This document shows, one piece after another, positions 1-64,000 of a stretch of DNA of 64,000 nt. The first letter of the stretch is position 1, and every line of letters begins with the position of its first letter. The notes beneath the pieces were generated by a model. The model was not told where the DNA came from, did not search any database, and saw nothing but the letters and a program-made list of their open reading frames with translations. The stretch spans positions 32,001-96,000 of the forward strand of contig JBGSMV010000042.1 of NCBI GenBank assembly GCA_041739995.1, written 5' to 3'. The position numbers and the translations under genes are program-made. The stretch is from Bdellovibrionota bacterium. GTDB lineage: Bacteria > Bdellovibrionota_C > UBA2361 > JBGSMV01.

Positions 1-88
1 GGACACGGGGAACCGGTTGGCTCGCTAAGCGCGAGCAGTGACTTGAATATTTCGCGAGATTCTTGACTCGCTGGACAGAGAGGCCGCT

Positions 89-721
89 ATGATTCGAATT
101 AACCTACTCGGCGATGACGCAAAGGTCGATCACTCACACAATGGTTTCATTGCGGGATTTGCAGGTTCCATGGTCGCACTTGTTATCCTGTGCTTTTACC
201 TCAGCTTAACCATTGGCGATGAAGTATCCCATCTGACAGCAAAACGTCAGCTGCTCGATCGTGATTTACGGTTGCTCAAGGAAACCACCGCGGAGGTGCA
301 AGACCTCGAGAAACATCGAGCTGAGCTCAAGGAAAAACTCACCGTGATAGCGCTTCTGCGTAAGAGTAAGCGCGGACCGGCGCGTGTGCTTGACGAGATT
401 AACAATGCGGTTCCGCCGCGAGTGTGGCTTACCGATATTCAGGAGAAAGGCGGAGAGATGCGCATTGTGGGAAAGGCGCTTGACCCTATCGCTATAACTG
501 ATTTTTCGACGAAGTTGCGCGAATCTGAGTTTATGCCGCAGGTTCGGCTTGAAAAGTTTGATGCCGCCAATTGGCGTAATGCAGAGTTGAGAGAATTTTC
601 ATTAAAGCTTCGAGTTAATTACGCCGGAAGAATACTCCCTAAGGAGTCGGCCGGTGTGCCTGGCCAGACTCCCGAACAGGCAACGAAAGTTTCCGATGCG
701 GCCGAGAGCGCGAATTCCTAA
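89..721 (+). CDS. pilN: Type IV pilus assembly protein PilN
   Basis: N-terminal MIRINLL motif, one TM helix, coiled coil, 'LDEINNAVPPRVWLTDI' PilN core; upstream of pilO/pilQ. Confidence 0.92.
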   Translation: MIRINLLGDDAKVDHSHNGFIAGFAGSMVALVILCFYLSLTIGDEVSHLTAKRQLLDRDLRLLKETTAEVQDLEKHRAELKEKLTVIALLRKSKRGPARVLDEINNAVPPRVWLTDIQEKGGEMRIVGKALDPIAITDFSTKLRESEFMPQVRLEKFDAANWRNAELREFSLKLRVNYAGRILPKESAGVPGQTPEQATKVSDAAESANS

Positions 722-732
722 AGGGCAACAGT

Positions 733-1368
733 ATGCATCCGAAGATTGAGAGATTTCTTGAACGCCCCTGGAGCCACAAGCTAGCACTCTGGGCGGTGAG
801 CCTAGCCCTGGTGTTCGGTGGGTTTTGGAATTTTCTCTACAGTGGGCGAGTGGAGGAGCGAGATGAGCTGACCCAGCACATCGATAGAACCAATTCAGAG
901 ATAGTTCTCGCTCGTCGTCAAGCGCGAGAGCTGCCTAGACTCCGGGAGGAAATTCAGTCGCTGGATCTGAAGCTTGAGGGGGTGCTTAAGCAACTCCCGG
1001 ACAAGCAAGAGATTGAAAAGCTACTTGTCTCTTTGGAGCGTAAAGCCAATGAATCTGGCCTCGAAGGTGTTTCTTCGTTCCGCGATATGGGCGAGCAGTT
1101 TAAGGACTTTTACGCCGAGATACCGATCCCGATTGAGTTCGAAGGCAGCTATCACGAGATCGCCACTTTTTTTGATGAAGTCGGCCGACTGCCTAGAATT
1201 GTAAACGTTACCGATATTTCTCTCTCAGAACCGTTTGTTTCTGAAGAGGGCGTCTCTCTTCGGGTTAAGTGTAAGCTTGTAACCTATCGCTACCTAACTG
1301 AAGCAGAACGCTTACAAGCAGCAGAGGCGGAGAAGCAGAAAGCAACCACGAAGAAGCGTCGTCGTTAA
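733..1368 (+). CDS. pilO: Type IV pilus assembly protein PilO
   Basis: TM + coiled coil, 'QLPDKQEIEKLL', 'FYAEIPI.IEFEGSYHEIATFFDEVGRLPRIVNV', C-terminal TYRY. Confidence 0.93.
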   Translation: MHPKIERFLERPWSHKLALWAVSLALVFGGFWNFLYSGRVEERDELTQHIDRTNSEIVLARRQARELPRLREEIQSLDLKLEGVLKQLPDKQEIEKLLVSLERKANESGLEGVSSFRDMGEQFKDFYAEIPIPIEFEGSYHEIATFFDEVGRLPRIVNVTDISLSEPFVSEEGVSLRVKCKLVTYRYLTEAERLQAAEAEKQKATTKKRRR

Positions 1369-1657
1369 AGCACCGTCTTGGATTCATTCTCGTTGCAAAA
1401 TCTCAGTCAGCCATGAAATTTAGTCCGGGTCTCTGAGCTCTTCATCAGCACAATTCGCCAAGTTCATTGAAGCACTTGAAATCAAAACTAAGTTTGTTCA
1501 ACTCGCAACACTTCTTAGAACAATGTTATCTCAAAACGAGAATCTCTTCCTAGGGTTTGGCGCATCAATCTAGCGGTAAGTATGAGGAGCGCTGCGAGCT
1601 AGGCACTCGAGCGCGGAGAAATCGTACGGTTAGTTTTGTTACTTCAGAGATACGTTA

Positions 1658-1686
1658 TTGACAGAGAAGGGGCGCTCCCATTTACT
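1658..1686 (+). promoter_or_regulatory. Putative sigma70 promoter for pilQ
   Basis: TTGACA(1658-1663)-17 bp-TTTACT(1681-1686) in the pilO-pilQ gap. Confidence 0.55.
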
Positions 1687-1850
1687 GAAGGGCAGCTTCT
1701 AGGGGTGCTCGAGGATCCTGGCTACGAGGGATGCGTTAGGGAAAAAGGAAGATCGCGATCTGGTGGGAATCGGTGATCGCAATTCCGAGTTTGCAGTGAC
1801 TACTTTTTTCTAGTGCAGCGATTCTTTTTTGTGGGGTTGGCTTCGACAAT

Positions 1851-1892
1851 GGATTTTCAGGGTAGGGATTTTCAGAGTAGGGATTTTCAGGG
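1851..1892. repeat. 15-bp tandem repeat x~2.8 (GGATTTTCAG(G/A)GTAG) in the pilQ leader
   Basis: Units start at 1851, 1866, 1881. Confidence 0.85.
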
Positions 1893-2040
1893 AACGGTTC
1901 TTTTGGGAACAAATCAAAGTCATAGAGATACAGGGAGAAGTCGCATGGAACAGCGCGAGTTTCTCGCATATCCGAGCCTTTCTTCTGACAGGTCCGCGGT
2001 TATGTCGAACAGTATCAAGGCGATTAGTGGAGAGGGGTTA

Positions 2041-4671
2041 ATGGGCAAGTTTTTACGCATAGTTGCAGCGGTTTCTTGTGTCGGTTTGATGGCAGCGTGT
2101 TCGGGTTCGCCCTCACGAATCACGCCGGATACCAACAATTCGAGTCTTCCCGCTCTGGGCGAGGCTTCGTCTCCTGGCGATGTTGCAGCGAACGATTCCG
2201 CTGTTAGTGATTCCATTGGCAGTGATTCAATTGGCAGTGATTACTCTGAGTATGCGGCTTCTGGCTCGACCGAAGTTCCAGCGAACATACAAGTATCGAC
2301 CAGAATGTTGCGTGCGCCCACTACTTCTGAGTTGGGTGTCGAATTGGTAGATGGTAGTGGTTTCAATAAAATCGTTGTACGTCGCGGTGCGTCGTCTCAA
2401 GCGATGTCCGACACTGAATCCCGCCCATTCAAATTTGAAGTGAGCCGTCTAGAGAATCCACCACGCTTAGTGGTCGATGTGCTTGGCTATTCGAATCAAA
2501 ATCCCCAAAGTTTTGTGACCGCGGATTCTGATCTCGTAGAGCGCGTTCGAATTGGCGCGCACCCCGAGAAGAGTCGTTTCGTTCTTGACCTCGTTGAGGG
2601 TCAGGAAATTGAGCATCGCGTCGAAGGAATTCGACAAGGTGCTGAGGTCATGGGCCGCTCCTCTGGCGAAGAGCTGGTAGTGACTATTGCGCGCCCAAAT
2701 ACCATGCAGGTTGCCTTGGCAGCAGATGCTCTCCAAACCGGTGGAACGAATGATTTCACCTCTCCATCTGAGCCAGACGTGCGCGCTTCATTCGGGGAAG
2801 ATGTCGAGACTGCAGAAGTCGTGGTCGCCAAGGAGACCATCGAGACTTCACCTGCGGCGTTACCAGAGGTTGCGGTAGCGGAAGTAGGAACCGTTGAAGT
2901 TGCCGAAGTAGAAAACATTGAGCGACCGCGAATCGTGGCTTTGTCGCTTGAGCCCGTAGCTCCAGGCGAGAACATGATAGTTGCTCAGATCTCCGGAAAC
3001 CCCATGTTCGACCTGAAGAGAACGGCCCCTTCAGAGTATGTTCTTTCAGTTGATGGAGCTGAAGTAGATGCCTCGGCCATGAACACTTTGGTGGCGGTTC
3101 CTGGAGCCGGACAAATTCGAACGGTGCGCCCGGTAGTTGCGGGCAATGATGTGCTGCTTCGAATATTCGCAGAGCCCACGGCAGTTCTTACCTCTCGTGC
3201 TGCTAATGGCCGGATAGTGATTCTAACCCGCAGTGATTCGCCCGATGCGCGCGCTCAGATGGACCCAACTGCTGCTGAAGCCGGGGCTTCGACGAGTGAA
3301 GAAGTGAAGGTGAGCGCAGAGAGCTCTGGACCAAGCGAGCTGGACGTTGGTGTGGCCGCGTTACTCGGCGACCAGCCCATGTACACTGGTCGACTCATTT
3401 CACTCGATCTTCAAGACACTGACATCGACAACGCGTTGCGAATTATCGCAGAGGTTTCCAACCTGAACATTATTGCGAGTGACGATGTTACCGGAAAGGT
3501 AACGCTGCGTTTGATTGATGTTCCTTGGGACCAGGCTCTTGATGTCATTCTAAAGACCAACGGTCTCGACAAAGTCCAAGAAGGAAACGTGGTGCGTATC
3601 GCTCCGGTTGAGAAGCTCCGACTCGAGCGCGAAGCTCTCAAACAGGCGCAGCAGGCTGAAGAAGAGCTTGAGCCACTTCAGGTGCGATATATCAGAGTAA
3701 GTTACGCCAAAGCGTCTGACTTGCGTCCTCTAATTGAGTCCGTAGTGTCTGAGCGTGGATCGGTAGCCTACGACGAGCGTACCAATCAGCTAATTATCAA
3801 AGACATCCGCAAGGGCGTGAAGAACGTCGTGGAATTGGTTTCTAAGCTTGATTTAAGAACCCCGCAGATTTTGCTTGAAACCCAAATCGTAGAAGCGAAT
3901 AGAAATCTTCTTCGAGCGCTTGGCACGAACCTGGGGTTCAAGTCTATTCAGTCCCCAGAAACTGGAAACGCGACAGGGTCTAACTTTCCGAACTCAATTG
4001 CGGTCGGAGGGGCTTCGACATTTCCTGCCACAGCGGTTGATCCTACTCTAGGAGGAGCGTCGCTCGCACTATTGCTAGACAGCGCTGATGGGACCAAGTC
4101 TCTTTCCATCCGACTGAATGCTCTTGAACAAGAGGGGCGGGTAAGAATTGTAAGTCGTCCCGCAGTGGCGACTACCAACAACACGCCAGCGATCATTAGG
4201 TCAGTTGAGAAAATTCGTGTGAAGACACCAAGTGGTGGAACCGTAGTTGGGGTTGGACAAGGCTCAACTCCGTCAAGCGGTGGTTCCACGGCTACTGAGA
4301 GCATCGAGATTGGTATCATTCTCGAAGTTGTTCCCCAAGCGTCACCGGATTACTTCGTATTGCTCGATCTAAATGCCAAGTCGAGCACTTTCGGCTCTCA
4401 AGTCGTCGATGGTATTCCTTCTGAAATTGAGCGTAGCGCTACCTCTTCTGTGCTGGTTTCGTCGGGACAGACTTTCGCGATGGGAGGAATTTACCGAATT
4501 ATCGATAGTGATACGGTAACAGGCGTGCCTTTCCTTAAAGACCTTCCTGTATTTGGACACCTCTTTAGAACGATTCAAACTGACAACAGAGATGAAGAGC
4601 TAATCTTCTTCGTTACACCGCGAATCATCGAAGGAAGTTTTGATGATGCGGCAATGAAGGTAGCGCTCTAA
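2041..4671 (+). CDS. pilQ: Type IV pilus secretin PilQ with lipoprotein signal and AMIN-like domains
   Basis: ORF is open from 1813, but the likely start is ATG 2041 (GGAGAGGGG upstream, lipobox LMAAC). Motifs: 'RLENPPRLVVD' AMIN, 'YTGRLISLDLQD', 'VPWDQALD', secretin C-term 'GVPFLKDLPVFGHLF...ELIFFVTPRII'. Confidence 0.95.
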   Translation: MGKFLRIVAAVSCVGLMAACSGSPSRITPDTNNSSLPALGEASSPGDVAANDSAVSDSIGSDSIGSDYSEYAASGSTEVPANIQVSTRMLRAPTTSELGVELVDGSGFNKIVVRRGASSQAMSDTESRPFKFEVSRLENPPRLVVDVLGYSNQNPQSFVTADSDLVERVRIGAHPEKSRFVLDLVEGQEIEHRVEGIRQGAEVMGRSSGEELVVTIARPNTMQVALAADALQTGGTNDFTSPSEPDVRASFGEDVETAEVVVAKETIETSPAALPEVAVAEVGTVEVAEVENIERPRIVALSLEPVAPGENMIVAQISGNPMFDLKRTAPSEYVLSVDGAEVDASAMNTLVAVPGAGQIRTVRPVVAGNDVLLRIFAEPTAVLTSRAANGRIVILTRSDSPDARAQMDPTAAEAGASTSEEVKVSAESSGPSELDVGVAALLGDQPMYTGRLISLDLQDTDIDNALRIIAEVSNLNIIASDDVTGKVTLRLIDVPWDQALDVILKTNGLDKVQEGNVVRIAPVEKLRLEREALKQAQQAEEELEPLQVRYIRVSYAKASDLRPLIESVVSERGSVAYDERTNQLIIKDIRKGVKNVVELVSKLDLRTPQILLETQIVEANRNLLRALGTNLGFKSIQSPETGNATGSNFPNSIAVGGASTFPATAVDPTLGGASLALLLDSADGTKSLSIRLNALEQEGRVRIVSRPAVATTNNTPAIIRSVEKIRVKTPSGGTVVGVGQGSTPSSGGSTATESIEIGIILEVVPQASPDYFVLLDLNAKSSTFGSQVVDGIPSEIERSATSSVLVSSGQTFAMGGIYRIIDSDTVTGVPFLKDLPVFGHLFRTIQTDNRDEELIFFVTPRIIEGSFDDAAMKVAL

Positions 4672-4719
4672 GAGTTGGATATAGAGAATTTCTAATAATC
4701 GGATTTCGAGGAGAATAGT

Positions 4720-5433
4720 ATGCGACAGTTCTGGAACATTGCTTGCCAAACCACCGGCAGCTCATTTGGTAAAGTGGCACTTGTAACTCTTGCGGCTGCA
4801 CTTACTTTTGGTTGTGGGTCAGCGTCCAATAATGACCAAGGAGTGAGCGTCACTCTGTACCAGATGGTGCCAAGCAGCAGCGCAGTTCCACTTTCGGTTT
4901 CCACCGAAGGGGTCGTTTCCACCGGAGCTCTGTCGGGCACTTACGGGTTCCAGAACAACCTTAGTAGTCAGGGTTTTCGTCTTCAAAGAATTTTCTTGCG
5001 CTTCTTTGTGGAGGCTTCTGACGAGCAGCCACCTGAGACCACGGTAGCGATTGGCGCAGTCCTTGGCCCAGCGGGTACGGCAGAGGTTCTGCCGGGAGAA
5101 GATGTGCAGGATGGAACATTGCCTGATGGCTTTAATGATCTTCCGAATTCAGCGCTTGTTAGTGCGTTTGTAATTCCTCCTGAGATTAAAAGCTGGCTGA
5201 ATCTCAACCGAGATTTGCTTCCAGAGCCTCCATACAGCCTCACAATCGAGGCCTTTGGAATTGGAATCACAACAGCTGGAGATCAACTTGAGACCAACCC
5301 GCTCTCGACTTCGGTCACCATTACGCCCGACGTGATCATCAATCCTGAAGCTGGGGGAGAGGAAGAGTCGGCCGCGGACCCGGAGGTGAACCCACTCGAC
5401 GAGAGTGCGACCGGCGGAGATAGCGATCTATAG
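4720..5433 (+). CDS. Hypothetical lipoprotein
   Basis: GAGGAG RBS, lipobox-like LTFGC, acidic tail; directly after pilQ. Confidence 0.75.
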   Translation: MRQFWNIACQTTGSSFGKVALVTLAAALTFGCGSASNNDQGVSVTLYQMVPSSSAVPLSVSTEGVVSTGALSGTYGFQNNLSSQGFRLQRIFLRFFVEASDEQPPETTVAIGAVLGPAGTAEVLPGEDVQDGTLPDGFNDLPNSALVSAFVIPPEIKSWLNLNRDLLPEPPYSLTIEAFGIGITTAGDQLETNPLSTSVTITPDVIINPEAGGEEESAADPEVNPLDESATGGDSDL

Positions 5434-5504
5434 TCTTAGTTGAATTAGGCAAGGTTTTTTTGAGTTATCCAAGGGCAGTTTTTTTTGAGCAGAGGATAGA
5501 GAAT

Positions 5505-6563
5505 ATGAGAAAGGGACTCTTTCAGGGCCTCGTCGCCTTAATCTCGATAGTGGTAGCAGCTGGTATCCTAGTCGCCTGCGGAAGCGGCGGCGGAGATACC
5601 GACGGCGGCAAAGCGGGCGAGGAAACCTTTGATGGGACTGGTTTTGACCCCAGCCTCGCGGGCGCAATTGAGCTTGTGCTCAGAGACGACGACCTTCAAG
5701 TCTCTGAATCTGCTGGATTCTACGTGCAAGTGTCCGACAAAAACGGCGGACCTGTTGCCAACGTTCGAGTAGCTTGTGACACCGAAGCGGGGCTCGCCAT
5801 ACTTGAGCCTTCGGACGGCAATCAGCTCACCGACGATGGTGGCATCATGAGTGGCCGTCTCGGTTGCGAGCAAATCGGTAGTTTTAGAATGGGCTGTCGT
5901 CTCCCAACTGGCGGTGGCAAGCGCAAGTTTGCGACGGTGCAATGTTCGGGACCAATTCCTTCGGGATTTGATGGATTCCCAGGTGCCGGTGGCGGTGGAC
6001 TTGGTGGTGGCTCAGTTAACGAGCCGGATTCGGACGAGTTGGTGACAGTAACCGCGATTGCTTTCTTTGATGGCGGTACCACTAATGCCAACTACGGCGG
6101 GGAAATTGGAGATTTGCAGGTTGATGTGGCCCAAGGAATTTGCGGGACGGCAGCTCCTTTCACTGCTGAACCGTTTTTTGACACTATTGTCGGAATCGAC
6201 GTGCAAAACTTTTTGGACGACTCTGTCAACTTCTCACAAATGAACTACACCGTTGAGAACAGTGATGGAGGTACCCCAGGCACATCATTTACCTCAGCGC
6301 GGTTTGCTTTGATTAATGCTGACGAAGTTCCAGGCGAAGGGGACGCTCAACCTGGTCAGAGAAGATTTCTCGGATTTTTCGCCAAAGCAGGTGCTGGAGG
6401 TGGCGATAAGGCACTTAACGGAGCGAGCACCGCGCTCCCTAGTGGTGACTGGCTCAGCAACGTCACTTTCCGAGTCTTTGGTGTCTCGTCTTCTGGACGA
6501 GAAGTCTCAGCTTCATTACGAGTTGCTATCGCATTCGGAAACTACAATCGCTGCGGCAGCTAA
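5505..6563 (+). CDS. Hypothetical lipoprotein with Ig-like (Big_1-like) segment
   Basis: Likely start ATG 5505 (GAGGA RBS), lipobox LVAC, 'VQVSDKNGGPVANVRV' Ig-like motif, Gly-rich linkers. Confidence 0.75.
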   Translation: MRKGLFQGLVALISIVVAAGILVACGSGGGDTDGGKAGEETFDGTGFDPSLAGAIELVLRDDDLQVSESAGFYVQVSDKNGGPVANVRVACDTEAGLAILEPSDGNQLTDDGGIMSGRLGCEQIGSFRMGCRLPTGGGKRKFATVQCSGPIPSGFDGFPGAGGGGLGGGSVNEPDSDELVTVTAIAFFDGGTTNANYGGEIGDLQVDVAQGICGTAAPFTAEPFFDTIVGIDVQNFLDDSVNFSQMNYTVENSDGGTPGTSFTSARFALINADEVPGEGDAQPGQRRFLGFFAKAGAGGGDKALNGASTALPSGDWLSNVTFRVFGVSSSGREVSASLRVAIAFGNYNRCGS

Positions 6564-6674
6564 ACGGCGTTGCTGTGGTTTGTAGGTTCTAAGCGTTAGC
6601 ATTCATCTTGCGTCTAGTGGTAGTTTGCTCTTGCTGCGTACTTAAGCGCTGTTGAGGGGGGCTTCTGCAATCGA

Positions 6675-7178
6675 ATGTCGCGTGAAGAAGAGCTCAAAGC
6701 TAGGCTGGCGAGTGACAGCGGTGACCCCGCATTCGCTGAGTTATCAGACCTATATATGGCCGAGGGAAAAGTCGGAGAGGCTTTAACCACGCTCTTGTCT
6801 GGACTCTCTGCGAACCCTGGCTACCACGTCGGCCGCTTGGTGCTGGCTAGACTCTTTGCGCACTTAGGATACGCACCTTTCGCGGTGCGCGAACTCGTCA
6901 CTCTGCGCCAACAGAGACCCGAATGTGAGTCCATTCGGCGATTGCTCGAGGCTATCTCACCCGGTAGTTCAAAGCTTTCTAATGATTCGTGGGAAGATTC
7001 CGCTCGTCAGTTGAGCCAAGACGGGGAGACTGGCGGAGCTGAAAGGGTGGAGAGTCCCGAACGTAGGCAAAACTCCGCGCCCTCTGCTTCGATCGAGGAA
7101 ACTCTCGCAGAAGGTGAGTTCGACTTCGATATCCTATCCGACCTTGCCGAAGATAAAGAAGGCTCAAAGGAGCACTAG
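6675..7178 (+). CDS. TPR-like protein
   Basis: 'FAELSDLY...GL.ANPGYHVGRLVLARL' TPR-type helices, acidic C-terminus. Confidence 0.7.
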   Translation: MSREEELKARLASDSGDPAFAELSDLYMAEGKVGEALTTLLSGLSANPGYHVGRLVLARLFAHLGYAPFAVRELVTLRQQRPECESIRRLLEAISPGSSKLSNDSWEDSARQLSQDGETGGAERVESPERRQNSAPSASIEETLAEGEFDFDILSDLAEDKEGSKEH

Positions 7179-7491
7179 GCTCCCACTCAACTGAGCCTGT
7201 TCTGTAAGCTCAGGAACTCCTTGAGGGAATACTGTTGGCCATGGGGAGGAGGTTTCGGTCAAGTCTCTAAGCCACTGGATCGAACTAACATTCTAGGATA
7301 GTTACCTTATTCCCCGGGTGCTTTGTCGAGGAACTCAAAAGCGTATACAATGAGAGGCCGATCTTGTCGGGCTTTCAATCAGATAATTCTTTGTTTCAGC
7401 ATGTATGGGGAAACCTAAGGAACCAACCGCTTCGGCGCCTACATCTTCCGAGATAAAGAGGGGCTCTGCCTCTTCGGGAGAAACGATTATG

Positions 7492-7535
7492 GAGTCGACT
7501 AGAGAGTCGGCTAGAGAGTCGGCTAGAGAGTCGAC
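7492..7535. repeat. 12-bp tandem repeat x~3.7 (GAGTCG(G/A)CTAGA) upstream of accB
   Basis: Units start at 7492, 7504, 7516, 7528. Confidence 0.85.
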
Positions 7536-7569
7536 AGTGGTGGTGCTACCGTCTCGCGAAGGAAGTTCG

Positions 7570-8103
7570 ATGGATATTAAGGAACTTGAACAGATAGTTT
7601 CAATTTTAAAGCAGAACGAGGTGACTCGTTTTGAGCTTGAGCAAAAAGGGGTCAAGATAAAGTTATCGCGTCTGGGAAGTGACTCTCCTCGAGTTCGAGT
7701 GCAGGGTAGTCCAGTCGGCTCAGTAGAGCATGCGATTGCACCGCATCACTTTATGGGCGGGCAGCACGTTGGTCAGGCCGCCTCGACTCACCCCGCGCCT
7801 GCGACTCCAATTGCCTCGCATGCTACAAATGGGGCAGGAGCAGCCGTATCACTAGATCATCTCACTAAAGTGGATTCTCCACTGGTCGGAACCTTTTATC
7901 GCAAAGCTTCACCTGACGCAGAGCCTTTTGTGCGTGAGGGGCAGTCCGTACGTAAAGGCGATACTCTTTGTATCGTAGAAGCGATGAAGCTCATGAATGA
8001 AATCGAGGCACCGGTTTCGGGTAAGATAGAGAAGATTCTTGTTCAGGACTCACACGTAGTTGAGTTCGGAGAGGTACTGTTTCTCATAGATGCATCCGCC
8101 TGA
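7570..8103 (+). CDS. accB: Acetyl-CoA carboxylase biotin carboxyl carrier protein
   Basis: MDIKELEQ N-terminus (likely start 7570; ORF open from 7405), 'SPLVGTFY', biotinylation motif EAMKLMNEI. Confidence 0.96.
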   Translation: MDIKELEQIVSILKQNEVTRFELEQKGVKIKLSRLGSDSPRVRVQGSPVGSVEHAIAPHHFMGGQHVGQAASTHPAPATPIASHATNGAGAAVSLDHLTKVDSPLVGTFYRKASPDAEPFVREGQSVRKGDTLCIVEAMKLMNEIEAPVSGKIEKILVQDSHVVEFGEVLFLIDASA

Positions 8104-8242
8104 TCGAATTACTATCGTGACCAGAAGAGTAGTAATTTTCACTTTGAGTTCAGATAGCGCGACCCTCGTGCCCCGGCGGGCAGTGTCAATGGCAGCTTCA
8201 ATAGCGCTGATGTCCCTTCTAGCGAATTAATAAGAGGCTGAA

Positions 8243-9625
8243 ATGGAAAAACCTCCTTTTAATAAAATTCTCATTGCAAACCGTGGCGAGATTGCCGTTC
8301 GAGTCATTCGTGCGTGCCACGAACTTGGTATTAAAACCGTCGCGGTACATTCCATTGCGGACAAGGACGCGTTGCATGTGAAGCTTGCAACTCAGAGCGT
8401 GTGCGTAGGACCTGCATTAGCAAGGGAAAGCTATCTTAACATAGCTTCAATCATGTCAGCGGCTGTGGCGACTGGCGCGGATGCAATTCATCCGGGGTAT
8501 GGATTTCTCAGTGAGAATTCCGGCTTTGCAGAAATTTGCGGCAGCTGTGGAATTACCTTCATTGGACCGTCCGTTCGCGCCATGCGTGTCATGGGCGATA
8601 AGGCGCGTGCGCGTCGAGCGGCGGATAAGGCAGGCGTTCCTACTGTTCCTGGCGACAGCCGCGGATTTCTTGATGGTGCTGAAGCGCTCGCGGTGGCTGA
8701 GCGTGCCGGGTTTCCTATCTTATTAAAGGCCTGCGCCGGCGGCGGGGGTCGTGGAATGAAAGTGGTACAGAGCAAAGACGAGTTCTTGAATTTGTTTGCC
8801 ACGGCGCAGCGTGAAGTTGAAGCGGCGTTTGGAGATGCGCACCTTCTAGTTGAAAAATATCTTCCGAAAGTTCGACACGTAGAGGTTCAGGTCGCAGGCG
8901 ATAATTCGCATAACATTATTCATTTGGGCGTGCGAGATTGCTCAATCCAGCGCCGACACCAGAAGCTTATCGAAGAGTCGCCATCGCCCGGATTACCGGA
9001 CGAGTTTACCAAGGAGATCTGCCGATCGGCGGTGGAATTGTGCAAATCGGTTCACTACACCAACGTGGGAACCTGCGAGTTCTTGGTTGATGTTGAAGCA
9101 ATGAAGTTCTACTTCATCGAGATGAATACTCGACTACAAGTCGAGCATCCGGTAACCGAGCTGCGCTGCGATATCGACCTGGTGAAGGAGCAAATTCGCC
9201 TTGCGTCGGGAAAAGATCTGTCGTTGTGCCAAGCCGACGTGAATCCAACTGGACATGTCATCGAGGTGCGAATTAATGCGGAAGACCCCCGAAAGATGAT
9301 ACCAAGCCCTGGGCTGGTAACTAGTTATCATGCGCCTGGTGGTCGTGGGGTGCGCGTCGATTCTGCTTTGTATCATGGTTACACGGTGCAGCCGTACTAT
9401 GACTCGCTGGTGAGTAAGTTGATCGTTCGTGAAGCAACTCGTGAGCAGTGCATTCGCAAGCTTTTGGTTGCTCTTGATGAATATTTGATTGAGGGTATCC
9501 GCACCAATATCGAGCTGCACCAGCGCATCTTGAATCACCCTGATTTCCGTAGCGGAAATGTGTGGACCAGGTTCCTTGAGTCGGTCAATGTGTTCGATGA
9601 TATTCCGCATGAGGCCGCGGCCTAA
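8243..9625 (+). CDS. accC: Biotin carboxylase
   Basis: 'KILIANRGEIA', 'HPGYGFLSEN', 'GGGGRGM', 'EMNTRLQVEH', 'RINAEDP'. Confidence 0.97.
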   Translation: MEKPPFNKILIANRGEIAVRVIRACHELGIKTVAVHSIADKDALHVKLATQSVCVGPALARESYLNIASIMSAAVATGADAIHPGYGFLSENSGFAEICGSCGITFIGPSVRAMRVMGDKARARRAADKAGVPTVPGDSRGFLDGAEALAVAERAGFPILLKACAGGGGRGMKVVQSKDEFLNLFATAQREVEAAFGDAHLLVEKYLPKVRHVEVQVAGDNSHNIIHLGVRDCSIQRRHQKLIEESPSPGLPDEFTKEICRSAVELCKSVHYTNVGTCEFLVDVEAMKFYFIEMNTRLQVEHPVTELRCDIDLVKEQIRLASGKDLSLCQADVNPTGHVIEVRINAEDPRKMIPSPGLVTSYHAPGGRGVRVDSALYHGYTVQPYYDSLVSKLIVREATREQCIRKLLVALDEYLIEGIRTNIELHQRILNHPDFRSGNVWTRFLESVNVFDDIPHEAAA

Positions 9626-9679
9626 CTCCCGGCCTAGTTTCGGAGGAGTGTCGAGGGCGTTAGATACCAGACGTTATAA

Positions 9680-10741
9680 TTGGAGACTGTTCGTATGCTG
9701 CATATTGGTAGGAGCCTCTCGGCTGTTTTCCCCTCAGGCTTGGCGAGTGCCACACTCTTGTTCGTATCTCTGATTGGCCCAGAAACAATAAGTAGTGCGT
9801 GGGCTGATGCGCGTCCACAGGTTGTGGTTGTAGAGAAAGTCTTCGACTTTGGTACAGTTTCTCAGGGTACAGTGGTGAAGCATGATTTTACTATTCGAAA
9901 CGGCGGAGACTCTGACTTAGTAATTCAACGGGTTATCCCAGCGTGTGGATGCACTGCGGCGACGGCATCAAGCGAGCCCATTGTTCCCGGCGCCGAACGC
10001 GCGGTGCAGGTATCCTTTGATACGGCGGGGTTCTCCGGTGAGAAGTATAAAACGGTGCGCGTTAATACCAACGATGTTGATAACCTTTCAGTGGTGTTGG
10101 CGTTGCGTGGCGTGGTTGAGCCCGACGTAGTTGTAGAGCCACAGAGCGTGATGTTCGAGGAGGTCATTCGGGGAAGTTCGGAGCCCGCTGAAGAGCAGGT
10201 GGTGACCATTTCTTTGAAGGAAGGAGCCAAAGTAAAGGTGACTGGCGCGCGGGCCTTTAGTCCACACGTTACGGTGAAAGAGCTCGAGCGTTCTGCGGCC
10301 AGAGCCAAGTTCTCAGTCTCGATTGATCCGTCCGCTCCTCTGGGTGAGCTGAGAGATAGAATGGTGATTGGAGTCGATGGTGGAAAGGAGTCAACCATTA
10401 ATGTGCCAATATTTGCAGTGGTGCGCGGGCAACTTGCGTTGCAGCCGCCTCAGCTATCCTTTGGTGTGATCGAGGGCAGTGAGCTCATAACCAGGAGTGT
10501 GAAGTTAGTGAACCGGGGTGCTTCCCCGGTGCGGGTGAAGGAAGTGCGGTCCGCCAACCCTGCAATTTCAACCAGCGTTCGAGAAATTGAGGCCGGAAAG
10601 ACATTTGTGGTCCAGGTTCAGCTTAATCCCGCTCAGGTAAAGCGGGACCTCAGAGCTTCGGTTGAGGTGCTTACCGACAGCCCTGATGAGCCATCTCTCT
10701 CCCTGAGTATTTTTGGGATTCTTCCACCCCCATCCACCTAG
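9680..10741 (+). CDS. Exported DUF1573-domain protein with tandem Ig-like domains
   Basis: 'FDFGTV.QG..VKHDFTIRNGG..DLVI..V.PACGCT' DUF1573 signature; start uncertain. Confidence 0.85.
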   Translation: METVRMLHIGRSLSAVFPSGLASATLLFVSLIGPETISSAWADARPQVVVVEKVFDFGTVSQGTVVKHDFTIRNGGDSDLVIQRVIPACGCTAATASSEPIVPGAERAVQVSFDTAGFSGEKYKTVRVNTNDVDNLSVVLALRGVVEPDVVVEPQSVMFEEVIRGSSEPAEEQVVTISLKEGAKVKVTGARAFSPHVTVKELERSAARAKFSVSIDPSAPLGELRDRMVIGVDGGKESTINVPIFAVVRGQLALQPPQLSFGVIEGSELITRSVKLVNRGASPVRVKEVRSANPAISTSVREIEAGKTFVVQVQLNPAQVKRDLRASVEVLTDSPDEPSLSLSIFGILPPPST

Positions 10742-10999
10742 AACCTCTTCAAAGCGAAGCAATTGGCTATTGCTCTATAGGGCAGACTAGAGAGAGCTTC
10801 TTATTCCTTGAAGAGTTGTCCTATTCGAACCGCGTTTTGTTCGGAATTCAATGATTTAGCTCCAATGCTAACGTGCCGAATCTTCCTCGTGAGGCTCTTG
10901 GTTTTAGGTGACAGAATAGCCGGGAGGCTCGTCGATTCGGCGAGAACAGATTCGCTTAGATCTCTTCGCGCTTTTGCGTGAGTCGGTGATATCTCGCCT

Positions 11000-12829
11000 T
11001 TGGCGCGCATACATATGGTTCCCACAGGTTTTTCGATTTTGGCTCGATTGCTTCGGAAGGTCTTGGTTATAGGACTGTTGTTCTCCTGTGCGCACTCCTG
11101 GTTCGAGGCATACGCCGAAACTGTATCCATTTTTGATGTTCCCTTTCGAGTCGATAGTGTTCGCCCGATTGATGCCGAGTCTGTTGAGGTATCGGTGGGA
11201 AGCGAGCGTCGTATCGTGTCCAAGGCTGCGCTTCAAGACGCGGTGGTTGAATTAACGTTCGCGCCCAACGGTCCAGGAATTTCAATGGACCCAGAACGCA
11301 TCGCTACTTTCGTCGAGAAAAGTCTTTCGAGCGGGAAGCTTGAATATGCAGGACTCGCCCTTCCTTCCTACCTAGCCTCCCCACAGATTGATACCCTTGA
11401 AGCTCGCGATATCGTCGAGGAGTTTGCAAAGCTCCCAAAAGCTACGGAGGCGTTTAAAAGCGCGCTACTCACCATCCGTGCTCACGGAGAGGCCTACTCT
11501 GAATTTCGACACCGCCCTGACTTGGTGGCGGTGGTCTTATTTGTAATTGGTCTTGAGGATGGCGTTTGGCTTAGAAGCAACGGGTTCCGTTGGGTGTTCG
11601 CCTTCTCGGAGTCCTTACGCGGATATGTACTCGATCGACTTGCGCGAGCGGTGGTGAATGAGGAGCGTGAGCTCATTCGACGCATTCCAAACGTAGTGCG
11701 TGATTCCTTAGGGGATGAAGATCCTTTCTTTCGCAATGCGCGATTGCTTTCTGAGCGCGTACTGCAAGTACTTGAATATAACTCCGATCAGGCCGTCGAA
11801 ACGCTCTACCCACTCGTTGAAGCTACTCGGCGAGATGCGGATACTCTTCGCATCCTCTATCCGTTGGTTTCAAACACACTTCATGACGTGGCGGAACAGC
11901 GATTGATGGCAGGGCGACCCGCGGAAGCGCTCATGGTGATCTCGCGCACGGACGTAGATCGTAGAACACCAAGGACCCATGAGGTGATACTACGCGCACT
12001 GGAGCAAATTCCCCATGATGATAGGGAGCTCGTTCGAGATGTGGCAGTCGAGAGAATGTTGACCACAATCGCGCTTCGAGATGCCGAAGTGCGCACCAAG
12101 TATGAAGCGATGCTGGAGGCGCAGATTTTGGAGGCGGCTCGCACTGCTGATGTTTCAAATGGATCTGTGCTGCTTTCTAAGCTTACAAGAATTCGATCTG
12201 ACCCTGATCCGCGGAACGACGATCTTCGGATTGAGTTAGCATTAGCTGAGTTGCGATTGGGAAGTCGAGAAGGGGCGCTCACTCACCTGTCAGGAGTTCG
12301 TCTTGGAATTCCAATGTTCGCACGGCTCAAACTCGGGCTTGCGGGCCTATATGTGAACCGATTGCTCGCATTTTTCTGCATTGTCGTTCCAGCCATTTAT
12401 GTAGTGTGGTTTGCGATTGTTGAGTTGCGGCGACTTCGAGACCTGCGCCTAAAGGACGTGGAGCACAGACTTCATGCGCGCGCGGTGCGCGGTGCCGCGG
12501 GAAAGTCTCAGGATTCGGATTCAGACGTACAGTCGGAAAAGGCTGGAATGAATGGAACTTCCGAAGTGAAGTATTTCATTCAAGGCAAGCTAAACAAGCC
12601 CACTGATCCGCGGTTGATTGAGTACGCGCACTGCTTGCTTACCCTTGGGTTGCAGCAGACCGCGTCTTTGAGCGACATCAAAAACTCCTATCGTGGGCTA
12701 GTAAAGCAGATTCATCCCGATCGACTTCAGGAAAACAAAGGGCTCGCTTCAGATCGATTTATAGAGATAACCCAGGCCTACGACAGGGCGTTAGAGCTCA
12801 GACGGCTCACGGGCATCGAGGAGGCTTGA
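11000..12829 (+). CDS. Membrane protein with large helical exported region and C-terminal J (DnaJ) domain
   Basis: Signal-like N-terminus, TM near residue 455-475, 'LGL..TASLSDIKNSYRGLVKQIHPD...FIEITQAY'. Confidence 0.8.
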   Translation: MARIHMVPTGFSILARLLRKVLVIGLLFSCAHSWFEAYAETVSIFDVPFRVDSVRPIDAESVEVSVGSERRIVSKAALQDAVVELTFAPNGPGISMDPERIATFVEKSLSSGKLEYAGLALPSYLASPQIDTLEARDIVEEFAKLPKATEAFKSALLTIRAHGEAYSEFRHRPDLVAVVLFVIGLEDGVWLRSNGFRWVFAFSESLRGYVLDRLARAVVNEERELIRRIPNVVRDSLGDEDPFFRNARLLSERVLQVLEYNSDQAVETLYPLVEATRRDADTLRILYPLVSNTLHDVAEQRLMAGRPAEALMVISRTDVDRRTPRTHEVILRALEQIPHDDRELVRDVAVERMLTTIALRDAEVRTKYEAMLEAQILEAARTADVSNGSVLLSKLTRIRSDPDPRNDDLRIELALAELRLGSREGALTHLSGVRLGIPMFARLKLGLAGLYVNRLLAFFCIVVPAIYVVWFAIVELRRLRDLRLKDVEHRLHARAVRGAAGKSQDSDSDVQSEKAGMNGTSEVKYFIQGKLNKPTDPRLIEYAHCLLTLGLQQTASLSDIKNSYRGLVKQIHPDRLQENKGLASDRFIEITQAYDRALELRRLTGIEEA

Positions 12830-13206
12830 GCTCTCCTGGTGCTTTGCCAGGTGAACGAAGGTACTCGACTGACTGAGCGCCGTAGCGTGTTCGCTCTGAG
12901 TCGCGGGGGCGGGACTCTCTTTTTGTAGCTGATTGGTGCGATCTCAGCGCACATATTGCGGCGAATGTTTGAACGTTCTCGAGAGGAGAGTTCCGCCAGT
13001 CTGTCGCCTCGAGCCAAGTGCGTGCTGAATCCACAAGAGCGTTTCATCTCAGACCCCTTTGCTCGAGAGAGGAGTGCCTTTCTCAGAGGTGCGGGAACCT
13101 CGTACTCATTCAACAGCGCTAGTGCCCATGTAGTCGCTCCGCTGCGCAGTGCCTTAGAGACCTGAATAAGTAGTGCGTCTGGAATCTGTGGTTTCGCTTT
13201 GCCCAT
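12778..13206 (-). CDS. Hypothetical protein
   Basis: GAGGAG RBS before ATG; no recognisable motif; 3' end overlaps the J-protein gene. Confidence 0.4.
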   Translation of the reverse strand: MGKAKPQIPDALLIQVSKALRSGATTWALALLNEYEVPAPLRKALLSRAKGSEMKRSCGFSTHLARGDRLAELSSRERSNIRRNMCAEIAPISYKKRVPPPRLRANTLRRSVSRVPSFTWQSTRRAQASSMPVSRLSSNALS

Positions 13207-13427
13207 GAACTGCTCCTCTGGTTAGTCAGTAGGCAAGCTAGAGAGCAACAGTGGGGCCAGACGGGCGCCGAAATAACTAGCTGAAATAACAATAGAATAA
13301 TTTTTGAGAACGGCTCGCCTGAGGCGAAAAGCCTCTTTTCCTGAGGTATTTCGCCTCAAACTCCGTGGAGGCAGGCGCTCACTTACTCTGAATTGTAGAT
13401 TGGGCAATTATTTTGGCTTAAGGAGCT

Positions 13428-13457
13428 TTGCCCTCACGTTTAATCACATTCTATAGT
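13428..13457 (+). promoter_or_regulatory. Putative sigma70 promoter of ffs
   Basis: TTGCCC-18 bp-TATAGT ending 6 nt before the SRP RNA stem. Confidence 0.55.
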
Positions 13458-13463
13458 CTTGCT

Positions 13464-13563
13464 GCGGCGGGACAGCGCGTGCGAGCGGAACCGTGAACCC
13501 GGTCAGGCCCGGAAGGGAGCAGCCGCAACGAAATTCTACTGTGATACGATGCTGTTTCGCCGT
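13464..13563 (+). ncRNA. ffs: Signal recognition particle RNA (small, 4.5S type)
   Basis: Conserved GGTCAGGCCCGGAAGGGAGCAGCC core; terminal pairing GCGGCGGGACAGC/GCTGTTTCGCCGT; T-run after; upstream of dnaX. Confidence 0.93.
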
Positions 13564-13655
13564 TTTTGAAGTTGGTGCAATGACTTCTCCCTCTATGGTA
13601 GGGCGAATTCGTTCGATACGGCCGGTAGGCGCCTTTTAACAAAGCAGTACGCCCG

Positions 13656-15578
13656 ATGTCATACTTGGTAATTGCGCGAAAGTTTCGCCCGCAACGTTTC
13701 TGTGAAGTGAGCGGGCAGGAACATGTGACTCGAACATTGTCGAATTCGATTCGACGTGAGCGAGTGGCCCACGCCTACCTGTTTGCAGGGCCTCGCGGCG
13801 TAGGGAAGACTTCCATAGCGCGCATTTTCGCTAAAGCGCTTAACTGCAAAGAACCAATTGGATCGGATGTTCGTCTGGGAGGCCATGAGGGCGAACCTGC
13901 AGGGAGTGCCGCTCAGGCAAGCGCGATTGAGCCATGTTCAAAGTGTGCGAACTGCGTGGAAATTGCGCAGGGCTCGAATATCGCTGTTCGAGAGATCGAT
14001 GGAGCCTCGCACAATAGCGTTGATAATGTCCGGGATTTGATTGATTCGTTTCGCGGGTTGCCGCCTCCTGGGTCACGCTACAAGGTGTACATCATCGATG
14101 AAGTACATATGTTTAGCACGGCAGCGTTCAACGCGCTGCTTAAGAGTCTCGAAGAGCCTCCGCCAAATACGGTATTTATTCTGGCCACCACGGAAGCGCA
14201 TAAGATCCCTGAGACAGTAATCTCTCGTTGCCAACGGCATGATTTTAGAAGCCTTAGTCTCGATGATATCGAGACTCGCTTGCGCGAGATTGCGGGTGAG
14301 GAACGAATGCAGGTGGAGCCTGAGGCATTGCAGATGGTGGCGCGCCTTAGTGATGGCTCCATGCGCGATGCGCAGTCGCTTCTCGAACGAGTCAACTCTT
14401 TTTGTGATGGGGCGATTTCGGCGGCGAATGCGAGTGTAGTTCTTGGTACGGTGGAGCGAGCTATTCTTGCACGACTGTCGCAGGCCGTGCTGGGGCGAGA
14501 GGCTGGCGTTGCTCTTGATCTGATCGCTGAAGTCTTTTCAAAGGGCGTCGATCCTTCACTGTTTTCGAAAGACCTCGCCACTCATTTTCGAGAGCTGTTG
14601 CTGGCGCGTTTCGGCGGTGATGCAGCGCTTCTAAGACTTGGATTAGGCGAAGCCGATCGAGTCGAGCTGCTTCGTCAAGCAGGGAGTGTGAGCGAGCAAG
14701 ATATTCAAGACCTCTCGCAGCTGGCGCGCCAAGGTTGTGATGCGGCCGTGCGTAGTTTGTACCCTAAGTATGCACTTGAAGCCTTAGTGGTGCGTATGGC
14801 GACCAGGGAGCCTACGCTGGTACTAGCCCAAGTTCTCGCGTCGATTCAGCAGGGAAGAGTTCCTTCTGGCGGAGGTGCTGGTGGACGAGGGCCGCAAGAG
14901 AGCGGCGCAGGGCGTTCTGCAGCGGCAAGCGCTTCAGCGCTAACTAATGTTCAAAGTGTGGCGGAGACAGGCGAGGCCTCCAGTAGCTTTCCTAGCGCGT
15001 CTTCGGTCGCTGGAGTAGAACCTGAGCCTCATCTTACGGCGGGAAAAGCGTCTCCGAGCAGCTCTTCGGTGGCGAGTGGAGCAGCCGTGCTTGTGGCGGG
15101 AGAGGCGAAGCCCCTCGACTGGCCAGCTTTTGTTGGTGAAGCGAGTTGCGCTCTTTCTCGCATCCTCGTCGAGCATCTTCGAAGGCTCTCTGTCGACAAA
15201 TTTGTGATTGAATCTCGAAAGACTCGTGATGCTACGGGGGTGGCAACTGAACAGCTTAACGGCGTACTTGAAGCTCGTGGAGCTTCATTCTCTGTTGGCT
15301 CTCTTCTCCAGGCTGAAGCGAAACGAAAGTTGCAAGAGGTATTGCATAAGTTCTCAGGCGTAGCGCACTGGGCTATATCTTTAAAGAGTGTTGCGGCCAA
15401 TGAGATTGCGCCTGCAGGAATGGAGCAAGGAGCCAGCCTGATTGAGAGTGAGCGTGCCGAGCAAAGGCGAAGCCGCGCTGCCAAAGAGAGTGATATATCG
15501 AACCATCCGCGGATAAGGGATTTGCAGAAAATATTTCCCGGAACCGAGATTGAAACGATAACCATGAAAGAGGAGTAA
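13656..15578 (+). CDS. dnaX: DNA polymerase III subunit gamma/tau
   Basis: 'YLVIARKFRP', Walker A GPRGVGKT, 'IIDEVHM', 'AFNALLKSLEEPP', SRC motif. Confidence 0.97.
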   Translation: MSYLVIARKFRPQRFCEVSGQEHVTRTLSNSIRRERVAHAYLFAGPRGVGKTSIARIFAKALNCKEPIGSDVRLGGHEGEPAGSAAQASAIEPCSKCANCVEIAQGSNIAVREIDGASHNSVDNVRDLIDSFRGLPPPGSRYKVYIIDEVHMFSTAAFNALLKSLEEPPPNTVFILATTEAHKIPETVISRCQRHDFRSLSLDDIETRLREIAGEERMQVEPEALQMVARLSDGSMRDAQSLLERVNSFCDGAISAANASVVLGTVERAILARLSQAVLGREAGVALDLIAEVFSKGVDPSLFSKDLATHFRELLLARFGGDAALLRLGLGEADRVELLRQAGSVSEQDIQDLSQLARQGCDAAVRSLYPKYALEALVVRMATREPTLVLAQVLASIQQGRVPSGGGAGGRGPQESGAGRSAAASASALTNVQSVAETGEASSSFPSASSVAGVEPEPHLTAGKASPSSSSVASGAAVLVAGEAKPLDWPAFVGEASCALSRILVEHLRRLSVDKFVIESRKTRDATGVATEQLNGVLEARGASFSVGSLLQAEAKRKLQEVLHKFSGVAHWAISLKSVAANEIAPAGMEQGASLIESERAEQRRSRAAKESDISNHPRIRDLQKIFPGTEIETITMKEE

Positions 15579-15583
15579 GAAAG

Positions 15584-15919
15584 ATGGCGAAGGGTTTTTC
15601 GGGGATGCCCGGTAATATGCAAGGCTTGATGAAACAAGCACAGAAGATGCAGCAGGATCTGCAAAATATTCAAGCAGAAGCGGAGCAGTATGTCGCTGAG
15701 GGATCGGCCGGCGGAGGTGTCGTGCGGGCGTCAGCAAACGGGAAAAACGAAATTGTCTCTTTTACCATTGATCCACAGGTAGTGAATCCATCGGATGTTG
15801 AGATGTTGCAGGACCTTGTCCGCGCTGCGGCGAATGACGCACTTACCAAAGTGCAGGAGAATTTAAAGCAGAAGATGTCTTCAGTCACCGGCGGGGTTGG
15901 CCTTCCTGGGCTCTTTTAG
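15584..15919 (+). CDS. ybaB: YbaB/EbfC nucleoid-associated protein
   Basis: 'MKQAQKMQ', 'AGGGVV', 'DVEMLQDLV.AA.NDA'; dnaX-ybaB-recR synteny. Confidence 0.96.
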   Translation: MAKGFSGMPGNMQGLMKQAQKMQQDLQNIQAEAEQYVAEGSAGGGVVRASANGKNEIVSFTIDPQVVNPSDVEMLQDLVRAAANDALTKVQENLKQKMSSVTGGVGLPGLF

Positions 15920-15940
15920 CTTTTCGAGCGTCGTAGTTCT

Positions 15941-16546
15941 ATGGCGTCATTTCCTCCGGCGATGATGAAGTTGGTGGCAGAGCTTTCAAAGCTGCCATCT
16001 ATCGGTGAGAAGTCAGCAACTCGTTTGGCTTATCATCTTGTTTGTCGGCACCGCGAGCTTTGCCAGTCACTCTCGACGAGTCTGCAAGAAGCCTCGCGAT
16101 TAGTGACTTTGTGCGAGAAATGTTTCTTCCTTAGCCAAGAGCCACTTTGTTCCATCTGTAGAAATTCAAATCGCGATCAGTCGCTCTTATGCGTGGTGGA
16201 AAAGCCGATGGACGTCATTGCCATTGAGCGTGTCGGCGATTTCCGTGGTCTCTATCATGTGTTGCATGGACTTTGGGCTCCTCTCAGGGGACAGGGACCA
16301 GAGACAATGCGTCTTTCAGAGCTTGCAGAGCGATTAAAGGGAAAGACAGTTACTGAGGTGATTATTGCCACCGGGGCGACAGTCGAAGGTGATGCGACAG
16401 CGCTCTATGTGGCCCGGATGATGAAAGAGTTTGGCGTTAAATCCACCAGGCTTGCCCAGGGTATGCCTAAAGGTGGAGAGCTCGAGTATGCTGACGATGT
16501 GACCCTTTCGCGAGCGTTTTCAGGACGCAGTGAGATAGGGGGATAG
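15941..16546 (+). CDS. recR: Recombination mediator RecR
   Basis: 'LPSIGEKSATRLA', C4 zinc finger, 'YHVLHG', 'TVEGDATA', 'GGELEYAD..TL'. Confidence 0.97.
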   Translation: MASFPPAMMKLVAELSKLPSIGEKSATRLAYHLVCRHRELCQSLSTSLQEASRLVTLCEKCFFLSQEPLCSICRNSNRDQSLLCVVEKPMDVIAIERVGDFRGLYHVLHGLWAPLRGQGPETMRLSELAERLKGKTVTEVIIATGATVEGDATALYVARMMKEFGVKSTRLAQGMPKGGELEYADDVTLSRAFSGRSEIGG

Positions 16547-16641
16547 CCGCCCCAAATTCTGCAGTAGCAGGCCATCCAAACGGCGGTATTGACTTGATTT
16601 TCTGGTCAACGTAAGAAATCAAGCTCTAGTAACGCCGAAGT

Positions 16642-16717
16642 TCCCCGGTAGCTCAGTTGGTAGAGCAGGTGGCTGTTAACCACCTTGTCGTAGGTTCGAG
16701 TCCTGCCCGGGGAGCCA
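16642..16717 (+). tRNA. tRNA-Asn (GTT)
   Basis: 76-nt cloverleaf: TCCCCGG/CCGGGGA acceptor stem, GGTGG-CTGTTAA-CCACC anticodon arm, GGTTCGAGTCC T arm, encoded CCA. Confidence 0.97.
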
Positions 16718-17131
16718 TTCTGTTTTTTACGCTTGGCGCTCTGGCCCAGGGGCTGTTGCCCCTCTCGCCCTAGTCGGGCGTTCACCCCGCTAGTTAGAAC
16801 TTAGCCACCTGTAACGGTAACCAGCTTTGCGGCAGGACTCGAACCGTCTGCACGACCGACTGGTCGTGCAAACAAGACTGCGAGTCCTTCAGTGCCGTCA
16901 GGCACTGAAGTCCTGCCCGGGGAGCCATTCTGGTGTTTACGCTTGGCGCTCTGGCCCAGGGGCTGTTGCCCCACTCGCCCAAGTCGGGCGTTCACCCCAC
17001 AAGTTAGGACTTCGCCACCTGTAACGGTAACCCGCTTTGCGGCAGGACTCGAACCGTCTGCACGACCGACTGGTCGTGCAAACAAGACTGCGAGTCCTTC
17101 AGTGCCGCCAGGCACTGAAGGACTGCCCGGG
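16699..17131. repeat. 210-bp tandem repeat (2 units + partial third) starting with the tRNA-Asn 3' end
   Basis: Units 16699-16908 and 16909-17118, about 10 mismatches by eye; multiple internal hairpins. Confidence 0.95.
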
Positions 17132-17160
17132 CGTCAAACGCTTCAATGTGAATAGAAATG

Positions 17161-19386
17161 CTATTGGATTAGCATCGGCCGCCGAACGGTCGCAGGGTCT
17201 GGAGATATTAAACGCTGCGGTAGAGGGACTCCGTTATCAACCGTTCCGCAGTCAAGACGAGCACGCACTCCTCCGCAGCCATACTGTGGTTCAATTGCTG
17301 AAGGTGGCCTGATGCAGCGTGGGTCTCCAAAGGGAAATTCGCAATTCGGATTGTAGAGAGACATGCAGGCCTTTCCTTCGCGGATTACCTCAGGTCTTGG
17401 GGGATACCCATCTAGATTCAAGCCAGTGCCGATGAGAAGCAAGCAGGTGTTGTAGTCCGGTTGAGGTGGGCGCTGGGCGCAATTCTGAATAGCTGCAAAG
17501 GCAGGCATGTCAAAGCAGTCTTTCATCGCATCCCAGTGGCCTCCGCTTGGAGGGGTCGGTGGGTTCGGTTCACCAGAGCAGTTGATAGGGCAATCAGGAG
17601 GAGGATTCGGAAAGGAACAACGAAGCGCTCGCTGCCTGCACTCTCTCCAGTTCCTATGTTCCACCACAAACTCACCAGTCGCCTCGAGAAATGGCGTATA
17701 TATACCGCGCATGATTACCCCTTCCGGGTTGGGGCTCGCTGGATTCTCGCAGGTGCCACCCTCGCTGCCGCAGGAGTTAGAGTTGGCATAGCGTTCAAAT
17801 CTGAAGTCAAAAAGGTTCGCTCGAACGAAGCCAACCACTCGTGGTCGGGTAGAAGCAAAGGGTGGAAAGGAGCTTTGATCGGCGCCCTGAAATACTGAGG
17901 CGTAGTCACAGTACATTTCATTTTCAACGCCGTTCGAGCCCCGGGCGGTCGGTGAAATGACCATAATATTTACTGGGAGCGCTTTTCGTTGTGCGGGAGG
18001 GACGTTTCCATAGCCACGATGGGTGCACATCGGATTAGTAAAGGCGGGAAGCCCAGGCGCCGCAGGGGGAAATTCCTTCATTCGAAGTCTAATGTTTGAA
18101 TTTACGTCTATGAAGTAGTTGCGTGCTGCGCTCTCTGGACGAAGGCGTGGAAAATTATCGATCGCATCTTCCCCTGATTCAATACTCATCACCTGTTGCA
18201 GCGGAGAGCCTCTTGAGATTAGTTTTTCGAATGCTTCAGTTGCTTTTGCCGCGTTCTCTTGAGAACTCAAGAATCCTCCTGCGAAGATCGAGTTCTCCAG
18301 CGGAATAAAATATTCTCCTAGCTTTGCGCGCACACCGCCGTTGTTGGCGATTTCGCCAAGCAGGCGGGCAAATTCGTTTCCTGCGATTGGATCATCTCTA
18401 GTGATTCCGTTAGAGGGCGGACGAAGTGATTCTGGCATACCCAACACACCAGAGAGTGGAAGTGCTCGGCGCGTTTTTCGATGATCGTAGGATGCTGCAC
18501 GGACAATGCCCTCAGCTCTTTCATCGAACGGGGCCCAGACCTCCCCGGCAGGGCGAGGCCCAAGCGGGTCGGCTTCTGTAAAGGTGAGCTCTCGTATGCA
18601 CTGCTTTCCTGGCACAAAATCCGCTGTATCAAATTGGTAATCCCCGGTGCCCAAGTCGCCGCTGGTCTCAAGCAGAAGGGCGCAAGCAGGAATTGCCAGC
18701 GGCACGACTGGGGCGCTTACGCTGGCGTCTGATACCGCTACGGCGGTTCTAGACATTGAGCCGAAAGTGGAGAGGCCCACAAAGTTTCCAAAGAATGCTC
18801 GTACGCCAGTGAGCTCAGCGGTCACTCGAACTGCATTGGCAATTAAGTGCACGGGGACATCGTAGCGCACCGGAATTGAACTATGAGGTACCCCACGATA
18901 CACGACCGGTCTGTTCACAGTGGCGAGATACTGTCCGGTGTCTCCTCCGACACCCTCTAAAGAATTGAACTCCAGGCTTTCTCCGTCGGCCCAATATGCG
19001 CCTCGTTCTACGATGAATCGAATGGGGCCAAGCACCGCTTGGTTGGTGAGGTAGGGGTTCGGCTCGATTCCTCCCAGCGCAGCTTCAAATGGATCTTGCA
19101 GACCTTCGGAGGAAAATTCTAGTTCTCCGAGATCTGCCACGCCGAGCCCACTTAACTGCTGGCGTTTCAGCGCCTCGATGGTGAAGCGCTTTGATTGACC
19201 AAAACTCTCGACATCACCACCGAGTACTCGAGCACCGGCTAGAGCGGCGGCATCAGCGACACTTTGCGCCTGTCGCAGCATCGCGTGTACTCGCAAAATA
19301 TCAATCGTAAGTGCAGCAAGTGCACCGAAAACGGCGAGAAATCCCACCATCCAGACAATTGCAATACCAATTTCAGCTCTTCTCAT
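17161..19386 (-). CDS. TadG-like pilus-associated protein with large Cys/Pro-rich C-terminal region
   Basis: G-x-hydrophobic N-terminus, 'ALTID....AQSVADAAALAGA' Tad motif; likely start ATG 19386 (ORF open to 19419). Confidence 0.8.
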   Translation of the reverse strand: MRRAEIGIAIVWMVGFLAVFGALAALTIDILRVHAMLRQAQSVADAAALAGARVLGGDVESFGQSKRFTIEALKRQQLSGLGVADLGELEFSSEGLQDPFEAALGGIEPNPYLTNQAVLGPIRFIVERGAYWADGESLEFNSLEGVGGDTGQYLATVNRPVVYRGVPHSSIPVRYDVPVHLIANAVRVTAELTGVRAFFGNFVGLSTFGSMSRTAVAVSDASVSAPVVPLAIPACALLLETSGDLGTGDYQFDTADFVPGKQCIRELTFTEADPLGPRPAGEVWAPFDERAEGIVRAASYDHRKTRRALPLSGVLGMPESLRPPSNGITRDDPIAGNEFARLLGEIANNGGVRAKLGEYFIPLENSIFAGGFLSSQENAAKATEAFEKLISRGSPLQQVMSIESGEDAIDNFPRLRPESAARNYFIDVNSNIRLRMKEFPPAAPGLPAFTNPMCTHRGYGNVPPAQRKALPVNIMVISPTARGSNGVENEMYCDYASVFQGADQSSFPPFASTRPRVVGFVRANLFDFRFERYANSNSCGSEGGTCENPASPNPEGVIMRGIYTPFLEATGEFVVEHRNWRECRQRALRCSFPNPPPDCPINCSGEPNPPTPPSGGHWDAMKDCFDMPAFAAIQNCAQRPPQPDYNTCLLLIGTGLNLDGYPPRPEVIREGKACMSLYNPNCEFPFGDPRCIRPPSAIEPQYGCGGVRARLDCGTVDNGVPLPQRLISPDPATVRRPMLIQ

Positions 19387-19387
19387 T

Positions 19388-19912
19388 TTAACAACCCAAT
19401 GGATATCCACATAAAGCACTAGTGTCTTCGATTGGGGCTTTGGTCGACAGATTCAGTTCGAGGCCACCTACGAACAAGCAAAAAATACACGGAAACTGCA
19501 CGCGAACCTCAGTAGCGAGCAGCGGATGAGAATGGTTCTCCAAAGGAGGAGAGAAGGATGTTCTATCGCACTCGAAGCCAGAGTCCAGAATTCTTATATT
19601 CTGTAAATTGGACGAGCTCCCTGTAACTCTTCTTACCTCACCTCTTATCTGGTGTGCGAGGCTGTATAGTTCATCTGAGTCCTCGCGGCGCTCTTCTGGT
19701 AGAAGAGCCGAACACGGCGCAGATGCAGCTCTCCGGGTCATGCGCGCTATTCCTTCGGAGAGTTCTCCGTAGCGTTGTAAACCAAAGGCAACGTCAATAA
19801 GGAATCCAGAAAGGAATAGCAGCACCACGCTCGAGAGCATGGATTCTACCAAAGTTGCACCACGCTCCCTGCCCATATTCGTATGCCTGTGTGAGGTTGT
19901 TCTCGCTAACAT
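19388..19912 (-). CDS. TadE-like pseudopilin
   Basis: Prepilin motif 'RGATLVES' + TM; start 19912 has GGAGGG RBS and overlaps the upstream stop. Confidence 0.75.
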   Translation of the reverse strand: MLARTTSHRHTNMGRERGATLVESMLSSVVLLFLSGFLIDVAFGLQRYGELSEGIARMTRRAASAPCSALLPEERREDSDELYSLAHQIRGEVRRVTGSSSNLQNIRILDSGFECDRTSFSPPLENHSHPLLATEVRVQFPCIFCLFVGGLELNLSTKAPIEDTSALCGYPLGC

Positions 19913-20562
19913 GCTCCCTCCACGGCAAACAGCGATCGACCGTTTGAGACTGCGGCTTTGAGGTAGTCTCCGAAGCAAAGTAGGCAGGTTCTCGCATCAA
20001 AAGAGCGACGAATATCGACTTGAATAGAGGGAAAGAGGCGGTCGGACCCCTGAGCATCGCCGGGCACCTGAACATCACATACGCGTGCACTAACCTTCCA
20101 GTCGTCAAGATCCATGTCTGCTGAAGCGAGGCTAGCCGTGGCTTCCTTGAACGATAGGCAAGTTAAGGAATCTTGTTCATTCTCACATCCACCATTCGAT
20201 TTCTCTCCGATTTCCCATGGAGAGGAACAAAGCGGCGTGGCCTTTTGTGGGGGACATCGGTAGGGCGTACGTGGATCGCCAGGCGGATAGAAGTCATCTT
20301 CAAAGGATATAATTGCAGCGGTTCGGGCAGCATTTCGGGATATGTCGCTGGCCTTTTCTGTTTGATGTAGCGCGATGCCGAAGTCTACGAGGGCGCCGAT
20401 AAGAAAGAGCGCCAAGGGAAGAACGACCACGAGCTCAACAATCCCTGCCCCTGACTCAGAAGGGAAACGAGATGAAACTCTCGCTCGATTGACATTTGTA
20501 TGTGCGGACAGCCCAAACTGCCGGCACAAAGCCAAGAAACCCATACACTTAACCCGGTACAC
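19906..20562 (-). CDS. TadE-like pseudopilin
   Basis: 'ESGAGIVELVVVLP....GALVDFG.......SRNAARTAA' TadE motif; start uncertain. Confidence 0.8.
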   Translation of the reverse strand: MYRVKCMGFLALCRQFGLSAHTNVNRARVSSRFPSESGAGIVELVVVLPLALFLIGALVDFGIALHQTEKASDISRNAARTAAIISFEDDFYPPGDPRTPYRCPPQKATPLCSSPWEIGEKSNGGCENEQDSLTCLSFKEATASLASADMDLDDWKVSARVCDVQVPGDAQGSDRLFPSIQVDIRRSFDARTCLLCFGDYLKAAVSNGRSLFAVEGAC

Positions 20563-20787
20563 CCTAACCCGCGAGCGCTAAGCACTCACAAGACAACCAC
20601 TACAAACAGTTATCACGCTTATTGAAGTCCAGGTGACGTGGGAAATGAGGCTGGGGTGTCTCGGAGGCTGGCGGCGCTCAAAAAACTGCATAAAAACAGA
20701 GTCTTAACGATCTTGATGTGCATTCTAGGTGCAAGCTCGACATTCTCGCCAAAGTGGGAGCTGCGAGATTCATTTTCAGGGGAAAAT

Positions 20788-22059
20788 TTAGGGCGACACT
20801 TCGAGCGCTACGAGGACTTCGCGACCCTCGGTCGACACCAATACTCTCGATCCAGTGCTTGTGCCAATGTTTATGGTAGAGAGCCACGAGCGCGCGCTGC
20901 TATCGATGCTGCCTTGAGCGCGCGCGTTGTTTAACTTCTTAATTCCAGCAAGAAACTGAGATACGTCTTGTTCGGTAGCCCATAAAGTGCGCCACACTAT
21001 CACCTGAGTCTTTCGCCCTTCGAATGAGTACCAGGCGACACGATCTGCTCTCCATCCTTTCGCTGCCAATATTGCTTGTTCGTGAGATAAAAAAGATCCG
21101 AGCGCGACGCGAATGGCATACTGACCCAGACTGTCTACGTGAGAAAGCTTCGCGCTCCCGAACATTGATGGCAAGCGGGGGGGATCGAGAGCTGGTGACC
21201 TTTCTGCGGAAGAAGCGTCTCTGTGAATAATTTCTCTAGTAGTGTGAGGAGGGTTAAGGAAGGCTCGGTCGAGCGCGGTTTGTCCACCAGCTTCTCTTAA
21301 TCGTGCTACCCAGATTTTCCCGAATGTATAGGGGAAGAAGTTAATGCTATCGAGGGCAGCAGAACTGGCGCAGATATCCTTAACTTTTTGAGATTCACTT
21401 TTCGGTGGAGCACCTTGAGCCGGATCTCTAAAAAGGGAACGAACCCACAATGCGTCTCCTTCTATAAGGGCAGCGACGGCAAGTGAGGAATCAAGCGAGG
21501 TGGCGTTTCTTCGAACAAGTGATTTCAGGTCAAAGTGCTGGTCGAGGAGCGCATGCATGACCTCGTGTGCGATAATGCTGTCAGGTGGAGATGTTTCTTC
21601 TCGGAGCATAATGCGCTTGTTCTGAGCATCATAGAACGCTTCAATTCCTTGTGCGTCAGCGTTCGTTACGCACCTTTCGTACGGGTAGTTCTCGGGGATT
21701 ATTGCGAGTCCACGGAAAAGAGCTCTTTCGAATGGAAGGCTATCTGACGAGCCAAGACTTAGGATGTGTTTGCGATACAGCTCAGAGAATTCGTGAGTGT
21801 TGGCGGCGACACAGTCGAGGGGCTGCAAGGCCTTTAATCCACGAAGTGCTTCAACCTTCGAAAGAATAGATGAGGCCCGGCTGCAAGGGGCAGGAATCGC
21901 TGCAGGTTGAGCCGACGCAGATTGAGCTAAGTAGCTCCAAGAAAGGACGAGCTGAATAAGAGCGAAGGCTAGCGTGGGGGGTAGTACCAGAGGTGAGGGA
22001 GTCGCTTTGGTGACCAGAGGCAGCGCTTGTTTGCAATTCTTCATAGTGTCTTCTTGCAT
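20788..22059 (-). CDS. Secreted putative zinc metallopeptidase
   Basis: Signal peptide, 'AFYD', HEVMHALLDQHF (HExxH), downstream 'EGDA', 'FPY..G..W'. Confidence 0.7.
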   Translation of the reverse strand: MQEDTMKNCKQALPLVTKATPSPLVLPPTLAFALIQLVLSWSYLAQSASAQPAAIPAPCSRASSILSKVEALRGLKALQPLDCVAANTHEFSELYRKHILSLGSSDSLPFERALFRGLAIIPENYPYERCVTNADAQGIEAFYDAQNKRIMLREETSPPDSIIAHEVMHALLDQHFDLKSLVRRNATSLDSSLAVAALIEGDALWVRSLFRDPAQGAPPKSESQKVKDICASSAALDSINFFPYTFGKIWVARLREAGGQTALDRAFLNPPHTTREIIHRDASSAERSPALDPPRLPSMFGSAKLSHVDSLGQYAIRVALGSFLSHEQAILAAKGWRADRVAWYSFEGRKTQVIVWRTLWATEQDVSQFLAGIKKLNNARAQGSIDSSARSWLSTINIGTSTGSRVLVSTEGREVLVALEVSP

Positions 22060-22385
22060 CGTTTGGGTGCGCGGTCACCACTTCCTGAAGGAAAGGTGCC
22101 GGGTTTTCTCTGAATACGTGCTTGCCAATCGATATAGCGGGAGTGTGCGCCTTTTTGGATAGGTTGCGGGGAGCGGCCGGCGGTATCGGGGTCTCTCGTG
22201 AACGTGAGGAAAGCCCTTGTTTCGAAACGGTTATCTATCGCTCACGGGCAAAATCTTGATTGACTATTGGAGGAGGTGTTACAGAAAAAGTAGGAGCTAA
22301 CGGTCTGGTAAAACGGAGGTGAATTGCCGCACACTTTGTCTCGTCCATCCTTACCCTTGCGCTAGCAACACGTATTATTTTTATT

Positions 22386-23462
22386 ATGACAAATAGAATC
22401 CGAAATATTTTCTTTTCCGCATTAACGCTTTCATTAATTCTTCCCGTTTGCTGTTTTGCCGAGTCGTTTCAAAGGAAATTCCGTCTAGGCTTCATAGCTC
22501 CGCTGTCTGGTCCCGCGCAGGTGTATGGCGACGCAGCGAAAAACGGCTTTGAGTTGGCACTGTCTGAGCTTGGGCGGGCCGAGCCTGGACGGGACTGGAT
22601 CGAGGTAATTTACGAAGATGATGAATTTAAGCCCGCAAAAAGCGTCGCCGCATTTCATAAGCTAATCTCGACGGACAAAGTCGATGCCATTGTTTGCGTC
22701 GCTTCTACACCATGCAATGCAGTCGCGCCGCTAGCGCAACAGCGCGGCGTCCCGTTGGTCGCATGGGCAAGTGACACTAAAGTTTCAAGGAACCGCCCAT
22801 TTGTTATTCGCTCTTACCCTAGCGGTGCTGATGAAGGCAGGGAAGTTGCAGAGGAAGCGATTAGGAGAAAGGCCGACAACGTCGCCGTAACTATCTCTAC
22901 CAACGACTACAGTGAGTCGTGGCGACAAGGATTCATAGAGTGGTTTCCCGAAAACAAAATCTTGATGAATGAGGAGGTGCCTAACGATTCGAAGGACTTC
23001 CGCGCTATAATACTTCGCGCAGCAGCTCGAAAGGTATCACAGTTCGCTATTTGTTTGGACCCCGGACAAAGCGCTGCGTTTGCGAGACAAGCCGCCCAAG
23101 TGGTGCTCAATATGAAAATATTCGGATGCGAAAGTCTTCACGCTACCTCAGAAATTGACGCTGCGGGTGGCGCACTTGATAGTGCATGGTTTGCGACGAT
23201 TTCTGTGACCGATGAGTTTCATCGCAAGTATGTTGAGCGGTTCGGGAACGACAGTGTGATTTCCGCAGGTGCAAATCATTACGATCTCGCATATTTGTTA
23301 CATAGTGCTTCGACTAGCGCCGGAACTGAGGATTTCATCTCGCGCTTGCTCACTGGCGCAGAGCACCAGGGGGCTGTGGGAAAGTTTCGCGTGGTTGAAT
23401 CTGCTGGCGATCAGTATTTTGATGTTGAACTTCAGATAAAGGCGGCAAGGGTGGTTCGATAA
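22386..23462 (+). CDS. ABC substrate-binding protein, LivJ/Peripla_BP_6 type (no permease nearby)
   Basis: 'LGFIAPLSGPAQVYG....NGFELA', 'IYEDD'; signal peptide. Confidence 0.85.
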   Translation: MTNRIRNIFFSALTLSLILPVCCFAESFQRKFRLGFIAPLSGPAQVYGDAAKNGFELALSELGRAEPGRDWIEVIYEDDEFKPAKSVAAFHKLISTDKVDAIVCVASTPCNAVAPLAQQRGVPLVAWASDTKVSRNRPFVIRSYPSGADEGREVAEEAIRRKADNVAVTISTNDYSESWRQGFIEWFPENKILMNEEVPNDSKDFRAIILRAAARKVSQFAICLDPGQSAAFARQAAQVVLNMKIFGCESLHATSEIDAAGGALDSAWFATISVTDEFHRKYVERFGNDSVISAGANHYDLAYLLHSASTSAGTEDFISRLLTGAEHQGAVGKFRVVESAGDQYFDVELQIKAARVVR

Positions 23463-23597
23463 AATCTAACTCCATGAGAAAGCTCGCGTTCCTGCCTGCC
23501 CGATTGCCTCTTGTTCGTATCCCTGTGTCCGTCCGACAATAATCATCCAGGGGATACTTTTTGATGTGCGCTAAGCTTTTTGGTAGGTGGGTGTTCA

Positions 23598-24662
23598 ATG
23601 GTTTGGTTTTTACTCTTGGTAGGTCTCATTCTCCTGACCATAGGAGGGGAGTTGCTCGTACGGGCGGCCAGTCGACTTGCTATCTCATTTGGAATAGCAC
23701 CCTTAGTGGTGGGACTTACTGTAGTTGCATTTGGAACAAGCAGCCCCGAACTTCTTGTAAGTGTTAGCTCGGCTCTCAAGGGAAGTTCCGACATTGCTCT
23801 CGGCAACGTGGTCGGGAGCAACATGTGCAATATCCTGTTGATTCTCGGGGTATCCGCGCTGATTGCTCCATTGATCGTACACCAACAACTCCTGCGCCTC
23901 GATATTCCCGTCATGATTGGGGTGTCTGGCTTGTCTCTGTTGGTGAGCCTTGATGGAGTGGTAAGCCGTGTAGATGGAGTGCTGCTTGTCGTTTTATTGA
24001 TTGCGTATGTCGCATTCCTTGTTCGAACAGCTCGAAATGAGAAAGATTCTCGTTTAGCGGCAGAGAATGAAGGTGCTTCAGGGTTTGTCGATCGGCTTCT
24101 GAGATCTCGCGGAGGACAGGTAGCGGGTCTTGTCGCAGGGCTAGGCGTGTTGACCGGTGGTGCTGAGGTTTTTGTTGGTGCAGCAATTGAGCTCGCGCGT
24201 CTTTTCGGAATGAGTGAGCTGGTAATCGGGCTCACCGTCGTGGCGGTGGGCACTTCGTTGCCTGAAATCGTAACCTCAGTCATTGCAACCATACGTGGAG
24301 AGCGGGACATCGCGATCGGCAATGTGGTGGGGAGTAATATCTTTAATATTCTGTCGGTGCTTGGAATTACTTCAATAGTTTCTCCGATAGCTGTTTCTGG
24401 CGCCGCATTGACCTTCGACCTGCCGGCCATGATTGCGGTCAGTTTTGCATGTTTTCCGCTGTTCTATGTCGGCATGAAGATAGATCGATGGAAGGGGGCG
24501 CTGTTCCTAGGGTACTACCTCATTTATGTAACGTATCTTGTGCTCGATTCGAGCGGACATTCATCGGCACCGATCGTCAGCGAGGTGATGTTACTGGGAA
24601 TTTCCCCAATTGTTGGCGTGACTATTCTGGCACTTGCCTACAGAGAGTTTCGAAGTGCTTGA
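23598..24662 (+). CDS. Calcium/sodium antiporter (YrbG/CaCA family)
   Basis: Two alpha repeats GTSSPE...GNVVGSN and GTSLPE...GNVVGSN. Confidence 0.95.
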   Translation: MVWFLLLVGLILLTIGGELLVRAASRLAISFGIAPLVVGLTVVAFGTSSPELLVSVSSALKGSSDIALGNVVGSNMCNILLILGVSALIAPLIVHQQLLRLDIPVMIGVSGLSLLVSLDGVVSRVDGVLLVVLLIAYVAFLVRTARNEKDSRLAAENEGASGFVDRLLRSRGGQVAGLVAGLGVLTGGAEVFVGAAIELARLFGMSELVIGLTVVAVGTSLPEIVTSVIATIRGERDIAIGNVVGSNIFNILSVLGITSIVSPIAVSGAALTFDLPAMIAVSFACFPLFYVGMKIDRWKGALFLGYYLIYVTYLVLDSSGHSSAPIVSEVMLLGISPIVGVTILALAYREFRSA

Positions 24663-24684
24663 GCAGTGCGCCTAGTTAAAGCGC

Positions 24685-25413
24685 TTACTTAATCGTTCGT
24701 AGCGTTTCAAGAAGCGCCGAAGGTTCTGCTCTCTTCGTATAATCAGCGTCAACAAACGAATATCGAATAGTTCTCTCGCCATCCACCACAAAGGTGGCCG
24801 CAAGCGGAAGCTCCCACGAGTCTACGCCGTGAGCTTTGGGCAAATTGATTCCAAAGCCTTCATACACACCGCGAAGGTCGTTACCGAGTGCGAATACAAT
24901 TCCAAGGGAGCGTGCATAGGTGTTGTTTTGATCGCTCAATACGACAAATTCCAGCTCATTTTTTGCTTTGGTCGAGAGAGCCTGATCGGGAAGTTCAGGA
25001 GATATCGCGATTAACTTGGCGTTTAGGGCCAATATTTCAGAGAGATGCTGTTGGTACTCATGTAATTGGATGTTGCAGTAGGGGCACCAACCACCTCGAT
25101 AAAAAGTGACAATGGCGGACTTCCCCTCAAGTTCCTTGGAAAGGGACGTTTTTTGGCCCGTTGCGGTTATGAAGTTGCCGTCGGGGAGCTCGGCACCAAC
25201 TTTTGGTGCGTGTTCGGTGAGCTCAGATGCGGCAAGGGCGGCGGTCGCTGAGGTCATGATGCGACGAGATTCAGGGGGAGTTTTTCCAGAACCAGAAGAG
25301 CGTTTGGCGTCAAGTTTCTCTTGGAGGGACTCGGCCATGCTGTTTTGTGGAGTCAGAAAGGTAAAACTACATATTACTATAGCGAAGAATGCGAGTATCA
25401 GACGTTTCTGCAT
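24685..25413 (-). CDS. Exported peroxiredoxin-like (AhpC/TSA) protein
   Basis: 'FYRGGWCPYCN', 'LPLAATFVVD', 'DYTKRAEP'; signal peptide. Confidence 0.9.
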   Translation of the reverse strand: MQKRLILAFFAIVICSFTFLTPQNSMAESLQEKLDAKRSSGSGKTPPESRRIMTSATAALAASELTEHAPKVGAELPDGNFITATGQKTSLSKELEGKSAIVTFYRGGWCPYCNIQLHEYQQHLSEILALNAKLIAISPELPDQALSTKAKNELEFVVLSDQNNTYARSLGIVFALGNDLRGVYEGFGINLPKAHGVDSWELPLAATFVVDGERTIRYSFVDADYTKRAEPSALLETLRTIK

Positions 25414-25497
25414 GGGAGCTCCCTAGGTAAAGTGAGTATGACGCAGCTCTGGAGCCTATCGTCGCTCGCAGGTGAGCACAAATCGAGTGGAGAAGCC

Positions 25498-26076
25498 CTA
25501 GACCCCGTACTTTTTCTTCAGGCGGTCGAAAAGTTCGCAAGCCTCTGTGGGATTAGTGGAAAGCATTTCGGCGTAGCCGCGCGTGTCGGTATTGAAGTCT
25601 CTAAAGATGTCCGAGCTTTTTCGTCCTGCATCGACTTCTTTTTGAAGAAGTCCGTGCAGCTCCATTTGTTTGATTGCCGCATCCGCTACTGAGCAGGTGC
25701 CGCCACCTTTACCGCCATCTTTGGCGAGCTGCTCCATCGTGATCATGCCTTCGGCTTCCTTTGCAAGGTTGAGCTCGTACTTTTTATCAAGTTCGGCCAC
25801 CTTGGCGCAGGCTTCGGTATATTTCTCTTGGGCGATCAATTCGCTCACGGTGCCGCTCTCGGTTTGAAGGCCGGCGGCAAACTTAGTCATCCCTTCGCCA
25901 CCAATCGCGAAATATTTACCTACCACTTTGTTGAGCGCCAGCATTTTGTTGTTAGCTTGATTTGAGTCGCAGCTGTTACCGCCTGAACATGAAGTGAGGT
26001 TCATGCACAGCAATAGGATGCCTACGGGGACAAGCAGCCAGCGGAAGGGAAGAAAGGGTAGGGTGATGTGTTTCAT
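25498..26076 (-). CDS. Hypothetical lipoprotein with two-fold internal repeat
   Basis: Likely start 26076 (ORF open to 26187), lipobox LTSC; repeated C...TEAC.......KKY. Confidence 0.7.
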   Translation of the reverse strand: MKHITLPFLPFRWLLVPVGILLLCMNLTSCSGGNSCDSNQANNKMLALNKVVGKYFAIGGEGMTKFAAGLQTESGTVSELIAQEKYTEACAKVAELDKKYELNLAKEAEGMITMEQLAKDGGKGGGTCSVADAAIKQMELHGLLQKEVDAGRKSSDIFRDFNTDTRGYAEMLSTNPTEACELFDRLKKKYGV

Positions 26077-26210
26077 GCGCCCGAACAAATCACGAAATCG
26101 ATTGTGTTTCCAGCGCAAAATGCGTGAGTCGTTACTCAATGGCGTGAGGTCTCTGGGATGGATTGAAAGGGTGGCACGGTGGGGCAACTCGCACCGAAGG
26201 GGGTGGCGCG

Positions 26211-26435
26211 TTACGCAATAATATCAAGAATGCTTTTATCTAACTCTTCCGCGGTTTTGATGACCTCTGCAGAAGCCTTTATCTGTATGTCAGCGGTCTT
26301 TTGATCAATGATTCCTTTGACAGGGTCTTCTGTACTCTCTGGTCGAAAGGCGCTGGTGATGCGGCTAGAGGCATCGCTCAAGCGTTCAAAGCCGTTTTTG
26401 AGTCCACGAAGACCAATACCCAATACTGAATCCAT
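26211..26435 (-). CDS. Small flagellar rod/hook-like protein (only N- and C-terminal D0-type helices)
   Basis: 'VLGIGLRGL.......ASSRI' resembles rod/hook N-helix; 'ASAEVIKTAEELDKSILDI' resembles Flg_bbr_C. Confidence 0.75.
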   Translation of the reverse strand: MDSVLGIGLRGLKNGFERLSDASSRITSAFRPESTEDPVKGIIDQKTADIQIKASAEVIKTAEELDKSILDIIA

Positions 26436-26443
26436 GAGGTGAT

Positions 26444-26470
26444 GGATCGTCTTTGTTGGCCAAAGGCTTA
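26444..26470 (-). promoter_or_regulatory. Putative sigma28 (FliA) promoter
   Basis: Minus strand TAAG-N15-GACGATCC, 8 nt before the ATG; same layout as the flagellin promoter. Confidence 0.65.
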
Positions 26471-26598
26471 AGCTTTGGTGGCATTTGCATCACAAACAAG
26501 ACCGGTCTTGGCTGTAATTGACTGAAGTTCTTATTGTTTTCGGCGATGTTGGTGCGGGTGGCGCCTGCTGGTGAGCAACTCTCGATCGAAACATCCGA

Positions 26599-27040
26599 TT
26601 ATAACACGGTGGACGCGGGGGGCACGGAGGATGATTCTTAAAGAACTCACAGGGTAGGTTATTGACGCAGCAATTAAGGTGCACTCAGCACTTGGGCCAG
26701 GGCTCTTTGAGCAGGGCTATCAAGTCTGTCTTCAGCACCAACTTTTGATGAGAGAGGTAAGAGTCTTTTCGGAAGTTGGAATTCCAGTCATCTACGACGG
26801 TGTCTAGCTAGAGGTTGGTTAAAGAGTCGACCTCTAGGTCGAAGACCTTTTAATAGTTGAGCGTAAGTCCGTAGAGCGCCTTGCCCTCGTACACAAGGCC
26901 CAGCTACTTACCTATCTTAAACTTGCACACAAACCAGTTGGGCTATTCCTTAACTTCAACGTCCCTCATCTTAGAGACGGAATTGTTCGAGCAGTTAACT
27001 CGCCGCACCCTGCGTGTCCCCCGAGACCTCCGCGTTAAAA
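26599..27040. repeat. Imperfect 32-bp inverted repeats bracketing the GxxExxY gene
   Basis: 26599-26630 vs reverse complement of 27009-27040: 25/32 identities by eye, built from 9-mer units. Confidence 0.75.
26631..27038 (+). pseudogene. GxxExxY family (PD-(D/E)XK-like) pseudogene
   Basis: Manual translation: 'VHSALGPGLFEQGY...RVDL*VED..IVERKSV...HKAQLLTYLKL....GLFLNFN'; in-frame stops at 26655, 26805, 26820, 26835. Confidence 0.9.
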
Positions 27041-27108
27041 ATTTCGTTGCAAATTACCACAGCTAGCCCAGAGCATTTTCGACAGCCAAGCAAAGCTCGG
27101 AAACTGCC

Positions 27109-28014
27109 CTAGGCGATATCTTTAAGGTTTTCTACGATCATAGTACCCACGCCTTCGTTTAAGAACAGCTCCATGAGCAAAGAGTCACTCCTGGTTCCGT
27201 CTATTATATGGGCGCGGTGCACACCGCCCTTTATCGCTTCAAGGCAAGCTTGGACTTTGGGCAACATGCCCGCCGTAACCTTGCCCGCTTCGACCATATC
27301 TTGAATCTGTTCAATATCAGCGTAGGAGACCAAAGAGGTTGGTTCAGATACGGAACGAAGCAGTCCAGGAACGTTCGAAAGTACGATCAGTTTTTCAGCG
27401 CCGATCGATTGTGCGACCTTAGAAGCAAGTGTGTCGGCATTGATATTAAAAATCTGCCCGCTCGTGCTCGCCGCTATCGGTGAAATTACAGGGACAAGAT
27501 TTTCCTTAAGAAACTTGCCTATCAGCTCCGTATTTATGGACTCGATCACGCCGACGTTCTCGAAGTCCACTAATTCAGTGCCGCCTTGATCTGATTGGAC
27601 ACGAAGTGGGGGACGCTTTGACGCAAGCACGATTTGAGCATCGGCACCCGAAAGCCCTAGTGCACGCACTCCATGTTTACCGAGTGCCGTGGTTACTGAT
27701 GTGGCCAGTTCGCCACAGAACACCATTACGGCAGCCTTCAGCGTCTGGTCGTCGGTGATACGTCGGCCCGCCTTTTTTACGGTCTCTAGCCCAAGTCTTT
27801 TGCTCAGCACATCAAGCTGAGGGCCACCACCGTGTATCAGCACAACCTTCATGCCAATGTGATGAATCAAGCTAATCTGACGGGCGACGTTTTCAAGTAC
27901 CGCTCCAGTGCAGAGTTCGCCGCCAAGTTTTAGGACAAATGTCTTGCCCTGAAACTCACGTACATAAGGGAGAATTTCTGTAAGCGCTTCGATACGGTTC
28001 ATGGTGTTCCTCAT
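27109..28014 (-). CDS. argB: Acetylglutamate kinase
   Basis: 'FVLKLGG', 'HGGGPQ', 'RITD', 'NINAD', 'GMLPK'; alternative start 28002. Confidence 0.93.
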   Translation of the reverse strand: MRNTMNRIEALTEILPYVREFQGKTFVLKLGGELCTGAVLENVARQISLIHHIGMKVVLIHGGGPQLDVLSKRLGLETVKKAGRRITDDQTLKAAVMVFCGELATSVTTALGKHGVRALGLSGADAQIVLASKRPPLRVQSDQGGTELVDFENVGVIESINTELIGKFLKENLVPVISPIAASTSGQIFNINADTLASKVAQSIGAEKLIVLSNVPGLLRSVSEPTSLVSYADIEQIQDMVEAGKVTAGMLPKVQACLEAIKGGVHRAHIIDGTRSDSLLMELFLNEGVGTMIVENLKDIA

Positions 28015-28036
28015 TCCTCAGTGTCACAGTTCTTTG

Positions 28037-29068
28037 TCACAGGTCAGTTTTAAGAATTTTTAAAAGCAAAGCATTCTGGGCGTGCATTCGGTTCGCCGCT
28101 TGCTGCTCAGTAAGGCTGCGTTTGCTGTCCAGTACTTCATCCGCTACTTCAACGTTCCGTCTTACCGGTAGGCAGTGCATGAAGTAAGAATCATTTCCGT
28201 GAGCCATGACTTCCTGGTCCATTATCCAAGGAAGCAACGACTTGCGATGTTCTAGTTCAAGTTCGCGGTGTCCTATAAAGCCAGGAGGTGTCCAACTCTT
28301 TGCGTATACAATATCAGCTCCTCGAACCGCCTGTTCTTGCTCATAGAAGACCTCGACGGATCCACCAGAACTGCCTGCGGCACTCTGAATCATAGACATT
28401 ATCTTTGGATCGAAGTCGTAGCCTTCCGGATGGGCAATGCGCAGTTGCAGCCCAAGTTGTGCGGCAATCAGCGCCGTGGAGTGAGGAACCGCAAGAGGAA
28501 GTTGTTTGGGGTGCGGTGCCCAAGAGAGGGTAAAAACCTTGCCGTGTAGCTTGTTGCCGAAAGTTTCGCGCAATGTGAGGGCATCGGCCAAGGCCTGACA
28601 GGGATGCCAGCAGCTTCCTTCCATACTAATAAGGGGAATATCAAGATGCTTGGTGAAGGCCGAGAGCACTGGTTCATCTCGGTCTTCCTCCCAAGAGGAA
28701 AGCTTGGAGAATGCTCTGACGCACACCGCATCAAAGTACTGAGAAAGCACTCCCGCTGCATCTTTGATGTGCTCAGTGCGGTCCCTATACATCATGGCAC
28801 CGTCCGCAAATTCCAGAGTCCACGAGTCGGCTCCTGGGGAGAGGACGACCGATTGTCCGCCGAGGCGAGCAATACCGGACTGAAAGGAGGCTCTAGTGCG
28901 CAGAGACGGGTTAAAAAACATAAGAGCAAGTACTCGCCCTGAAAGAGACGAGGAGAAGTCACGCCAGTGGCTTGATTTTCCCTTGGCTGCGAGTGCAAGG
29001 GCTTCGTCCAGCTCTTGGAGCGTCAAATCTGAAGTGCTTATAATTGATCTAGAAGATTTAGAAACCAT
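28037..29068 (-). CDS. argF: N-acylornithine (acetyl/succinyl) carbamoyltransferase, ArgF' type
   Basis: 'FFNPSLRT', 'W.LEF..G..M....EH', 'HPCQ', 'WAPHPK.LP.AV', 'YAKSW', 'HCLPVRRN'. Confidence 0.9.
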   Translation of the reverse strand: MVSKSSRSIISTSDLTLQELDEALALAAKGKSSHWRDFSSSLSGRVLALMFFNPSLRTRASFQSGIARLGGQSVVLSPGADSWTLEFADGAMMYRDRTEHIKDAAGVLSQYFDAVCVRAFSKLSSWEEDRDEPVLSAFTKHLDIPLISMEGSCWHPCQALADALTLRETFGNKLHGKVFTLSWAPHPKQLPLAVPHSTALIAAQLGLQLRIAHPEGYDFDPKIMSMIQSAAGSSGGSVEVFYEQEQAVRGADIVYAKSWTPPGFIGHRELELEHRKSLLPWIMDQEVMAHGNDSYFMHCLPVRRNVEVADEVLDSKRSLTEQQAANRMHAQNALLLKILKTDL

Positions 29069-29121
29069 GTGTGCTGTCCTTCTTGCTGTTCCTCTTAGTC
29101 CGTCGACTATCTCAAGTTCCG

Positions 29122-30228
29122 TTACGGGAAAAGTGCGGCTGCGCAGAGCCCGGTAGTCTCAGGGATGTGGTACATCAAATTCATGTTTTGAATGGCATTT
29201 CCTGCGGCACCCTTTACCAGATTATCTAGCGTACTAATGACTACGACTTCGCTTCCTTGTTGCCGAACGGTTATGTCACAGAAATTTGAGCCGCGTACAT
29301 CGAGCACCCGTGGAGTAACGTCTCTATAGCGCATGAAGAACTCAGTCGCGCAGAATTTCCGGTAGAGTTCGACTACATCTACAGAGCCGTCGGGAATGGT
29401 AACGAAGCTTGTGGAATAGATTCCTCGCGAGAAGTTGCCAGAATGTGGAACCAGATGAATCTTGGTAGCGCCACTTTGCGCGAGGGAGAGCGCTTGCTCG
29501 ATTTCTGGGCCGTGCCTATGAGTCAGTACCTCATATGAACTCATGGATTCGTTTCTTGCTGGGTGATGTGTTTTGGCGGTGGCGGTCACGCCACTACCTG
29601 TGGATCCAGTCACCGCTGAGACTCTCGCAACAAGTGGATGTTTGCCAAAGTGAAGAACTAAAGGGAGAAGTCCCAGCGTTACGCAGTTTGCAAAGCAGCC
29701 TGGGTTTGCCACTAGTCGAGCAGACTTTATGCCGTCACGGGAAACCTCCGGCGTGCCATACACCGCCTCGGCAATCAGTTCAGGGCAGGGGTGCTGTTGT
29801 TTATAAAACTGACTAAAGTGTTCAGCGGAAAGTCGAAAGTCTGCCCCTAGATCAATGATTCGCAGATCGCCCGAGACAAAACGCTCACATTTGGATATGG
29901 CGCCGATAACCGGAGACGACTGAGCGTGAGGTACTGCAAAGAACAACAAATCAAGTTCCGCAAAAGCGCTATCGAGCACTTCGATAGGTGAGCCAAGCGC
30001 TGGTGGTTCAACAAAGATGAGGGGGCAAAGTCCTTCAAGCGACGGATGCACTGACGCCACGCTTTTCCCGGCATACTCTCTGGAGGTGACAAGGGCTAGA
30101 TCCGCTTGGACATGGTTTAAAAGCAGGCGCATGAGCTCTAGACCGACGTAGCCCGAGCCTCCGAATACGCCTACTTTGAGCGGTGCTCCACTCGAGGGCT
30201 GCCTCTGGTTTTCTAGAGACCTCTTCAT
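29122..30228 (-). CDS. argC: N-acetyl-gamma-glutamyl-phosphate reductase
   Basis: 'GGSGYVGLE', 'IDLGADFRL', 'ANPGCF', 'DNLVKGAAG.AIQNMN'. Confidence 0.94.
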   Translation of the reverse strand: MKRSLENQRQPSSGAPLKVGVFGGSGYVGLELMRLLLNHVQADLALVTSREYAGKSVASVHPSLEGLCPLIFVEPPALGSPIEVLDSAFAELDLLFFAVPHAQSSPVIGAISKCERFVSGDLRIIDLGADFRLSAEHFSQFYKQQHPCPELIAEAVYGTPEVSRDGIKSARLVANPGCFANCVTLGLLPLVLHFGKHPLVARVSAVTGSTGSGVTATAKTHHPARNESMSSYEVLTHRHGPEIEQALSLAQSGATKIHLVPHSGNFSRGIYSTSFVTIPDGSVDVVELYRKFCATEFFMRYRDVTPRVLDVRGSNFCDITVRQQGSEVVVISTLDNLVKGAAGNAIQNMNLMYHIPETTGLCAAALFP

Positions 30229-31289
30229 GGAAGCTCCTCACCGAAAACTTGCTTGTATACAATCCCTGCGAACTCCCTGCCATCGCGCATAGCATTAGCT
30301 GCCTGCAATTTGAGTCTTGAACGAATGAAGTTTTTGCCCACGTCATTATCTGTGCAGGGGCCACAAATCACGGTTATTTCGTGGCATGGATGGTCGGACG
30401 GGAGGTTCGACAAGAACTCGTGAGCGCCCCAAGCAGCTACTGGATCGTTTGCACTTACCACGTGGGCAGAGGTAAATTTCATAATCTCTGGATCAGAAAG
30501 AATCGACATTGTGCCGTACTCGCCCATGATGCCGTCACCAAGTTCTAACACGATGCAGTCTGGCTTCTTCTCGCTGAGAGCTGCGATGACGCCTTTTGCT
30601 GAAGTAACTGCGTTGTCCGCAGTTGAAGTAACTATACCCGCGTCGGTAAAGTTCAGCACCGCGACTGCGCCGCAATCTGCCATTGCAAGCGTATCGCGCA
30701 TTAGGCTTACGCCCGTGAGCTTTGCCGCGCAGACCTTCTTCCCGGCGCGAGTAATGTGTTTCACCAACTCACAGGCCGCTCTGGTTTTCCCAGCATCCAT
30801 GCAAGTTCCAGAAATAACAATGAGTGGGGCGGCGTGGGGCAGGTCTTGTCGGGGGCGAATTTCGCCTTCGAGAATGGACGCTGGGGAACCGACACGTTGC
30901 AGAAAGTTAGGAAAATGCTGTACTGCTCCAAGCACTTCCATGTCTATGGGACGTCCGAGTTCAGCGTTGTCGCTAGTGCACTTGCCGACCACGCCTCCCA
31001 GATTCAGTATCTGCAACGTTTCACCGACCTTAATGGATTGAGGCACAATGCCACTGAATCCCTTTAAGGCGTTACGGGGACCCAAGACGCCAACTACGAC
31101 GTCATCACGATAGAGGCGGCTCATGCGCCCGGAAGCCAGCTCGATGGTGTTATAGTCAGAGCGCTCGTTGAGCAGGCGCCCAGCGATGATGAAGCCCTCT
31201 TTCGCGGTGATGTCGGGTGAAAGCGTGAGCTCAGACGAGAGCTTGGCGTTTCGAGCGGCGGAAGCGATTTTATCAGCGACAATTTTCAT
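30225..31289 (-). CDS. DUF1611-like P-loop protein of unknown function within the arg operon
   Basis: 'GTCMDAGKT' P-loop, 'AAKLTG...RD...M.D.GA....FTDAG..ST', 'ELGDG'; 4-nt overlap with argC. Confidence 0.7.
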   Translation of the reverse strand: MKIVADKIASAARNAKLSSELTLSPDITAKEGFIIAGRLLNERSDYNTIELASGRMSRLYRDDVVVGVLGPRNALKGFSGIVPQSIKVGETLQILNLGGVVGKCTSDNAELGRPIDMEVLGAVQHFPNFLQRVGSPASILEGEIRPRQDLPHAAPLIVISGTCMDAGKTRAACELVKHITRAGKKVCAAKLTGVSLMRDTLAMADCGAVAVLNFTDAGIVTSTADNAVTSAKGVIAALSEKKPDCIVLELGDGIMGEYGTMSILSDPEIMKFTSAHVVSANDPVAAWGAHEFLSNLPSDHPCHEITVICGPCTDNDVGKNFIRSRLKLQAANAMRDGREFAGIVYKQVFGEELP

Positions 31290-31309
31290 ATGCGTTCCCT
31301 ATTATGTTT

Positions 31310-31963
31310 TCACTTAAGCTTGGGGCTCTCTCGTCCAGAGATTGAATTCAGAATTCGTAGGGTGCGAGGCGCGTCTTCCTCGGTCACCACCATCATGAGC
31401 TCAGTCCAGCAGCTCATCTCTTCGACCACGTTCACTCCCTGCTCAGCGAGCACCCCGTAGATGAACGACACCACCCCGGGGGTTGATTCTAGGCGCTCAT
31501 CAAACAGCATTGAGATTTGAACGAGGTCAGCGCTGGTCTTTTTTATCTTACCTCGGAACTGTGCGCGAATTTCGGGTAGGTAATCCTGATTGGTGATCAG
31601 CACCAACACTTCAGCGCCTTCAATCAGGTGAAAGTCTCCGCGCTCTTGTCGCACAAAGGACTGAAGGCGATGCAGCTTCTCAAAGTCGCGGGGCTTTTCA
31701 ACGATGGCAACCGCCATTTGGTTGGTAGTGCGGATCGAGACACTTTTAAGGAGTGCACGCACCTTGGTCTCAAGCGACTCTTTTCCTTTTACGCGCTCAG
31801 AGTAGCGACGGCATGCCACCAGCACAGCATCAAAGTGTTTATCGCCAAACTCCTCGCAGATTTCCCGTGAGAGCGCAGAATAGTTTATCAGACCGCGCTT
31901 AAGGCAGTCCCGCACACTAGGACGCTCTGAGATGTAGTGCTGGGTGAGGCGGGTGATAGACAT
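31310..31963 (-). CDS. ACT-domain putative transcriptional regulator (archaeal-like)
   Basis: Likely start 31963 (ORF open to 32029). N-terminal 'DCLKRGLINYSALSREI...AVLVACRRY' helical/HTH-like part, C-terminal ACT 'TPGVVSFIYGVLAEQGVNVVEEMSCWTE'. Confidence 0.75.
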   Translation of the reverse strand: MSITRLTQHYISERPSVRDCLKRGLINYSALSREICEEFGDKHFDAVLVACRRYSERVKGKESLETKVRALLKSVSIRTTNQMAVAIVEKPRDFEKLHRLQSFVRQERGDFHLIEGAEVLVLITNQDYLPEIRAQFRGKIKKTSADLVQISMLFDERLESTPGVVSFIYGVLAEQGVNVVEEMSCWTELMMVVTEEDAPRTLRILNSISGRESPKLK

Positions 31964-32032
31964 GGGCGAGAAAAGAGATTGGGGGTTTGGGCGCGCTGCG
32001 CCCGCTATCGATTTCGCAATCTTGGTCAACAG

Positions 32033-32138
32033 TGTCCAGCATTGGACTACTCTGATTGTTTATCAATGCGAGCTGCGGATCAAGGGCAACGACAGGTCTC
32101 AAGCCCGAAGACGGACATAATTGTCCTATATCGGACAA
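32033..32138. promoter_or_regulatory. Candidate operator palindromes TGTCC-N6-GGAC in the divergent arg intergenic region
   Basis: TGTCC-AGCATT-GGAC at 32033-32047, TTGTCC-TATATC-GGACAA at 32121-32138, extra GGACA half-site at 32113. Confidence 0.55.
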
Positions 32139-32221
32139 GAGAGTTCTTCGCAGTTGGAGCTATTCTTGATGTTCGTGATAGCCTTTAGCCTCACGTTACG
32201 ATCAATCAAGGTGAGCGAGAG

Positions 32222-33439
32222 ATGCCTAAGAAAGTAGTGTTAGCATACAGCGGCGGTTTAGATACTTCATTTTGTATTCCCTATCTGAAGGAAGGTGGTT
32301 TCGAGGTGACTACCGTAACTGCGGATACGGGAGGATTTTCAGACTCAGAGCTGAAGACCATTTCGCAGCGATCAAAGGAGCTCGGCGCAACCCAGCATAT
32401 TACTGTGGATTTGAAGGAGCAGGTGTATCAACGCTTTGTCTCCTACGTCATTAAAGGCAATGTGCTGAGAGGGCAAGCGTACCCACTGTGTGTGGGAGCA
32501 GAGCGCGGCATCCAAGCCGAGGCTCTTGTAAGAGTGGCTCAGGAAGTGGGCGCACAGGCCGTGGCGCATGGCTGCACCGGAGCGGGAAACGACCAGGTGC
32601 GCTTTGATATTTCTATCAAGAGTCTTGCGGGAAATTTGCAGATTATTGCGCCCATTCGTGAACTGGATTTGAGTCGAGAAGAAGAGGTGCGGCGCCTTGC
32701 CGAGTGGGGCTTCGATTTTCCAAGCGTAAAAAAGAAGTATTCAGTAAACCAGGGCATCTTGGGCACGACTATCGGTGGCGGTGAAACGCATGATTCCTGG
32801 ATGAAGATTCCAGAAGAAGCCTGGGTCATCACCAAGTCACCTGAGGCTTCCGGAGCTAAACCAGCAGAAATCACCATTAAGTGGGAAGCGGGAATGCCTG
32901 TTGAGCTAGACGGCGTCACCTTTTCGAATAAGGATAGCAACAGTCATGAGCTCCTTGTGCGCCTGAATGAGCGTGGCGGAGCGCTTGGCGTTGGACGAGG
33001 TATTCACATCGGAGACACAGTGCTTGGAATCAAGGGCAGAATAGCCTTTGAAGCTCCGGGTGCCATGATCTTGATCGCAGCTCACCGTGAGCTTGAGAAG
33101 CTTGTGCTCACGAAGTGGCAAATGCAGGTCAAAGACCAGGCGGCCAGTACATACGGCATGCTGTTGCATGAGGGGCAGTATTTTAATCCTGTAATGCGCG
33201 ACCTCGAAGCTTTGATGGACTCGAGTCAGAGCATGGTGTCGGGCGAAACGTTAGTGCGATTGGAACACGGTCAAGTCTCAGTGGTTGGAGTTCGAAGCCG
33301 GCATTCTCTGATGGACGCTCGCGCTACCTACGGCGAAGGAGCAAAGCTCTGGACCGGCGCTCAAGCTGAAGGCTTCTGTCTCATTTCTGGAGTTCAGAGC
33401 ATGTTGGCTGGGGGACGCAGTACGACTGCGAGGAGCTAA
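32222..33439 (+). CDS. argG: Argininosuccinate synthase
   Basis: 'VVLAYSGGLDTS', 'HGCTGAGNDQVRF', 'GIKGR..FEAP'. Confidence 0.96.
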   Translation: MPKKVVLAYSGGLDTSFCIPYLKEGGFEVTTVTADTGGFSDSELKTISQRSKELGATQHITVDLKEQVYQRFVSYVIKGNVLRGQAYPLCVGAERGIQAEALVRVAQEVGAQAVAHGCTGAGNDQVRFDISIKSLAGNLQIIAPIRELDLSREEEVRRLAEWGFDFPSVKKKYSVNQGILGTTIGGGETHDSWMKIPEEAWVITKSPEASGAKPAEITIKWEAGMPVELDGVTFSNKDSNSHELLVRLNERGGALGVGRGIHIGDTVLGIKGRIAFEAPGAMILIAAHRELEKLVLTKWQMQVKDQAASTYGMLLHEGQYFNPVMRDLEALMDSSQSMVSGETLVRLEHGQVSVVGVRSRHSLMDARATYGEGAKLWTGAQAEGFCLISGVQSMLAGGRSTTARS

Positions 33440-33741
33440 GCTTTTCGCAAATTAGCGCTAATTTTGGAGTCCACGGAGGCGGGGGCCACTTAATGTGGGT
33501 GCACCTCGCGGCTGTGCAACCCAAACCCGGTTCGACCGCACGCGGCGTAGTGCGCCATCTCCAGGCCTCAAGTGGAGCAATTTGCGGCCCCAAAGTCTTT
33601 CGAGTCCTCGCACATCAGGTTAGAACCAGGAGGCTTCGCCTCTATTGATGCGCTATCGGTGTGAGGGCAAGCGCTGAGCTTCCCCGTGTATTCGCGCTAG
33701 TCTCTGCAGACCATTCCAGTGACTTTCGAAATAGGACATAC

Positions 33742-34869
33742 ATGAATCAATCTCCATCCTTTGTTTACCACTTTCGTAGGTCACGAATGCTGAGCGCATG
33801 TCTGGCAATAGCGTTTGGTCTCGTTGTCCCGACCGCGGTCGAGGCCCAAGCCGCAGCTGGACGTCCTATTCCAGTGCTTGTCACACGCGTAACCTTGCAG
33901 CCCTTAGTCGATCGCATAGAAGCTCTGGGAACCCTGCGATCCAATGAGAGCGTGGACCTTACCGTCACAGTGACCAAGACGATTAGCGCCATTCACTTTG
34001 AGGACGGCCAGAGAGTTGAAAAAGGGATGTTGCTCGCAGAGATGACCAGCACGGAGGAGAGCGCCCTCCTCAGGGAAGCTCGCGCAGAGGTGAAGGAGGC
34101 GCAAATCCAATACGACCGACTTACACCCTTAATTGAGCGCGGAGCGGTGCCAACCAGTACCGTTGACGAACGCAAGCGCAATCTCTCAACCGCTCAAGCA
34201 CGAGTGCAAGCTATCCAGTCGCGCCTTCAGGATCTTCTTATTGAGGCACCGTTTGACGGTGTGGTGGGCCTTCGAGGCATCAGTAGAGGTGCGCTGGTTA
34301 CTCCAGGAGCACTGGTTGCCACGATTGATGACGATTCGATAATGAAATTAGATTTCTCGGTTCCGAGCACATTCTTACCGGTATTGAAATCAGGTTTGAA
34401 GGTGCGTGCGCGGGCTCGTGCATTTCGAGACGAAGTATTTGAGGGAGAAGTAAGCAGCGTTGATACTCGAGTCGACCCGGTAACCCGCGCAGTAGCTATT
34501 CGTGCGCTCATTCCAAATCCAACGCGACGACTCAAGCCCGGACTTCTTATGACGGTCGAACTTATGAAAGACCCTAGAGAATCACCAGTGGTACCAGAGG
34601 AGGCCATCATCTCAGTGGGGAGAGAGCATTCGGTATACGTTGCCATTTCTCCCGACCAGGGCGCCCCAACAGCGTTACGAAGGGTAGTGCAAATTGGTGC
34701 TCGAGAGCCGGGACGAGTGGAGATTACCGAAGGCGTTACCCCAGGAGAGCTAGTAATTATTCATGGCACGATGATGTTAAGTCCGGGGGCCCCGGTAAAA
34801 ATCCTCAAGGAGCTAGCCGCAGAAGATTCTATCAAAGATGTTCTTCGTAACCTCACGCAGGAGCAATAG
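33742..34869 (+). CDS. RND efflux membrane fusion protein
   Basis: 'ALGTL.SNESV', 'IEAPFDGVVG', 'RVDPVTR', 'LKPGLL'; likely start 33742 (ORF open from 33661). Confidence 0.93.
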   Translation: MNQSPSFVYHFRRSRMLSACLAIAFGLVVPTAVEAQAAAGRPIPVLVTRVTLQPLVDRIEALGTLRSNESVDLTVTVTKTISAIHFEDGQRVEKGMLLAEMTSTEESALLREARAEVKEAQIQYDRLTPLIERGAVPTSTVDERKRNLSTAQARVQAIQSRLQDLLIEAPFDGVVGLRGISRGALVTPGALVATIDDDSIMKLDFSVPSTFLPVLKSGLKVRARARAFRDEVFEGEVSSVDTRVDPVTRAVAIRALIPNPTRRLKPGLLMTVELMKDPRESPVVPEEAIISVGREHSVYVAISPDQGAPTALRRVVQIGAREPGRVEITEGVTPGELVIIHGTMMLSPGAPVKILKELAAEDSIKDVLRNLTQEQ

Positions 34870-34871
34870 GC

Positions 34872-37800
34872 ATGAGGCTCTCGGACGTCTCAATAACTCG
34901 CCCAGTTTTTGCCTCGGTCATTTCTCTGATCCTGCTTGCTTTCGGCATGGTCAGTTTCTCCCGTCTTCCTCTACGCGAGTATCCAGACATTGACCCGCCG
35001 ATTGTTACCGTAGAGACGAGTTATCGTGGAGCATCCGCTGCAGTAGTAGAGACACGAATCACCGAACTTATAGAAGATCGCATCTCAGGCATTGAAGGCA
35101 TTCGCTACATTCAATCTTCAAGCCAAGATGGTCGTTCTCAGGTCACCGTTGAGTTTAACGTCGAGCGAGATATTGATGCGGCAGCAAATGATATTCGTGA
35201 CCGCGTATTTAGTATCTTGGATGATTTGCCCCCCGAGGCTGATCCGCCAGAGATTCAGAAAGTGGACGCCAATGAGGATGTGATTATTTGGCTGAATCTT
35301 GCCAGTGATCGCCTTTCTGTCCCCGAGCTTACCGATTACGCTGAGCGTTACCTACTTGATCGATTTTCTGTGCTTGATGGTGTGGCACGCGTTCGCATTG
35401 GGGGAGAGCAGCGCTATGCCATGCGAGTTTGGCTTGACCGCATAGAACTCGCTGCTCGTAACCTCACTACCGAGGATATCGAGAATGCGCTTCGCAGAGA
35501 AAATGTCGAGCTTCCCGCAGGAAATATTGAATCGCTTCAAAAGCAGTTCACGGTGCGAGTCGATCGCCCTTTTGAGGATGCTTCACATTTTCAACGGATT
35601 GTAGTGAGCCGAGGGGGTGATGGCTACCTGGTGCGTCTCGGGGATGTCGCCCGAGTAGAAAAAGGTACCGAAGAGGATCGGGTCATGTTTCGCGGCAATG
35701 GAATTCCCATGGTCGGCCTCGGGATCATTAAACAAAGCACCGCCAATACGATTGAAGTTGCTCGGGGCGCTAAGGAAGAGATGCAGCGCCTGAATCCCCT
35801 TCTTCCGCAAGGAATGAGCCTGAATGAAAGTTACGATAGCTCCGTGTTTATTGAAGGGGCCATTAATGAGGTTTACCAGACGCTCTTCATTACTATTCTA
35901 TTGGTAGTGGCGGTGATCTATCTTTTTTTGGGGAGCGTTCGAGCGACCTTAGTGCCCGCGGTTACGGTGCCGGTATCAATCGTAGCGACGTTTATCGTGC
36001 TGTATGCGCTGGGCTTGTCTATTAACATGCTCACCCTGCTTGCATTGGTGCTTGCTATTGGAATGCTCGTCGACGATGCAATCGTCGTGCTTGAGAACAT
36101 CGTTCGCCGTATGCAGTTATATGGCGAAACTCCGCTTGTAGCTGCATTTAAAGGCACCCGAGAAGTAGCGTTTGCGGTAGTCGCAACAACATTGGTGTTA
36201 GTAGCGGTATTCGCGCCAATCTCATTCCTCGAAGGTAATATTGGTAAGCTCTTCCTCGAGTTTGCGGTCACGATGTCGGCGGCAGTGTGTTTCTCGAGTC
36301 TCATTGCGCTCTCTCTTTCCCCTATGATCGCGTCAAAGATTCTTGGTCGCGGCCAGGGGACTCCAAGCAAAGTGACGCAGTTCATGGATCGCTTCTTCGC
36401 CAGGTTGCATGGCCAGTACAGGAAATTGCTCGCCGGTAGCCTGGAGCGGCCACGTCTGATTGCCGCTCTGTTTCTTGCCACACTCCCTTTGGTGGCAGGG
36501 CTATTTATGATTCTTCCCTCTGAGTACACTCCTAAGGAGGATCGTGGCGCATTCTTTGTTCAGGTGAACGGCCCCGAAGGAGCTTCCTATCAGTACATGG
36601 TTGATTACATGGACGAGATTGAGCGTCGTCTAATGCCACTTGTAGGTGACGGGGGGATTCAGAGACTTTTGGTGCGCGCGCCGCGAGGTTTTGGTGGGCA
36701 GATAGCGTTTAATACAGGACTTGTTATTTGCACTTTGCGTCCCTGGGGCGAGCGAGATTCCGCATGGGATCTGATGGGTCGAGTCACTAAGATGCTTGCC
36801 GATCTTCCAGGCGTGCGTGCATTTCCGGTAATGCGACAAGGCTTTGGAGGAGGAATCCAAAAGCCAGTACAGTTTGTTTTAGGGGGTGGCACGTATGAGC
36901 AGCTAGCCGAGTGGCGTGACACCATTGTGCAAAAAGTGAACGAAGCCAATCCTGGTTTTGTAGGCCTGGATTGGGATTACAAAGAGACAAAACCTCAGAT
37001 TCGCGTCCAAATCCATTACGATCGCGCAGCTGATTTAGGCGTCAGCGTAGAAACAATCGGCAGAACCCTTGAAACCATGTTGGGGTCTAGGCGTGCTACC
37101 ACCTACATCGAGGGTGGCGAAGAGTATGATGTGCTGATTGAAGGAGAACGCGACACGCAGAGAACCACTCGCAATGTTGAAAGCATTTACGTGCGCTCCG
37201 ATCGTTCTGGTCGACTGATTCCACTCTCTAACTTGGTATCCATGGAAGAGATTGCTGATTCGAGTTCCCTCAATCGCTACAATCGGGTGCGATCGGTCAC
37301 CCTAGAGGCCAATCTTTCTGATCAGCTCTCGCTTGGTAAGGCGCTTGCTCACCTAGAAAACCTCGTCGCAACTCATCTGCCCGAGGAGGTGGTCGTGGAT
37401 TACAAGGGCCAATCGAAGGACTTTAAGTCGTTCGGAGGCTCGGTCTTATTCACCTTTGTCCTAGGGATTTTGGTAGTGTTCCTGGTACTTGCTGCCCAGT
37501 TCGAAAGTTATATCCACCCGCTTGTAATCATCCTCACCGTTCCGCTCGCCGTGTTGGGTGGGCTGATAGGATTGCTAGTGTCTGGAGGAAGTTTGAATCT
37601 TTTCACTCAAGTCGCGTTGATTATCTTGATAGGAATAGCGACGAAGAACGGAATTCTCATTGTAGAGTTCATAAACCAACTTCGGGAGCGTGGAACTGAG
37701 TTCATGCAAGCGATTCAGGAAGCGTCTGAAGTTCGATTCCGTCCGGTACTAATGACCGCGGTTACTACCGTTGCAGGAGCGGTTCCGCTGCTTCTTGCCA

Positions 37801-38000
37801 GTGGACCAGGGTCTGAAACCCGTTCCACCATTGGCTTTGTAGTATTCTTTGGAGTTGGGGTTGCCACAATTTTTACCCTGCTCGTAGTACCCGTGGCGTA
37901 CTCTATTCTCGCACGACAGACCGGTTCTCCCGGAGATGTCGCTCGTCGGCTTGAACACGAGCAATCAGCGGTGACTCAGCCAGCTCAGGCGAGTAGCTAG
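34872..38000 (+). CDS. RND efflux permease (AcrB/MexW-like)
   Basis: 'LPLREYPDIDPP', 'LAIGMLVDDAIVVLEN', 'KNGILIVEF', 'RFRPVLMT'. Confidence 0.96.
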   Translation: MRLSDVSITRPVFASVISLILLAFGMVSFSRLPLREYPDIDPPIVTVETSYRGASAAVVETRITELIEDRISGIEGIRYIQSSSQDGRSQVTVEFNVERDIDAAANDIRDRVFSILDDLPPEADPPEIQKVDANEDVIIWLNLASDRLSVPELTDYAERYLLDRFSVLDGVARVRIGGEQRYAMRVWLDRIELAARNLTTEDIENALRRENVELPAGNIESLQKQFTVRVDRPFEDASHFQRIVVSRGGDGYLVRLGDVARVEKGTEEDRVMFRGNGIPMVGLGIIKQSTANTIEVARGAKEEMQRLNPLLPQGMSLNESYDSSVFIEGAINEVYQTLFITILLVVAVIYLFLGSVRATLVPAVTVPVSIVATFIVLYALGLSINMLTLLALVLAIGMLVDDAIVVLENIVRRMQLYGETPLVAAFKGTREVAFAVVATTLVLVAVFAPISFLEGNIGKLFLEFAVTMSAAVCFSSLIALSLSPMIASKILGRGQGTPSKVTQFMDRFFARLHGQYRKLLAGSLERPRLIAALFLATLPLVAGLFMILPSEYTPKEDRGAFFVQVNGPEGASYQYMVDYMDEIERRLMPLVGDGGIQRLLVRAPRGFGGQIAFNTGLVICTLRPWGERDSAWDLMGRVTKMLADLPGVRAFPVMRQGFGGGIQKPVQFVLGGGTYEQLAEWRDTIVQKVNEANPGFVGLDWDYKETKPQIRVQIHYDRAADLGVSVETIGRTLETMLGSRRATTYIEGGEEYDVLIEGERDTQRTTRNVESIYVRSDRSGRLIPLSNLVSMEEIADSSSLNRYNRVRSVTLEANLSDQLSLGKALAHLENLVATHLPEEVVVDYKGQSKDFKSFGGSVLFTFVLGILVVFLVLAAQFESYIHPLVIILTVPLAVLGGLIGLLVSGGSLNLFTQVALIILIGIATKNGILIVEFINQLRERGTEFMQAIQEASEVRFRPVLMTAVTTVAGAVPLLLASGPGSETRSTIGFVVFFGVGVATIFTLLVVPVAYSILARQTGSPGDVARRLEHEQSAVTQPAQASS

Positions 38001-38298
38001 TTCCTCCCTAGCCTGCGGTTAGGGGTGACTTGAGTTGCCCTTTTCACAATGAAGGCAAAAGCTATGGAAGGAGCTTCGAATGAAGGCCTTTGTCTAAATT
38101 CGGAACTCCAGGGCGTGCTTGTAAGGGGCAGAGTACGGTGGCGACGGGCTAAACTTCCCCTAAATTAATACGTTTTTCTTATAAATTCAGCGCTATTTGG
38201 TGATTCGGAGCTGCCGAACCTTGGTGTTCCAGGCCTCAATCGTGTAAAACACCGCCCTTAACATTTACTTAAACTTTACCTAGGTTTGGCCCTTAGTC

Positions 38299-40113
38299 AT
38301 GGTTGCCCTCGAGAAGAACACGCGCATTCGAAATGTTGCTATCATCGCACACGTTGATCACGGCAAGACTACACTTGTTGACCATCTCCTCCGCCAAAGC
38401 GGCATGTTTAGAGAAGGGCAGGAGATGAGCGATCGGCTGATGGACAACATGGACCTTGAGCGTGAGCGTGGGATCACCATCGCCGCCAAGAACTGCGCGG
38501 CCCGTTACAAGGATGTTAAGATAAACATCCTCGATACTCCGGGCCACTCGGACTTCGGTGGAGAAGTCGAGCGCGCACTGAGCATGGTCGATGGTGCCAT
38601 TCTGTTGGTAGATTCCAGCGAAGGGCCACTTCCGCAAACTCGCTTTGTATTGAAGAAGGCGCTTGAAGCTAACCTTGGCCTCGTAGTGGTCGTGAACAAA
38701 ATCGACCGTAAGGATGCCCGCCCTGCCGAAGTCCTTAATTTTGTCTACGATTTGTTGATTGACCTTGATGCTGATGAAGACCAGCTTGATGTCCCGGTGG
38801 TTTACGCAGTGGGTCGAGAGGGTAGAGCGCAACCCTCGTTAGAAGACGAGCGTAGCGATCTATCGTATCTGTTTGAAACTATTGTCGCGAAGATTCCGCC
38901 CCCTGAGCATGACCCCGCTGAGCCATTTCAAATGCTGGTGGCAAACTTAGGGTACTCTGAGTACCTGGGTCGACTTGCTATCGGGCGAGTGTTTCATGGC
39001 AACGTTCGAAAGAATGATAACTTGGTCTGTATCGGACGTGACGGGCAGCCGCGACCATTGAAAGTCTCCAAGCTGCAAGTATACGAGGGAGCTTCGTTTC
39101 AGGACGTCGACTCAGCAGAGGCAGGCGATATCGTGATCCTTTCTGGTATCGAGGATGTCGAAATCGGCGACACCATTTGTACTAAGGAACAACCCAAAGC
39201 GCTAAAGCGCATTACCGTTGACGAACCAACCATCTCGATGAAGTTCAGCATCAATTCGTCGCCTTTTGCCGGGCGTGACGGAAAGGTCATTCAAGCCAAG
39301 CGCCTGTATGAGCGACTGTATAGAGAGACCCTTAATAATGTGGCTCTGCGCGTAGAAGGCTCCGCTCAGAGCGAAAGCTTCGTCGTGAAAGGGCGTGGCG
39401 AGTTCCAGATGGCGATTCTGATTGAGCAGATTCGTCGCGAAGGCTGGGAAGTCGCGGTCGGTCGCCCACAGATCATTTTTAAGGAGATTGACGGCGTTCA
39501 GCAGGAGCCAATTGAGCATCTGTTCGTGGACTGCGAAGAGCGCTTTCTTGGAATCGTCACCGAAAAGCTTGCCCAGAGAAAGGGCAAGATGACTAACTTG
39601 GTCAATCACGGCACCGGTCGAGTAAGAGTTGAGTATTCAGTTCCTTCACGCGGATTGATAGGGTACCGCTCAGAGTTTCTTACTGATACTCGCGGCACTG
39701 GGCTGATGAATTCGTATCTGACTGGCTACGAGCCGTATCGCGGCGACTTCGCAAGTCGACTTACGGGCTCCCTAGTTGCGGACCGTCAAGGAGAAGCGAC
39801 CGCATATGCTATTTTCGGGCTTGAGCCACGTGGCTATATGTTTGTGGTTCCCGGAGACCCTGTATACGAAGGCATGATTATCGGTGAGCATAGTCGTGAA
39901 AACGATCTGAACGTGAACATCTGTCGTGAGAAGAAGCTCACCAATATTCGTGCAGCCGGCAGGGATGAGAATATTATTCTGACCCCAGTGACGCCAATGA
40001 CGCTCGAGCGCGCTATTGAACTCATTAGAGACGATGAAATGGTGGAAGTTACTCCAGCGTCAATTCGCATTCGTAAAATCGTTCTTACCGCCAACAAGAG
40101 AGGCGGAGTGTAA
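38299..40113 (+). CDS. typA: Translational GTPase TypA/BipA
   Basis: 'AHVDHGKTT', 'ERGITI', '[13 protein letters not shown]', 'NKID', '[11 protein letters not shown]'. Confidence 0.97.
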
Positions 40114-40135
40114 GTGAGGTCTGGGCGCTCTGACT

Positions 40136-41524
40136 ATGGTGAGCGAAGCGGTTACATCTTTAGTTGTCTCTGATACGCAGCGAGCGTTGGATCTAGAGAT
40201 GGTTCCTTTCGACTTGCAGGCTACGTCTGCCCACGTCGAAATGCTTGGTACAGTCGGGATCGTTAGCCCTGATGTCTCCCAGAAGATTCTTGCGGCACTT
40301 ACCGATATTCGTGCCACTTACGAGCGCGGAGAGTTTTCCATTGATCCTGCGCTTGGTGCCCAGCTTACCCTTGAAAAGGAGGTCATCAGCCGCGTCGGGC
40401 AGGACGTTGGTCTCGCAATGCATACTGGGCGCAGCAGAAACGATCAGGTGATGGTAACGGAGATGCTGTATCTTCGCTCCAAAAGTAGCCAGATTATAGA
40501 GAAGCTAAACCAGGTGGTACAGGCGCTCTATGGGCGCGCTGGTGCAGGAATCAATGTTCCTATGCCGGGGTATACTCACATGCAGCCTGGCAAGCCGACG
40601 GCGCTCAGTCATTGGTACCTTGCACATGGGGACTGCCTTATGCGCGGAAGGGTAATGCTCGAGCAAGTGCTCGAGCAGTTCAACCAGTGCCCACTTGGAT
40701 CAGTGGAGTCTTTCGGCACCACCTGGCCGCTTGATCGCTTGTATGTGGCGCGGCGCTTAGGGTTCGCCCGGGTGTGGGAAGTGCCGCAGGACGCTATTTC
40801 TAACAGAGGGATTTTCCAACTCGCACTTTTAGGGGCCCTCAATCAGGTAGCCATTGGGATTGGAAGAATGGCGGCTGACCTGATGCTGTACACCACACAT
40901 GAATTTCAAATGGTGGAGCTTGGGGATGAAGTAGCGCAGCGCCTACATCCCATTACTGGTAGTTCGGTAATGGCGCAAAAGCGTAATCCCGATGCCTTAG
41001 AGCTTTTGCGTGGAAGTGCTGCTCAGTTTGGTGGTCTCTACGCCACCGTCAGTTCACTCCTTTGTGGATTGCCGACCGGATACAACCGTGACTCCCGAGA
41101 GGTCAAAGAGTACGCGGCAACCGCATTTCGTAAGATGAATGAGATGCTGCTTTCATTGGAGCAAGTGGTAGTCACCAGCACATTTGATGCGAAGCGCATG
41201 AGTGAAATGGTGGACGATAACTATTCGCTTACCACGGACCTTGCCGATCAACTGGCGCAAACTACCGGCATTCCATACCGCCGCATGTACAAAATTGTGG
41301 GCGTTGCGGTGGATGAGTTGATGCGCACCCGTCAGCCACTGCCGAAGCTTACGGCTGCTATGTTGAAGCGCTCTGCGGATGCGTTGAGCATTAAACTTGA
41401 AGTTGATGATGCGCTGATATCTCGCCTTCTCGACGCGCGCCATGCCCTTGAACGAAGGGCGCATATTGGCGGCACCGCTAAGCGCAGAGTCGAAGCTATG
41501 TTATTGCGACGCCGCTCACTTTAA
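40136..41524 (+). CDS. argH: Argininosuccinate lyase (divergent)
   Basis: 'HTGRSRNDQV', 'MPGYTHMQ', 'GSSVMAQKRNPD', 'YNRD'. Confidence 0.92.
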   Translation: MVSEAVTSLVVSDTQRALDLEMVPFDLQATSAHVEMLGTVGIVSPDVSQKILAALTDIRATYERGEFSIDPALGAQLTLEKEVISRVGQDVGLAMHTGRSRNDQVMVTEMLYLRSKSSQIIEKLNQVVQALYGRAGAGINVPMPGYTHMQPGKPTALSHWYLAHGDCLMRGRVMLEQVLEQFNQCPLGSVESFGTTWPLDRLYVARRLGFARVWEVPQDAISNRGIFQLALLGALNQVAIGIGRMAADLMLYTTHEFQMVELGDEVAQRLHPITGSSVMAQKRNPDALELLRGSAAQFGGLYATVSSLLCGLPTGYNRDSREVKEYAATAFRKMNEMLLSLEQVVVTSTFDAKRMSEMVDDNYSLTTDLADQLAQTTGIPYRRMYKIVGVAVDELMRTRQPLPKLTAAMLKRSADALSIKLEVDDALISRLLDARHALERRAHIGGTAKRRVEAMLLRRRSL

Positions 41525-42273
41525 AGTTCGTAAGCAATCTTTCCGGCGGTGAGTATCGCCATAAGAATATAGAGCCACTTTACAAAAGAGTTACCCTTGG
41601 AGATGGCAGTGTGTGCCCCAATGTATCCTCCAAGAATGTTGGCGGCCGCCATTGGAATTCCTAAGTCGTAGCGAATGTTTCCTTGCGTCAAAAAGTAGAG
41701 CAAGGAAACTACGTTGCTTGTTAAATTCAGAATCTTGGTATTTCCTGAAGCGCGTAAGAAGTCCAGCTTAAAACTGTGGATGAATAGAAAGGTGAGGAAG
41801 ATGCCAGTTCCGGGGCCAAAGAATCCGTCATAGGCGGCCAGCGCGAACGCGCCAGCACGCAAAATAGTAATGGATCGCTTGGTGAGACCTGCGTAGCTAC
41901 TTTCAGCCCCAAGATTTGGACGAAAGAAGCAGTAGAGGGCTACGGCGATGATAAGAACCGAGACGACTGGCCGAAGAAACTCATTGGGGAGGCACACGAT
42001 CAGCATGGCCCCCGCAAGAGCACCTACGACGGACCAAGGCAGCGCGGCTCTTACAATTTCCGACGAGACTTTTCCTTTTTTAAAGTAAGTCCATGAAGCG
42101 ACGGAAGTGCCCAAAGTAGAGACGAGCTTGTTGGTGCCAACAATATCCGCTACCGGAAGGCCTAAAAAGAGAAAGGCAGGGAAAACTATGACTCCGCCTC
42201 CACCGGCGACGGCGTCGACGAATCCAGCAGCAAATGCAGCAACCATGAGAATTGAAAGTTCTGCGAAATCCAT
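41521..42273 (-). CDS. TSUP/TauE family transporter (YfcA-like)
   Basis: 'AGFVDAVAGGGG', 'GTNK', 'YDGFFGPGTG'. Confidence 0.93.
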   Translation of the reverse strand: MDFAELSILMVAAFAAGFVDAVAGGGGVIVFPAFLFLGLPVADIVGTNKLVSTLGTSVASWTYFKKGKVSSEIVRAALPWSVVGALAGAMLIVCLPNEFLRPVVSVLIIAVALYCFFRPNLGAESSYAGLTKRSITILRAGAFALAAYDGFFGPGTGIFLTFLFIHSFKLDFLRASGNTKILNLTSNVVSLLYFLTQGNIRYDLGIPMAAANILGGYIGAHTAISKGNSFVKWLYILMAILTAGKIAYEL

Positions 42274-42670
42274 GCGAGCCAAGACTTGCAGGGAAACAAA
42301 CCAGCGCCAAGTAACTTCTATTTATGTTTGACGATCAGGGTCGGCGGGGATTGGTTTCTGTATCGAATTGAAATACGTGAGTCTAAGTGGCTCAACATGT
42401 CGGCCAGAAATTTAGGATTTGGATGATGGCAGGGCCTAGTCAGCGAGAAATTGGGCGGTTGGAGCGCGGAGATATGAACAATTCCTTGGTGGGGGCAGAA
42501 CCTCGATAGGTACTTCTGGAGATAACGCGGGGTTGAGGGTGCCAGCCGGACCGACCAAAAACGTTTTAATTCAATAGGTTAATGCCCTGAAGCAACTCCG
42601 TCCGAACGGGCGACTAGTGGTTGTACCTAGCGCAGCTGTTTTTTGACAGCTCTATGCGGAGGGTCATTAG

Positions 42671-43633
42671 GTGCCCATCCGCCAGATTAAGGGAAATGTA
42701 GTGAACCGGCAGTTCTTTGAAAATTTACTTCCCGGCACCGTCCTCTTTGGAAGGTTCGAGTTGATGCGCTGCTTATGTGCGAGCGATGTGGGTGCGGTGT
42801 ACCTTTGTTCGTCTAAAATCGACGGTCAGCAAGTCGCCCTAAAAGTGATCGCTCACGGGGCACTTCGTGAACAAGAACAATCAGCGCAGTTTCGGCGCGA
42901 AGTCGATTTAAGCCTTTCTCTAAAACATCCTCATGTAGTTCAGGCCTTTGATTTTTTCTGGGATGAATCTTTCATCGCGTTCTCCATGGAATTTGTACCG
43001 GGCGGAACGCTCGCGGATCTTGTTGGTGGGGGAAAACGATTGCCGCTTGGGCGCGCCCTAAAGATGCTTTCGCAGATCACATCCGGACTCTCCGCTATTC
43101 ATGAAAAGCACATCGTACACCGAGATCTCAAGCCAGAGAATATTCTGATAGATGCAGAAGGCAACGCCAAGATAACCGACTTTGGTATTGCCGCCGCACA
43201 GAGCACAAGTGTGCTGTCTGGCGCTGATCAACTCTCAGGAACGGTAAATTATCTAAGCCCCGAATACGTGGCACATGGAATCTTTGACGAGCGCTCTGAT
43301 ATTTATGCGCTTGGCGTTGTAGCCTATGAACTATTGACAGGCAGAGCTCCTTTTGTGGGAGATAGCTTGATTGACACCTTGGTGCGTCGAGTACAGTTCG
43401 ACCCCAAATCTCCTCGGGACATTTGTCCTGAAATTCCACGTGCACTAAGTGATCTTACTCTGAAAGCAATGCATCGTTTACCGGAGCGGCGCTACCAGAG
43501 CACAAGTGAGCTCCACGGACACTTGGAGCTCATTCGTGTGCTTGGCGACGCGGTGCTTGAGCCACGCGAGTTCCAGCCACAAATTGCCTCAGGCTCTGCG
43601 CCACAAAGAACCGCAGCGCGCCAAGCCGCGTAG
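42671..43633 (+). CDS. Hanks-type Ser/Thr protein kinase, catalytic domain only
   Basis: VALK, HRDLKPEN, DFG, YLSPE, 'SDIYALG'. Confidence 0.92.
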   Translation: MPIRQIKGNVVNRQFFENLLPGTVLFGRFELMRCLCASDVGAVYLCSSKIDGQQVALKVIAHGALREQEQSAQFRREVDLSLSLKHPHVVQAFDFFWDESFIAFSMEFVPGGTLADLVGGGKRLPLGRALKMLSQITSGLSAIHEKHIVHRDLKPENILIDAEGNAKITDFGIAAAQSTSVLSGADQLSGTVNYLSPEYVAHGIFDERSDIYALGVVAYELLTGRAPFVGDSLIDTLVRRVQFDPKSPRDICPEIPRALSDLTLKAMHRLPERRYQSTSELHGHLELIRVLGDAVLEPREFQPQIASGSAPQRTAARQAA

Positions 43634-43693
43634 TCCTCCGTTAATCCGTTCGATTTCCCGATGTCGCTAAAGAGGCCGGGCCTCTACCCCTCT

Positions 43694-44101
43694 TCATCTT
43701 GAGCGCTTCGCTTTGGACTTCCTAGTCTGCTCTCTTGGCACAACCCCAAACAATTCGCTGGGTCGCGCAACGGCCTTCACAATATTTTGAGCTACTTGCT
43801 CAAAGTCATTGCGCTCAGCCGATAGGTAAAGCCACTTCCCCAGCACTTCGTGAGGCGCGAGCTCAGGAAACAAGACGCGAATAGCGTTATGATGTTGAGT
43901 TGATGTGGCCACGAGCAGACCGTTCCATGGTTGCTCTCCGTCAGCCAGTACCAGAACTAAAAGTCCATGAAGATAGCAGGCGCGACAACCGAACATGGGT
44001 TTTTCGATGAAGGATGGGTCATCCATCAGAGGTTCGACGAGCCACATGTGTGCGTTCGACTTTGGTGCCATTCTATTCCCCAGAAAGGTTTTATGGGGCA
44101 A
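43694..44101 (-). CDS. TfoX-N-like hypothetical protein
   Basis: 'KPMFGC...YL.G', 'PWNGLL', 'HEVLGKWL'. Confidence 0.65.
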   Translation of the reverse strand: MPHKTFLGNRMAPKSNAHMWLVEPLMDDPSFIEKPMFGCRACYLHGLLVLVLADGEQPWNGLLVATSTQHHNAIRVLFPELAPHEVLGKWLYLSAERNDFEQVAQNIVKAVARPSELFGVVPREQTRKSKAKRSR

Positions 44102-44124
44102 GCGACAAGGAGGCTAGGTTCGAC

Positions 44125-45378
44125 CTAATCCCAAGAGCCTTCGATGCATTCAACGAACGTACGCAGAAACAAGTTCGCCTTAAATCCATCGAGTACGCGG
44201 TGATCGATGGTTAATGTCACATAAGCCTTGGGGCGTACGACTACTTGTTCAGCGCCTTTGACTTGCATCACACAAGCGCGACGCTCAAGTTTTCCAATAC
44301 CTAGAATCGCAGACTGAGGCTGATTAATAACGATTGGCGTGGCGAACAAGCTTCCACTCACTCCGTGATTAGAAATCGTAAACGTTCCGCCTCGTACCTC
44401 TGCTTGAGAAAGCTGACCGAGGCGAGCTTTCTCGGTGAGCGCGTGTAAGGCGCGAGCGGTACCAAGTAAGTCGAGCTTGTCGGCATTACGCAGGACGGGA
44501 ACGATAAGTCCGGAATCCGAATTTGGAGAACCGTCGGGTGCGATAGCAGTGGCGATACCAATGTTAATATCTTCAAACACCTCAAGCGCGTCTTCATGAA
44601 GACGACTATTCACCTCTGGTGCTGCCTGTATGCCCTTAACGCAAGCCTGCACGAAGTAGCTGGTGAAAGTTAGTTTTGCGCCTTCACCTTCAAAGCGTGC
44701 CTTGGACTTTTCTCGGTGCGCCATTACTGAAGAGAGGTCGAGTTCAAACACCGAGGTGACGTGAGGCGCGGTGTGCAACAAGCTCTGAGTCATGTGCTGA
44801 GCGATTTGGCGACGCATGGCGTTAAGTGGAATTTTACGGCTTTTTAGTGCTTCATTTCCCGAGCTGCCCGCATTTGAAGGAGCATGGCTTGCAGAGCTCC
44901 CTGACTTGGCGCCTGCAAGATACGCCGTAACGTCGTCGTGCGTAATTCTGCCGCCCTTACCCGTGCCAGTCACCTTTGAAGCGTCGATATTGTTTTGACT
45001 GAGTAGTCGTCTAACTGCGGGGCTTAGCTCCTGAGCAGCATTTGCCGCACTTGAGCTTGCCGAACCTGCAAGCGCAGAAGCAGAAGGTTGACCCTGAGCT
45101 TTCGCCGCATCGACACCAGAAGACTTTGAAGTGTCTGCAGAGGCATTGGGGTTGATTGACCCTAAAATATCTCCAGGAGCAATTTCATCGCCGTCTTTCT
45201 TTAGAATCTCAGAAAGTACGCCCGTCCCAGGAGAAGCGATTTCAACGTTTACTTTATCAGTGCTGACCTCAATCAGCGGCTCATTTTCAGTAACAGCCTC
45301 ACCAACTTTCTTGAACCACTGAGACACCACTGACTGGGTGCCCTCTTGTTGATCACTGGAAAAGAGTACTTTGATCAT
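44125..45378 (-). CDS. 2-oxoacid dehydrogenase E2 (dihydrolipoamide acyltransferase)
   Basis: Lipoyl 'STDKV', E3-binding 'SPAVRRL...GTGKGGRIT', catalytic 'DHRVLDG'. Confidence 0.94.
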   Translation of the reverse strand: MIKVLFSSDQQEGTQSVVSQWFKKVGEAVTENEPLIEVSTDKVNVEIASPGTGVLSEILKKDGDEIAPGDILGSINPNASADTSKSSGVDAAKAQGQPSASALAGSASSSAANAAQELSPAVRRLLSQNNIDASKVTGTGKGGRITHDDVTAYLAGAKSGSSASHAPSNAGSSGNEALKSRKIPLNAMRRQIAQHMTQSLLHTAPHVTSVFELDLSSVMAHREKSKARFEGEGAKLTFTSYFVQACVKGIQAAPEVNSRLHEDALEVFEDINIGIATAIAPDGSPNSDSGLIVPVLRNADKLDLLGTARALHALTEKARLGQLSQAEVRGGTFTISNHGVSGSLFATPIVINQPQSAILGIGKLERRACVMQVKGAEQVVVRPKAYVTLTIDHRVLDGFKANLFLRTFVECIEGSWD

Positions 45379-45381
45379 GTC

Positions 45382-47463
45382 TTAGGCCTCTAAAATCGAA
45401 GTCATTGCCTCTCGAACTTTGCTAATACTTGGAACTACCGCTTCCATGAGAGTCACGTTGTGCGGAATTGGTAGATCGGGGACGGCCACTCGACGAATGG
45501 GAGCGTCAAGATCAAAGAACGCGCGCTCGGCAACCACAGCGGCGATTTCGGCACCGAATCCAGCAGTTATGCCGTCTTCATGCACTATTAAACAGCGCCG
45601 GGTCTTTTTCACTGATTCCAACACGAGCTCTCGGTCCCATGGTGCAATAGTGCGCAGATCAATAAGATCAATGTCACCTTCGAAAGCATCGGCTGCCTCA
45701 TCACAACGCTCTGCCATCGCCCCCCACGTCACGCAGGTTAGTTTTGAGCCAGAGCGCACACGGGAGCCAACACCCATCGGAAGCACGTAGTCATCGCCTG
45801 GATACGGCCTGCGCGCCCACGGAGTGTCCAGCATGTGACGGTGTTCAAAGAAAATAGTTGGGTTATGGCTGCGCATGGCGGCTCGAAGCAGGCCGACTGC
45901 GTCTTCTGCATTGGACGGCATGCATACCTGCCAGCCGATTGAATGGGCAAACACCACTTCGCTACTTACTGAGTGCCAAGGGTCGCCGCATTTAAAAAAG
46001 CCGCCTGGCATACGGACCACAATTGGCGCTGAGAAGCGATTATTGGTGCGCCAACGAATGGTGCCGCAGTTATTAAGCTGTTCAGTCGCCGGATCGGCGT
46101 ACTTACGAAACTGAATTTCAGCCACGGGCATGAGGCCATTTAGCGCCATGCCTACGGCTCGGCCGATAATTCCTTCTTCAGACAGCGAAGTGTCAAAGAC
46201 TCGTGTAGGACCAAAAGTTTCTTGGAGTCCTAAGGTCGCGGCATGAACGCCACCCTTTGGACCGACATCCTCTCCAAAGACTAGTACTTTTGGATTGGTG
46301 CGCAGCTCGTGTTCAAGCGTGCGACGAATCGCAGTTATCATGTTAATGCGGGTGGGTTCTGGCTTTGGTGTGGCGTTCGATTCTGGGAATGTGTGGCCAT
46401 CTGCGCCAAGTCCGCCGCGCTTTGAAAAAATCAGAGCACCCTCAGGATTAACTTCGCAGAAAACGTGTTTACTTACCCCCGAAGGGCTCGCTTCAGGACG
46501 AGAGAGCGCCGCCTCCAGCGCGTTCGCTACGTCATTACTGACCTGATGTTCGATGCCTTGCCAGGTGTCAGGGCCTTTCCATAGTTCAAGACAAAAGGCT
46601 TTTAATTTAGGTAGGGGATCTCGTCGCCATTCAGATTCAACTAGTTCTTTGCTCTTGTATGACTGGGTGTCTTGTCCGGAATGTCCGGAGAGTCTCGGGA
46701 CGGCTACTCGCAGCAGCACTGGCCCCTTAGCGTTTCTGATAACGGTAAAAGCTTCGGCTACGGTCTTGGCGGTGGCGCTTGGATCTGAGCCATCACACTG
46801 GAGAACAGTGAGATTCGCAAACGCACTTAAGTTCGCCGCGATATTACCGCCAGGAGTTTGCTGGGTTCCAGGAACTGAAATCCCAAAACCGTTGTCTTCA
46901 ACATAAAAGAGCATTGGCAGAGATAAAGTCGTCGCCATGGTGAGCGCTGACCAGAATCCACTAGTCGCTGCCCCTGCATCGCCCGTATGAGCCACCGAAA
47001 CCGCACCGCGATAGGCAGACTCCTTTAGGGTGTCACGTCGATACATGATCGACTGTGCCCAACCAGCCGCGGGGGTAAATTGAGAACCAACATCTCCTGA
47101 CATCGGAAGTACCGATGGGCCCGTGCGAGAAGGTAAATTGCAGACGACGCCGATATCTCGACCGTCGCTAAATCCGCCTGATCTTGCCATCGGAGCTGCA
47201 ATCGCATCTTCAAGTGAAAGTCCTAAGGAGAGAAGAATAGGGCGCGAGCGGTAGTAGGCGCCGACGGCATCACATGGATGAGAGAGGAACGAGGCCATAA
47301 TGGCTTGGGAAACTTCGTGTCCTCGTGCAGAAAACTGATAGAGAACTTTCTTCTCAGGGACGAGCTTTTTTTCCTCTACATCGTCAATGGCTCGCGAGGC
47401 GAGGGCGATGTAGGCAATGCGTTTCCAATCGAGCTCAGACCATTCCATTCTCATTTTCTCCAT
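45382..47463 (-). CDS. 2-oxoacid dehydrogenase E1, fused alpha/beta (branched-chain/aromatic type)
   Basis: TPP-binding 'GDA...EDN', 'GHSGQD', beta 'GEDVG.KGGV', 'RVFDTSLSEEGI.G', 'EIQF'. Confidence 0.92.
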   Translation of the reverse strand: MEKMRMEWSELDWKRIAYIALASRAIDDVEEKKLVPEKKVLYQFSARGHEVSQAIMASFLSHPCDAVGAYYRSRPILLSLGLSLEDAIAAPMARSGGFSDGRDIGVVCNLPSRTGPSVLPMSGDVGSQFTPAAGWAQSIMYRRDTLKESAYRGAVSVAHTGDAGAATSGFWSALTMATTLSLPMLFYVEDNGFGISVPGTQQTPGGNIAANLSAFANLTVLQCDGSDPSATAKTVAEAFTVIRNAKGPVLLRVAVPRLSGHSGQDTQSYKSKELVESEWRRDPLPKLKAFCLELWKGPDTWQGIEHQVSNDVANALEAALSRPEASPSGVSKHVFCEVNPEGALIFSKRGGLGADGHTFPESNATPKPEPTRINMITAIRRTLEHELRTNPKVLVFGEDVGPKGGVHAATLGLQETFGPTRVFDTSLSEEGIIGRAVGMALNGLMPVAEIQFRKYADPATEQLNNCGTIRWRTNNRFSAPIVVRMPGGFFKCGDPWHSVSSEVVFAHSIGWQVCMPSNAEDAVGLLRAAMRSHNPTIFFEHRHMLDTPWARRPYPGDDYVLPMGVGSRVRSGSKLTCVTWGAMAERCDEAADAFEGDIDLIDLRTIAPWDRELVLESVKKTRRCLIVHEDGITAGFGAEIAAVVAERAFFDLDAPIRRVAVPDLPIPHNVTLMEAVVPSISKVREAMTSILEA

Positions 47464-47836
47464 CAGCGTTACCTAAGAGAGATAGCGCAACCTGCTGCTT
47501 AAGGCCCGTACTGACCCGTACCCTCGTGCCGCGTTTTTGGTCGCGAAGCCGCCTGTTTGCAGCAATATAGAGTCCTGCGGATACACCAAAATGAGCGTTT
47601 GGTCATCCCTGGCCGGGTTCGGGTGTAACTGGCCGAAGTCTATGCTATGAGTCCGTGGCACAGCCGTGTTTATGAGGGTCAGCCTTCGCTCACATGTGCC
47701 TGTGGTGCCATTTAATTCTAGGAGGCTTCGGGGCGGGACGTCGTCGTCTGTGCCTTTGTTACAGACTCCTAGAAGAGCACCGATTAGGAGGAGCGGGGAG
47801 CGTGTTCTGATACGCTGTTCGTGCTGCCTTTGATGC

Positions 47837-47943
47837 GTTGTTCCCAGTACTCTGTTGTTCCCAGTACTCTGTTGTTCCGAGGACTCTGTTACTAGGGAGT
47901 TGTTACTAGGTAGTTGTTACTAGGGAATTGTTTCTAGGGAGTT
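47837..47943. repeat. Compound tandem repeat: 17-bp x3 then 14-bp x4 before paaG
   Basis: GTTGTTCCCAGTACTCT at 47837/47854/47871; GTTACTAGGGAGTT-like at 47888/47902/47916/47930. Confidence 0.9.
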
Positions 47944-47949
47944 ATAACG

Positions 47950-48753
47950 ATGAGCTTTTCCCCCAGCAGCACTTTTGAGTGTCTTCAGTTTGAAGTGAAA
48001 AGCGGCGTCGCGCACTGTACGTTGTCGCGCCCTGACAAGCTCAACAGTATGGACCGCCAGATGGCTAAGGAGCTGCAGCTTGCGCTTGCTATGGCATCCT
48101 CGGACGAGGCGATTAGAGCGGTTCTTATCACTGGTGCCGGCCGAGCATTCTGCGCGGGTCAAGATATTTCCGAGTTTTCAGAATTAACCGAAGCACCTGA
48201 CCTTGGCGAAATCATTCGCACTTGTTGCAATCCTGTGGTGCGCGCCATCCGCAATCTTGAGAAACCAGTGGTGTGCGCGGTTAACGGGGTTGCGGCTGGT
48301 GCGGGGGCGAACTTAGCTCTTTGCTGTGATGTAGTGCTGGCGGCAGAGAGTGCCAGTTTTGTTCAAGCGTTTTCGAAGATTGGTCTTATTCCGGACTTCG
48401 GGGGCTCGTTCTTTCTTCCGCGCTTGGTAGGTTTCGCTCGTGCGAATGCCTTGGCGATGCTGGGACCGAAAGTGTCCGCGACCGAAGCGCAGGCCATGGG
48501 GTTGATTTACAAGGCTTGCGAAGATTCAGCGTTGATGACCGAGGCAGTTGCTCTAGCTGAGAAGTTAGCGGCCGAGCCGACTCGCGGGTTTGGACTTACC
48601 AAGCGAGCTTTCAATGCTTCTTTAGGGAATTCGTTAGAAACGCAGCTGTCCTTGGAGGAACAACTACAGGGAACCGCAGGAAGGACTGCTGATTTTCTTG
48701 AGGGAGTGAAGGCATTCTTTGAGAAGCGAAAACCAAAATTTCTTGGGCGCTAA
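47950..48753 (+). CDS. paaG: 1,2-epoxyphenylacetyl-CoA isomerase (crotonase fold)
   Basis: 'RPDKLNS', 'GRAFCAGQD', 'NGVAAGAGAN', 'IGLIPD.GG'; paa context. Confidence 0.85.
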   Translation: MSFSPSSTFECLQFEVKSGVAHCTLSRPDKLNSMDRQMAKELQLALAMASSDEAIRAVLITGAGRAFCAGQDISEFSELTEAPDLGEIIRTCCNPVVRAIRNLEKPVVCAVNGVAAGAGANLALCCDVVLAAESASFVQAFSKIGLIPDFGGSFFLPRLVGFARANALAMLGPKVSATEAQAMGLIYKACEDSALMTEAVALAEKLAAEPTRGFGLTKRAFNASLGNSLETQLSLEEQLQGTAGRTADFLEGVKAFFEKRKPKFLGR

Positions 48754-48789
48754 AGCTTTCTTTCCCTGCTTAGTGAGGAGCAACAAATC

Positions 48790-49974
48790 ATGATGCATAG
48801 TGTACTTGATAGATCTTCCGTCATTGGTGTGATTGGCGCCGGAACCATGGGAGCAGGGATTGCTCAACTTGCAGCGCAGCAGGGTCACCGCGTACTTTTG
48901 TTTGATGAGTCCAGCGACGCGCTGGTAAATGCTCGTACTTCTTTTGGTAAGATCTTTGCGCGCCTGGTAGAAAAGGGCATCCATACCACCCAGGAAGCAG
49001 AGGAAATTAAGAAGCGCATCTCATTCGCTGAGAACCTGAGAGGCTTTTCTCACTGCAAACTTGTAGTCGAAGCGGTAGTTGAAGATCTCTCAGTAAAGCA
49101 GGAGATTTTTAAACAACTCGAACGTCTCGTTAGTGAAGCCTGTATTTTAGCGACCAACACCTCTTCTCTCTCGGTCACTAGTTTGGCTACTTCGTGTGAA
49201 CGGCCCGGCAGAATTCTGGGGATTCACTTCTTCAACCCCGCACCAATCATGCAGCTGGTGGAGATTGTTCCGTGGCTACAGACCACAGAGGAGACACTAC
49301 TAGCGGCCACGCACCTTATTGGTGGCTGGGGTAAGAAGGCGGTTCGCGCAAAGGACACCCCTGGGTTCATAGTGAATCGAGTCGCGCGCCCTTTTTACGG
49401 CGAAGCACTGCGCATCTTTGATGAAGGGATGGCAGAGCCGGCAACGATTGATTGGGCCATGAAAGAGCTCGGCGGTTTCAAGATGGGGCCGTTTGAGTTG
49501 ATGGACTTAATCGGCAACGATGTAAATTTCAAGGTGAGTCAGACAGTCTTCGAAAGCTTCTTCTATGAGCCTCGTTTTCGGCCCTCTTTGGCCCAAAAGA
49601 AGCTGGTGGAAGCGGGCTTACTTGGGCGAAAGCGATCGCGTGGTTGGTATGACTATAGCTTGCATGCGCCCGTCCCTGTGCCCAACAAGGACAAGGAGTT
49701 AGGGGCGGCAATTTTTGAGCGAATTAGAGCGATGCTGATTAATGAGGCTTCAGAGGCGGTACAGCAAAAGGTAGCGAGCGTTGAGGACATTGATCTAGCG
49801 ATGACCACTGGAGTGAACTACCCAAAGGGACTTCTTAAGTGGTGCGATGAACTTGGTGCCGCCGTTGTGCTTAAGACTCTCAACAGCTTACAGACCGAAT
49901 ATGGAGAGGAGCGCTACCGCGCGTCACCACTGCTTCGTCGCATGGCGAAAGAGGGCACTACTTTCCATCGATAA
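48790..49974 (+). CDS. paaH: 3-hydroxyadipyl-CoA dehydrogenase
   Basis: 'GAGTMGAGIA', 'HFFNPAP', 'PGFIVNRVARPFY.EA', 'GVNYP.G'. Confidence 0.88.
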   Translation: MMHSVLDRSSVIGVIGAGTMGAGIAQLAAQQGHRVLLFDESSDALVNARTSFGKIFARLVEKGIHTTQEAEEIKKRISFAENLRGFSHCKLVVEAVVEDLSVKQEIFKQLERLVSEACILATNTSSLSVTSLATSCERPGRILGIHFFNPAPIMQLVEIVPWLQTTEETLLAATHLIGGWGKKAVRAKDTPGFIVNRVARPFYGEALRIFDEGMAEPATIDWAMKELGGFKMGPFELMDLIGNDVNFKVSQTVFESFFYEPRFRPSLAQKKLVEAGLLGRKRSRGWYDYSLHAPVPVPNKDKELGAAIFERIRAMLINEASEAVQQKVASVEDIDLAMTTGVNYPKGLLKWCDELGAAVVLKTLNSLQTEYGEERYRASPLLRRMAKEGTTFHR

Positions 49975-50026
49975 AGTCTTATTGATAGTCACTAAGTAGT
50001 TTAGCAATGCTTTGTGGGAGATTGGA

Positions 50027-50458
50027 GTGAGTACGGAAGCCGAAAACGAACGAGCCCGGCAGATTGTGCAGCACATGGTGGACCATGATGGGTTTAGCCG
50101 CTGGCTTGGAATCTCCATTGATGAAATTGCCCCGGGCCGCGCGACACTTCGCATGACGGTACGTGCAGAAATGCTGAACGGCTTCGGTACTGCCCATGGC
50201 GGCATTCAATATTCTTTCGCTGATAGCGCCTTGGCGTTTGCCTCCAATGGGCGTGGGAAAAAGGCAGTCGCCTTGCAGAATGTAATCTCTTATCCGGCTC
50301 CGGTGCATGCGGGGGATGAACTCACTGCGGTGGCCGAAGAAGTTTCGTTGGGAAACACTGTGGCAACCTACGACGTAAAAATTACCAATCATAATAACCG
50401 AGTGGTCGCCTTGTTTCGCGGCTCGGTGTTCCGTTTACAAGAGGAGTGGTCCGTATGA
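50027..50458 (+). CDS. paaI: Phenylacetyl-CoA thioesterase (hotdog fold)
   Basis: 'D.FS.WLG', 'MLNGFGTAHGG..YSFADSALAFASN'; GTG start 50027 inferred. Confidence 0.88.
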   Translation: MSTEAENERARQIVQHMVDHDGFSRWLGISIDEIAPGRATLRMTVRAEMLNGFGTAHGGIQYSFADSALAFASNGRGKKAVALQNVISYPAPVHAGDELTAVAEEVSLGNTVATYDVKITNHNNRVVALFRGSVFRLQEEWSV

Positions 50459-51663
50459 AATCAGCATTCATCGTCGATGGGGTAAGAAGTGCTATCGGCA
50501 GTTTCGGCGGGAGTCTGTCGGCGATTAGAGCAGACGATCTTGCCGCTACGGTAATTCAACAATTAGTCGCGCGGCATCCTGGAATCAATCCAGCTTCGAT
50601 TGAAGACGTAATTCTCGGGTGCGCGAATCAAGCAGGCGAGGATAACAGAAACGTGGCGCGTATGGCGGCTTTGCTGGCCGGGTTGCCAGAGAGTGTACCT
50701 GGACAAACAGTCAATCGCCTTTGTGCCTCAGGTCTTAGTGCGGTGGTCGAAGCTTCTCGAGCGATTGAAGTGGGAGAGGGCGATGTTTTTATTGCAGGCG
50801 GAGTGGAGCATATGACCCGCGCCCCGTACGTCCTCTCTAAGTCAGAGACTGCTTTCTCTCGCGGCATGGAGTTGTTTGATACCAGCATTGGTTGGCGCTT
50901 TGTGAATCCGCAAATGAAGGAGCGCTTTGGTACGGATTCGATGGGGGAGACGGCAGAGAACGTGGCTGCCCAGTGCAAAATTTCGCGAGACGACCAGGAC
51001 AGATTTGCGGTGTGGTCTCAGGAGAAAGCGCTTATTGCTAGGGAGAAAGGGCGCTTTGAGCCAGAAATTGTTCCTGTCGCAGTTCCGCAAGGAAAGAGGG
51101 AGCCGCCAAAGCATTTTCAGCAAGACGAGTTTATCCGTCCTGGAACCACGCTCGAAACACTTGCGAAGTTGAGGCCTGCGTTTCGAAAAGATGGCAGTGT
51201 CACTGCTGGTAATGCATCTGGCATCAACGACGGCGCGTGTGCGCTGTTGTTGGCGAACGAAGAGGGCATGAAGGCTCAAGGATTAAAGCCGCGTGGAAGG
51301 ATAGTGGCTTCAGCTGCCGTAGGATTAGCCCCTCGTATTATGGGGCTTGGTCCGGTGGAGGCAACCAGGCGAGTACTAAAGCGAGCCGGACTGTCGCTCG
51401 ATGATGTGCAGGTGATTGAATTGAATGAAGCCTTTGCGGCGCAGAGCCTGGCGTGCGTGCGCGAGCTTGGATTGAAGGACGCGGACCCGCGCATTAATCC
51501 CAATGGTGGTGCGATAGCGCTGGGGCATCCGCTCGGCATGTCAGGAGCACGTCTTGTGCTTACCGCCTTGCATGAGCTTGAGTTGCAGCGCGGAAAGTAT
51601 GCGCTCTGCACCATGTGTGTAGGCGTGGGGCAGGGGATGGCCGCCATCATCGAGCGCGTGTGA
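50455..51663 (+). CDS. paaJ: 3-oxoadipyl-CoA thiolase (PaaJ/PcaF)
   Basis: 'GCANQAGEDNRNVARM', 'NRLCASG', 'NEAFA', 'GHPLG', 'CVGVGQG'. Confidence 0.92.
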   Translation: MKSAFIVDGVRSAIGSFGGSLSAIRADDLAATVIQQLVARHPGINPASIEDVILGCANQAGEDNRNVARMAALLAGLPESVPGQTVNRLCASGLSAVVEASRAIEVGEGDVFIAGGVEHMTRAPYVLSKSETAFSRGMELFDTSIGWRFVNPQMKERFGTDSMGETAENVAAQCKISRDDQDRFAVWSQEKALIAREKGRFEPEIVPVAVPQGKREPPKHFQQDEFIRPGTTLETLAKLRPAFRKDGSVTAGNASGINDGACALLLANEEGMKAQGLKPRGRIVASAAVGLAPRIMGLGPVEATRRVLKRAGLSLDDVQVIELNEAFAAQSLACVRELGLKDADPRINPNGGAIALGHPLGMSGARLVLTALHELELQRGKYALCTMCVGVGQGMAAIIERV

Positions 51664-51677
51664 GTGAGGAGACTTTG

Positions 51678-52301
51678 ATGAGCGCTAATGTTTTTTCATT
51701 TGAAGGAGTAGTCCCCGTTGTTCACCCGAGTGCATTTGTTCACCCGAATGCAACGGTCACAGGTGATGTAATTATCGGTCGTGACGTTTACATCGGACCA
51801 GGGGCGGCGATTCGCGGAGATTGGGGCAGGATCGTTATTGAGGACGGTTGCAACGTTCAGGAGAACTGTACCATTCATATGTTCCCGGGAGTGACCGTCA
51901 CTTTAGAAGCGGGTGCCCACATCGGTCACGGAGCGGTGGTGCACGGGGCACGAATTGGTCGTAATGCTCTAATCGGCATGAATGCGGTGATCATGGATGA
52001 AGTTGAGATTGGGCCCGAGTGCATCGTTGGGGCGCTGTGCTTCGTTCCCGCACAAATGAAAATTCCAGCCAGAAAGGTCGTGGTAGGCAATCCTGCCAAA
52101 GTAGTTAAGGACGTGAGTGAAGAGCAGCTGACCTGGAAGACCGCGGGCACAAAAATTTACCAAGGGCTTCCGTCCGCATGTGCCGAGACTCTCCGTGCCT
52201 GCGAGCCATTGAGGGAGCTAAGTCCTGAGCGGGAAGCGACCCGTACCCGACTGGTGAGCGCTACGATGCAGCCCTGGAGGAAAACGACTGAGGGGGCGTA
52301 G
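51678..52301 (+). CDS. paaY: PaaY-like hexapeptide-repeat (gamma-carbonic-anhydrase-like) protein
   Basis: 'PVVHPSAFVHP', 'RGDWG', 'NVQENC..H.FP', 'IGHGA..HG'; GAGGAG RBS before 51678. Confidence 0.87.
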   Translation: MSANVFSFEGVVPVVHPSAFVHPNATVTGDVIIGRDVYIGPGAAIRGDWGRIVIEDGCNVQENCTIHMFPGVTVTLEAGAHIGHGAVVHGARIGRNALIGMNAVIMDEVEIGPECIVGALCFVPAQMKIPARKVVVGNPAKVVKDVSEEQLTWKTAGTKIYQGLPSACAETLRACEPLRELSPEREATRTRLVSATMQPWRKTTEGA

Positions 52302-52461
52302 CTCCTTTGGGTGTTTGGTGGGCTTGCGCGGCAGTTGTCCCAGCCCTTGTCCTACTCTAACCCACATAAGTTATTTGTGATTTTGCAATATTGGGCAACC
52401 TCCTTAGTTGGGCTGGAGTAGCGGTCCCCGTGGCGGTACCCTGCTCGACCCTATGTTGAAC

Positions 52462-53757
52462 ATGAATCGCTCCCCTGAACGGCGGGCTTGTGCCGTTTCC
52501 CTCGCAATCTCAGCCGCCTTCTTCTCCGGGTGCAACTCTGTTGATAAGACCTCAACCGAGCCAACCGGGTCATCTGGAGCAGTAACGGCTGCGCCCTCGC
52601 TCGAAGACTTACTTCAAGATACTGCTGCGTTACGGGCGCGCGCCGCGTCGTGGTGCCCCCAGAGCGCAGAGCAGCTCTCACAGATTTCTGCACGAGAGCA
52701 TATTTTAAATGCGGTCGCGGTCTCGCACTTTCGCCCTAACAAATCAGAGAGCGATCTTGAGTCGTTGCGCCAGGGGCTCGTGATGGCAGGAATGACTCCA
52801 GTAGACAGATACGAGCGTTCGCTGATTGATTTGTATTCGGTATTGCCGGAAGTGCCATTTGGATTTGGGATGGTATTTGGCCCTGACCCTGTGCGTCTGA
52901 TTACCATTAAGAACTCCCTCCAGGAGTCTTCGCGGGACTCCGTGCTTGCATCGGACCGATTCTATCCGCTTGAGACACGAGTGCTCGGCGATCGTCTTGA
53001 TAAAATGTTACGTGGAGTGAAGTCGGAGCGCGAACTGCAAGAGGCAGAAGCCATCTTTTCAAACTTCAAAGCCTCGCCCCTTTTTGAGGCAATTTTCACG
53101 CGTGAAGCGGCGCCCACTGAAGTGGAAAGGCGTGCTCGGGTAGCGTTGGCGCAGATTGTTACCGAGATGACTAAGGAACTCCGCGAGCTTGGAGGGGTGG
53201 GTGGACGTAGCTCCGTCTCAGCCGAACAGCTCTTCCCCGCAATGCGCAATTATCTCTGTCAAAGTTTTGGTGTGACTGACGCCGTGCAACCATCAATTGT
53301 GGCCGGCCTTGCAACAAAACTCTTCGACTGTGATGTCTATACGCTCGTAGCTTGTGAATTCGGAAAGCAGGTGGGCCTGCCAATTGAAGCCATATATCTT
53401 TTCGATCCGAGCAAGTCTCAGCCGGTCGGGCACTGCCTTCCGACGGCGCTCCTGCGATCAGGAAACCAGACTAGGTATGTCGCTTACGAAATGAGAGAGC
53501 CGATTGAGCGCTTACCTGACGGCACCGAGCGGCGTCTCTATCGCGGGTTTGAAGAGATGAAGACGCGGGTGAACACCTTGGCGGGCGAAGAACTCTTGGG
53601 CGGCTCGACTATTGCGTGCCTTCTTACTGATCGGGGCAAAGTGATGCTTGTTAATCCCTACGGAACTCGCGAGATGATCAGCCTTTCATCAAGCGACATG
53701 CGGATTTTGTTTGGGTCGGTGGCGAATGCTCAAGAGCGTGCTGAGTTAGGAAAATAG
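52462..53757 (+). CDS. Hypothetical lipoprotein with possible transglutaminase-like Cys/His motif
   Basis: Lipobox-like FSGC; 'FDCDVY...G.P.......GHC'; start uncertain (ORF open from 52408). Confidence 0.6.
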   Translation: MNRSPERRACAVSLAISAAFFSGCNSVDKTSTEPTGSSGAVTAAPSLEDLLQDTAALRARAASWCPQSAEQLSQISAREHILNAVAVSHFRPNKSESDLESLRQGLVMAGMTPVDRYERSLIDLYSVLPEVPFGFGMVFGPDPVRLITIKNSLQESSRDSVLASDRFYPLETRVLGDRLDKMLRGVKSERELQEAEAIFSNFKASPLFEAIFTREAAPTEVERRARVALAQIVTEMTKELRELGGVGGRSSVSAEQLFPAMRNYLCQSFGVTDAVQPSIVAGLATKLFDCDVYTLVACEFGKQVGLPIEAIYLFDPSKSQPVGHCLPTALLRSGNQTRYVAYEMREPIERLPDGTERRLYRGFEEMKTRVNTLAGEELLGGSTIACLLTDRGKVMLVNPYGTREMISLSSSDMRILFGSVANAQERAELGK

Positions 53758-53814
53758 TAAGCTGATTAACATCAGTAAAGTGCCACTGAGCTTCGCTGTG
53801 ATTGAGGGCTGCCG

Positions 53815-54357
53815 TTAAGGTTTAAGATACTCATAGCCCGATGGAGGTGCCCATCCATAGGGAAGCGAGTGCCACTTCTCTACATAGGCGACGGTTTCCT
53901 GGAGTTGACTGAGCGACAAGTGCTGATGACCGCACCAAGTGTTAATTGCCATCAGATCCAGGTCAGAGACGCCTAATAGAACTAACTCCTTTCTCTCTGC
54001 AACATCTAAGCAGAGTTGGCGATGATGTGAGACGGCCTGTTCATAGCGCTCACCAATCGCTGGAATGACTAAGAGAAATCCATATTTGCCCACGTTCTCT
54101 TTGCGAATTTTCTCAAACTGCTCTAGCAGGCTTTGCACTGAATCAAGATTAGACAAGGTCGCTTCGCGTTCAGGGGCCAAAGTGGCGCGGGTTTCGGGCG
54201 GGACGCTAAAAAAGTGGAGGTCCGGCGCGGTTTGACATCCAGACAGAAAGCTCGTCGAAACAATTAGAGCTGCGAGAGTTGGGTGGGCGCAGGAATGACC
54301 CTTTGGTGGTGTAGGTTGATGAGTCTCAGCGGCGTGCGAAACAGCAGTCACGGCCAT
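53815..54357 (-). CDS. Hypothetical protein, possible lipoprotein
   Basis: Hydrophobic stretch ending LSGC; GAGG before ATG. Confidence 0.55.
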   Translation of the reverse strand: MAVTAVSHAAETHQPTPPKGHSCAHPTLAALIVSTSFLSGCQTAPDLHFFSVPPETRATLAPEREATLSNLDSVQSLLEQFEKIRKENVGKYGFLLVIPAIGERYEQAVSHHRQLCLDVAERKELVLLGVSDLDLMAINTWCGHQHLSLSQLQETVAYVEKWHSLPYGWAPPSGYEYLKP

Positions 54358-54439
54358 ACCTCGCTTTTAGCATGTACCCACATCCGAACCAGATGATTTT
54401 ATTTCGTGGTTTGTGTCCTGGGGCCAGGCTTCCTTTTAG

Positions 54440-54769
54440 CCTTGGAAGGCGGCGGCTATAGACTTCACGGGGGTCGAGAATATTGCGCGAAGCCCAGCAG
54501 CTCTCGAAGCTCTTCGTAATCGGGTTGAACAGCTTTCCCTTTTTCAGGGTACCGTTGGCGCTACGCAGAGTCGACTCACCGCTGCGATGGAGGTAGCAAG
54601 GGCCTCCGGCGAGAACACGAAATCGGCTGAATCGCGTATTCGCGATACCGACGTTGCAGCAGATGCTACAAGCCTCACCGCAGGCCAGATTCAACAATCG
54701 GTAGCGACTTCTGTCCTCGCCCAAGCCAATCAGCAAACACGAATCGCACTTGAACTTTTACGCTTCTAG
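54440..54769 (+). pseudogene. Flagellin C-terminal fragment (no N-terminal domain)
   Basis: Frame open from 54440 (stop at 54437): 'ALEALRNRVEQLSLFQGTVGATQSRL...AESRIRDTDVA.....L....I.Q....SVLAQANQ'. Confidence 0.85.
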
Positions 54770-54972
54770 ATTGAATCGTTCGAACTGCCCCGGCTTCTTG
54801 GTGGCGCAAATAAGTGATGCACCTTTGCATGAAATCGTAGCCTTGGTGCCTGTGTTTCTGGCACGGCAACTTTTCATAAGGTGAGAACGAGGCTCTAATC
54901 CGCAGATATTATGCCATGGGGCGAGTTGGGGTATTCCAAAGTATGCACAGTTGGCCTTTCACTGACGACCCA

Positions 54973-56841
54973 CTACTCGGTCTGTCTAAGTAGGAGCAGG
55001 GTGAGACTAGGCTGTTGATTTGCCTGTGCCAGGACAGCGGAAGAAGCTTGCTGAAGAATGTTTAATCGCACAAGAGTAGCACTTTCTTGGGCTATATCGG
55101 CATCCCGGATTCGCGAATCCGCTGTTTCGAACTCAGTAGTTTGGGCGCTGAGCAGCGATGCGGCGGTTTCTAATCGACTCAATGTTGCCCCAATTTTTCC
55201 TCGAAGCGTGGTTACCGATAAAATATTTGATTGTAGGGTCTCAAGAGCTTCTCGTGCGCTGTCCTGCGACGAAATAACAAGCGAGCCAAGACCAGATAGG
55301 GTGCGCCTAATCGACTCAAGGGCGCCAGAAATTGAGCCACTTGCACCACTGCCAACCTCAAAGTTGTAGCTCCTCTCCCCCGGGGTCATGTCGAAACGCT
55401 CGAGCTGGCCCGCGCGTACGCTCGAGACATATCGCCCATCAGCAGAGATTCCCTGAGTGCTCGCGGGCCCCAACGTTTGCGACTGGAAATTAGTAACCTG
55501 CCTCAGCCCCTCACCTTCAAATTCGAAACTGAACAGCTGCCGGAATCCTTGAGAATTTTCTCCGGTAACATTGCCCGCTGAAGTGAAGTAGATAGCATCA
55601 AGTCGAGCGTTAGCTTTGACACGGTCGAAATTTAAGTTTGAAGTAAAGCTAGTGAGTTGGCGCACACTGTTATCGGCACCTACTTTGAAAAATTGTGCGA
55701 GTGTGCCGCCATTATCACCGCTGATGTTGCGGTTGCTGAGCAGTAAGAGCTCCCCGCTATTATTGATTCCGAGGAGAGTGAATAGGTCAGAGCCGACACC
55801 CGTTGTGTTCGTGCGCTTCTCAAGGTCTGAAACGCTCTCACCCGAGAAACTAAACGAGAATATTTCATTTTGGCTTAAGGTCGAATCATCTATTTTCGAA
55901 GTACTGACCGCGATACGGGAGCCATCTTCACTGACCGACAGAAAGCTGCTTAAAACCTGGATTCCATTAGTCCAAAGTAGCCCGCTCGCTACGTCCATGA
56001 CGTAGAGTTGGCCACCGGTAATACCCGAGGCTGAAGTGACATCCGCGCCGTTGGCGTAATTTGTTTCAGAAATAAAGGCTATGGTCGACCCATCGGCTGA
56101 GACCGCGAATCCCAGTAGGGAACCAGAGGTCACCTCGTTTGTTATTTGCGAGATCAGTCCAGTTGAGAAGCTGGCGCGCCGAATTTGCCCATCACCAAAA
56201 CCGCCACCTGCCTCCTGGTAGACGACATCGCCGGTGTCGAGTACGGTAGCGTTGCTCACTTGGCCGTCGCTGGTGGTGAATACTTTAACCGAATTGGTCA
56301 GGCTATCGTATACTCGAAGTTCAGTGACTCCAAAGGCCGCGGTGAATCGGCCATTATTCGAATTTCGCGTTCCATTAGCCGAGAATGTTGCGAGCGTGGT
56401 GGCCGATGGCGTCACCTTGCTGCCTTCATTTAGGTTCAATCGGTTGAATGAAGTTGATCCCGCAATGCGTCGAATATCTTTGTCGAGCTGGGTATACTCG
56501 GTGTCAAGGGTACGTCTTTGTTCCTTGCTGAATACTCCGTTCGCCGCTTGCTGAGCAAGCTCCGTCATGCGTGTCAGGAGGCTTGAAACTTGAGCAAGGG
56601 CGCTGTCGGCGATTGAGAAGAGAGAGACCGCATCACCCACATTCATTGAAGCGCGACGCAAAACCCTGGTCTTGGCCGAAAGGGAGGTAGCAACGCTTAG
56701 GCCAGCGGCATCATCGGACGGTCTGTTGATCCTTTGCCCGCTTGAGAGGCGCTCGAATACTCGGCCGAGCTCATCGCTTACGGTACTCAGCTGTCGCTGT
56801 GCCTTAAGAGCTCCGATATTTGATCCGATCCTGATCGCCAT
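54973..56841 (-). CDS. fliC: Flagellin with beta-propeller-like hypervariable domain
   Basis: N: 'ERLSSGQRINRPSDDAAGL'; C: 'RGKIGA..SRL...SRIRDADIA.E.......ILQQA...VLAQANQ'; central PD40/TolB-like repeats. Confidence 0.93.
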   Translation of the reverse strand: MAIRIGSNIGALKAQRQLSTVSDELGRVFERLSSGQRINRPSDDAAGLSVATSLSAKTRVLRRASMNVGDAVSLFSIADSALAQVSSLLTRMTELAQQAANGVFSKEQRRTLDTEYTQLDKDIRRIAGSTSFNRLNLNEGSKVTPSATTLATFSANGTRNSNNGRFTAAFGVTELRVYDSLTNSVKVFTTSDGQVSNATVLDTGDVVYQEAGGGFGDGQIRRASFSTGLISQITNEVTSGSLLGFAVSADGSTIAFISETNYANGADVTSASGITGGQLYVMDVASGLLWTNGIQVLSSFLSVSEDGSRIAVSTSKIDDSTLSQNEIFSFSFSGESVSDLEKRTNTTGVGSDLFTLLGINNSGELLLLSNRNISGDNGGTLAQFFKVGADNSVRQLTSFTSNLNFDRVKANARLDAIYFTSAGNVTGENSQGFRQLFSFEFEGEGLRQVTNFQSQTLGPASTQGISADGRYVSSVRAGQLERFDMTPGERSYNFEVGSGASGSISGALESIRRTLSGLGSLVISSQDSAREALETLQSNILSVTTLRGKIGATLSRLETAASLLSAQTTEFETADSRIRDADIAQESATLVRLNILQQASSAVLAQANQQPSLTLLLLRQTE

Positions 56842-56856
56842 TTATCGCCTAAGTGC

Positions 56857-56903
56857 CATCCGTGCGTAGGCAGTATCCGCAAACGAATCGCGCACACTCC
56901 CTG
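56857..56903 (-). promoter_or_regulatory. Putative CsrA-binding GGA motifs in the flagellin leader
   Basis: Minus strand CAGGGAGTG, GCGGATA, CACGGATG within the 5' UTR. Confidence 0.45.
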
Positions 56904-56909
56904 TAAGAA

Positions 56910-56936
56910 GGATCGGGGGACTCGCCCGGCGACTTA
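56910..56936 (-). promoter_or_regulatory. Putative sigma28 promoter of flagellin
   Basis: Minus strand TAAG-N15-CCCGATCC vs consensus TAAA-N15-GCCGATAA. Confidence 0.7.
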
Positions 56937-57413
56937 ATAATCTGCGGCGATTTTGAGGAGTTAGGCCAGGTCCCCAGCGTTTTCAGCACGGATCAAGCAA
57001 GCTTCAGGAGCTAAGCGAGATCTCTTGAGAAAAACTCCTAAAAACAGGCCAAATTCCGCTCTGGCCCGGGAGCTGCTTATTGTTTCTTCTCCGAGATCTT
57101 CTTAACCCTATTAACCTTAGGAGCCCCCAAACGACATACGCTTGGTCCCGGGCACCGAACAAACCGGATTGATCCGCTAATCATGTCCCAGGCCTTCATC
57201 GAGCGCTGCGGGAAGTAGCCAGTGCGGAATCAGCCCGCCAGCTGCTTAGCGGGTTGGGCATACCGGTGGCGGGGGATCGCGCTGCAATGTAGGTGCAGTA
57301 GCTTTTCCTAGGATTGTCGGTTTCATATCGCTACCTAACCAAGCGAATTAATACAAAAATTTGACTGATCAAGGGCTATAGGCTTAAAGCTGTTGGTGTC
57401 TGCAGTTGAATTA

Positions 57414-57429
57414 GTATATACGTATATAC
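57414..57429. promoter_or_regulatory. Perfect 16-bp palindrome GTATATACGTATATAC, candidate autoregulatory operator
   Basis: Abuts the ATG at 57430 of the nucleotidyltransferase/RHH pair. Confidence 0.7.
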
Positions 57430-57906
57430 ATGAGCTCGTTTCTTCTTGAGGTATGCCGCGCTCTCAGCCAGGCGAGTGTTACTTATGCCATAGCGGGAGG
57501 CGTGGCGGTGGCATTGCATGGTGCCGTGCGCGGAACGGTTGACCTTGATCTTGTGGTTACACTCGATGAGCAAAATCTTACGCGACTTGAGCAAGCGCTT
57601 CATCGACTTGGACTCGTTTCGCGTATTCCCATAAACGCAAAGGAGCTCGCGCAATTTCGCCTCGAATTTATTGAGAAGCGAAACCTTGAGGCCTGGAGTT
57701 TCGTGGACCCCAGCAACCCACGAAAGCTAGTGGACATCATTGTCACAGAAGATCTCTCTAAGCTCAAAACTGATTTAGTCGACGTCGGCGGTTTTACTTT
57801 GCCCGTGTTGAGTAGGAACTCTTTGATTGCGATGAAGTCAAGAAGCGGGCGCCCGCAAGATTTAGCGGATATAAAAATGCTAGAGAAGCTAAGAAAGAAT
57901 GACTAA
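57430..57906 (+). CDS. Small nucleotidyltransferase-fold protein (DUF6036/AbiEii-like)
   Basis: 'GGVAV.LHG..R.T.DLD', 'VDI', C-terminal 'LIAMK..SGRPQD.AD'. Confidence 0.85.
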   Translation: MSSFLLEVCRALSQASVTYAIAGGVAVALHGAVRGTVDLDLVVTLDEQNLTRLEQALHRLGLVSRIPINAKELAQFRLEFIEKRNLEAWSFVDPSNPRKLVDIIVTEDLSKLKTDLVDVGGFTLPVLSRNSLIAMKSRSGRPQDLADIKMLEKLRKND

Positions 57907-58180
57907 CGATGAACAGCCGAAGCGCGCGGTACAGTTTTTAGATGACCAGCAATTGGCGCATGCGCAAACACTTACTAAAGCTCAAGTGTTGGAGTTCTTA
58001 GAAGACTTCCGTTTGCTATTTGCGGCGCCGCTGCCCCAGGCCGGTTCTAGTACGGCGGTGAGTATTCGCGTCCCTGATGATCTTCGTAGAGCGTTTAGGC
58101 ACAAATGCGATCGCGATGGAGTTCCGTATCAGTCGATGGTGAAAACGTTAATGAGGCGTTGGTTGGCTGGCGAGGCTTAG
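57899..58180 (+). CDS. CopG/BrnA-like ribbon-helix-helix antitoxin-type protein
   Basis: 'VSIRVPDDL..AF......GVPYQS.VK.L'; overlaps the upstream gene by 8 nt. Confidence 0.8.
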   Translation: MTNDEQPKRAVQFLDDQQLAHAQTLTKAQVLEFLEDFRLLFAAPLPQAGSSTAVSIRVPDDLRRAFRHKCDRDGVPYQSMVKTLMRRWLAGEA

Positions 58181-58196
58181 TAAACCCATAACGCTT

Positions 58197-58649
58197 TCAG
58201 TCTTTCCCTGCCCATAACGTGCCTTGAGCGTGGTGGCTTCTCCAAGCTGCTTCAGACCAGACTTCAACGAAGCTCCTCGCACCGGTAATCAGCAGATTCT
58301 TGTTGGGTTCGAATCCGAGGCGTCTTCGCAGCTCTGAGGGAACAGCGACTCTTCCAGCGGTGTCTAGGCCCTCTACGACAAATGCTGCAGAAAACAGATG
58401 TTGAGCGTTGAGCTGGTTTGTAGAATTTTCACGAGCGGCATTGAGAGTCTCCTTTTCGAGGACTCTAAATAACGGAAGCGGAAGTACCCTTAATGTTCCC
58501 TCGTCGCCTGGCAAAAGTACGAAGGAGTTGGGGAAGGCTCCTCTAAAATGAGCAGGCATACAGAAGCGAAATTTCTTATCGAAGAGCACGGTCGCCTCTC
58601 CAAGTAGTGGCAGCTCAGAGGAGGGCCGCGGGGGAAGGGAAAGATTCAT
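58197..58649 (-). CDS. mraZ: MraZ-like (AbrB-fold) regulator, outside a dcw cluster
   Basis: Twin motifs 'DKKFRFCMPAHFR' and 'LDTAGRVAVPSELR', 'G....VEVW'. Confidence 0.75.
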   Translation of the reverse strand: MNLSLPPRPSSELPLLGEATVLFDKKFRFCMPAHFRGAFPNSFVLLPGDEGTLRVLPLPLFRVLEKETLNAARENSTNQLNAQHLFSAAFVVEGLDTAGRVAVPSELRRRLGFEPNKNLLITGARSFVEVWSEAAWRSHHAQGTLWAGKD

Positions 58650-58922
58650 GAGGTCGAGACGGCCTTGGCAGAGAGGAAGCGGGGAGCGCGGGGAAGGCGT
58701 TCTCTAAATTAGAATGGGATGGTGAAGGTGACACCGAGGCAGTATGAGGATGCTCGCTCACCTAATCAAACCGTCGAGACGTTGCGGTGAGTTCGCTTCA
58801 GAAGGTAATTGGGCCATTTAATTCAATATTTTTCGCTTCCTGAGCCTCTCTCCGGGGATCTCGCCCTTGATTTCTTGGCTGAAGGTACGAAGATAGGAAA
58901 AATTAATTCTATTGAGGAACGC

Positions 58923-60965
58923 ATGGTGATTCAGAGCTTTTCCGAAGGGCAGTGGGTTAACGGTAAGGGTAGCGGCAAAGAGGTCTACCACGCAGTGACT
59001 GGAGAACCAGTCGGCCAAGTTTCGAGCGAAGGCTTAAATTTTAATGGCATGTTGGAGTACGGGCGTACGGTCGGCGGACCGAACCTTCGCGCACTTACTT
59101 TTCATGAGCGAGCCTTAAGACTAAAGGCGCTCGCCAAATACCTCACCGATCGTAAGGATGAGTTTTACAAAGTTTCCTCGGCTACTGGTGCTACCAAACT
59201 TGATTCCTGGATTGATATTGAAGGTGGTATCGGGACTTTCTACGTCTATGCCAGTAAGGGCAGGCGAGAACTTCCCAATGAGACGTTTCTTGCAGAAGGG
59301 GATGTCGAGCAAATCTCAAAGGGTGGAACGTTTCTGGGTAGGCATATCTGTGTGCCGCTGGAAGGTGTGGCACTTCATATTAATGCCTTTAACTTTCCTT
59401 GTTGGGGAATGCTTGAGAAGCTCGCCCCTACATTCCTTGCCGGCATGCCTTCAATTGTTAAACCGGCGTCAATTACTTGTTACCTGACGGAGTGCATGGT
59501 GAAAGCCATGCTTGAATCAAAGATCCTCCCTGAGGGAGCGCTGCAGCTTATTTGCGGAAGTGCGGGCGACATTTTTGATCATCTTACTTGTCAGGATGTG
59601 GTGACCTTTACTGGTTCGGCCACCACGGGCAGATCGCTCAAAGAGCACCCTAAGGTGGTCGGAGAGTCGATTCGCTTTAATATGGAAGCCGACTCGCTTA
59701 ACTGTTCAATCTTGGGGCCTGATTGTGGACCTGGCACTGAGGAGTTTAATCTTTTCATCAAGGAAGTTGCGCGCGAGATGACGGTAAAGGCCGGGCAGAA
59801 ATGCACTGCAATTCGCCGCACCATTGTTCCTGACAGCATGGTGCAAGATGTTCTATCTGCCCTCACGAAACGTTTGCAGGGCATAAAGCTTGGTGACCCC
59901 GCAGTCGAGGGCGTCCAGATGGGGCCACTGGCTGCGCGTTCGCAGGTGAGTGAAGTGACGGAGCGTATCGGGCAGCTATCTAAAGCTGCAAAGGTCGTCT
60001 ACGGGGATCCAAAGAACTTTGAAGTGCACGGAGCGGATCGGAGCAAGGGAGCTTTTTGTCCTCCGGTACTATTGCACTGTGAAAAGCCACTCGCGATGAG
60101 TGAGCCACATGACATCGAAGCCTTTGGACCAGTGAATACGGTCATGCCGTATAAGGGAATTGATGAAGCGATCGAGCTTGCTCGACGGGGCAAGGGAAGT
60201 TTGGTGGGCTCGCTCTTTACCGGGGATAACCAAATAGCTCGTCAAGTGGTGCATGGGCTCGCCCCCTATCACGGACGAATCGTAGTGCTCAGTCGAGAGA
60301 GCGCCAAAGAGTCAACCGGACACGGCTCTCCGCTACCGCACCTTGTGCATGGAGGACCAGGGCGTGCTGGCGGTGGTGAAGAAATGGGTGGCATGCGTAG
60401 CGTGTTGCACTATATGCAGCGCACCGCAGTGCAGGGCGCACCGGCAGCGCTGACCGCTATTTCTGGCGAGTGGGTAAAAGGTACTGCGCCGATTACTGAC
60501 CGTGTTCATCCGTTTCGAAAGTTTTTTGAAGAGCTGCAAATTGGCGAGTCATTGTTGACGCATCGGCGCACGGTGACGGAAGCAGATATCGTAAACTTTG
60601 CAGCCATTAGCGGTGATCATTTCTATGCGCATGTCGACGAGATTGGTGCGAAGGAATCTATCTTTGGTCGACGCGTCGCACATGGATACTTCGTGTTGTC
60701 GGCAGCGGCGGGATTATTTGTAGATCCCGGCCCAGGACCAGTACTTGCTAATTACGGACTAGAGCGATTGCGTTTTATTAAGCCGGTGTACGCGGGCGAT
60801 ACCATTCAAGTGCGCATTACCGTGAAGCAAAAGATTTCTAAAGAAACTCCTGAAGGTGCGATACCGCAAGGGGTGGTTGCTTGGGATGTTGAAGTGATGA
60901 ACCAGGAGAATGAAGGCGTGGCGGTATACACGATTCTTACACTGGTAAGGCGCAAAGCAGCGTAG
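58923..60965 (+). CDS. paaZ: Bifunctional oxepin-CoA hydrolase / aldehyde dehydrogenase
   Basis: '[12 protein letters not shown]', '[14 protein letters not shown]', '[11 protein letters not shown]', '[21 protein letters not shown]', C-terminal MaoC domain; likely start 58923. Confidence 0.96.
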
Positions 60966-61236
60966 AGCCATACGAAGGGAACCGTGCCCTAGTCGAGGGC
61001 TTTAGAGCTTTGTAGCAGAGGTGCCTTCTTACCCCAACAAGTGAATGCAAAGAGGCCAAACAGTGACTTCGCTGACTCGGTGTGGCACAGCCTCGCCGGT
61101 GTATGGGACGCGTCGACAGGATGCAGGAATCGATAGCTCTGGGGGGTGTGAGGGGTTTTGAGCCTTTAAGGCTAACTCTAAGGGTAAAGATTGAGTCCCC
61201 TTGCAGGGAAGTGCATCTAAAACGCATAATCAACCT

Positions 61237-62061
61237 ATGCCGACCAACGCTGACCCTCGCCAAATGTACGGTAACTGCCTGAAGCTCCTGCTTCAACCCA
61301 TCGCCCGTTTGGCGTTGCGCAAAGGTATTACCTTCAAGGATTGCAGCCATTTTCTTAAGCAGGTCTTTGTGTTCGAAGCGGCACGGCAACTCGAGGATCA
61401 AGGGAAGAAGATTAATGTGAGCCGAATCTCGGTAATGAGCGGCATCATGCGAAATGAAGTCAATCGAATCTACTCGCTTGGAGAGACCTCACGAGGCGTA
61501 GAGGTCAGCATCCCAACTCGAGTCATAGAGTTGTGGGAAAGTGATGCTCGTTACAAACGGAACGGTAGGCTAAAGACACTGACCATAGCAGAATTCCAAA
61601 CACTGGTGAGCCAAGTGAGTAAGCATGTAAATCATGGCACGGTGCTGTTTGAGCTTGTAAGGTTGGGGAACATTATTCGTAAGGGGGACTCCCTTCGTTT
61701 GAAGCGAAAGGTTCATAAACTTGCAGCCGAGCCCGAAGAAGCCTTTGCGCTTGCGGCAAAGGATGTCGATACCTTGATCGAGTGTGTCGAAGAGAATTTG
61801 GACCCCATGGTGTCTCTTGGAAATTTACATATTCGCACCGAGTATGATCACATCTCAGAAAAGTCCCTACGCGTAATTCGCAAATGGTTCATTAGTCAGG
61901 GGAGGGCGCTGCATAAGCGTGCTCGAAAGTTCCTTTCCGCACATGACTTGGATCTTAGTCCTGAGCTTGTGGCAGGGCATCGTGGAGGAAATAAGGCAGT
62001 GATTTCAATGGTTACGCTTACCAGTCCACTCTCTCAGGAGAAGACTCTCCCTCACGATTAG
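61237..62061 (+). CDS. DUF6502-like protein
   Basis: 'LL.PIARL.LR.GI.F......K..FV..A.......N.SRISVMSG..R.EV' family pattern recalled from memory. Confidence 0.7.
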   Translation: MPTNADPRQMYGNCLKLLLQPIARLALRKGITFKDCSHFLKQVFVFEAARQLEDQGKKINVSRISVMSGIMRNEVNRIYSLGETSRGVEVSIPTRVIELWESDARYKRNGRLKTLTIAEFQTLVSQVSKHVNHGTVLFELVRLGNIIRKGDSLRLKRKVHKLAAEPEEAFALAAKDVDTLIECVEENLDPMVSLGNLHIRTEYDHISEKSLRVIRKWFISQGRALHKRARKFLSAHDLDLSPELVAGHRGGNKAVISMVTLTSPLSQEKTLPHD

Positions 62062-62156
62062 ATCGATTAACGGAAGTATTCTTCGCCCTGCACCAGATAT
62101 GAGGGAGTTCCTTTGCAGGGTCTCTCTAAATGTGTGGTGGGTATTAGGTGGGACGA

Positions 62157-62429
62157 ATGAGAACTACTTCTCGAAAATCTTCAGATATCGGCGCGAGCAT
62201 CGTAGAATTTGCACTCGCCTTGGCCTTGATTGCTGGAACCACTCTGACCGCCGGGGGGCTCATTAGTACCTCAATTCGTAGTCAATTCGAGAATTCTGTT
62301 GTTGCACTGAATGAGCTCGGTGGCGGTTCGCATACCACTACCGGGGGCCTTGATAACGAATGTGAGGATGGGGAGATTTTTGTGGGGATGAGCCCCGGCG
62401 GAAAGCCTATCTGCGTTAAAGAGCCATAG
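62157..62429 (+). CDS. Flp/Tad-type pilin-like protein
   Basis: Short basic leader then 'G|ASIVEFALALALIA'; C-terminal Cys pair. Confidence 0.7.
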   Translation: MRTTSRKSSDIGASIVEFALALALIAGTTLTAGGLISTSIRSQFENSVVALNELGGGSHTTTGGLDNECEDGEIFVGMSPGGKPICVKEP

Positions 62430-62779
62430 TCCGAGCGTTTTATTGAAAACAAGCGAGGTCTAGCGTTGAGTCTCTAGTCGGTCGGATTTCAGAGAAACAC
62501 GTCGGAAGTCGGGCGGGCTCTGCCAGAACGATCTATTTGTCTATCAAAACCTTTCGGCAATAGGACAAGGGACGATGCCGTTTCGTTTCGTCTTAACTAC
62601 CTCTTCTGCGGTTTAATCCGTACCCTTTATTTCAATCGAAATGGGCTTGGGGAGCGCTGTCACGGTTTGCAGCGCGTGCGAGCTGTGTACTACGCTGGCG
62701 TAAGTCAGGCACCTCACGCTCACTTACAAAATAGTGCATACTGTAATCCAATTATCCACTACTCTCTGAGCATATTCAT

Positions 62780-63274
62780 ATGGGGAACTTGGAATCTTGG
62801 GAGCTTGCTAGTTACGTCGTGACCGTCTTCGGTCTGCCGTTCGCTATTTTCCTCTTCTTTTGGGACCACCGCAAAGAGCGACAGACGGAAGAAGAAGAGA
62901 TGTATTTAAAACTCTCCGACGAGTACGCGAATTTTTCTAGATTGCTTCTCAATAATGCGGATCTGTATCTGACCGCGGATTCAGAGCCTCCCACACCGCT
63001 TGGGCCCGAGCAGCTTGAGCGCAAGAAGATCATCTTCGAAATTTTAATTTCGCTCTTTGAGCGCGCCTTTATCTTGGTTTACGAAGAGAGCATGTCGAAA
63101 CAAACGGCCAGATTATGGGCCAGTTGGGAGGATTACATCAGGTTTTGGTGTAGGCGCGATGATTTCCGAGCAGCACTTCCGGAGTTGCTCGATGGAGAAG
63201 ATGAAGATTTTCGAATGTACGTGAGAAACATCGCTAATCTGCCCCCTCTCCCCAATCATCAGAGTCAGATATGA
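62780..63274 (+). CDS. Hypothetical membrane-anchored helical protein
   Basis: N-terminal TM, 'LISLFERAF', 'W.SWEDYI..W'. Confidence 0.75.
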   Translation: MGNLESWELASYVVTVFGLPFAIFLFFWDHRKERQTEEEEMYLKLSDEYANFSRLLLNNADLYLTADSEPPTPLGPEQLERKKIIFEILISLFERAFILVYEESMSKQTARLWASWEDYIRFWCRRDDFRAALPELLDGEDEDFRMYVRNIANLPPLPNHQSQI

Positions 63275-63286
63275 TTTTTGGGAGCG

Positions 63287-63913
63287 CTAATTGACTCTCG
63301 TAGTCTTGTCCCCTGCATCAGTCTGCTCGCAACGATAGCTAGTGCCTATACAGGTGTCGCAAGAGTAGTTTAATGCCTCTGCCTCAACTGTGCAGGTACC
63401 GCGTCCTTCGCTTTCGCAGTACTGCTTGCAGGCCGCTTCGATTGAACTATGGAGCTGTGAACTACAGAAGCTCTCGGTGGATTCACAGAGCGCATCAATG
63501 TCGTTTGGAACACATCGATTAAGGCCGCATTGTTGTTCTCCCTCATATTTTTGAGGGAGCCCTTCAGAGCATTGGAATACGAGTGTCATTTTACAGTTCA
63601 TGACCGCGTGGGTGTAGGCGGAGCACTCAGGATCGTCGCATGGGCCCACTTTGCCTTGAGCTAGGCTTGAGACGCAACTCTTACTCATCTCAGCTGGCTT
63701 TTCATCCTTGTTGGCGACGAACTTTGCAGTATCGTTGCACCCTTTGAAGTCAGTGAAAGACATCGTGATTGGAGCAAAGTACCCGCTGACCGTTTTACCT
63801 TCGGAACCGCCACCTGGTGTATCGAGGCAGTTCCCCCGAGTTGCGAGGATGACGTTCAAGAGAACCAATGCGCAGGCAGATGCAATAAAGACTCGAATGT
63901 TGTTGAATTTCAT
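63287..63913 (-). CDS. Secreted cysteine-rich protein
   Basis: Signal peptide from ATG 63913 (GGAGG RBS); 18 Cys in about 208 aa. Confidence 0.7.
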   Translation of the reverse strand: MKFNNIRVFIASACALVLLNVILATRGNCLDTPGGGSEGKTVSGYFAPITMSFTDFKGCNDTAKFVANKDEKPAEMSKSCVSSLAQGKVGPCDDPECSAYTHAVMNCKMTLVFQCSEGLPQKYEGEQQCGLNRCVPNDIDALCESTESFCSSQLHSSIEAACKQYCESEGRGTCTVEAEALNYSCDTCIGTSYRCEQTDAGDKTTRVN

Positions 63914-64000
63914 ACTGGCCTCCGGTTCATTGTACGAATTGTAACGACACCTCAATGCCGTTTTTTAAGCCACTTGTTGTTCGTGTGTCCTGCATGACTA

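Follow-up and report, generated by a model that had tools for sequence, protein, structure and literature searches.

Gene X, which encodes a 354-amino-acid protein in the arginine operon of a Bdellovibrionota bacterium, probably specifies an N-succinyl-L-glutamate synthase that is of neither the GNAT nor the ArgJ type, a candidate for the missing first enzyme of the pathway in place of ArgA. This reading is supported by operon linkage across phyla, mutual exclusion with ArgJ, absence of ArgA, and a predicted fold nearest to DUF1611/DgcN. We infer the reaction of X, its acyl group and its donor; the gene, its operon, conservation, phyletic pattern, predicted fold and ArgF' signature are shown. 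The idea is not new, since a 2026 GapMind preprint already predicts the same role for a protein of Steroidobacter.

The X gene and its operon

In the window (the whole 64,000-nucleotide stretch analyzed), X is the second gene of a minus-strand operon (Table 1). The earlier note, made from the DNA alone, had read the order as regulator-X-argC-argF'-argB and had placed argG and argH in the same window, and profile matches return that order and both genes. It had also described a 4-nt overlap with argC, which is there: the X stop codon shares ATGA with the argC start codon, within CCATGAAG. On the other side of the gene, AGGGAA lies about 7 nt 5' of the X start. A scan of positions 26000 to 33000 for promoters and terminators gave signals no commoner than in shuffled sequence. 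The DUF7523/ACT protein at the head of the operon is possibly an amino-acid-sensing regulator of it and adjoins X in 6 of 80 loci; it occupies the slot that ArgR holds in other phyla.

X is not a chance open reading frame, since its best homologue has E=1e-185 and 2851 proteins among 8000 scored candidates have E<=1e-3. The family is large, consists of proteins annotated as "hypothetical proteins" and has 1751 representatives at 50% identity, and no named family in Pfam or NCBIfam matches X at E<=0.001.

Table 1. Features of the X locus, in positions of the window
Feature	Position	Strand	Description
DUF7523 + ACT-domain protein, first operon gene	31310-32029	-	PF24367 E=1.4e-7; ACT_7 E=4e-4
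gene X, 354-aa two-domain protein	30225-31289	-	ATG start; candidate N-succinyl-L-glutamate synthase (non-GNAT ArgA analogue)
X N-terminal all-beta domain, aa 1-150	30840-31289	-	nearly invariant DKIAS..RN, GR and VLGxRxAL motifs
X C-terminal SIMIBI-type P-loop domain, aa 151-354	30225-30839	-	
X P-loop GTCMDAGKT, aa 161-169	30783-30809	-	G167 and K168 invariant, T169 at least 90% (65 diverse representatives)
X K190 codon	30720-30722	-	invariant in 65 sequences
X E249 codon, ELGDG motif, Walker-B-like acid	30543-30545	-	invariant in 65 sequences; end of strand 245-253
argC	29122-30228	-	TIGR01850 313 bits, cut-off 233.6; ATGA overlap with X
argF' (knotted acylornithine carbamoyltransferase)	28037-29068	-	NF003384 384 bits; succinylornithine-type T98/P191/E307
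argB (N-acylglutamate kinase)	27109-28014	-	TIGR00761 218 bits, cut-off 151.3
argG, divergent	32222-33439	+	TIGR00032 328 bits
argH	~40187-41512	+	TIGR00838 329 bits; match coordinates, not ORF (G000:C22:72187-73512)

Linkage to arginine genes across phyla

Mapping 80 X loci from Bdellovibrionota, Elusimicrobiota, Acidobacteriota, Planctomycetota, Chloroflexota, Myxococcota and other phyla, we found argC as the next gene downstream of X in 67 of the 73 loci for which 1.2 kb or more was available, and argG as the gene immediately upstream of X, in the same orientation, in 60 of 80. Where at least 5 kb of downstream sequence was available (53 loci), X is followed by argB in 47, argF' in 42, argD in 35 and an M20 ArgE-like gene in 14; related loci are not independent, and these counts overstate their statistical weight. 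The earlier note had staked its proposal on homologues being linked to arg genes and to argF' clusters, and both associations are seen in these loci.

The fullest operons, argR-argG-X-argC-argD-argF'-argB-argE'-argH, hold by their gene content all steps of the pathway except the acylation of glutamate. In one locus (L008), X stands alongside an ordinary ornithine carbamoyltransferase (OTC; TIGR00658, 332 bits), so X tracks argC and argB and not acylcitrulline chemistry.

Domains, fold and a possible acyl donor

The AlphaFold model of X has a pLDDT of 92.6. For the N-terminal domain, neither Pfam nor the structures of the PDB gave a match; it is all-beta in the model, and the corresponding domain of DUF1611 proteins is Rossmann-like.

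For the P-loop domain, the label "DUF1611-like" given by the earlier note stands for the fold and not for the sequence. The Pfam DUF1611 P-loop model gives 14.0 bits (E=0.035) over aa 151-197 only, below its gathering cut-off of 25 bits, and hhalign against seven DUF1611 proteins gives 84.6% over 31 P-loop columns only. Structure comparison of the predicted model, by contrast with the profile search, finds a fold like the solved DUF1611 structures: DUF1611/DgcN come nearest, followed by dethiobiotin synthetase (DTBS, BioD), with a lead of 0.3 to 2 Z units. Among the 50 Foldseek matches listed, all are generic SIMIBI P-loop proteins with TM(query) <=0.40, and 7xrj is not one of them. DgcN is a D-glutamate N-acetyltransferase by the title of its PDB entry (7XRJ), and the DUF1611 (PF07755) structures 2G0T and 2OBN are of unknown function. 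Given the weak sequence link to DUF1611 and the small structural lead, the fold of X alone does not say "acyltransferase".

Comparison with the PDB by sequence returned a single chance match (E=1.9), and the profile search only a 33-residue match to DTBS, whose E of 2 is not significant on its own. In that profile match, the X P-loop is aligned with GTDTEVGKT, and K168/T169 and K190 with K15/T16 and K37 of the Escherichia coli enzyme. Among 65 representatives at 27 to 49% identity, conservation is 90% or more at D199, D216 and D282, in addition to the residues in Table 1. In the seven DUF1611 proteins examined, the P-loop reads GTDxxxGK[M/R], with M or R after GK, compared to GTCMxAGKT in X, and the X motif K190-LTGVS has as its counterpart xTGQTG, with A, S or G at the K190 spacing. 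No BioD family model of NCBIfam or Pfam matches X at E<=0.001, and X differs from DTBS and other SIMIBI enzymes (CTP synthase, formyl-THF synthetase) in its extra N-terminal domain and in an arginine rather than biotin context.

Catalysis would be placed in the C-terminal DTBS/DUF1611-like domain, with the N-terminal beta domain aiding substrate binding. DgcN is a CoA-dependent transferase with acyl-CoA as cosubstrate. By analogy with it, the acyl donor of X could be succinyl-CoA; by analogy with DTBS-type enzymes, it could instead be free succinate activated by ATP. In the latter case X might be an ATP-dependent ligase that turns free succinate or another small carboxylate into an acyl phosphate and passes the acyl group to the amino group of L-glutamate, not depending on CoA as DgcN does. 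The invariant G167/K168/K190/E249, the conserved T169/D199/D216/D282, the DTBS alignment and, in the seven DUF1611 proteins examined, the M or R after the P-loop Lys and the lack of a Lys at the K190 spacing point this way, and we regard such a ligase as unlikely; if true, it would be a new start of arginine synthesis without the cost of acyl-CoA, by chemistry of the DTBS/formyl-THF synthetase type.

The acyl group

According to PMC4581275, carbamoyltransferases of the succinylornithine type have A/S/P/V/Q, P and V/I/E at positions 92, 185 and 302. T98, P191 and E307 of the window ArgF' align with E92, N185 and K302 of the Xanthomonas campestris acetylornithine carbamoyltransferase (AOTCase). 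Among 53 X-linked ArgF' proteins, position 92 is T in 26, A in 17, Q in 5, P in 3, and S and V in 1 each, and is never E; all 53 have P at position 185, and 51 have V, I or E at position 302. Thr at position 92 is outside the list A/S/P/V/Q and not among the mutation-tested residues, but is regarded as similar in the GapMind preprint. Taking Thr as non-Glu, we counted the window ArgF' as the N-succinylornithine carbamoyltransferase type. These residues suggest that the acyl group is probably succinyl and not acetyl.

That X instead acylates glutamate with acetyl or another group seems improbable. It would agree with the NCBIfam name of ArgF' (N-acetylornithine carbamoyltransferase), with the acetyltransferase title of DgcN, with the place of Thr outside the mutation-tested residues, and with the ordinary OTC that partners X in L008. 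Against it, all three discriminating positions fit the succinyl type if Thr is taken as non-Glu, as they do in 51 to 53 of the 53 linked ArgF' proteins.

ArgJ, ArgA and ArgE in the genome and the phylum

The genome that contains the window, 91% complete, has no ArgJ, no two-domain ArgA (argB itself being the only match) and no true OTC; the absence of argA and argJ, which the earlier note had remarked in the window, thus extends to the genome, for ArgA as the two-domain type. Since there is no true OTC, arginine must go through ArgF'. Matches of the ArgD type and weak matches of the M20/ArgE type lie on other contigs. The vertebrate-like NAGS domain PF04768 had no match in this genome, in a search whose control matched no genome either. 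A second ArgC/ArgD-like cluster, on another contig (C64), was considered as a source of ornithine and rejected: it is a LysW-LysX-LysY-LysZ-LysJ lysine cluster, and the genome has no true OTC.

Across 124 genomes of the phylum, full-length X (>450 bits) is present in 18, all of which have ArgC. ArgJ is found in none of these carriers, compared to 64 of the 106 other genomes; of the 94 ArgC-positive genomes, 18 have X and 58 have ArgJ, none has both and the remaining 18 lack the two, and related genomes make these counts, too, weigh less than they seem. The X/ArgJ split recurs inside two families (f20 and f21). No two-domain ArgA exceeds the cut-off in any of the 124 genomes; a small GNAT synthase (Cabys_1732/BT3761 type or Mycobacterium short type) might still provide a conventional first enzyme in the genome of the window. 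An M20 ArgE-like gene (at least 92 bits) occurs in 16 of the 18 carriers and lies about 3.3 kb from X in three. The anticorrelation proposed in the earlier note appears for ArgJ, and two-domain ArgA is absent throughout. The exclusion of ArgJ would also follow if X merely travelled with ArgF'-type pathways.

ArgJ (ornithine acetyltransferase, TIGR00120) and X are complementary in the phylum and would both supply N-acylglutamate, as predicted in the case of X. They are related neither in sequence nor in fold, and ArgJ recycles acetyl from acetylornithine, which the ArgF' pathway does not allow. An ArgJ-like transacylase that returns the acyl group of N-acylcitrulline or N-acylornithine to glutamate, alone or beside de novo synthesis, would cover both acyl steps and fit the fact that X and ArgJ never occur together. 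An ArgE-like M20 protein of about 360 aa is lacking in the genome of the window and in a congener (G067), where the best matches reach 61 to 63 bits in ORFs of 471 to 479 aa; Steroidobacter also lacks ArgE according to the GapMind preprint, and an ArgE-like gene is in the operon of only 14 of 53 loci. In the genome of the window and its congener, X could in principle fill the second, deacylating step. However, most carriers in the phylum have an M20 candidate, the conserved P-loop Lys/Thr and acids suggest that X uses a nucleotide or CoA, a cofactor that a pure transacylase can do without, and a cyclic pathway still requires a priming synthase, so that we consider transacylation quite improbable.

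No better placed is the possibility that X is not a pathway enzyme, but an operon regulator or an accessory NTPase, for example one that serves ArgB/ArgC as scaffold or activator or delivers metal as G3E-like factors do. Many SIMIBI P-loop proteins have such functions, HypB, UreG, MinD/ParA and SRP GTPases are among the fold matches of X, and translational coupling to argC would suit a partner protein. Yet neither the missing first step nor the exact complementarity with ArgJ is explained in this way, the proteins closest in fold (DUF1611/DgcN and DTBS) are enzymes of small molecules, and the two domains are both very highly conserved, with a mean column identity of 62% among 32 sequences. A deacylase, that is, an ArgE analogue hydrolyzing N-acylcitrulline or N-acylornithine, would give the genome of the window the deacylating enzyme that it has no assignment for, but it is highly improbable in view of a P-loop SIMIBI fold with no hydrolase-type features among its matches, an ArgE-like M20 gene in the same operon as X in those 14 loci, the association of X with argC, which acts early in the pathway, and its occurrence with an ordinary OTC in L008, and a first step then left without an enzyme in all these genomes. 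Thus, from the two alternatives of the earlier note, replacement of ArgA is retained on linkage, ArgJ exclusion and fold, and the deacylase/transacylase is disfavored by the M20 genes and by the OTC of L008.

Proposed pathway

With X as the N-succinylglutamate synthase, the pathway would begin with the transfer of an acyl group, most probably succinyl, to the alpha-amino group of L-glutamate. ArgB would phosphorylate the resulting N-succinylglutamate, ArgC, translationally coupled to X, would carry out the reduction, and a class-III aminotransferase encoded elsewhere in the genome would give N-succinylornithine. The succinyl-type ArgF' would then form N-succinylcitrulline, from which a putative desuccinylase would free citrulline, leaving ArgG and ArgH to complete arginine. 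A candidate for the desuccinylase is a 443-aa M20 protein on another contig (G000:C27, about 24200-25530).

Comparison with known systems

The GapMind preprint assigns the N-succinylglutamate synthase role to the Steroidobacter protein A0A127FCT3, as a prediction only. In its account of this uncharacterized protein, the gene is nearly always in operons with argB, argC, argD, argF', argG, argH and argR, sometimes with argE, and never with ArgA; the structure of the protein distantly resembles that of DgcN (7XRJ; Foldseek E=1.4e-7), and the neighboring ArgF' is non-Glu at position 92. Arginine-operon context, absence of ArgA, DgcN-like structure and non-Glu at position 92 were all found independently here for X. 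The operon of X differs in belonging to another phylum, in starting with an ACT-domain protein instead of ArgR, and in having neither argD nor argE. Homologue searches, one of them from a proteobacterial member, and a cluster look-up of 10 matches showed nothing from Steroidobacter, the names being those of Myxococcales/Pseudomonadota MAGs only; from the shared features, rather than direct sequence comparison, the two proteins very likely form one family.

A 2015 review (PMC4490483) describes the gene for the glutamate-succinylating enzyme as not identified. Bacteroidetes have since been given a GNAT candidate: PMC7311316 names BT3761 of Bacteroides thetaiotaomicron and Cabys_1732 as GNAT-type N-acylglutamate synthase candidates in succinyl-type pathways. 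These share with X the proposed reaction and a similar operon (argR, synthase, argG, argC, argD, argF') but have an unrelated fold, GNAT as against P-loop, and X would represent a non-orthologous displacement. A word search of the literature for DUF1611 or DgcN by name returned only unrelated papers.

Implications

Because the prediction is already in the preprint, the gain for this window is modest. New here are the canonical GKT P-loop and DTBS-like K190, a phosphate-binding set that separates X from DUF1611, as well as an N-terminal domain with no PDB match, the occurrence of X beside an ordinary OTC, and the complementarity with ArgJ within a single phylum. If X is the synthase, the succinylation of glutamate in Elusimicrobiota, Acidobacteriota, Planctomycetota, Chloroflexota, Bdellovibrionota and others would depend on a P-loop protein unrelated to the GNAT candidate. 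The N-acylglutamate synthases would then include a new fold, and the X family would have its first function. A recurrent gap in the reconstruction of the arginine pathway would then be closed for many uncultured phyla.

Gene X in its operon

The minus-strand gene for protein X starts with ATG, preceded about 7 nt upstream by AGGGAA, and lies second in an operon with intergenic gaps of 20, -4, 53 and 22 nt; the negative gap is a 4-nt ATGA overlap of the X stop with the argC start in CCATGAAG. The ORF, the family matches and the ATGA sequence confirm the gene order regulator-X-argC-argF'-argB read in the earlier note, and the argG and argH genes that it placed in the window are both present. The first gene of the operon occupies the slot of argR in other phyla, and its DUF7523 and ACT-domain product is a possible arginine sensor and regulator of a kind not yet described; among 80 loci with X relatives, six (L007-L010, L014 and L042) have a relative of it next to X or argG. 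Neither Pfam nor NCBIfam recognises the 229-aa ORF that lies downstream of the operon, and phmmer with it over the 80 loci gave zero matches.

Features of the window, of the same genome and of related loci (L, locus; G000, the window's own genome; C, contig)
Feature	Position	Strand	Evidence
DUF7523/ACT-domain gene, first of operon	31310-32029	-	PF24367 E=1.4e-7; ACT_7 E=4e-4
X	30225-31289	-	354 residues
argC, directly after X		-	TIGR01850, 313 bits
argF' (knotted acylornithine carbamoyltransferase), after argC	28037-29068	-	NF003384, 384 bits
argB, last of operon		-	TIGR00761, 218 bits
229-aa ORF	25498-26187	-	
argG, divergent	32222-33439	+	family match
argH	about 40187-41512		
LysW-type lysine cluster	L087 (G000:C64:203000-221000), about 7199-12370	-	complete
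M20 desuccinylase candidate	G000:C27:24338-25486 (L002/L104)		TIGR01910, 113 bits (cut-off 217.6)
True ornithine carbamoyltransferase	L008:6836-7780	+	TIGR00658, 332 bits (cut-off 281)
X paralogue	L088:954-2213	-	
X paralogue	L089:1194-2279	-	
X paralogue	L090:1104-2282	-	
X paralogue	L091:900-2039	+	
X paralogue	L092:899-2068	-	

Conservation of the arginine context

Out of 568 relatives of X returned by a scan of species-representative genomes, the analysis retained 80 loci. Their sources are Bdellovibrionota, Elusimicrobiota, Acidobacteriota, Planctomycetota, Chloroflexota, Myxococcota, Pseudomonadota and others. Arginine genes were marked there by phmmer with the window proteins and other ORFs were clustered, the cluster representatives near X being argD, argH, argR and an M20 deacylase of the ArgE/DapE type. 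Downstream sequence extends for 1.2 kb or more in 73 loci, and in 67 of these the next gene after X is argC; the six others are L022, L037, L046 (a frameshifted assembly), L060, and L050 and L057, where argF' follows X immediately. On the upstream side, argG is the adjacent gene, in the same orientation as X, at 60 of the 80 loci. Where at least 5 kb lies downstream (53 loci), argB is found in 47, argF' in 42, the co-occurrence that the earlier note proposed to check, argD in 35 and the M20 deacylase in 14. The fullest form, argR-argG-X-argC-argD-argF'-argB-argE'-argH, covers all steps of the acyl-protected pathway except glutamate acylation. In one Bdellovibrionota MAG (L008), a true ornithine carbamoyltransferase (OTC) replaces argF' in the X operon, and therefore X follows argC/argB, not acylcitrulline chemistry.

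At four Chloroflexota loci (L032, L033, L053 and L064) the order is X-argC-argD-argB, and a carbamoyltransferase gene is absent from the vicinity. The bacterial-type operon argG-X-argC-argD-argF'-argB-argE'-argH is found on three contigs that bear the label Candidatus Woesearchaeota (L011, L014 and L042), a sign of mis-binning or of transfer into DPANN archaea.

The acyl group

Glu92, Asn185 and Lys302 of the X. campestris enzyme tell acetylornithine from succinylornithine carbamoyltransferases, the succinyl equivalents being A/S/P/V/Q, P and V/I/E, as stated in the cited part of a review of the family (PMC4581275). By alignment to acetylornithine carbamoyltransferase chains, the window ArgF' has Thr98, Pro191 and Glu307 at these positions. 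Among 53 X-linked ArgF' proteins (one from the window, 52 from the loci), none has Glu at position 92, where T occurs in 26, A in 17, Q in 5, P in 3, S in 1 and V in 1; all 53 have Pro at position 185, and 51 have V, I or E at position 302. This residue pattern suggests that the succinyl variant described in Bacteroides is the probable pathway, with succinyl as the probable acyl group, and that the NCBIfam name "N-acetylornithine carbamoyltransferase" (NF003384) is probably wrong in detail for the whole X-linked group.

Distribution of X and the missing acyl steps

Full-length X (453-593 bits) occurs in 18 of 124 genomes of the phylum, a sample of kin whose counts are descriptive rather than a test, and a weak paralogue alone in four more. 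ArgJ is encoded by 64 of the 124 genomes and by none of those 18, so the anti-correlation of X with argJ that the earlier note proposed to look for is seen among these related genomes; a two-domain ArgA above cut-off occurs in none of the 124. ArgC was found in 94 genomes, every X carrier among them; a tally of these 94 gives X in 18, ArgJ in 58, neither in 18 and both in 0. The alternation recurs within families, with X in 4 and ArgJ in 1 of 7 genomes of f20, and each in 2 of 5, in different genera, in f21.

A simple association of X with ArgF'-type pathways would likewise lead to the exclusion of ArgJ. Of 16 genomes with ArgF', 14 have X, and the other two, G070 (62% complete) and G072 (86%), share a genus with a carrier; ArgF' at E<=1e-60 is missing from four X carriers.

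In the own assembly, which is 91% complete, we found no ArgJ, no ArgA, no true OTC and, with the operon-linked deacylase profile, no ArgE-like M20 protein of ~360 aa. The first acylation and the deacylation are therefore both without a recognised gene in this genome, and X could fill just one of them. The best match to the deacylase profile is a 471-aa ORF on contig C27 (61 bits), and the only ArgE/DapE-like desuccinylase candidate is a 443-471-aa M20 protein. An M20 candidate scoring 92-325 bits occurs in 16 of the 17 other carriers of the phylum, about 3.3 kb from X in G115, G117 and G118; the congener G067 likewise has no ~360-aa ArgE-like protein, and the gap at the last acyl step extends to the genus.

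A strong "ArgD" match and a second "ArgC" match on contig C64 fall in a LysW-LysX-LysY-LysZ-LysJ cluster for lysine synthesis by the aminoadipate route, which was rejected as the arginine route; its aminotransferase, or that on C67, would need to serve arginine as well. The cluster comprises LysW (a 58-aa zinc-ribbon ORF with C-terminal EDWGE), LysX (TIGR02144, 346 bits), a LysY/ArgC-like gene, LysZ (NF010659, 239 bits) and LysJ. A LysK-type M20 hydrolase was not found in the genome, and a 212-aa EgtC/class-II-amidotransferase-like protein between LysY and LysZ (E=2.5e-7), a small amidohydrolase, may replace it.

Family and fold of X

Neither Pfam nor NCBIfam has a family that X matched at E<=0.001; the only relevant match at E<=10 was the DUF1611 P-loop domain (residues 151-197, 14 bits, E=0.035). 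Searches of the PDB with the single sequence and with a 32-sequence profile gave nothing significant, the best profile match being E. coli dethiobiotin synthetase (DTBS) in the P-loop region (E=2). Relatives themselves are abundant, with 2851 proteins at E<=1e-3 among 8000 candidates scored and 1751 representatives at the 50% identity level in a full HMMER scan at the same threshold; none of the 120 listed from the first of these searches has a Pfam domain, and those with names are "hypothetical". Mean column identity is 62% over 32 sequences 48-81% identical to X. Across 65 representatives of 27-49% identity, P83, G167, K168, K190 and E249 are invariant, and T169, D199, D216, D282, R72, E50, S10 and several glycines are at least 90% conserved.

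The AlphaFold model (pLDDT 92.6, pTM 0.91) has two domains. The N-terminal one is unmatched among the solved-structure representatives searched, and the other (residues 151-354) is a P-loop domain of the SIMIBI class, for which Foldseek returned DTBS, SRP GTPases and MinD/ParA proteins (best E=1.9e-5, TM <=0.40). "DUF1611-like", as the earlier note had it, remains the best structural description, but the lead over DTBS is just 0.3-2 Z units and the Pfam score is 14 bits against a cut-off of 25. hhalign of X with seven DUF1611 proteins from genomes of the phylum aligned only 31 columns, around the P-loop, at a probability of 84.6%. By sequence, X falls outside DUF1611 at the Pfam threshold; it represents a separate two-domain family, with a catalytic domain distantly related to both DUF1611 and DTBS.

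The phosphate-binding site sets X apart, since X and its paralogues have a canonical GK[T/S], whereas in the seven DUF1611 proteins M or R comes after GK, and Lys190 after the second strand, invariant in X, is A, S or G at equal spacing there. In a non-significant profile alignment, K168/T169 and K190 of X fall onto K15/T16 and K37 of E. coli DTBS, which we take to act in phosphoryl transfer. Because of these features, an ATP-dependent ligase using free succinate is one possible mechanism, a succinyl-CoA transferase, assumed by analogy with DgcN, being the other.

The paralogues (a family of 375-427 residues; 361-419 aa at the five loci tabulated) have both domains and a GK[S/T] P-loop, and align with X by hhalign at 99.9% over 295 columns. 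They lie outside arg operons in ArgJ-containing genomes, beside an Asparaginase_2 protein, a nitrilase-family amidohydrolase and a PIMT-like methyltransferase.

Predicted role of X

Linkage to arg operons, exclusion of ArgJ and absence of ArgA make replacement of ArgA, one of two roles suggested in the earlier note, the best-supported reading, and we regard it as the likely function of X. The other, deacylase or transacylase, would fill the second gap of the own genome and is less likely.

In the parts cited here, a 2015 review described the glutamate-succinylation gene as not identified (PMC4490483), and GapMind 2020 proposed the GNAT protein BT3761 for this step in Bacteroidetes (PMC7311316). 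The passages of GapMind 2026 cited here (bioRxiv 10.1101/2024.10.14.618325) report that homologues of its protein are virtually always in arginine operons and never alongside ArgA, that the protein has weak Foldseek likeness to DgcN (7XRJ), and that position 92 of nearby ArgF' is A/P/S/V in 90%, or 97% with I or T. Each of these arguments is reproduced independently here, and from the matching description we infer that X and that protein are one family. New here are the unmatched N-terminal domain, a phosphate-binding site unlike that of DUF1611, the occurrence of X beside an ordinary OTC, and the paralogous family. X thus adds one more member to a family for which GapMind 2026 had already published a predicted role.

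Follow-up and report, generated by a model that had tools for sequence, protein, structure and literature searches.

A tandem-ACT protein encoded at the head of the arginine operon of a Bdellovibrionota bacterium as a candidate ArgR-independent regulator, with a putative operator conserved in Bacteria and Archaea

How are the arginine genes of a bacterium controlled when ArgR cannot be found in its genome? The question is raised by a gene cluster in a 64-kb stretch of DNA from a Bdellovibrionota bacterium (the window, 64,000 nucleotides in all), in which reg, the gene for a 217-residue protein, is followed on the minus strand by a DUF1611-like gene, argC, argF' and argB, with argG on the opposite, plus strand (Table 1). 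An earlier reading, made from the sequence alone, had seen in this protein a helical N-terminus and a C-terminal ACT domain in an archaeal-style layout, and had proposed an arginine-sensing repressor that controls both arms of the divergent region, possibly independently of ArgR, through palindromic candidate operators. The observation was confirmed by the analysis reported here, and the proposal is supported: every part of it open to computation held. The best-supported reading is that the protein belongs to a new family of amino-acid-sensing transcription factors, which in this branch is dedicated to arginine genes and is probably archaeal in origin.

Table 1. Genes and candidate operator sites of the argG-reg region (positions in the window; site scores are those of the family motif)
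Feature	Position	Strand	Remarks
argB (acetylglutamate kinase)	27109..28014	-	TIGR00761, 218 bits (cut-off 151.3)
argF', N-acetylornithine carbamoyltransferase type	28037..29068	-	NF003384, 384 bits (cut-off 288)
argC	29122..30228	-	TIGR01850, 313 bits (cut-off 233.6)
Gene for 354-aa P-loop protein, between reg and argC	30225..31289	-	distant DUF1611 relative, no Pfam family
reg (regulator gene)	31310..31963 including stop (coding 31313-31963)	-	217 aa
O2, variant AGTGTCC-N6-GGACT (TGTCC-N6-GGAC at 32033-32047)	32031..32050		9.5 bits
Degenerate flanking site with GGACA half-site 32113-32117	32100..32119		3.7 bits
O1, TTGTCC-N6-GGACAA, perfect 6-bp inverted repeat	32120..32139 (repeat 32121-32138)		22.0 bits
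argG (argininosuccinate synthase), divergent from reg, candidate target	32222..33439	+	TIGR00032, 327.7 bits (cut-off 268.2)

The open reading frame that contains reg spans 31310-32029 on the minus strand, with a TTG at 32029 as its earliest start. Because 45 homologues align from the methionine encoded at 31963, the ATG at this position is likely to be the true start. The intergenic region between argG and reg measures 257 bp and holds O1, O2 and the degenerate flanking site. The DUF1611-like gene keeps its place between reg and argC by synteny in relatives. Its 354-residue product was assigned to no family in the Pfam search; it compares with DUF1611 at E 0.035 and has a feature score of 0.99 to clusters named DUF1611. 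An alternative N-acylglutamate synthase is predicted in the GapMind 2026 preprint (10.1101/2024.10.14.618325), and the 354-residue protein would fit this prediction as a candidate for such an enzyme.

The regulator protein (P0001) consists of a basic N-domain of five helices (residues 1-75) and a tandem ACT module of the aspartokinase type (residues 76-210, approximately). The AlphaFold model, calculated with an alignment of 46 sequences, has a pLDDT of 94.9. In it, residues 3-73 form five helices, after which come two beta-alpha-beta-beta-alpha-beta units; both units are ACT-like and are arranged in tandem as in aspartokinase. The helical N-terminus and the C-terminal ACT domain expected from the letters are found in the model. 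With the C-terminal 150 or so residues, Foldseek ranks regulatory subunits of aspartokinases highest (E 1.8e-8 to 4e-7, probability 1.00), the best being 4go5 (E 1.8e-8, TM-score 0.64 by target length), with 2dtj and 3c1n also among them. A profile search matched the aspartokinase 3l76 (E 2.3e-5). In Pfam, ACT_7 (20.5 bits) and ACT_9 (17.3 bits) both remain under the cut-off of 27, and the N-terminal part matches DUF7523 above the gathering cut-off (32.4 bits, cut-off 27; 29.4 bits in the genome-wide search), the match covering residues 27-97 of the protein and positions 4-71 of the 158 in the profile. The Pfam search found neither ArgR domain (PF01316, PF02863) in the protein, and no ribbon-helix-helix, winged-helix, AsnC or RAM family at E <= 0.01. 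DUF7523 is a Pfam family without an assigned function; the full-text literature, with most subscription journals outside the scope of the search, gave no mention of it and no account of the present family as a regulator. In several sources, homologues of the regulator are annotated as 'hypothetical', as 'ACT domain-containing' or, wrongly, as 'aspartokinase'.

The homodimer prediction for the regulator scored 0.75, the best control scoring 0.00, with a contact agreement between runs of at least 94% and a partner pLDDT of at least 85. Of proteins with solved structures, 20 of 30 same-chain pairs and 1 of 23 single chains attained this mark; as aspartokinase regulatory subunits have been solved as dimers, the result may partly reflect likeness to, or memory of, known structures. 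The predicted interface is made up of N-domain residues 9-34 and loops of the ACT module, and the invariant R33, R52 and R53 are absent from the interface residues listed. A dimer of this kind, as modelled, fits a palindromic site. The N-domain is highly conserved among homologues and carries a net positive charge in 80 of the 81 family members (mean +6.8), the rest of the protein being acidic in 70 of the 81. We infer that it is the N-domain that would contact DNA. Folded alone, it reaches a pLDDT of 85.5. Foldseek against the PDB gave no match for it at E <= 0.001, no PDB sequence was matched in a profile search, and its matches in the protein atlas are only hypothetical or DUF7523 clusters. 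The best VIA-align Z of 6.0 (rmsd 2.4 Å, 71 residues aligned) is within the chance range for helical bundles and heads a list in which diverse helical proteins are mixed, some homeodomains and DNA-binding domains of transposases being among them (Z 4.5-5.9). The unmatched fold is evidence neither for a new fold nor against DNA binding.

The two copies of TGTCC-N6-GGAC and the additional half-site that had been pointed out between argG and reg are present, and the window holds TGTCC-N6-GGAC in these two places only (three strand matches); 100 shuffles of the window gave a mean of 0.38 matches and a maximum of 2, none reaching 3. Measured from their centres, O1 precedes the argG ATG by 93 bp and the reg ATG by 166 bp, and O2 precedes the reg ATG by 77 bp. 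O1 is the best match to the family motif (see below) in the whole 3.8-Mb genome. O2 is weak; it is kept in sequence and position in a sister species of the same genus (G001). The degenerate flanking site sits one 20-bp register from O1 (L003, -156), and the sister species has a similar weak flanking site (L004, -149, 6.4 bits). The full palindrome TGTCC-N6-GGACA occurs at two places in the 3.8-Mb genome, here and on contig C52, and its backwards control at one. A consensus scan of 31900-32260 placed no sigma-70-like promoter or terminator. The strong site before argG and the conserved weak site before reg agree with the proposal that both arms would be under control.

The motif was derived from 16 bacterial homologues in relatives of this genome, 330 bp of upstream DNA being taken for each, leaving out L018, which has no upstream DNA, and the distant paralogues L020-L022. 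Palindrome-constrained EM gave a 20-bp motif with the core TGTCY-N6-RGACA and an AT-rich centre. All 16 training regions contain a site of at least 12.9 bits, and in 8 of the 16 loci (L011-L017, L019) no arg gene of this window is found within 1.5 kb of reg. The test set comprised the best 80 of 198 relatives in species-representative genomes: 50 archaeal-labelled loci, mostly Woese-, Nano-, Iain- and Micrarchaeota, with one Nomurabacteria-labelled locus counted in, and 30 bacterial-labelled loci from Bdellovibrionota/Oligoflexia-type MAGs. None of the 50 archaeal-labelled loci had been used for training. They contain 64 sites of at least 13 bits, and 51 of these lie within 400 bp upstream of reg, a zone that accounts for 5.4% of the sequence; for the 30 bacterial loci, 24 of 25 sites fall in the corresponding zone (5.2%). 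A backwards control matrix found two sites in each group and none in this zone. The sites are about 15-20-fold enriched directly upstream of homologues. The half-sites vary independently (for example, TGTCC is found paired with AGACA), which argues against an RNA hairpin. When N-domain alignment columns were compared with the type of site (11 homologues of the TGTT type, 31 of the TGTC type), no column separated the two cleanly, the comparison comprising about four independent contrasts. The sequence-only reading would have lost its candidate operator had homologues lacked the motif nearby; since the palindrome is conserved in front of homologues in Bacteria and in Archaea, it does not fail on this point.

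The linkage of the regulator to arginine genes extends to the homologues. Among the best 80 of 198 loci, tblastn with the proteins of this window found argG in 30 of the 50 archaeal and 7 of the 30 bacterial loci, and at least one arg gene within 4 kb in 34 and 10, respectively; argG is usually divergent from the regulator gene. Archaeal sites away from reg lie mostly in front of arg genes, namely argG-argH (L048, L095), argG-carA (L090), argJ-argB (L061, L064), argF (L064, L077) and argC (L066). In L058, the site is located between argG-argH and a divergent operon of an arginase-family gene and reg, and in L063 and L065 the sites are beside unknown ORFs. The divergent neighbour in other bacterial loci is a GNAT acetyltransferase gene or an arginine-deiminase/DDAH-superfamily gene (L017).

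One bacterial genus has reg beside a GNAT gene and argG unlinked to it. In all three genomes of this genus, a site is found upstream of argG (13.8, 16.8 and 20.9 bits), each being the sole one that reaches 9 bits in the 5.5-7 kb of sequence examined. Such sites at an unlinked argG would fit a regulator that acts in trans. No site was found near the unlinked argG of two further genomes with the regulator (G018, G034), and the only site in G009 (13.6 bits) is 1.5 kb upstream of its unlinked argG. Fourteen genomes of the same order have argG and no regulator orthologue, three of them having ArgR; in none of the 14 does a site in the 600 bp upstream of argG score 12 bits or more, the best reaching 10.1. 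The palindrome appears, then, to be conserved upstream of the regulator's own gene across divergent genomes, and to stand at putative targets only where the regulator is present.

The sequence-only reading had also raised a possible regulon. Dispersed sites are seen in relatives; for the present genome the term is overstated, as the matrix scan found no other credible site. O1 is the one site of at least 18 bits, and at 15 bits or more there are 3 real sites versus 4 control sites. The next-best matches, of 17.0 and 16.4 bits, adjoin collagen-like/sigma-factor genes and Fic/multicopper-oxidase genes and are not near arg genes. With sites at this level no commoner than in the control and the next-best ones not linked to arg genes, a wide regulon in this genome was rejected. 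A 13.1-bit site at 38089-38108, before typA-argH, was taken as a chance match because the sister species G001 has typA-argH and no site of at least 9 bits there. The target set in this genome appears to be the argG/reg divergent region only.

Independence from ArgR, as had been suspected, agrees with the domain searches: this genome, with a completeness of 91%, gave no match to the N-terminal winged-helix domain of ArgR (PF01316) or to its C-terminal domain for arginine binding and oligomerisation (PF02863), and the PF01316 search did detect control genomes. Among 41 genomes of the order, 17 carry a strong orthologue of the regulator (E < 1e-30) and 7 have ArgR_C; the two occur together in 2 genomes, both of one genus. 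About 31 of the 41 have argG, and in 11 of those neither the regulator nor ArgR was found. The idea that ArgR and this regulator are strict alternatives holds only partly, given these 11 genomes with neither and one genus with both. A sample of 121 genomes was taken from one DPANN phylum, the one that contains a complete DPANN genome. Twelve of them have argG, and all 12 have a strong match to the regulator (E <= 4.3e-59), in 11 cases with reg within 2.3 kb of argG; 2 of the 12 (G041, G042) had entered the sample through loci of this analysis. A strong match is found in 10 of the 109 genomes without argG. Related genomes in all these counts are not independent samples. ArgR_C (PF02863) was not found in the three DPANN genomes checked. 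Single DPANN genomes contain up to five full-length paralogues, and the present bacterium has one distant paralogue (about 26% identity), encoded on contig C58 with photolyase and MoxR genes as neighbours; no arg or amino-acid gene and no obvious palindrome were found next to it.

The protein probably belongs to an uncharacterised family and acts as a transcription factor that recognises a specific DNA sequence. In the form of a dimer, or of several dimers assembled together, it would bind palindromic TGTCY-N6-RGACA operators. As two operators and the degenerate flanking site sit between its own operon and argG, it would both regulate itself and control the two arms. An amino acid, most likely L-arginine, would bind at the ACT interfaces and change the affinity for DNA, and repression would be the most likely outcome when arginine is plentiful. 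The protein would in this way do the job of ArgR in a genome apparently without it.

The protein could bind the palindrome and yet be no arginine-responsive repressor: it could be an activator, or its ligand could be, for example, ornithine, citrulline, N-acetylglutamate, lysine or aspartate. ACT modules of the aspartokinase type bind lysine or threonine in solved relatives, the distance from O1 to the argG start codon would also suit an upstream activator site, and the consensus scan placed no promoter in the intergenic region. Archaeal sites are located directly upstream of a TATA-like box: in 11 of 15 archaeal upstream regions, chosen because they have a site near -40, this site directly adjoins a box of the TTTATATA or TTTAAATA type; the box precedes the start codon by about 22-29 nt, where BRE/TATA would be expected, and several of these regions have a second site beside an oppositely oriented box that faces argG. 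A position just upstream of the TATA box is used by archaeal repressors and activators alike. This geometry suggests interference with TBP/TFB or its recruitment and does not decide the sign of control. Some neighbours, moreover, are of a catabolic type (the arginase-family gene in L058 and the arginine-deiminase/DDAH-superfamily gene in L017). However, the linked genes are overwhelmingly arginine-biosynthetic, and nothing points to another specific ligand. End-product repression is the usual logic for biosynthetic operons. We regard a different ligand or an activating role as unlikely, and arginine-responsive repression remains the preferred reading.

It is considerably less probable that the protein is the allosteric regulatory subunit of an arginine-pathway enzyme, for example ArgB or the DUF1611-like protein, in the manner of an aspartokinase beta subunit or IlvH, with another factor binding the palindrome. 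Such a role would account for the tandem ACT module, which matches aspartokinase regulatory subunits (4go5), for the homologues labelled 'aspartokinase', and for an N-domain without a recognised DNA-binding family in the searches run. It would not explain why the palindrome follows reg in Bacteria and Archaea, even at loci without an arg gene nearby, or why an unlinked argG has sites only in genomes that carry reg; nor is there another obvious factor common to both domains of life at these loci. An enzyme subunit would also leave aside the basic and highly conserved N-domain, and there is no one enzyme gene that always lies next to reg, whose neighbours vary between argG, DUF1611-like, GNAT, APH-family and arginase-family genes. 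The least credible source of the repeats is chance, or a generic element of promoters or terminators that has nothing to do with the regulator. In favour of such a source, the motif has an AT-rich centre similar to a -10 or TATA box, O2 scores low and the site at 38089 is apparently due to chance. Against it, the window holds three matches where 0.38 are expected, O1 tops the whole genome, the enrichment upstream of homologues is absent with the control matrix, and the independent variation of the half-sites speaks against an RNA hairpin.

The layout had been called archaeal in style, and archaeal labels are indeed carried by 50 of the best 80 loci (of 198 relatives), mostly from DPANN. A tree was calculated for 81 family members, with two paralogues serving as outgroup. 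In it, the 31 bacterial sequences cluster together and require one label change; with 6 DPANN sequences, they make up a well-supported clade (SH-aLRT 99) that is nested among the other 44 archaeal sequences. On this tree, a transfer of the regulator from archaea to bacteria is likely; it falls short of proof because the outgroup is joined by very long branches and the tree is limited to the best 80 of the 198 loci. Of 14 control genomes, only that of Haloferax volcanii contains DUF7523. A wider proposal, which we put forward tentatively and hold to be slightly more doubtful than not, is that DUF7523 with a tandem ACT module defines a superfamily, not recognised before, of one-component transcription factors whose DNA-binding domain is all-helical and new, perhaps a main amino-acid-responsive regulator family of DPANN archaea. 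The arginine branch, with its operator, would have moved once from DPANN-type archaea to an ancestor of a Bdellovibrionota lineage, taken over the role of ArgR and kept its motif in spite of the differing transcription machineries.

The analysis proposes a function for a family that has so far gone under the uninformative or mistaken labels given above, together with its DNA motif and its targets. It offers a possible answer to how arginine synthesis is controlled in those Bdellovibrionota lineages and DPANN archaea where no ArgR was found, as seen in this genome, in 34 of the 41 relatives from the order and in three DPANN genomes. The same regulator-operator pair would be conserved across Bacteria and Archaea, which is rare, and as it occurs in both domains it would provide a natural system in which one kind of DNA-binding protein meets promoters of the sigma-70 type and of the TBP/TFB type. 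The N-domain may be a new DNA-binding fold, and the ACT sensor could serve as an arginine-responsive switch.

Compared with known systems, the regulator resembles ArgR/AhrC in being a small protein encoded beside arg genes, with palindromic candidate operators in arg promoter regions and apparent autoregulation. It differs in having no sequence or domain relationship to ArgR/AhrC and in using a tandem ACT sensor instead of the ArgR hexamerisation domain; its TGTCY-N6-RGACA operator presumably does not resemble the ARG box. In the bacterial order, the two regulators seem largely mutually exclusive (together in 2 of 41 genomes). The C-terminal 140-150 residues have the same fold as the regulatory (beta) subunit of aspartokinase (E about 1e-8, probability 1.00, 10-18% identity), and both would form a homodimer through the ACT module, as is predicted here for the regulator. 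Unlike the beta subunit, the regulator is encoded by a stand-alone gene between argG and the DUF1611-like gene and not within or beside lysC, it has the extra basic helical N-domain of 75 residues, and it is linked to arg genes and a DNA palindrome, with no kinase. As to Pfam DUF7523, the N-terminal 70 residues match above the cut-off, but only positions 4-71 of the 158 in the profile are covered. NikR, TyrR/PhhR and the Lrp/AsnC proteins with a RAM domain, including the archaeal LysM, combine a DNA-binding domain with an ACT or ACT-like sensor, and Lrp-type factors are known as amino-acid-responsive regulators in archaea. The regulator is unlike these in its all-helical N-domain, which has no classified relative, and in its double sensor of the aspartokinase type; by analogy, it would share with them the one-component logic in which an ACT-type module controls a DNA-binding domain.

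The carbamoyltransferase gene of the window matches NF003384 and does not encode an ordinary ornithine carbamoyltransferase. As the enzyme is of the N-acetylornithine type, the arginine pathway encoded here probably passes through N-acetylcitrulline. Where the regulator gene lies apart from argG in bacteria (loci L011, L013 and L017), its divergent neighbour encodes a 350–385-aa GNAT acetyltransferase or a protein of the arginine-deiminase/DDAH superfamily. These neighbours are arginine-related, like those elsewhere, and the GNAT acetyltransferase is possibly an N-acetylglutamate synthase.

Features discussed, with coordinates in the window or in the locus or contig named
Feature	Position	Strand	Remark
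N-acetylornithine-type carbamoyltransferase	window 28037-29068	-	NF003384, 384 bits (cut-off 288)
354-aa P-loop protein	window 30225-31289	-	without Pfam family; between regulator and argC
RND efflux pair (HlyD-type adaptor, AcrB-type pump)	window 33661-38000	+	separates argG from typA-argH
Operator-motif match, 13.1 bits	window 38089-38108		upstream of typA-argH
Divergent neighbour of regulator	L011:249-1406; L013:2298-3356; L017:2330-3394		bacterial genomes with regulator apart from argG
AbiEi/AbiEii toxin-antitoxin pair	L090:2372-3986		Woesearchaeota; between regulator gene and argG operator region
Regulator paralogue, own genome	G000 contig C58:41726-42496	-	single copy; adjoins photolyase and MoxR genes
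Regulator paralogue	L040:546-1115		layout of same paralogous family

Downstream of argG, the RND pump pair has no tblastn match, with both proteins as queries, in the stretch fetched 3′ of argG from G001, a genome of the same genus; that stretch contains typA-argH. In another genome, G004, argH directly follows argG. The operator-motif match ahead of typA-argH is probably due to chance, because it is not conserved in G001.

Among the archaeal-type loci, the AbiEi/AbiEii insertion is seen in one Woesearchaeota locus. Locus L077, whose label Candidatus Nomurabacteria denotes a CPR bacterium, forms a tight group with a sequence from Woesearchaeota (SH-aLRT 99). Many loci carrying Methanosarcinales or Thermoplasmatales labels, several of them 'uncultured Methanosarcinales', have a high AT content and cluster with DPANN members. 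Mis-binning or a coarse classification may lie behind such record labels.

The regulator has a paralogous family (22–27% identity) of the same layout, with a helical N-domain containing a helix of the N-x-S-x-L-A-R-like type, followed by tandem ACT domains. DPANN genomes hold up to five copies each; on contig C13 of genome G094, a stretch of less than 9 kb separates three of them from each other.

The position of the 354-aa protein gene between the regulator gene and argC is kept in at least nine bacterial loci and in one Iainarchaeum locus (L082, 48% identity). The protein is a distant relative of DUF1611 (E-value 0.035; protein atlas score 0.99 to DUF1611-named clusters). The GapMind 2026 preprint (10.1101/2024.10.14.618325) predicts an 'alternative ArgA', a distant homologue of DgcN; the 354-aa protein may be this 'alternative ArgA'.
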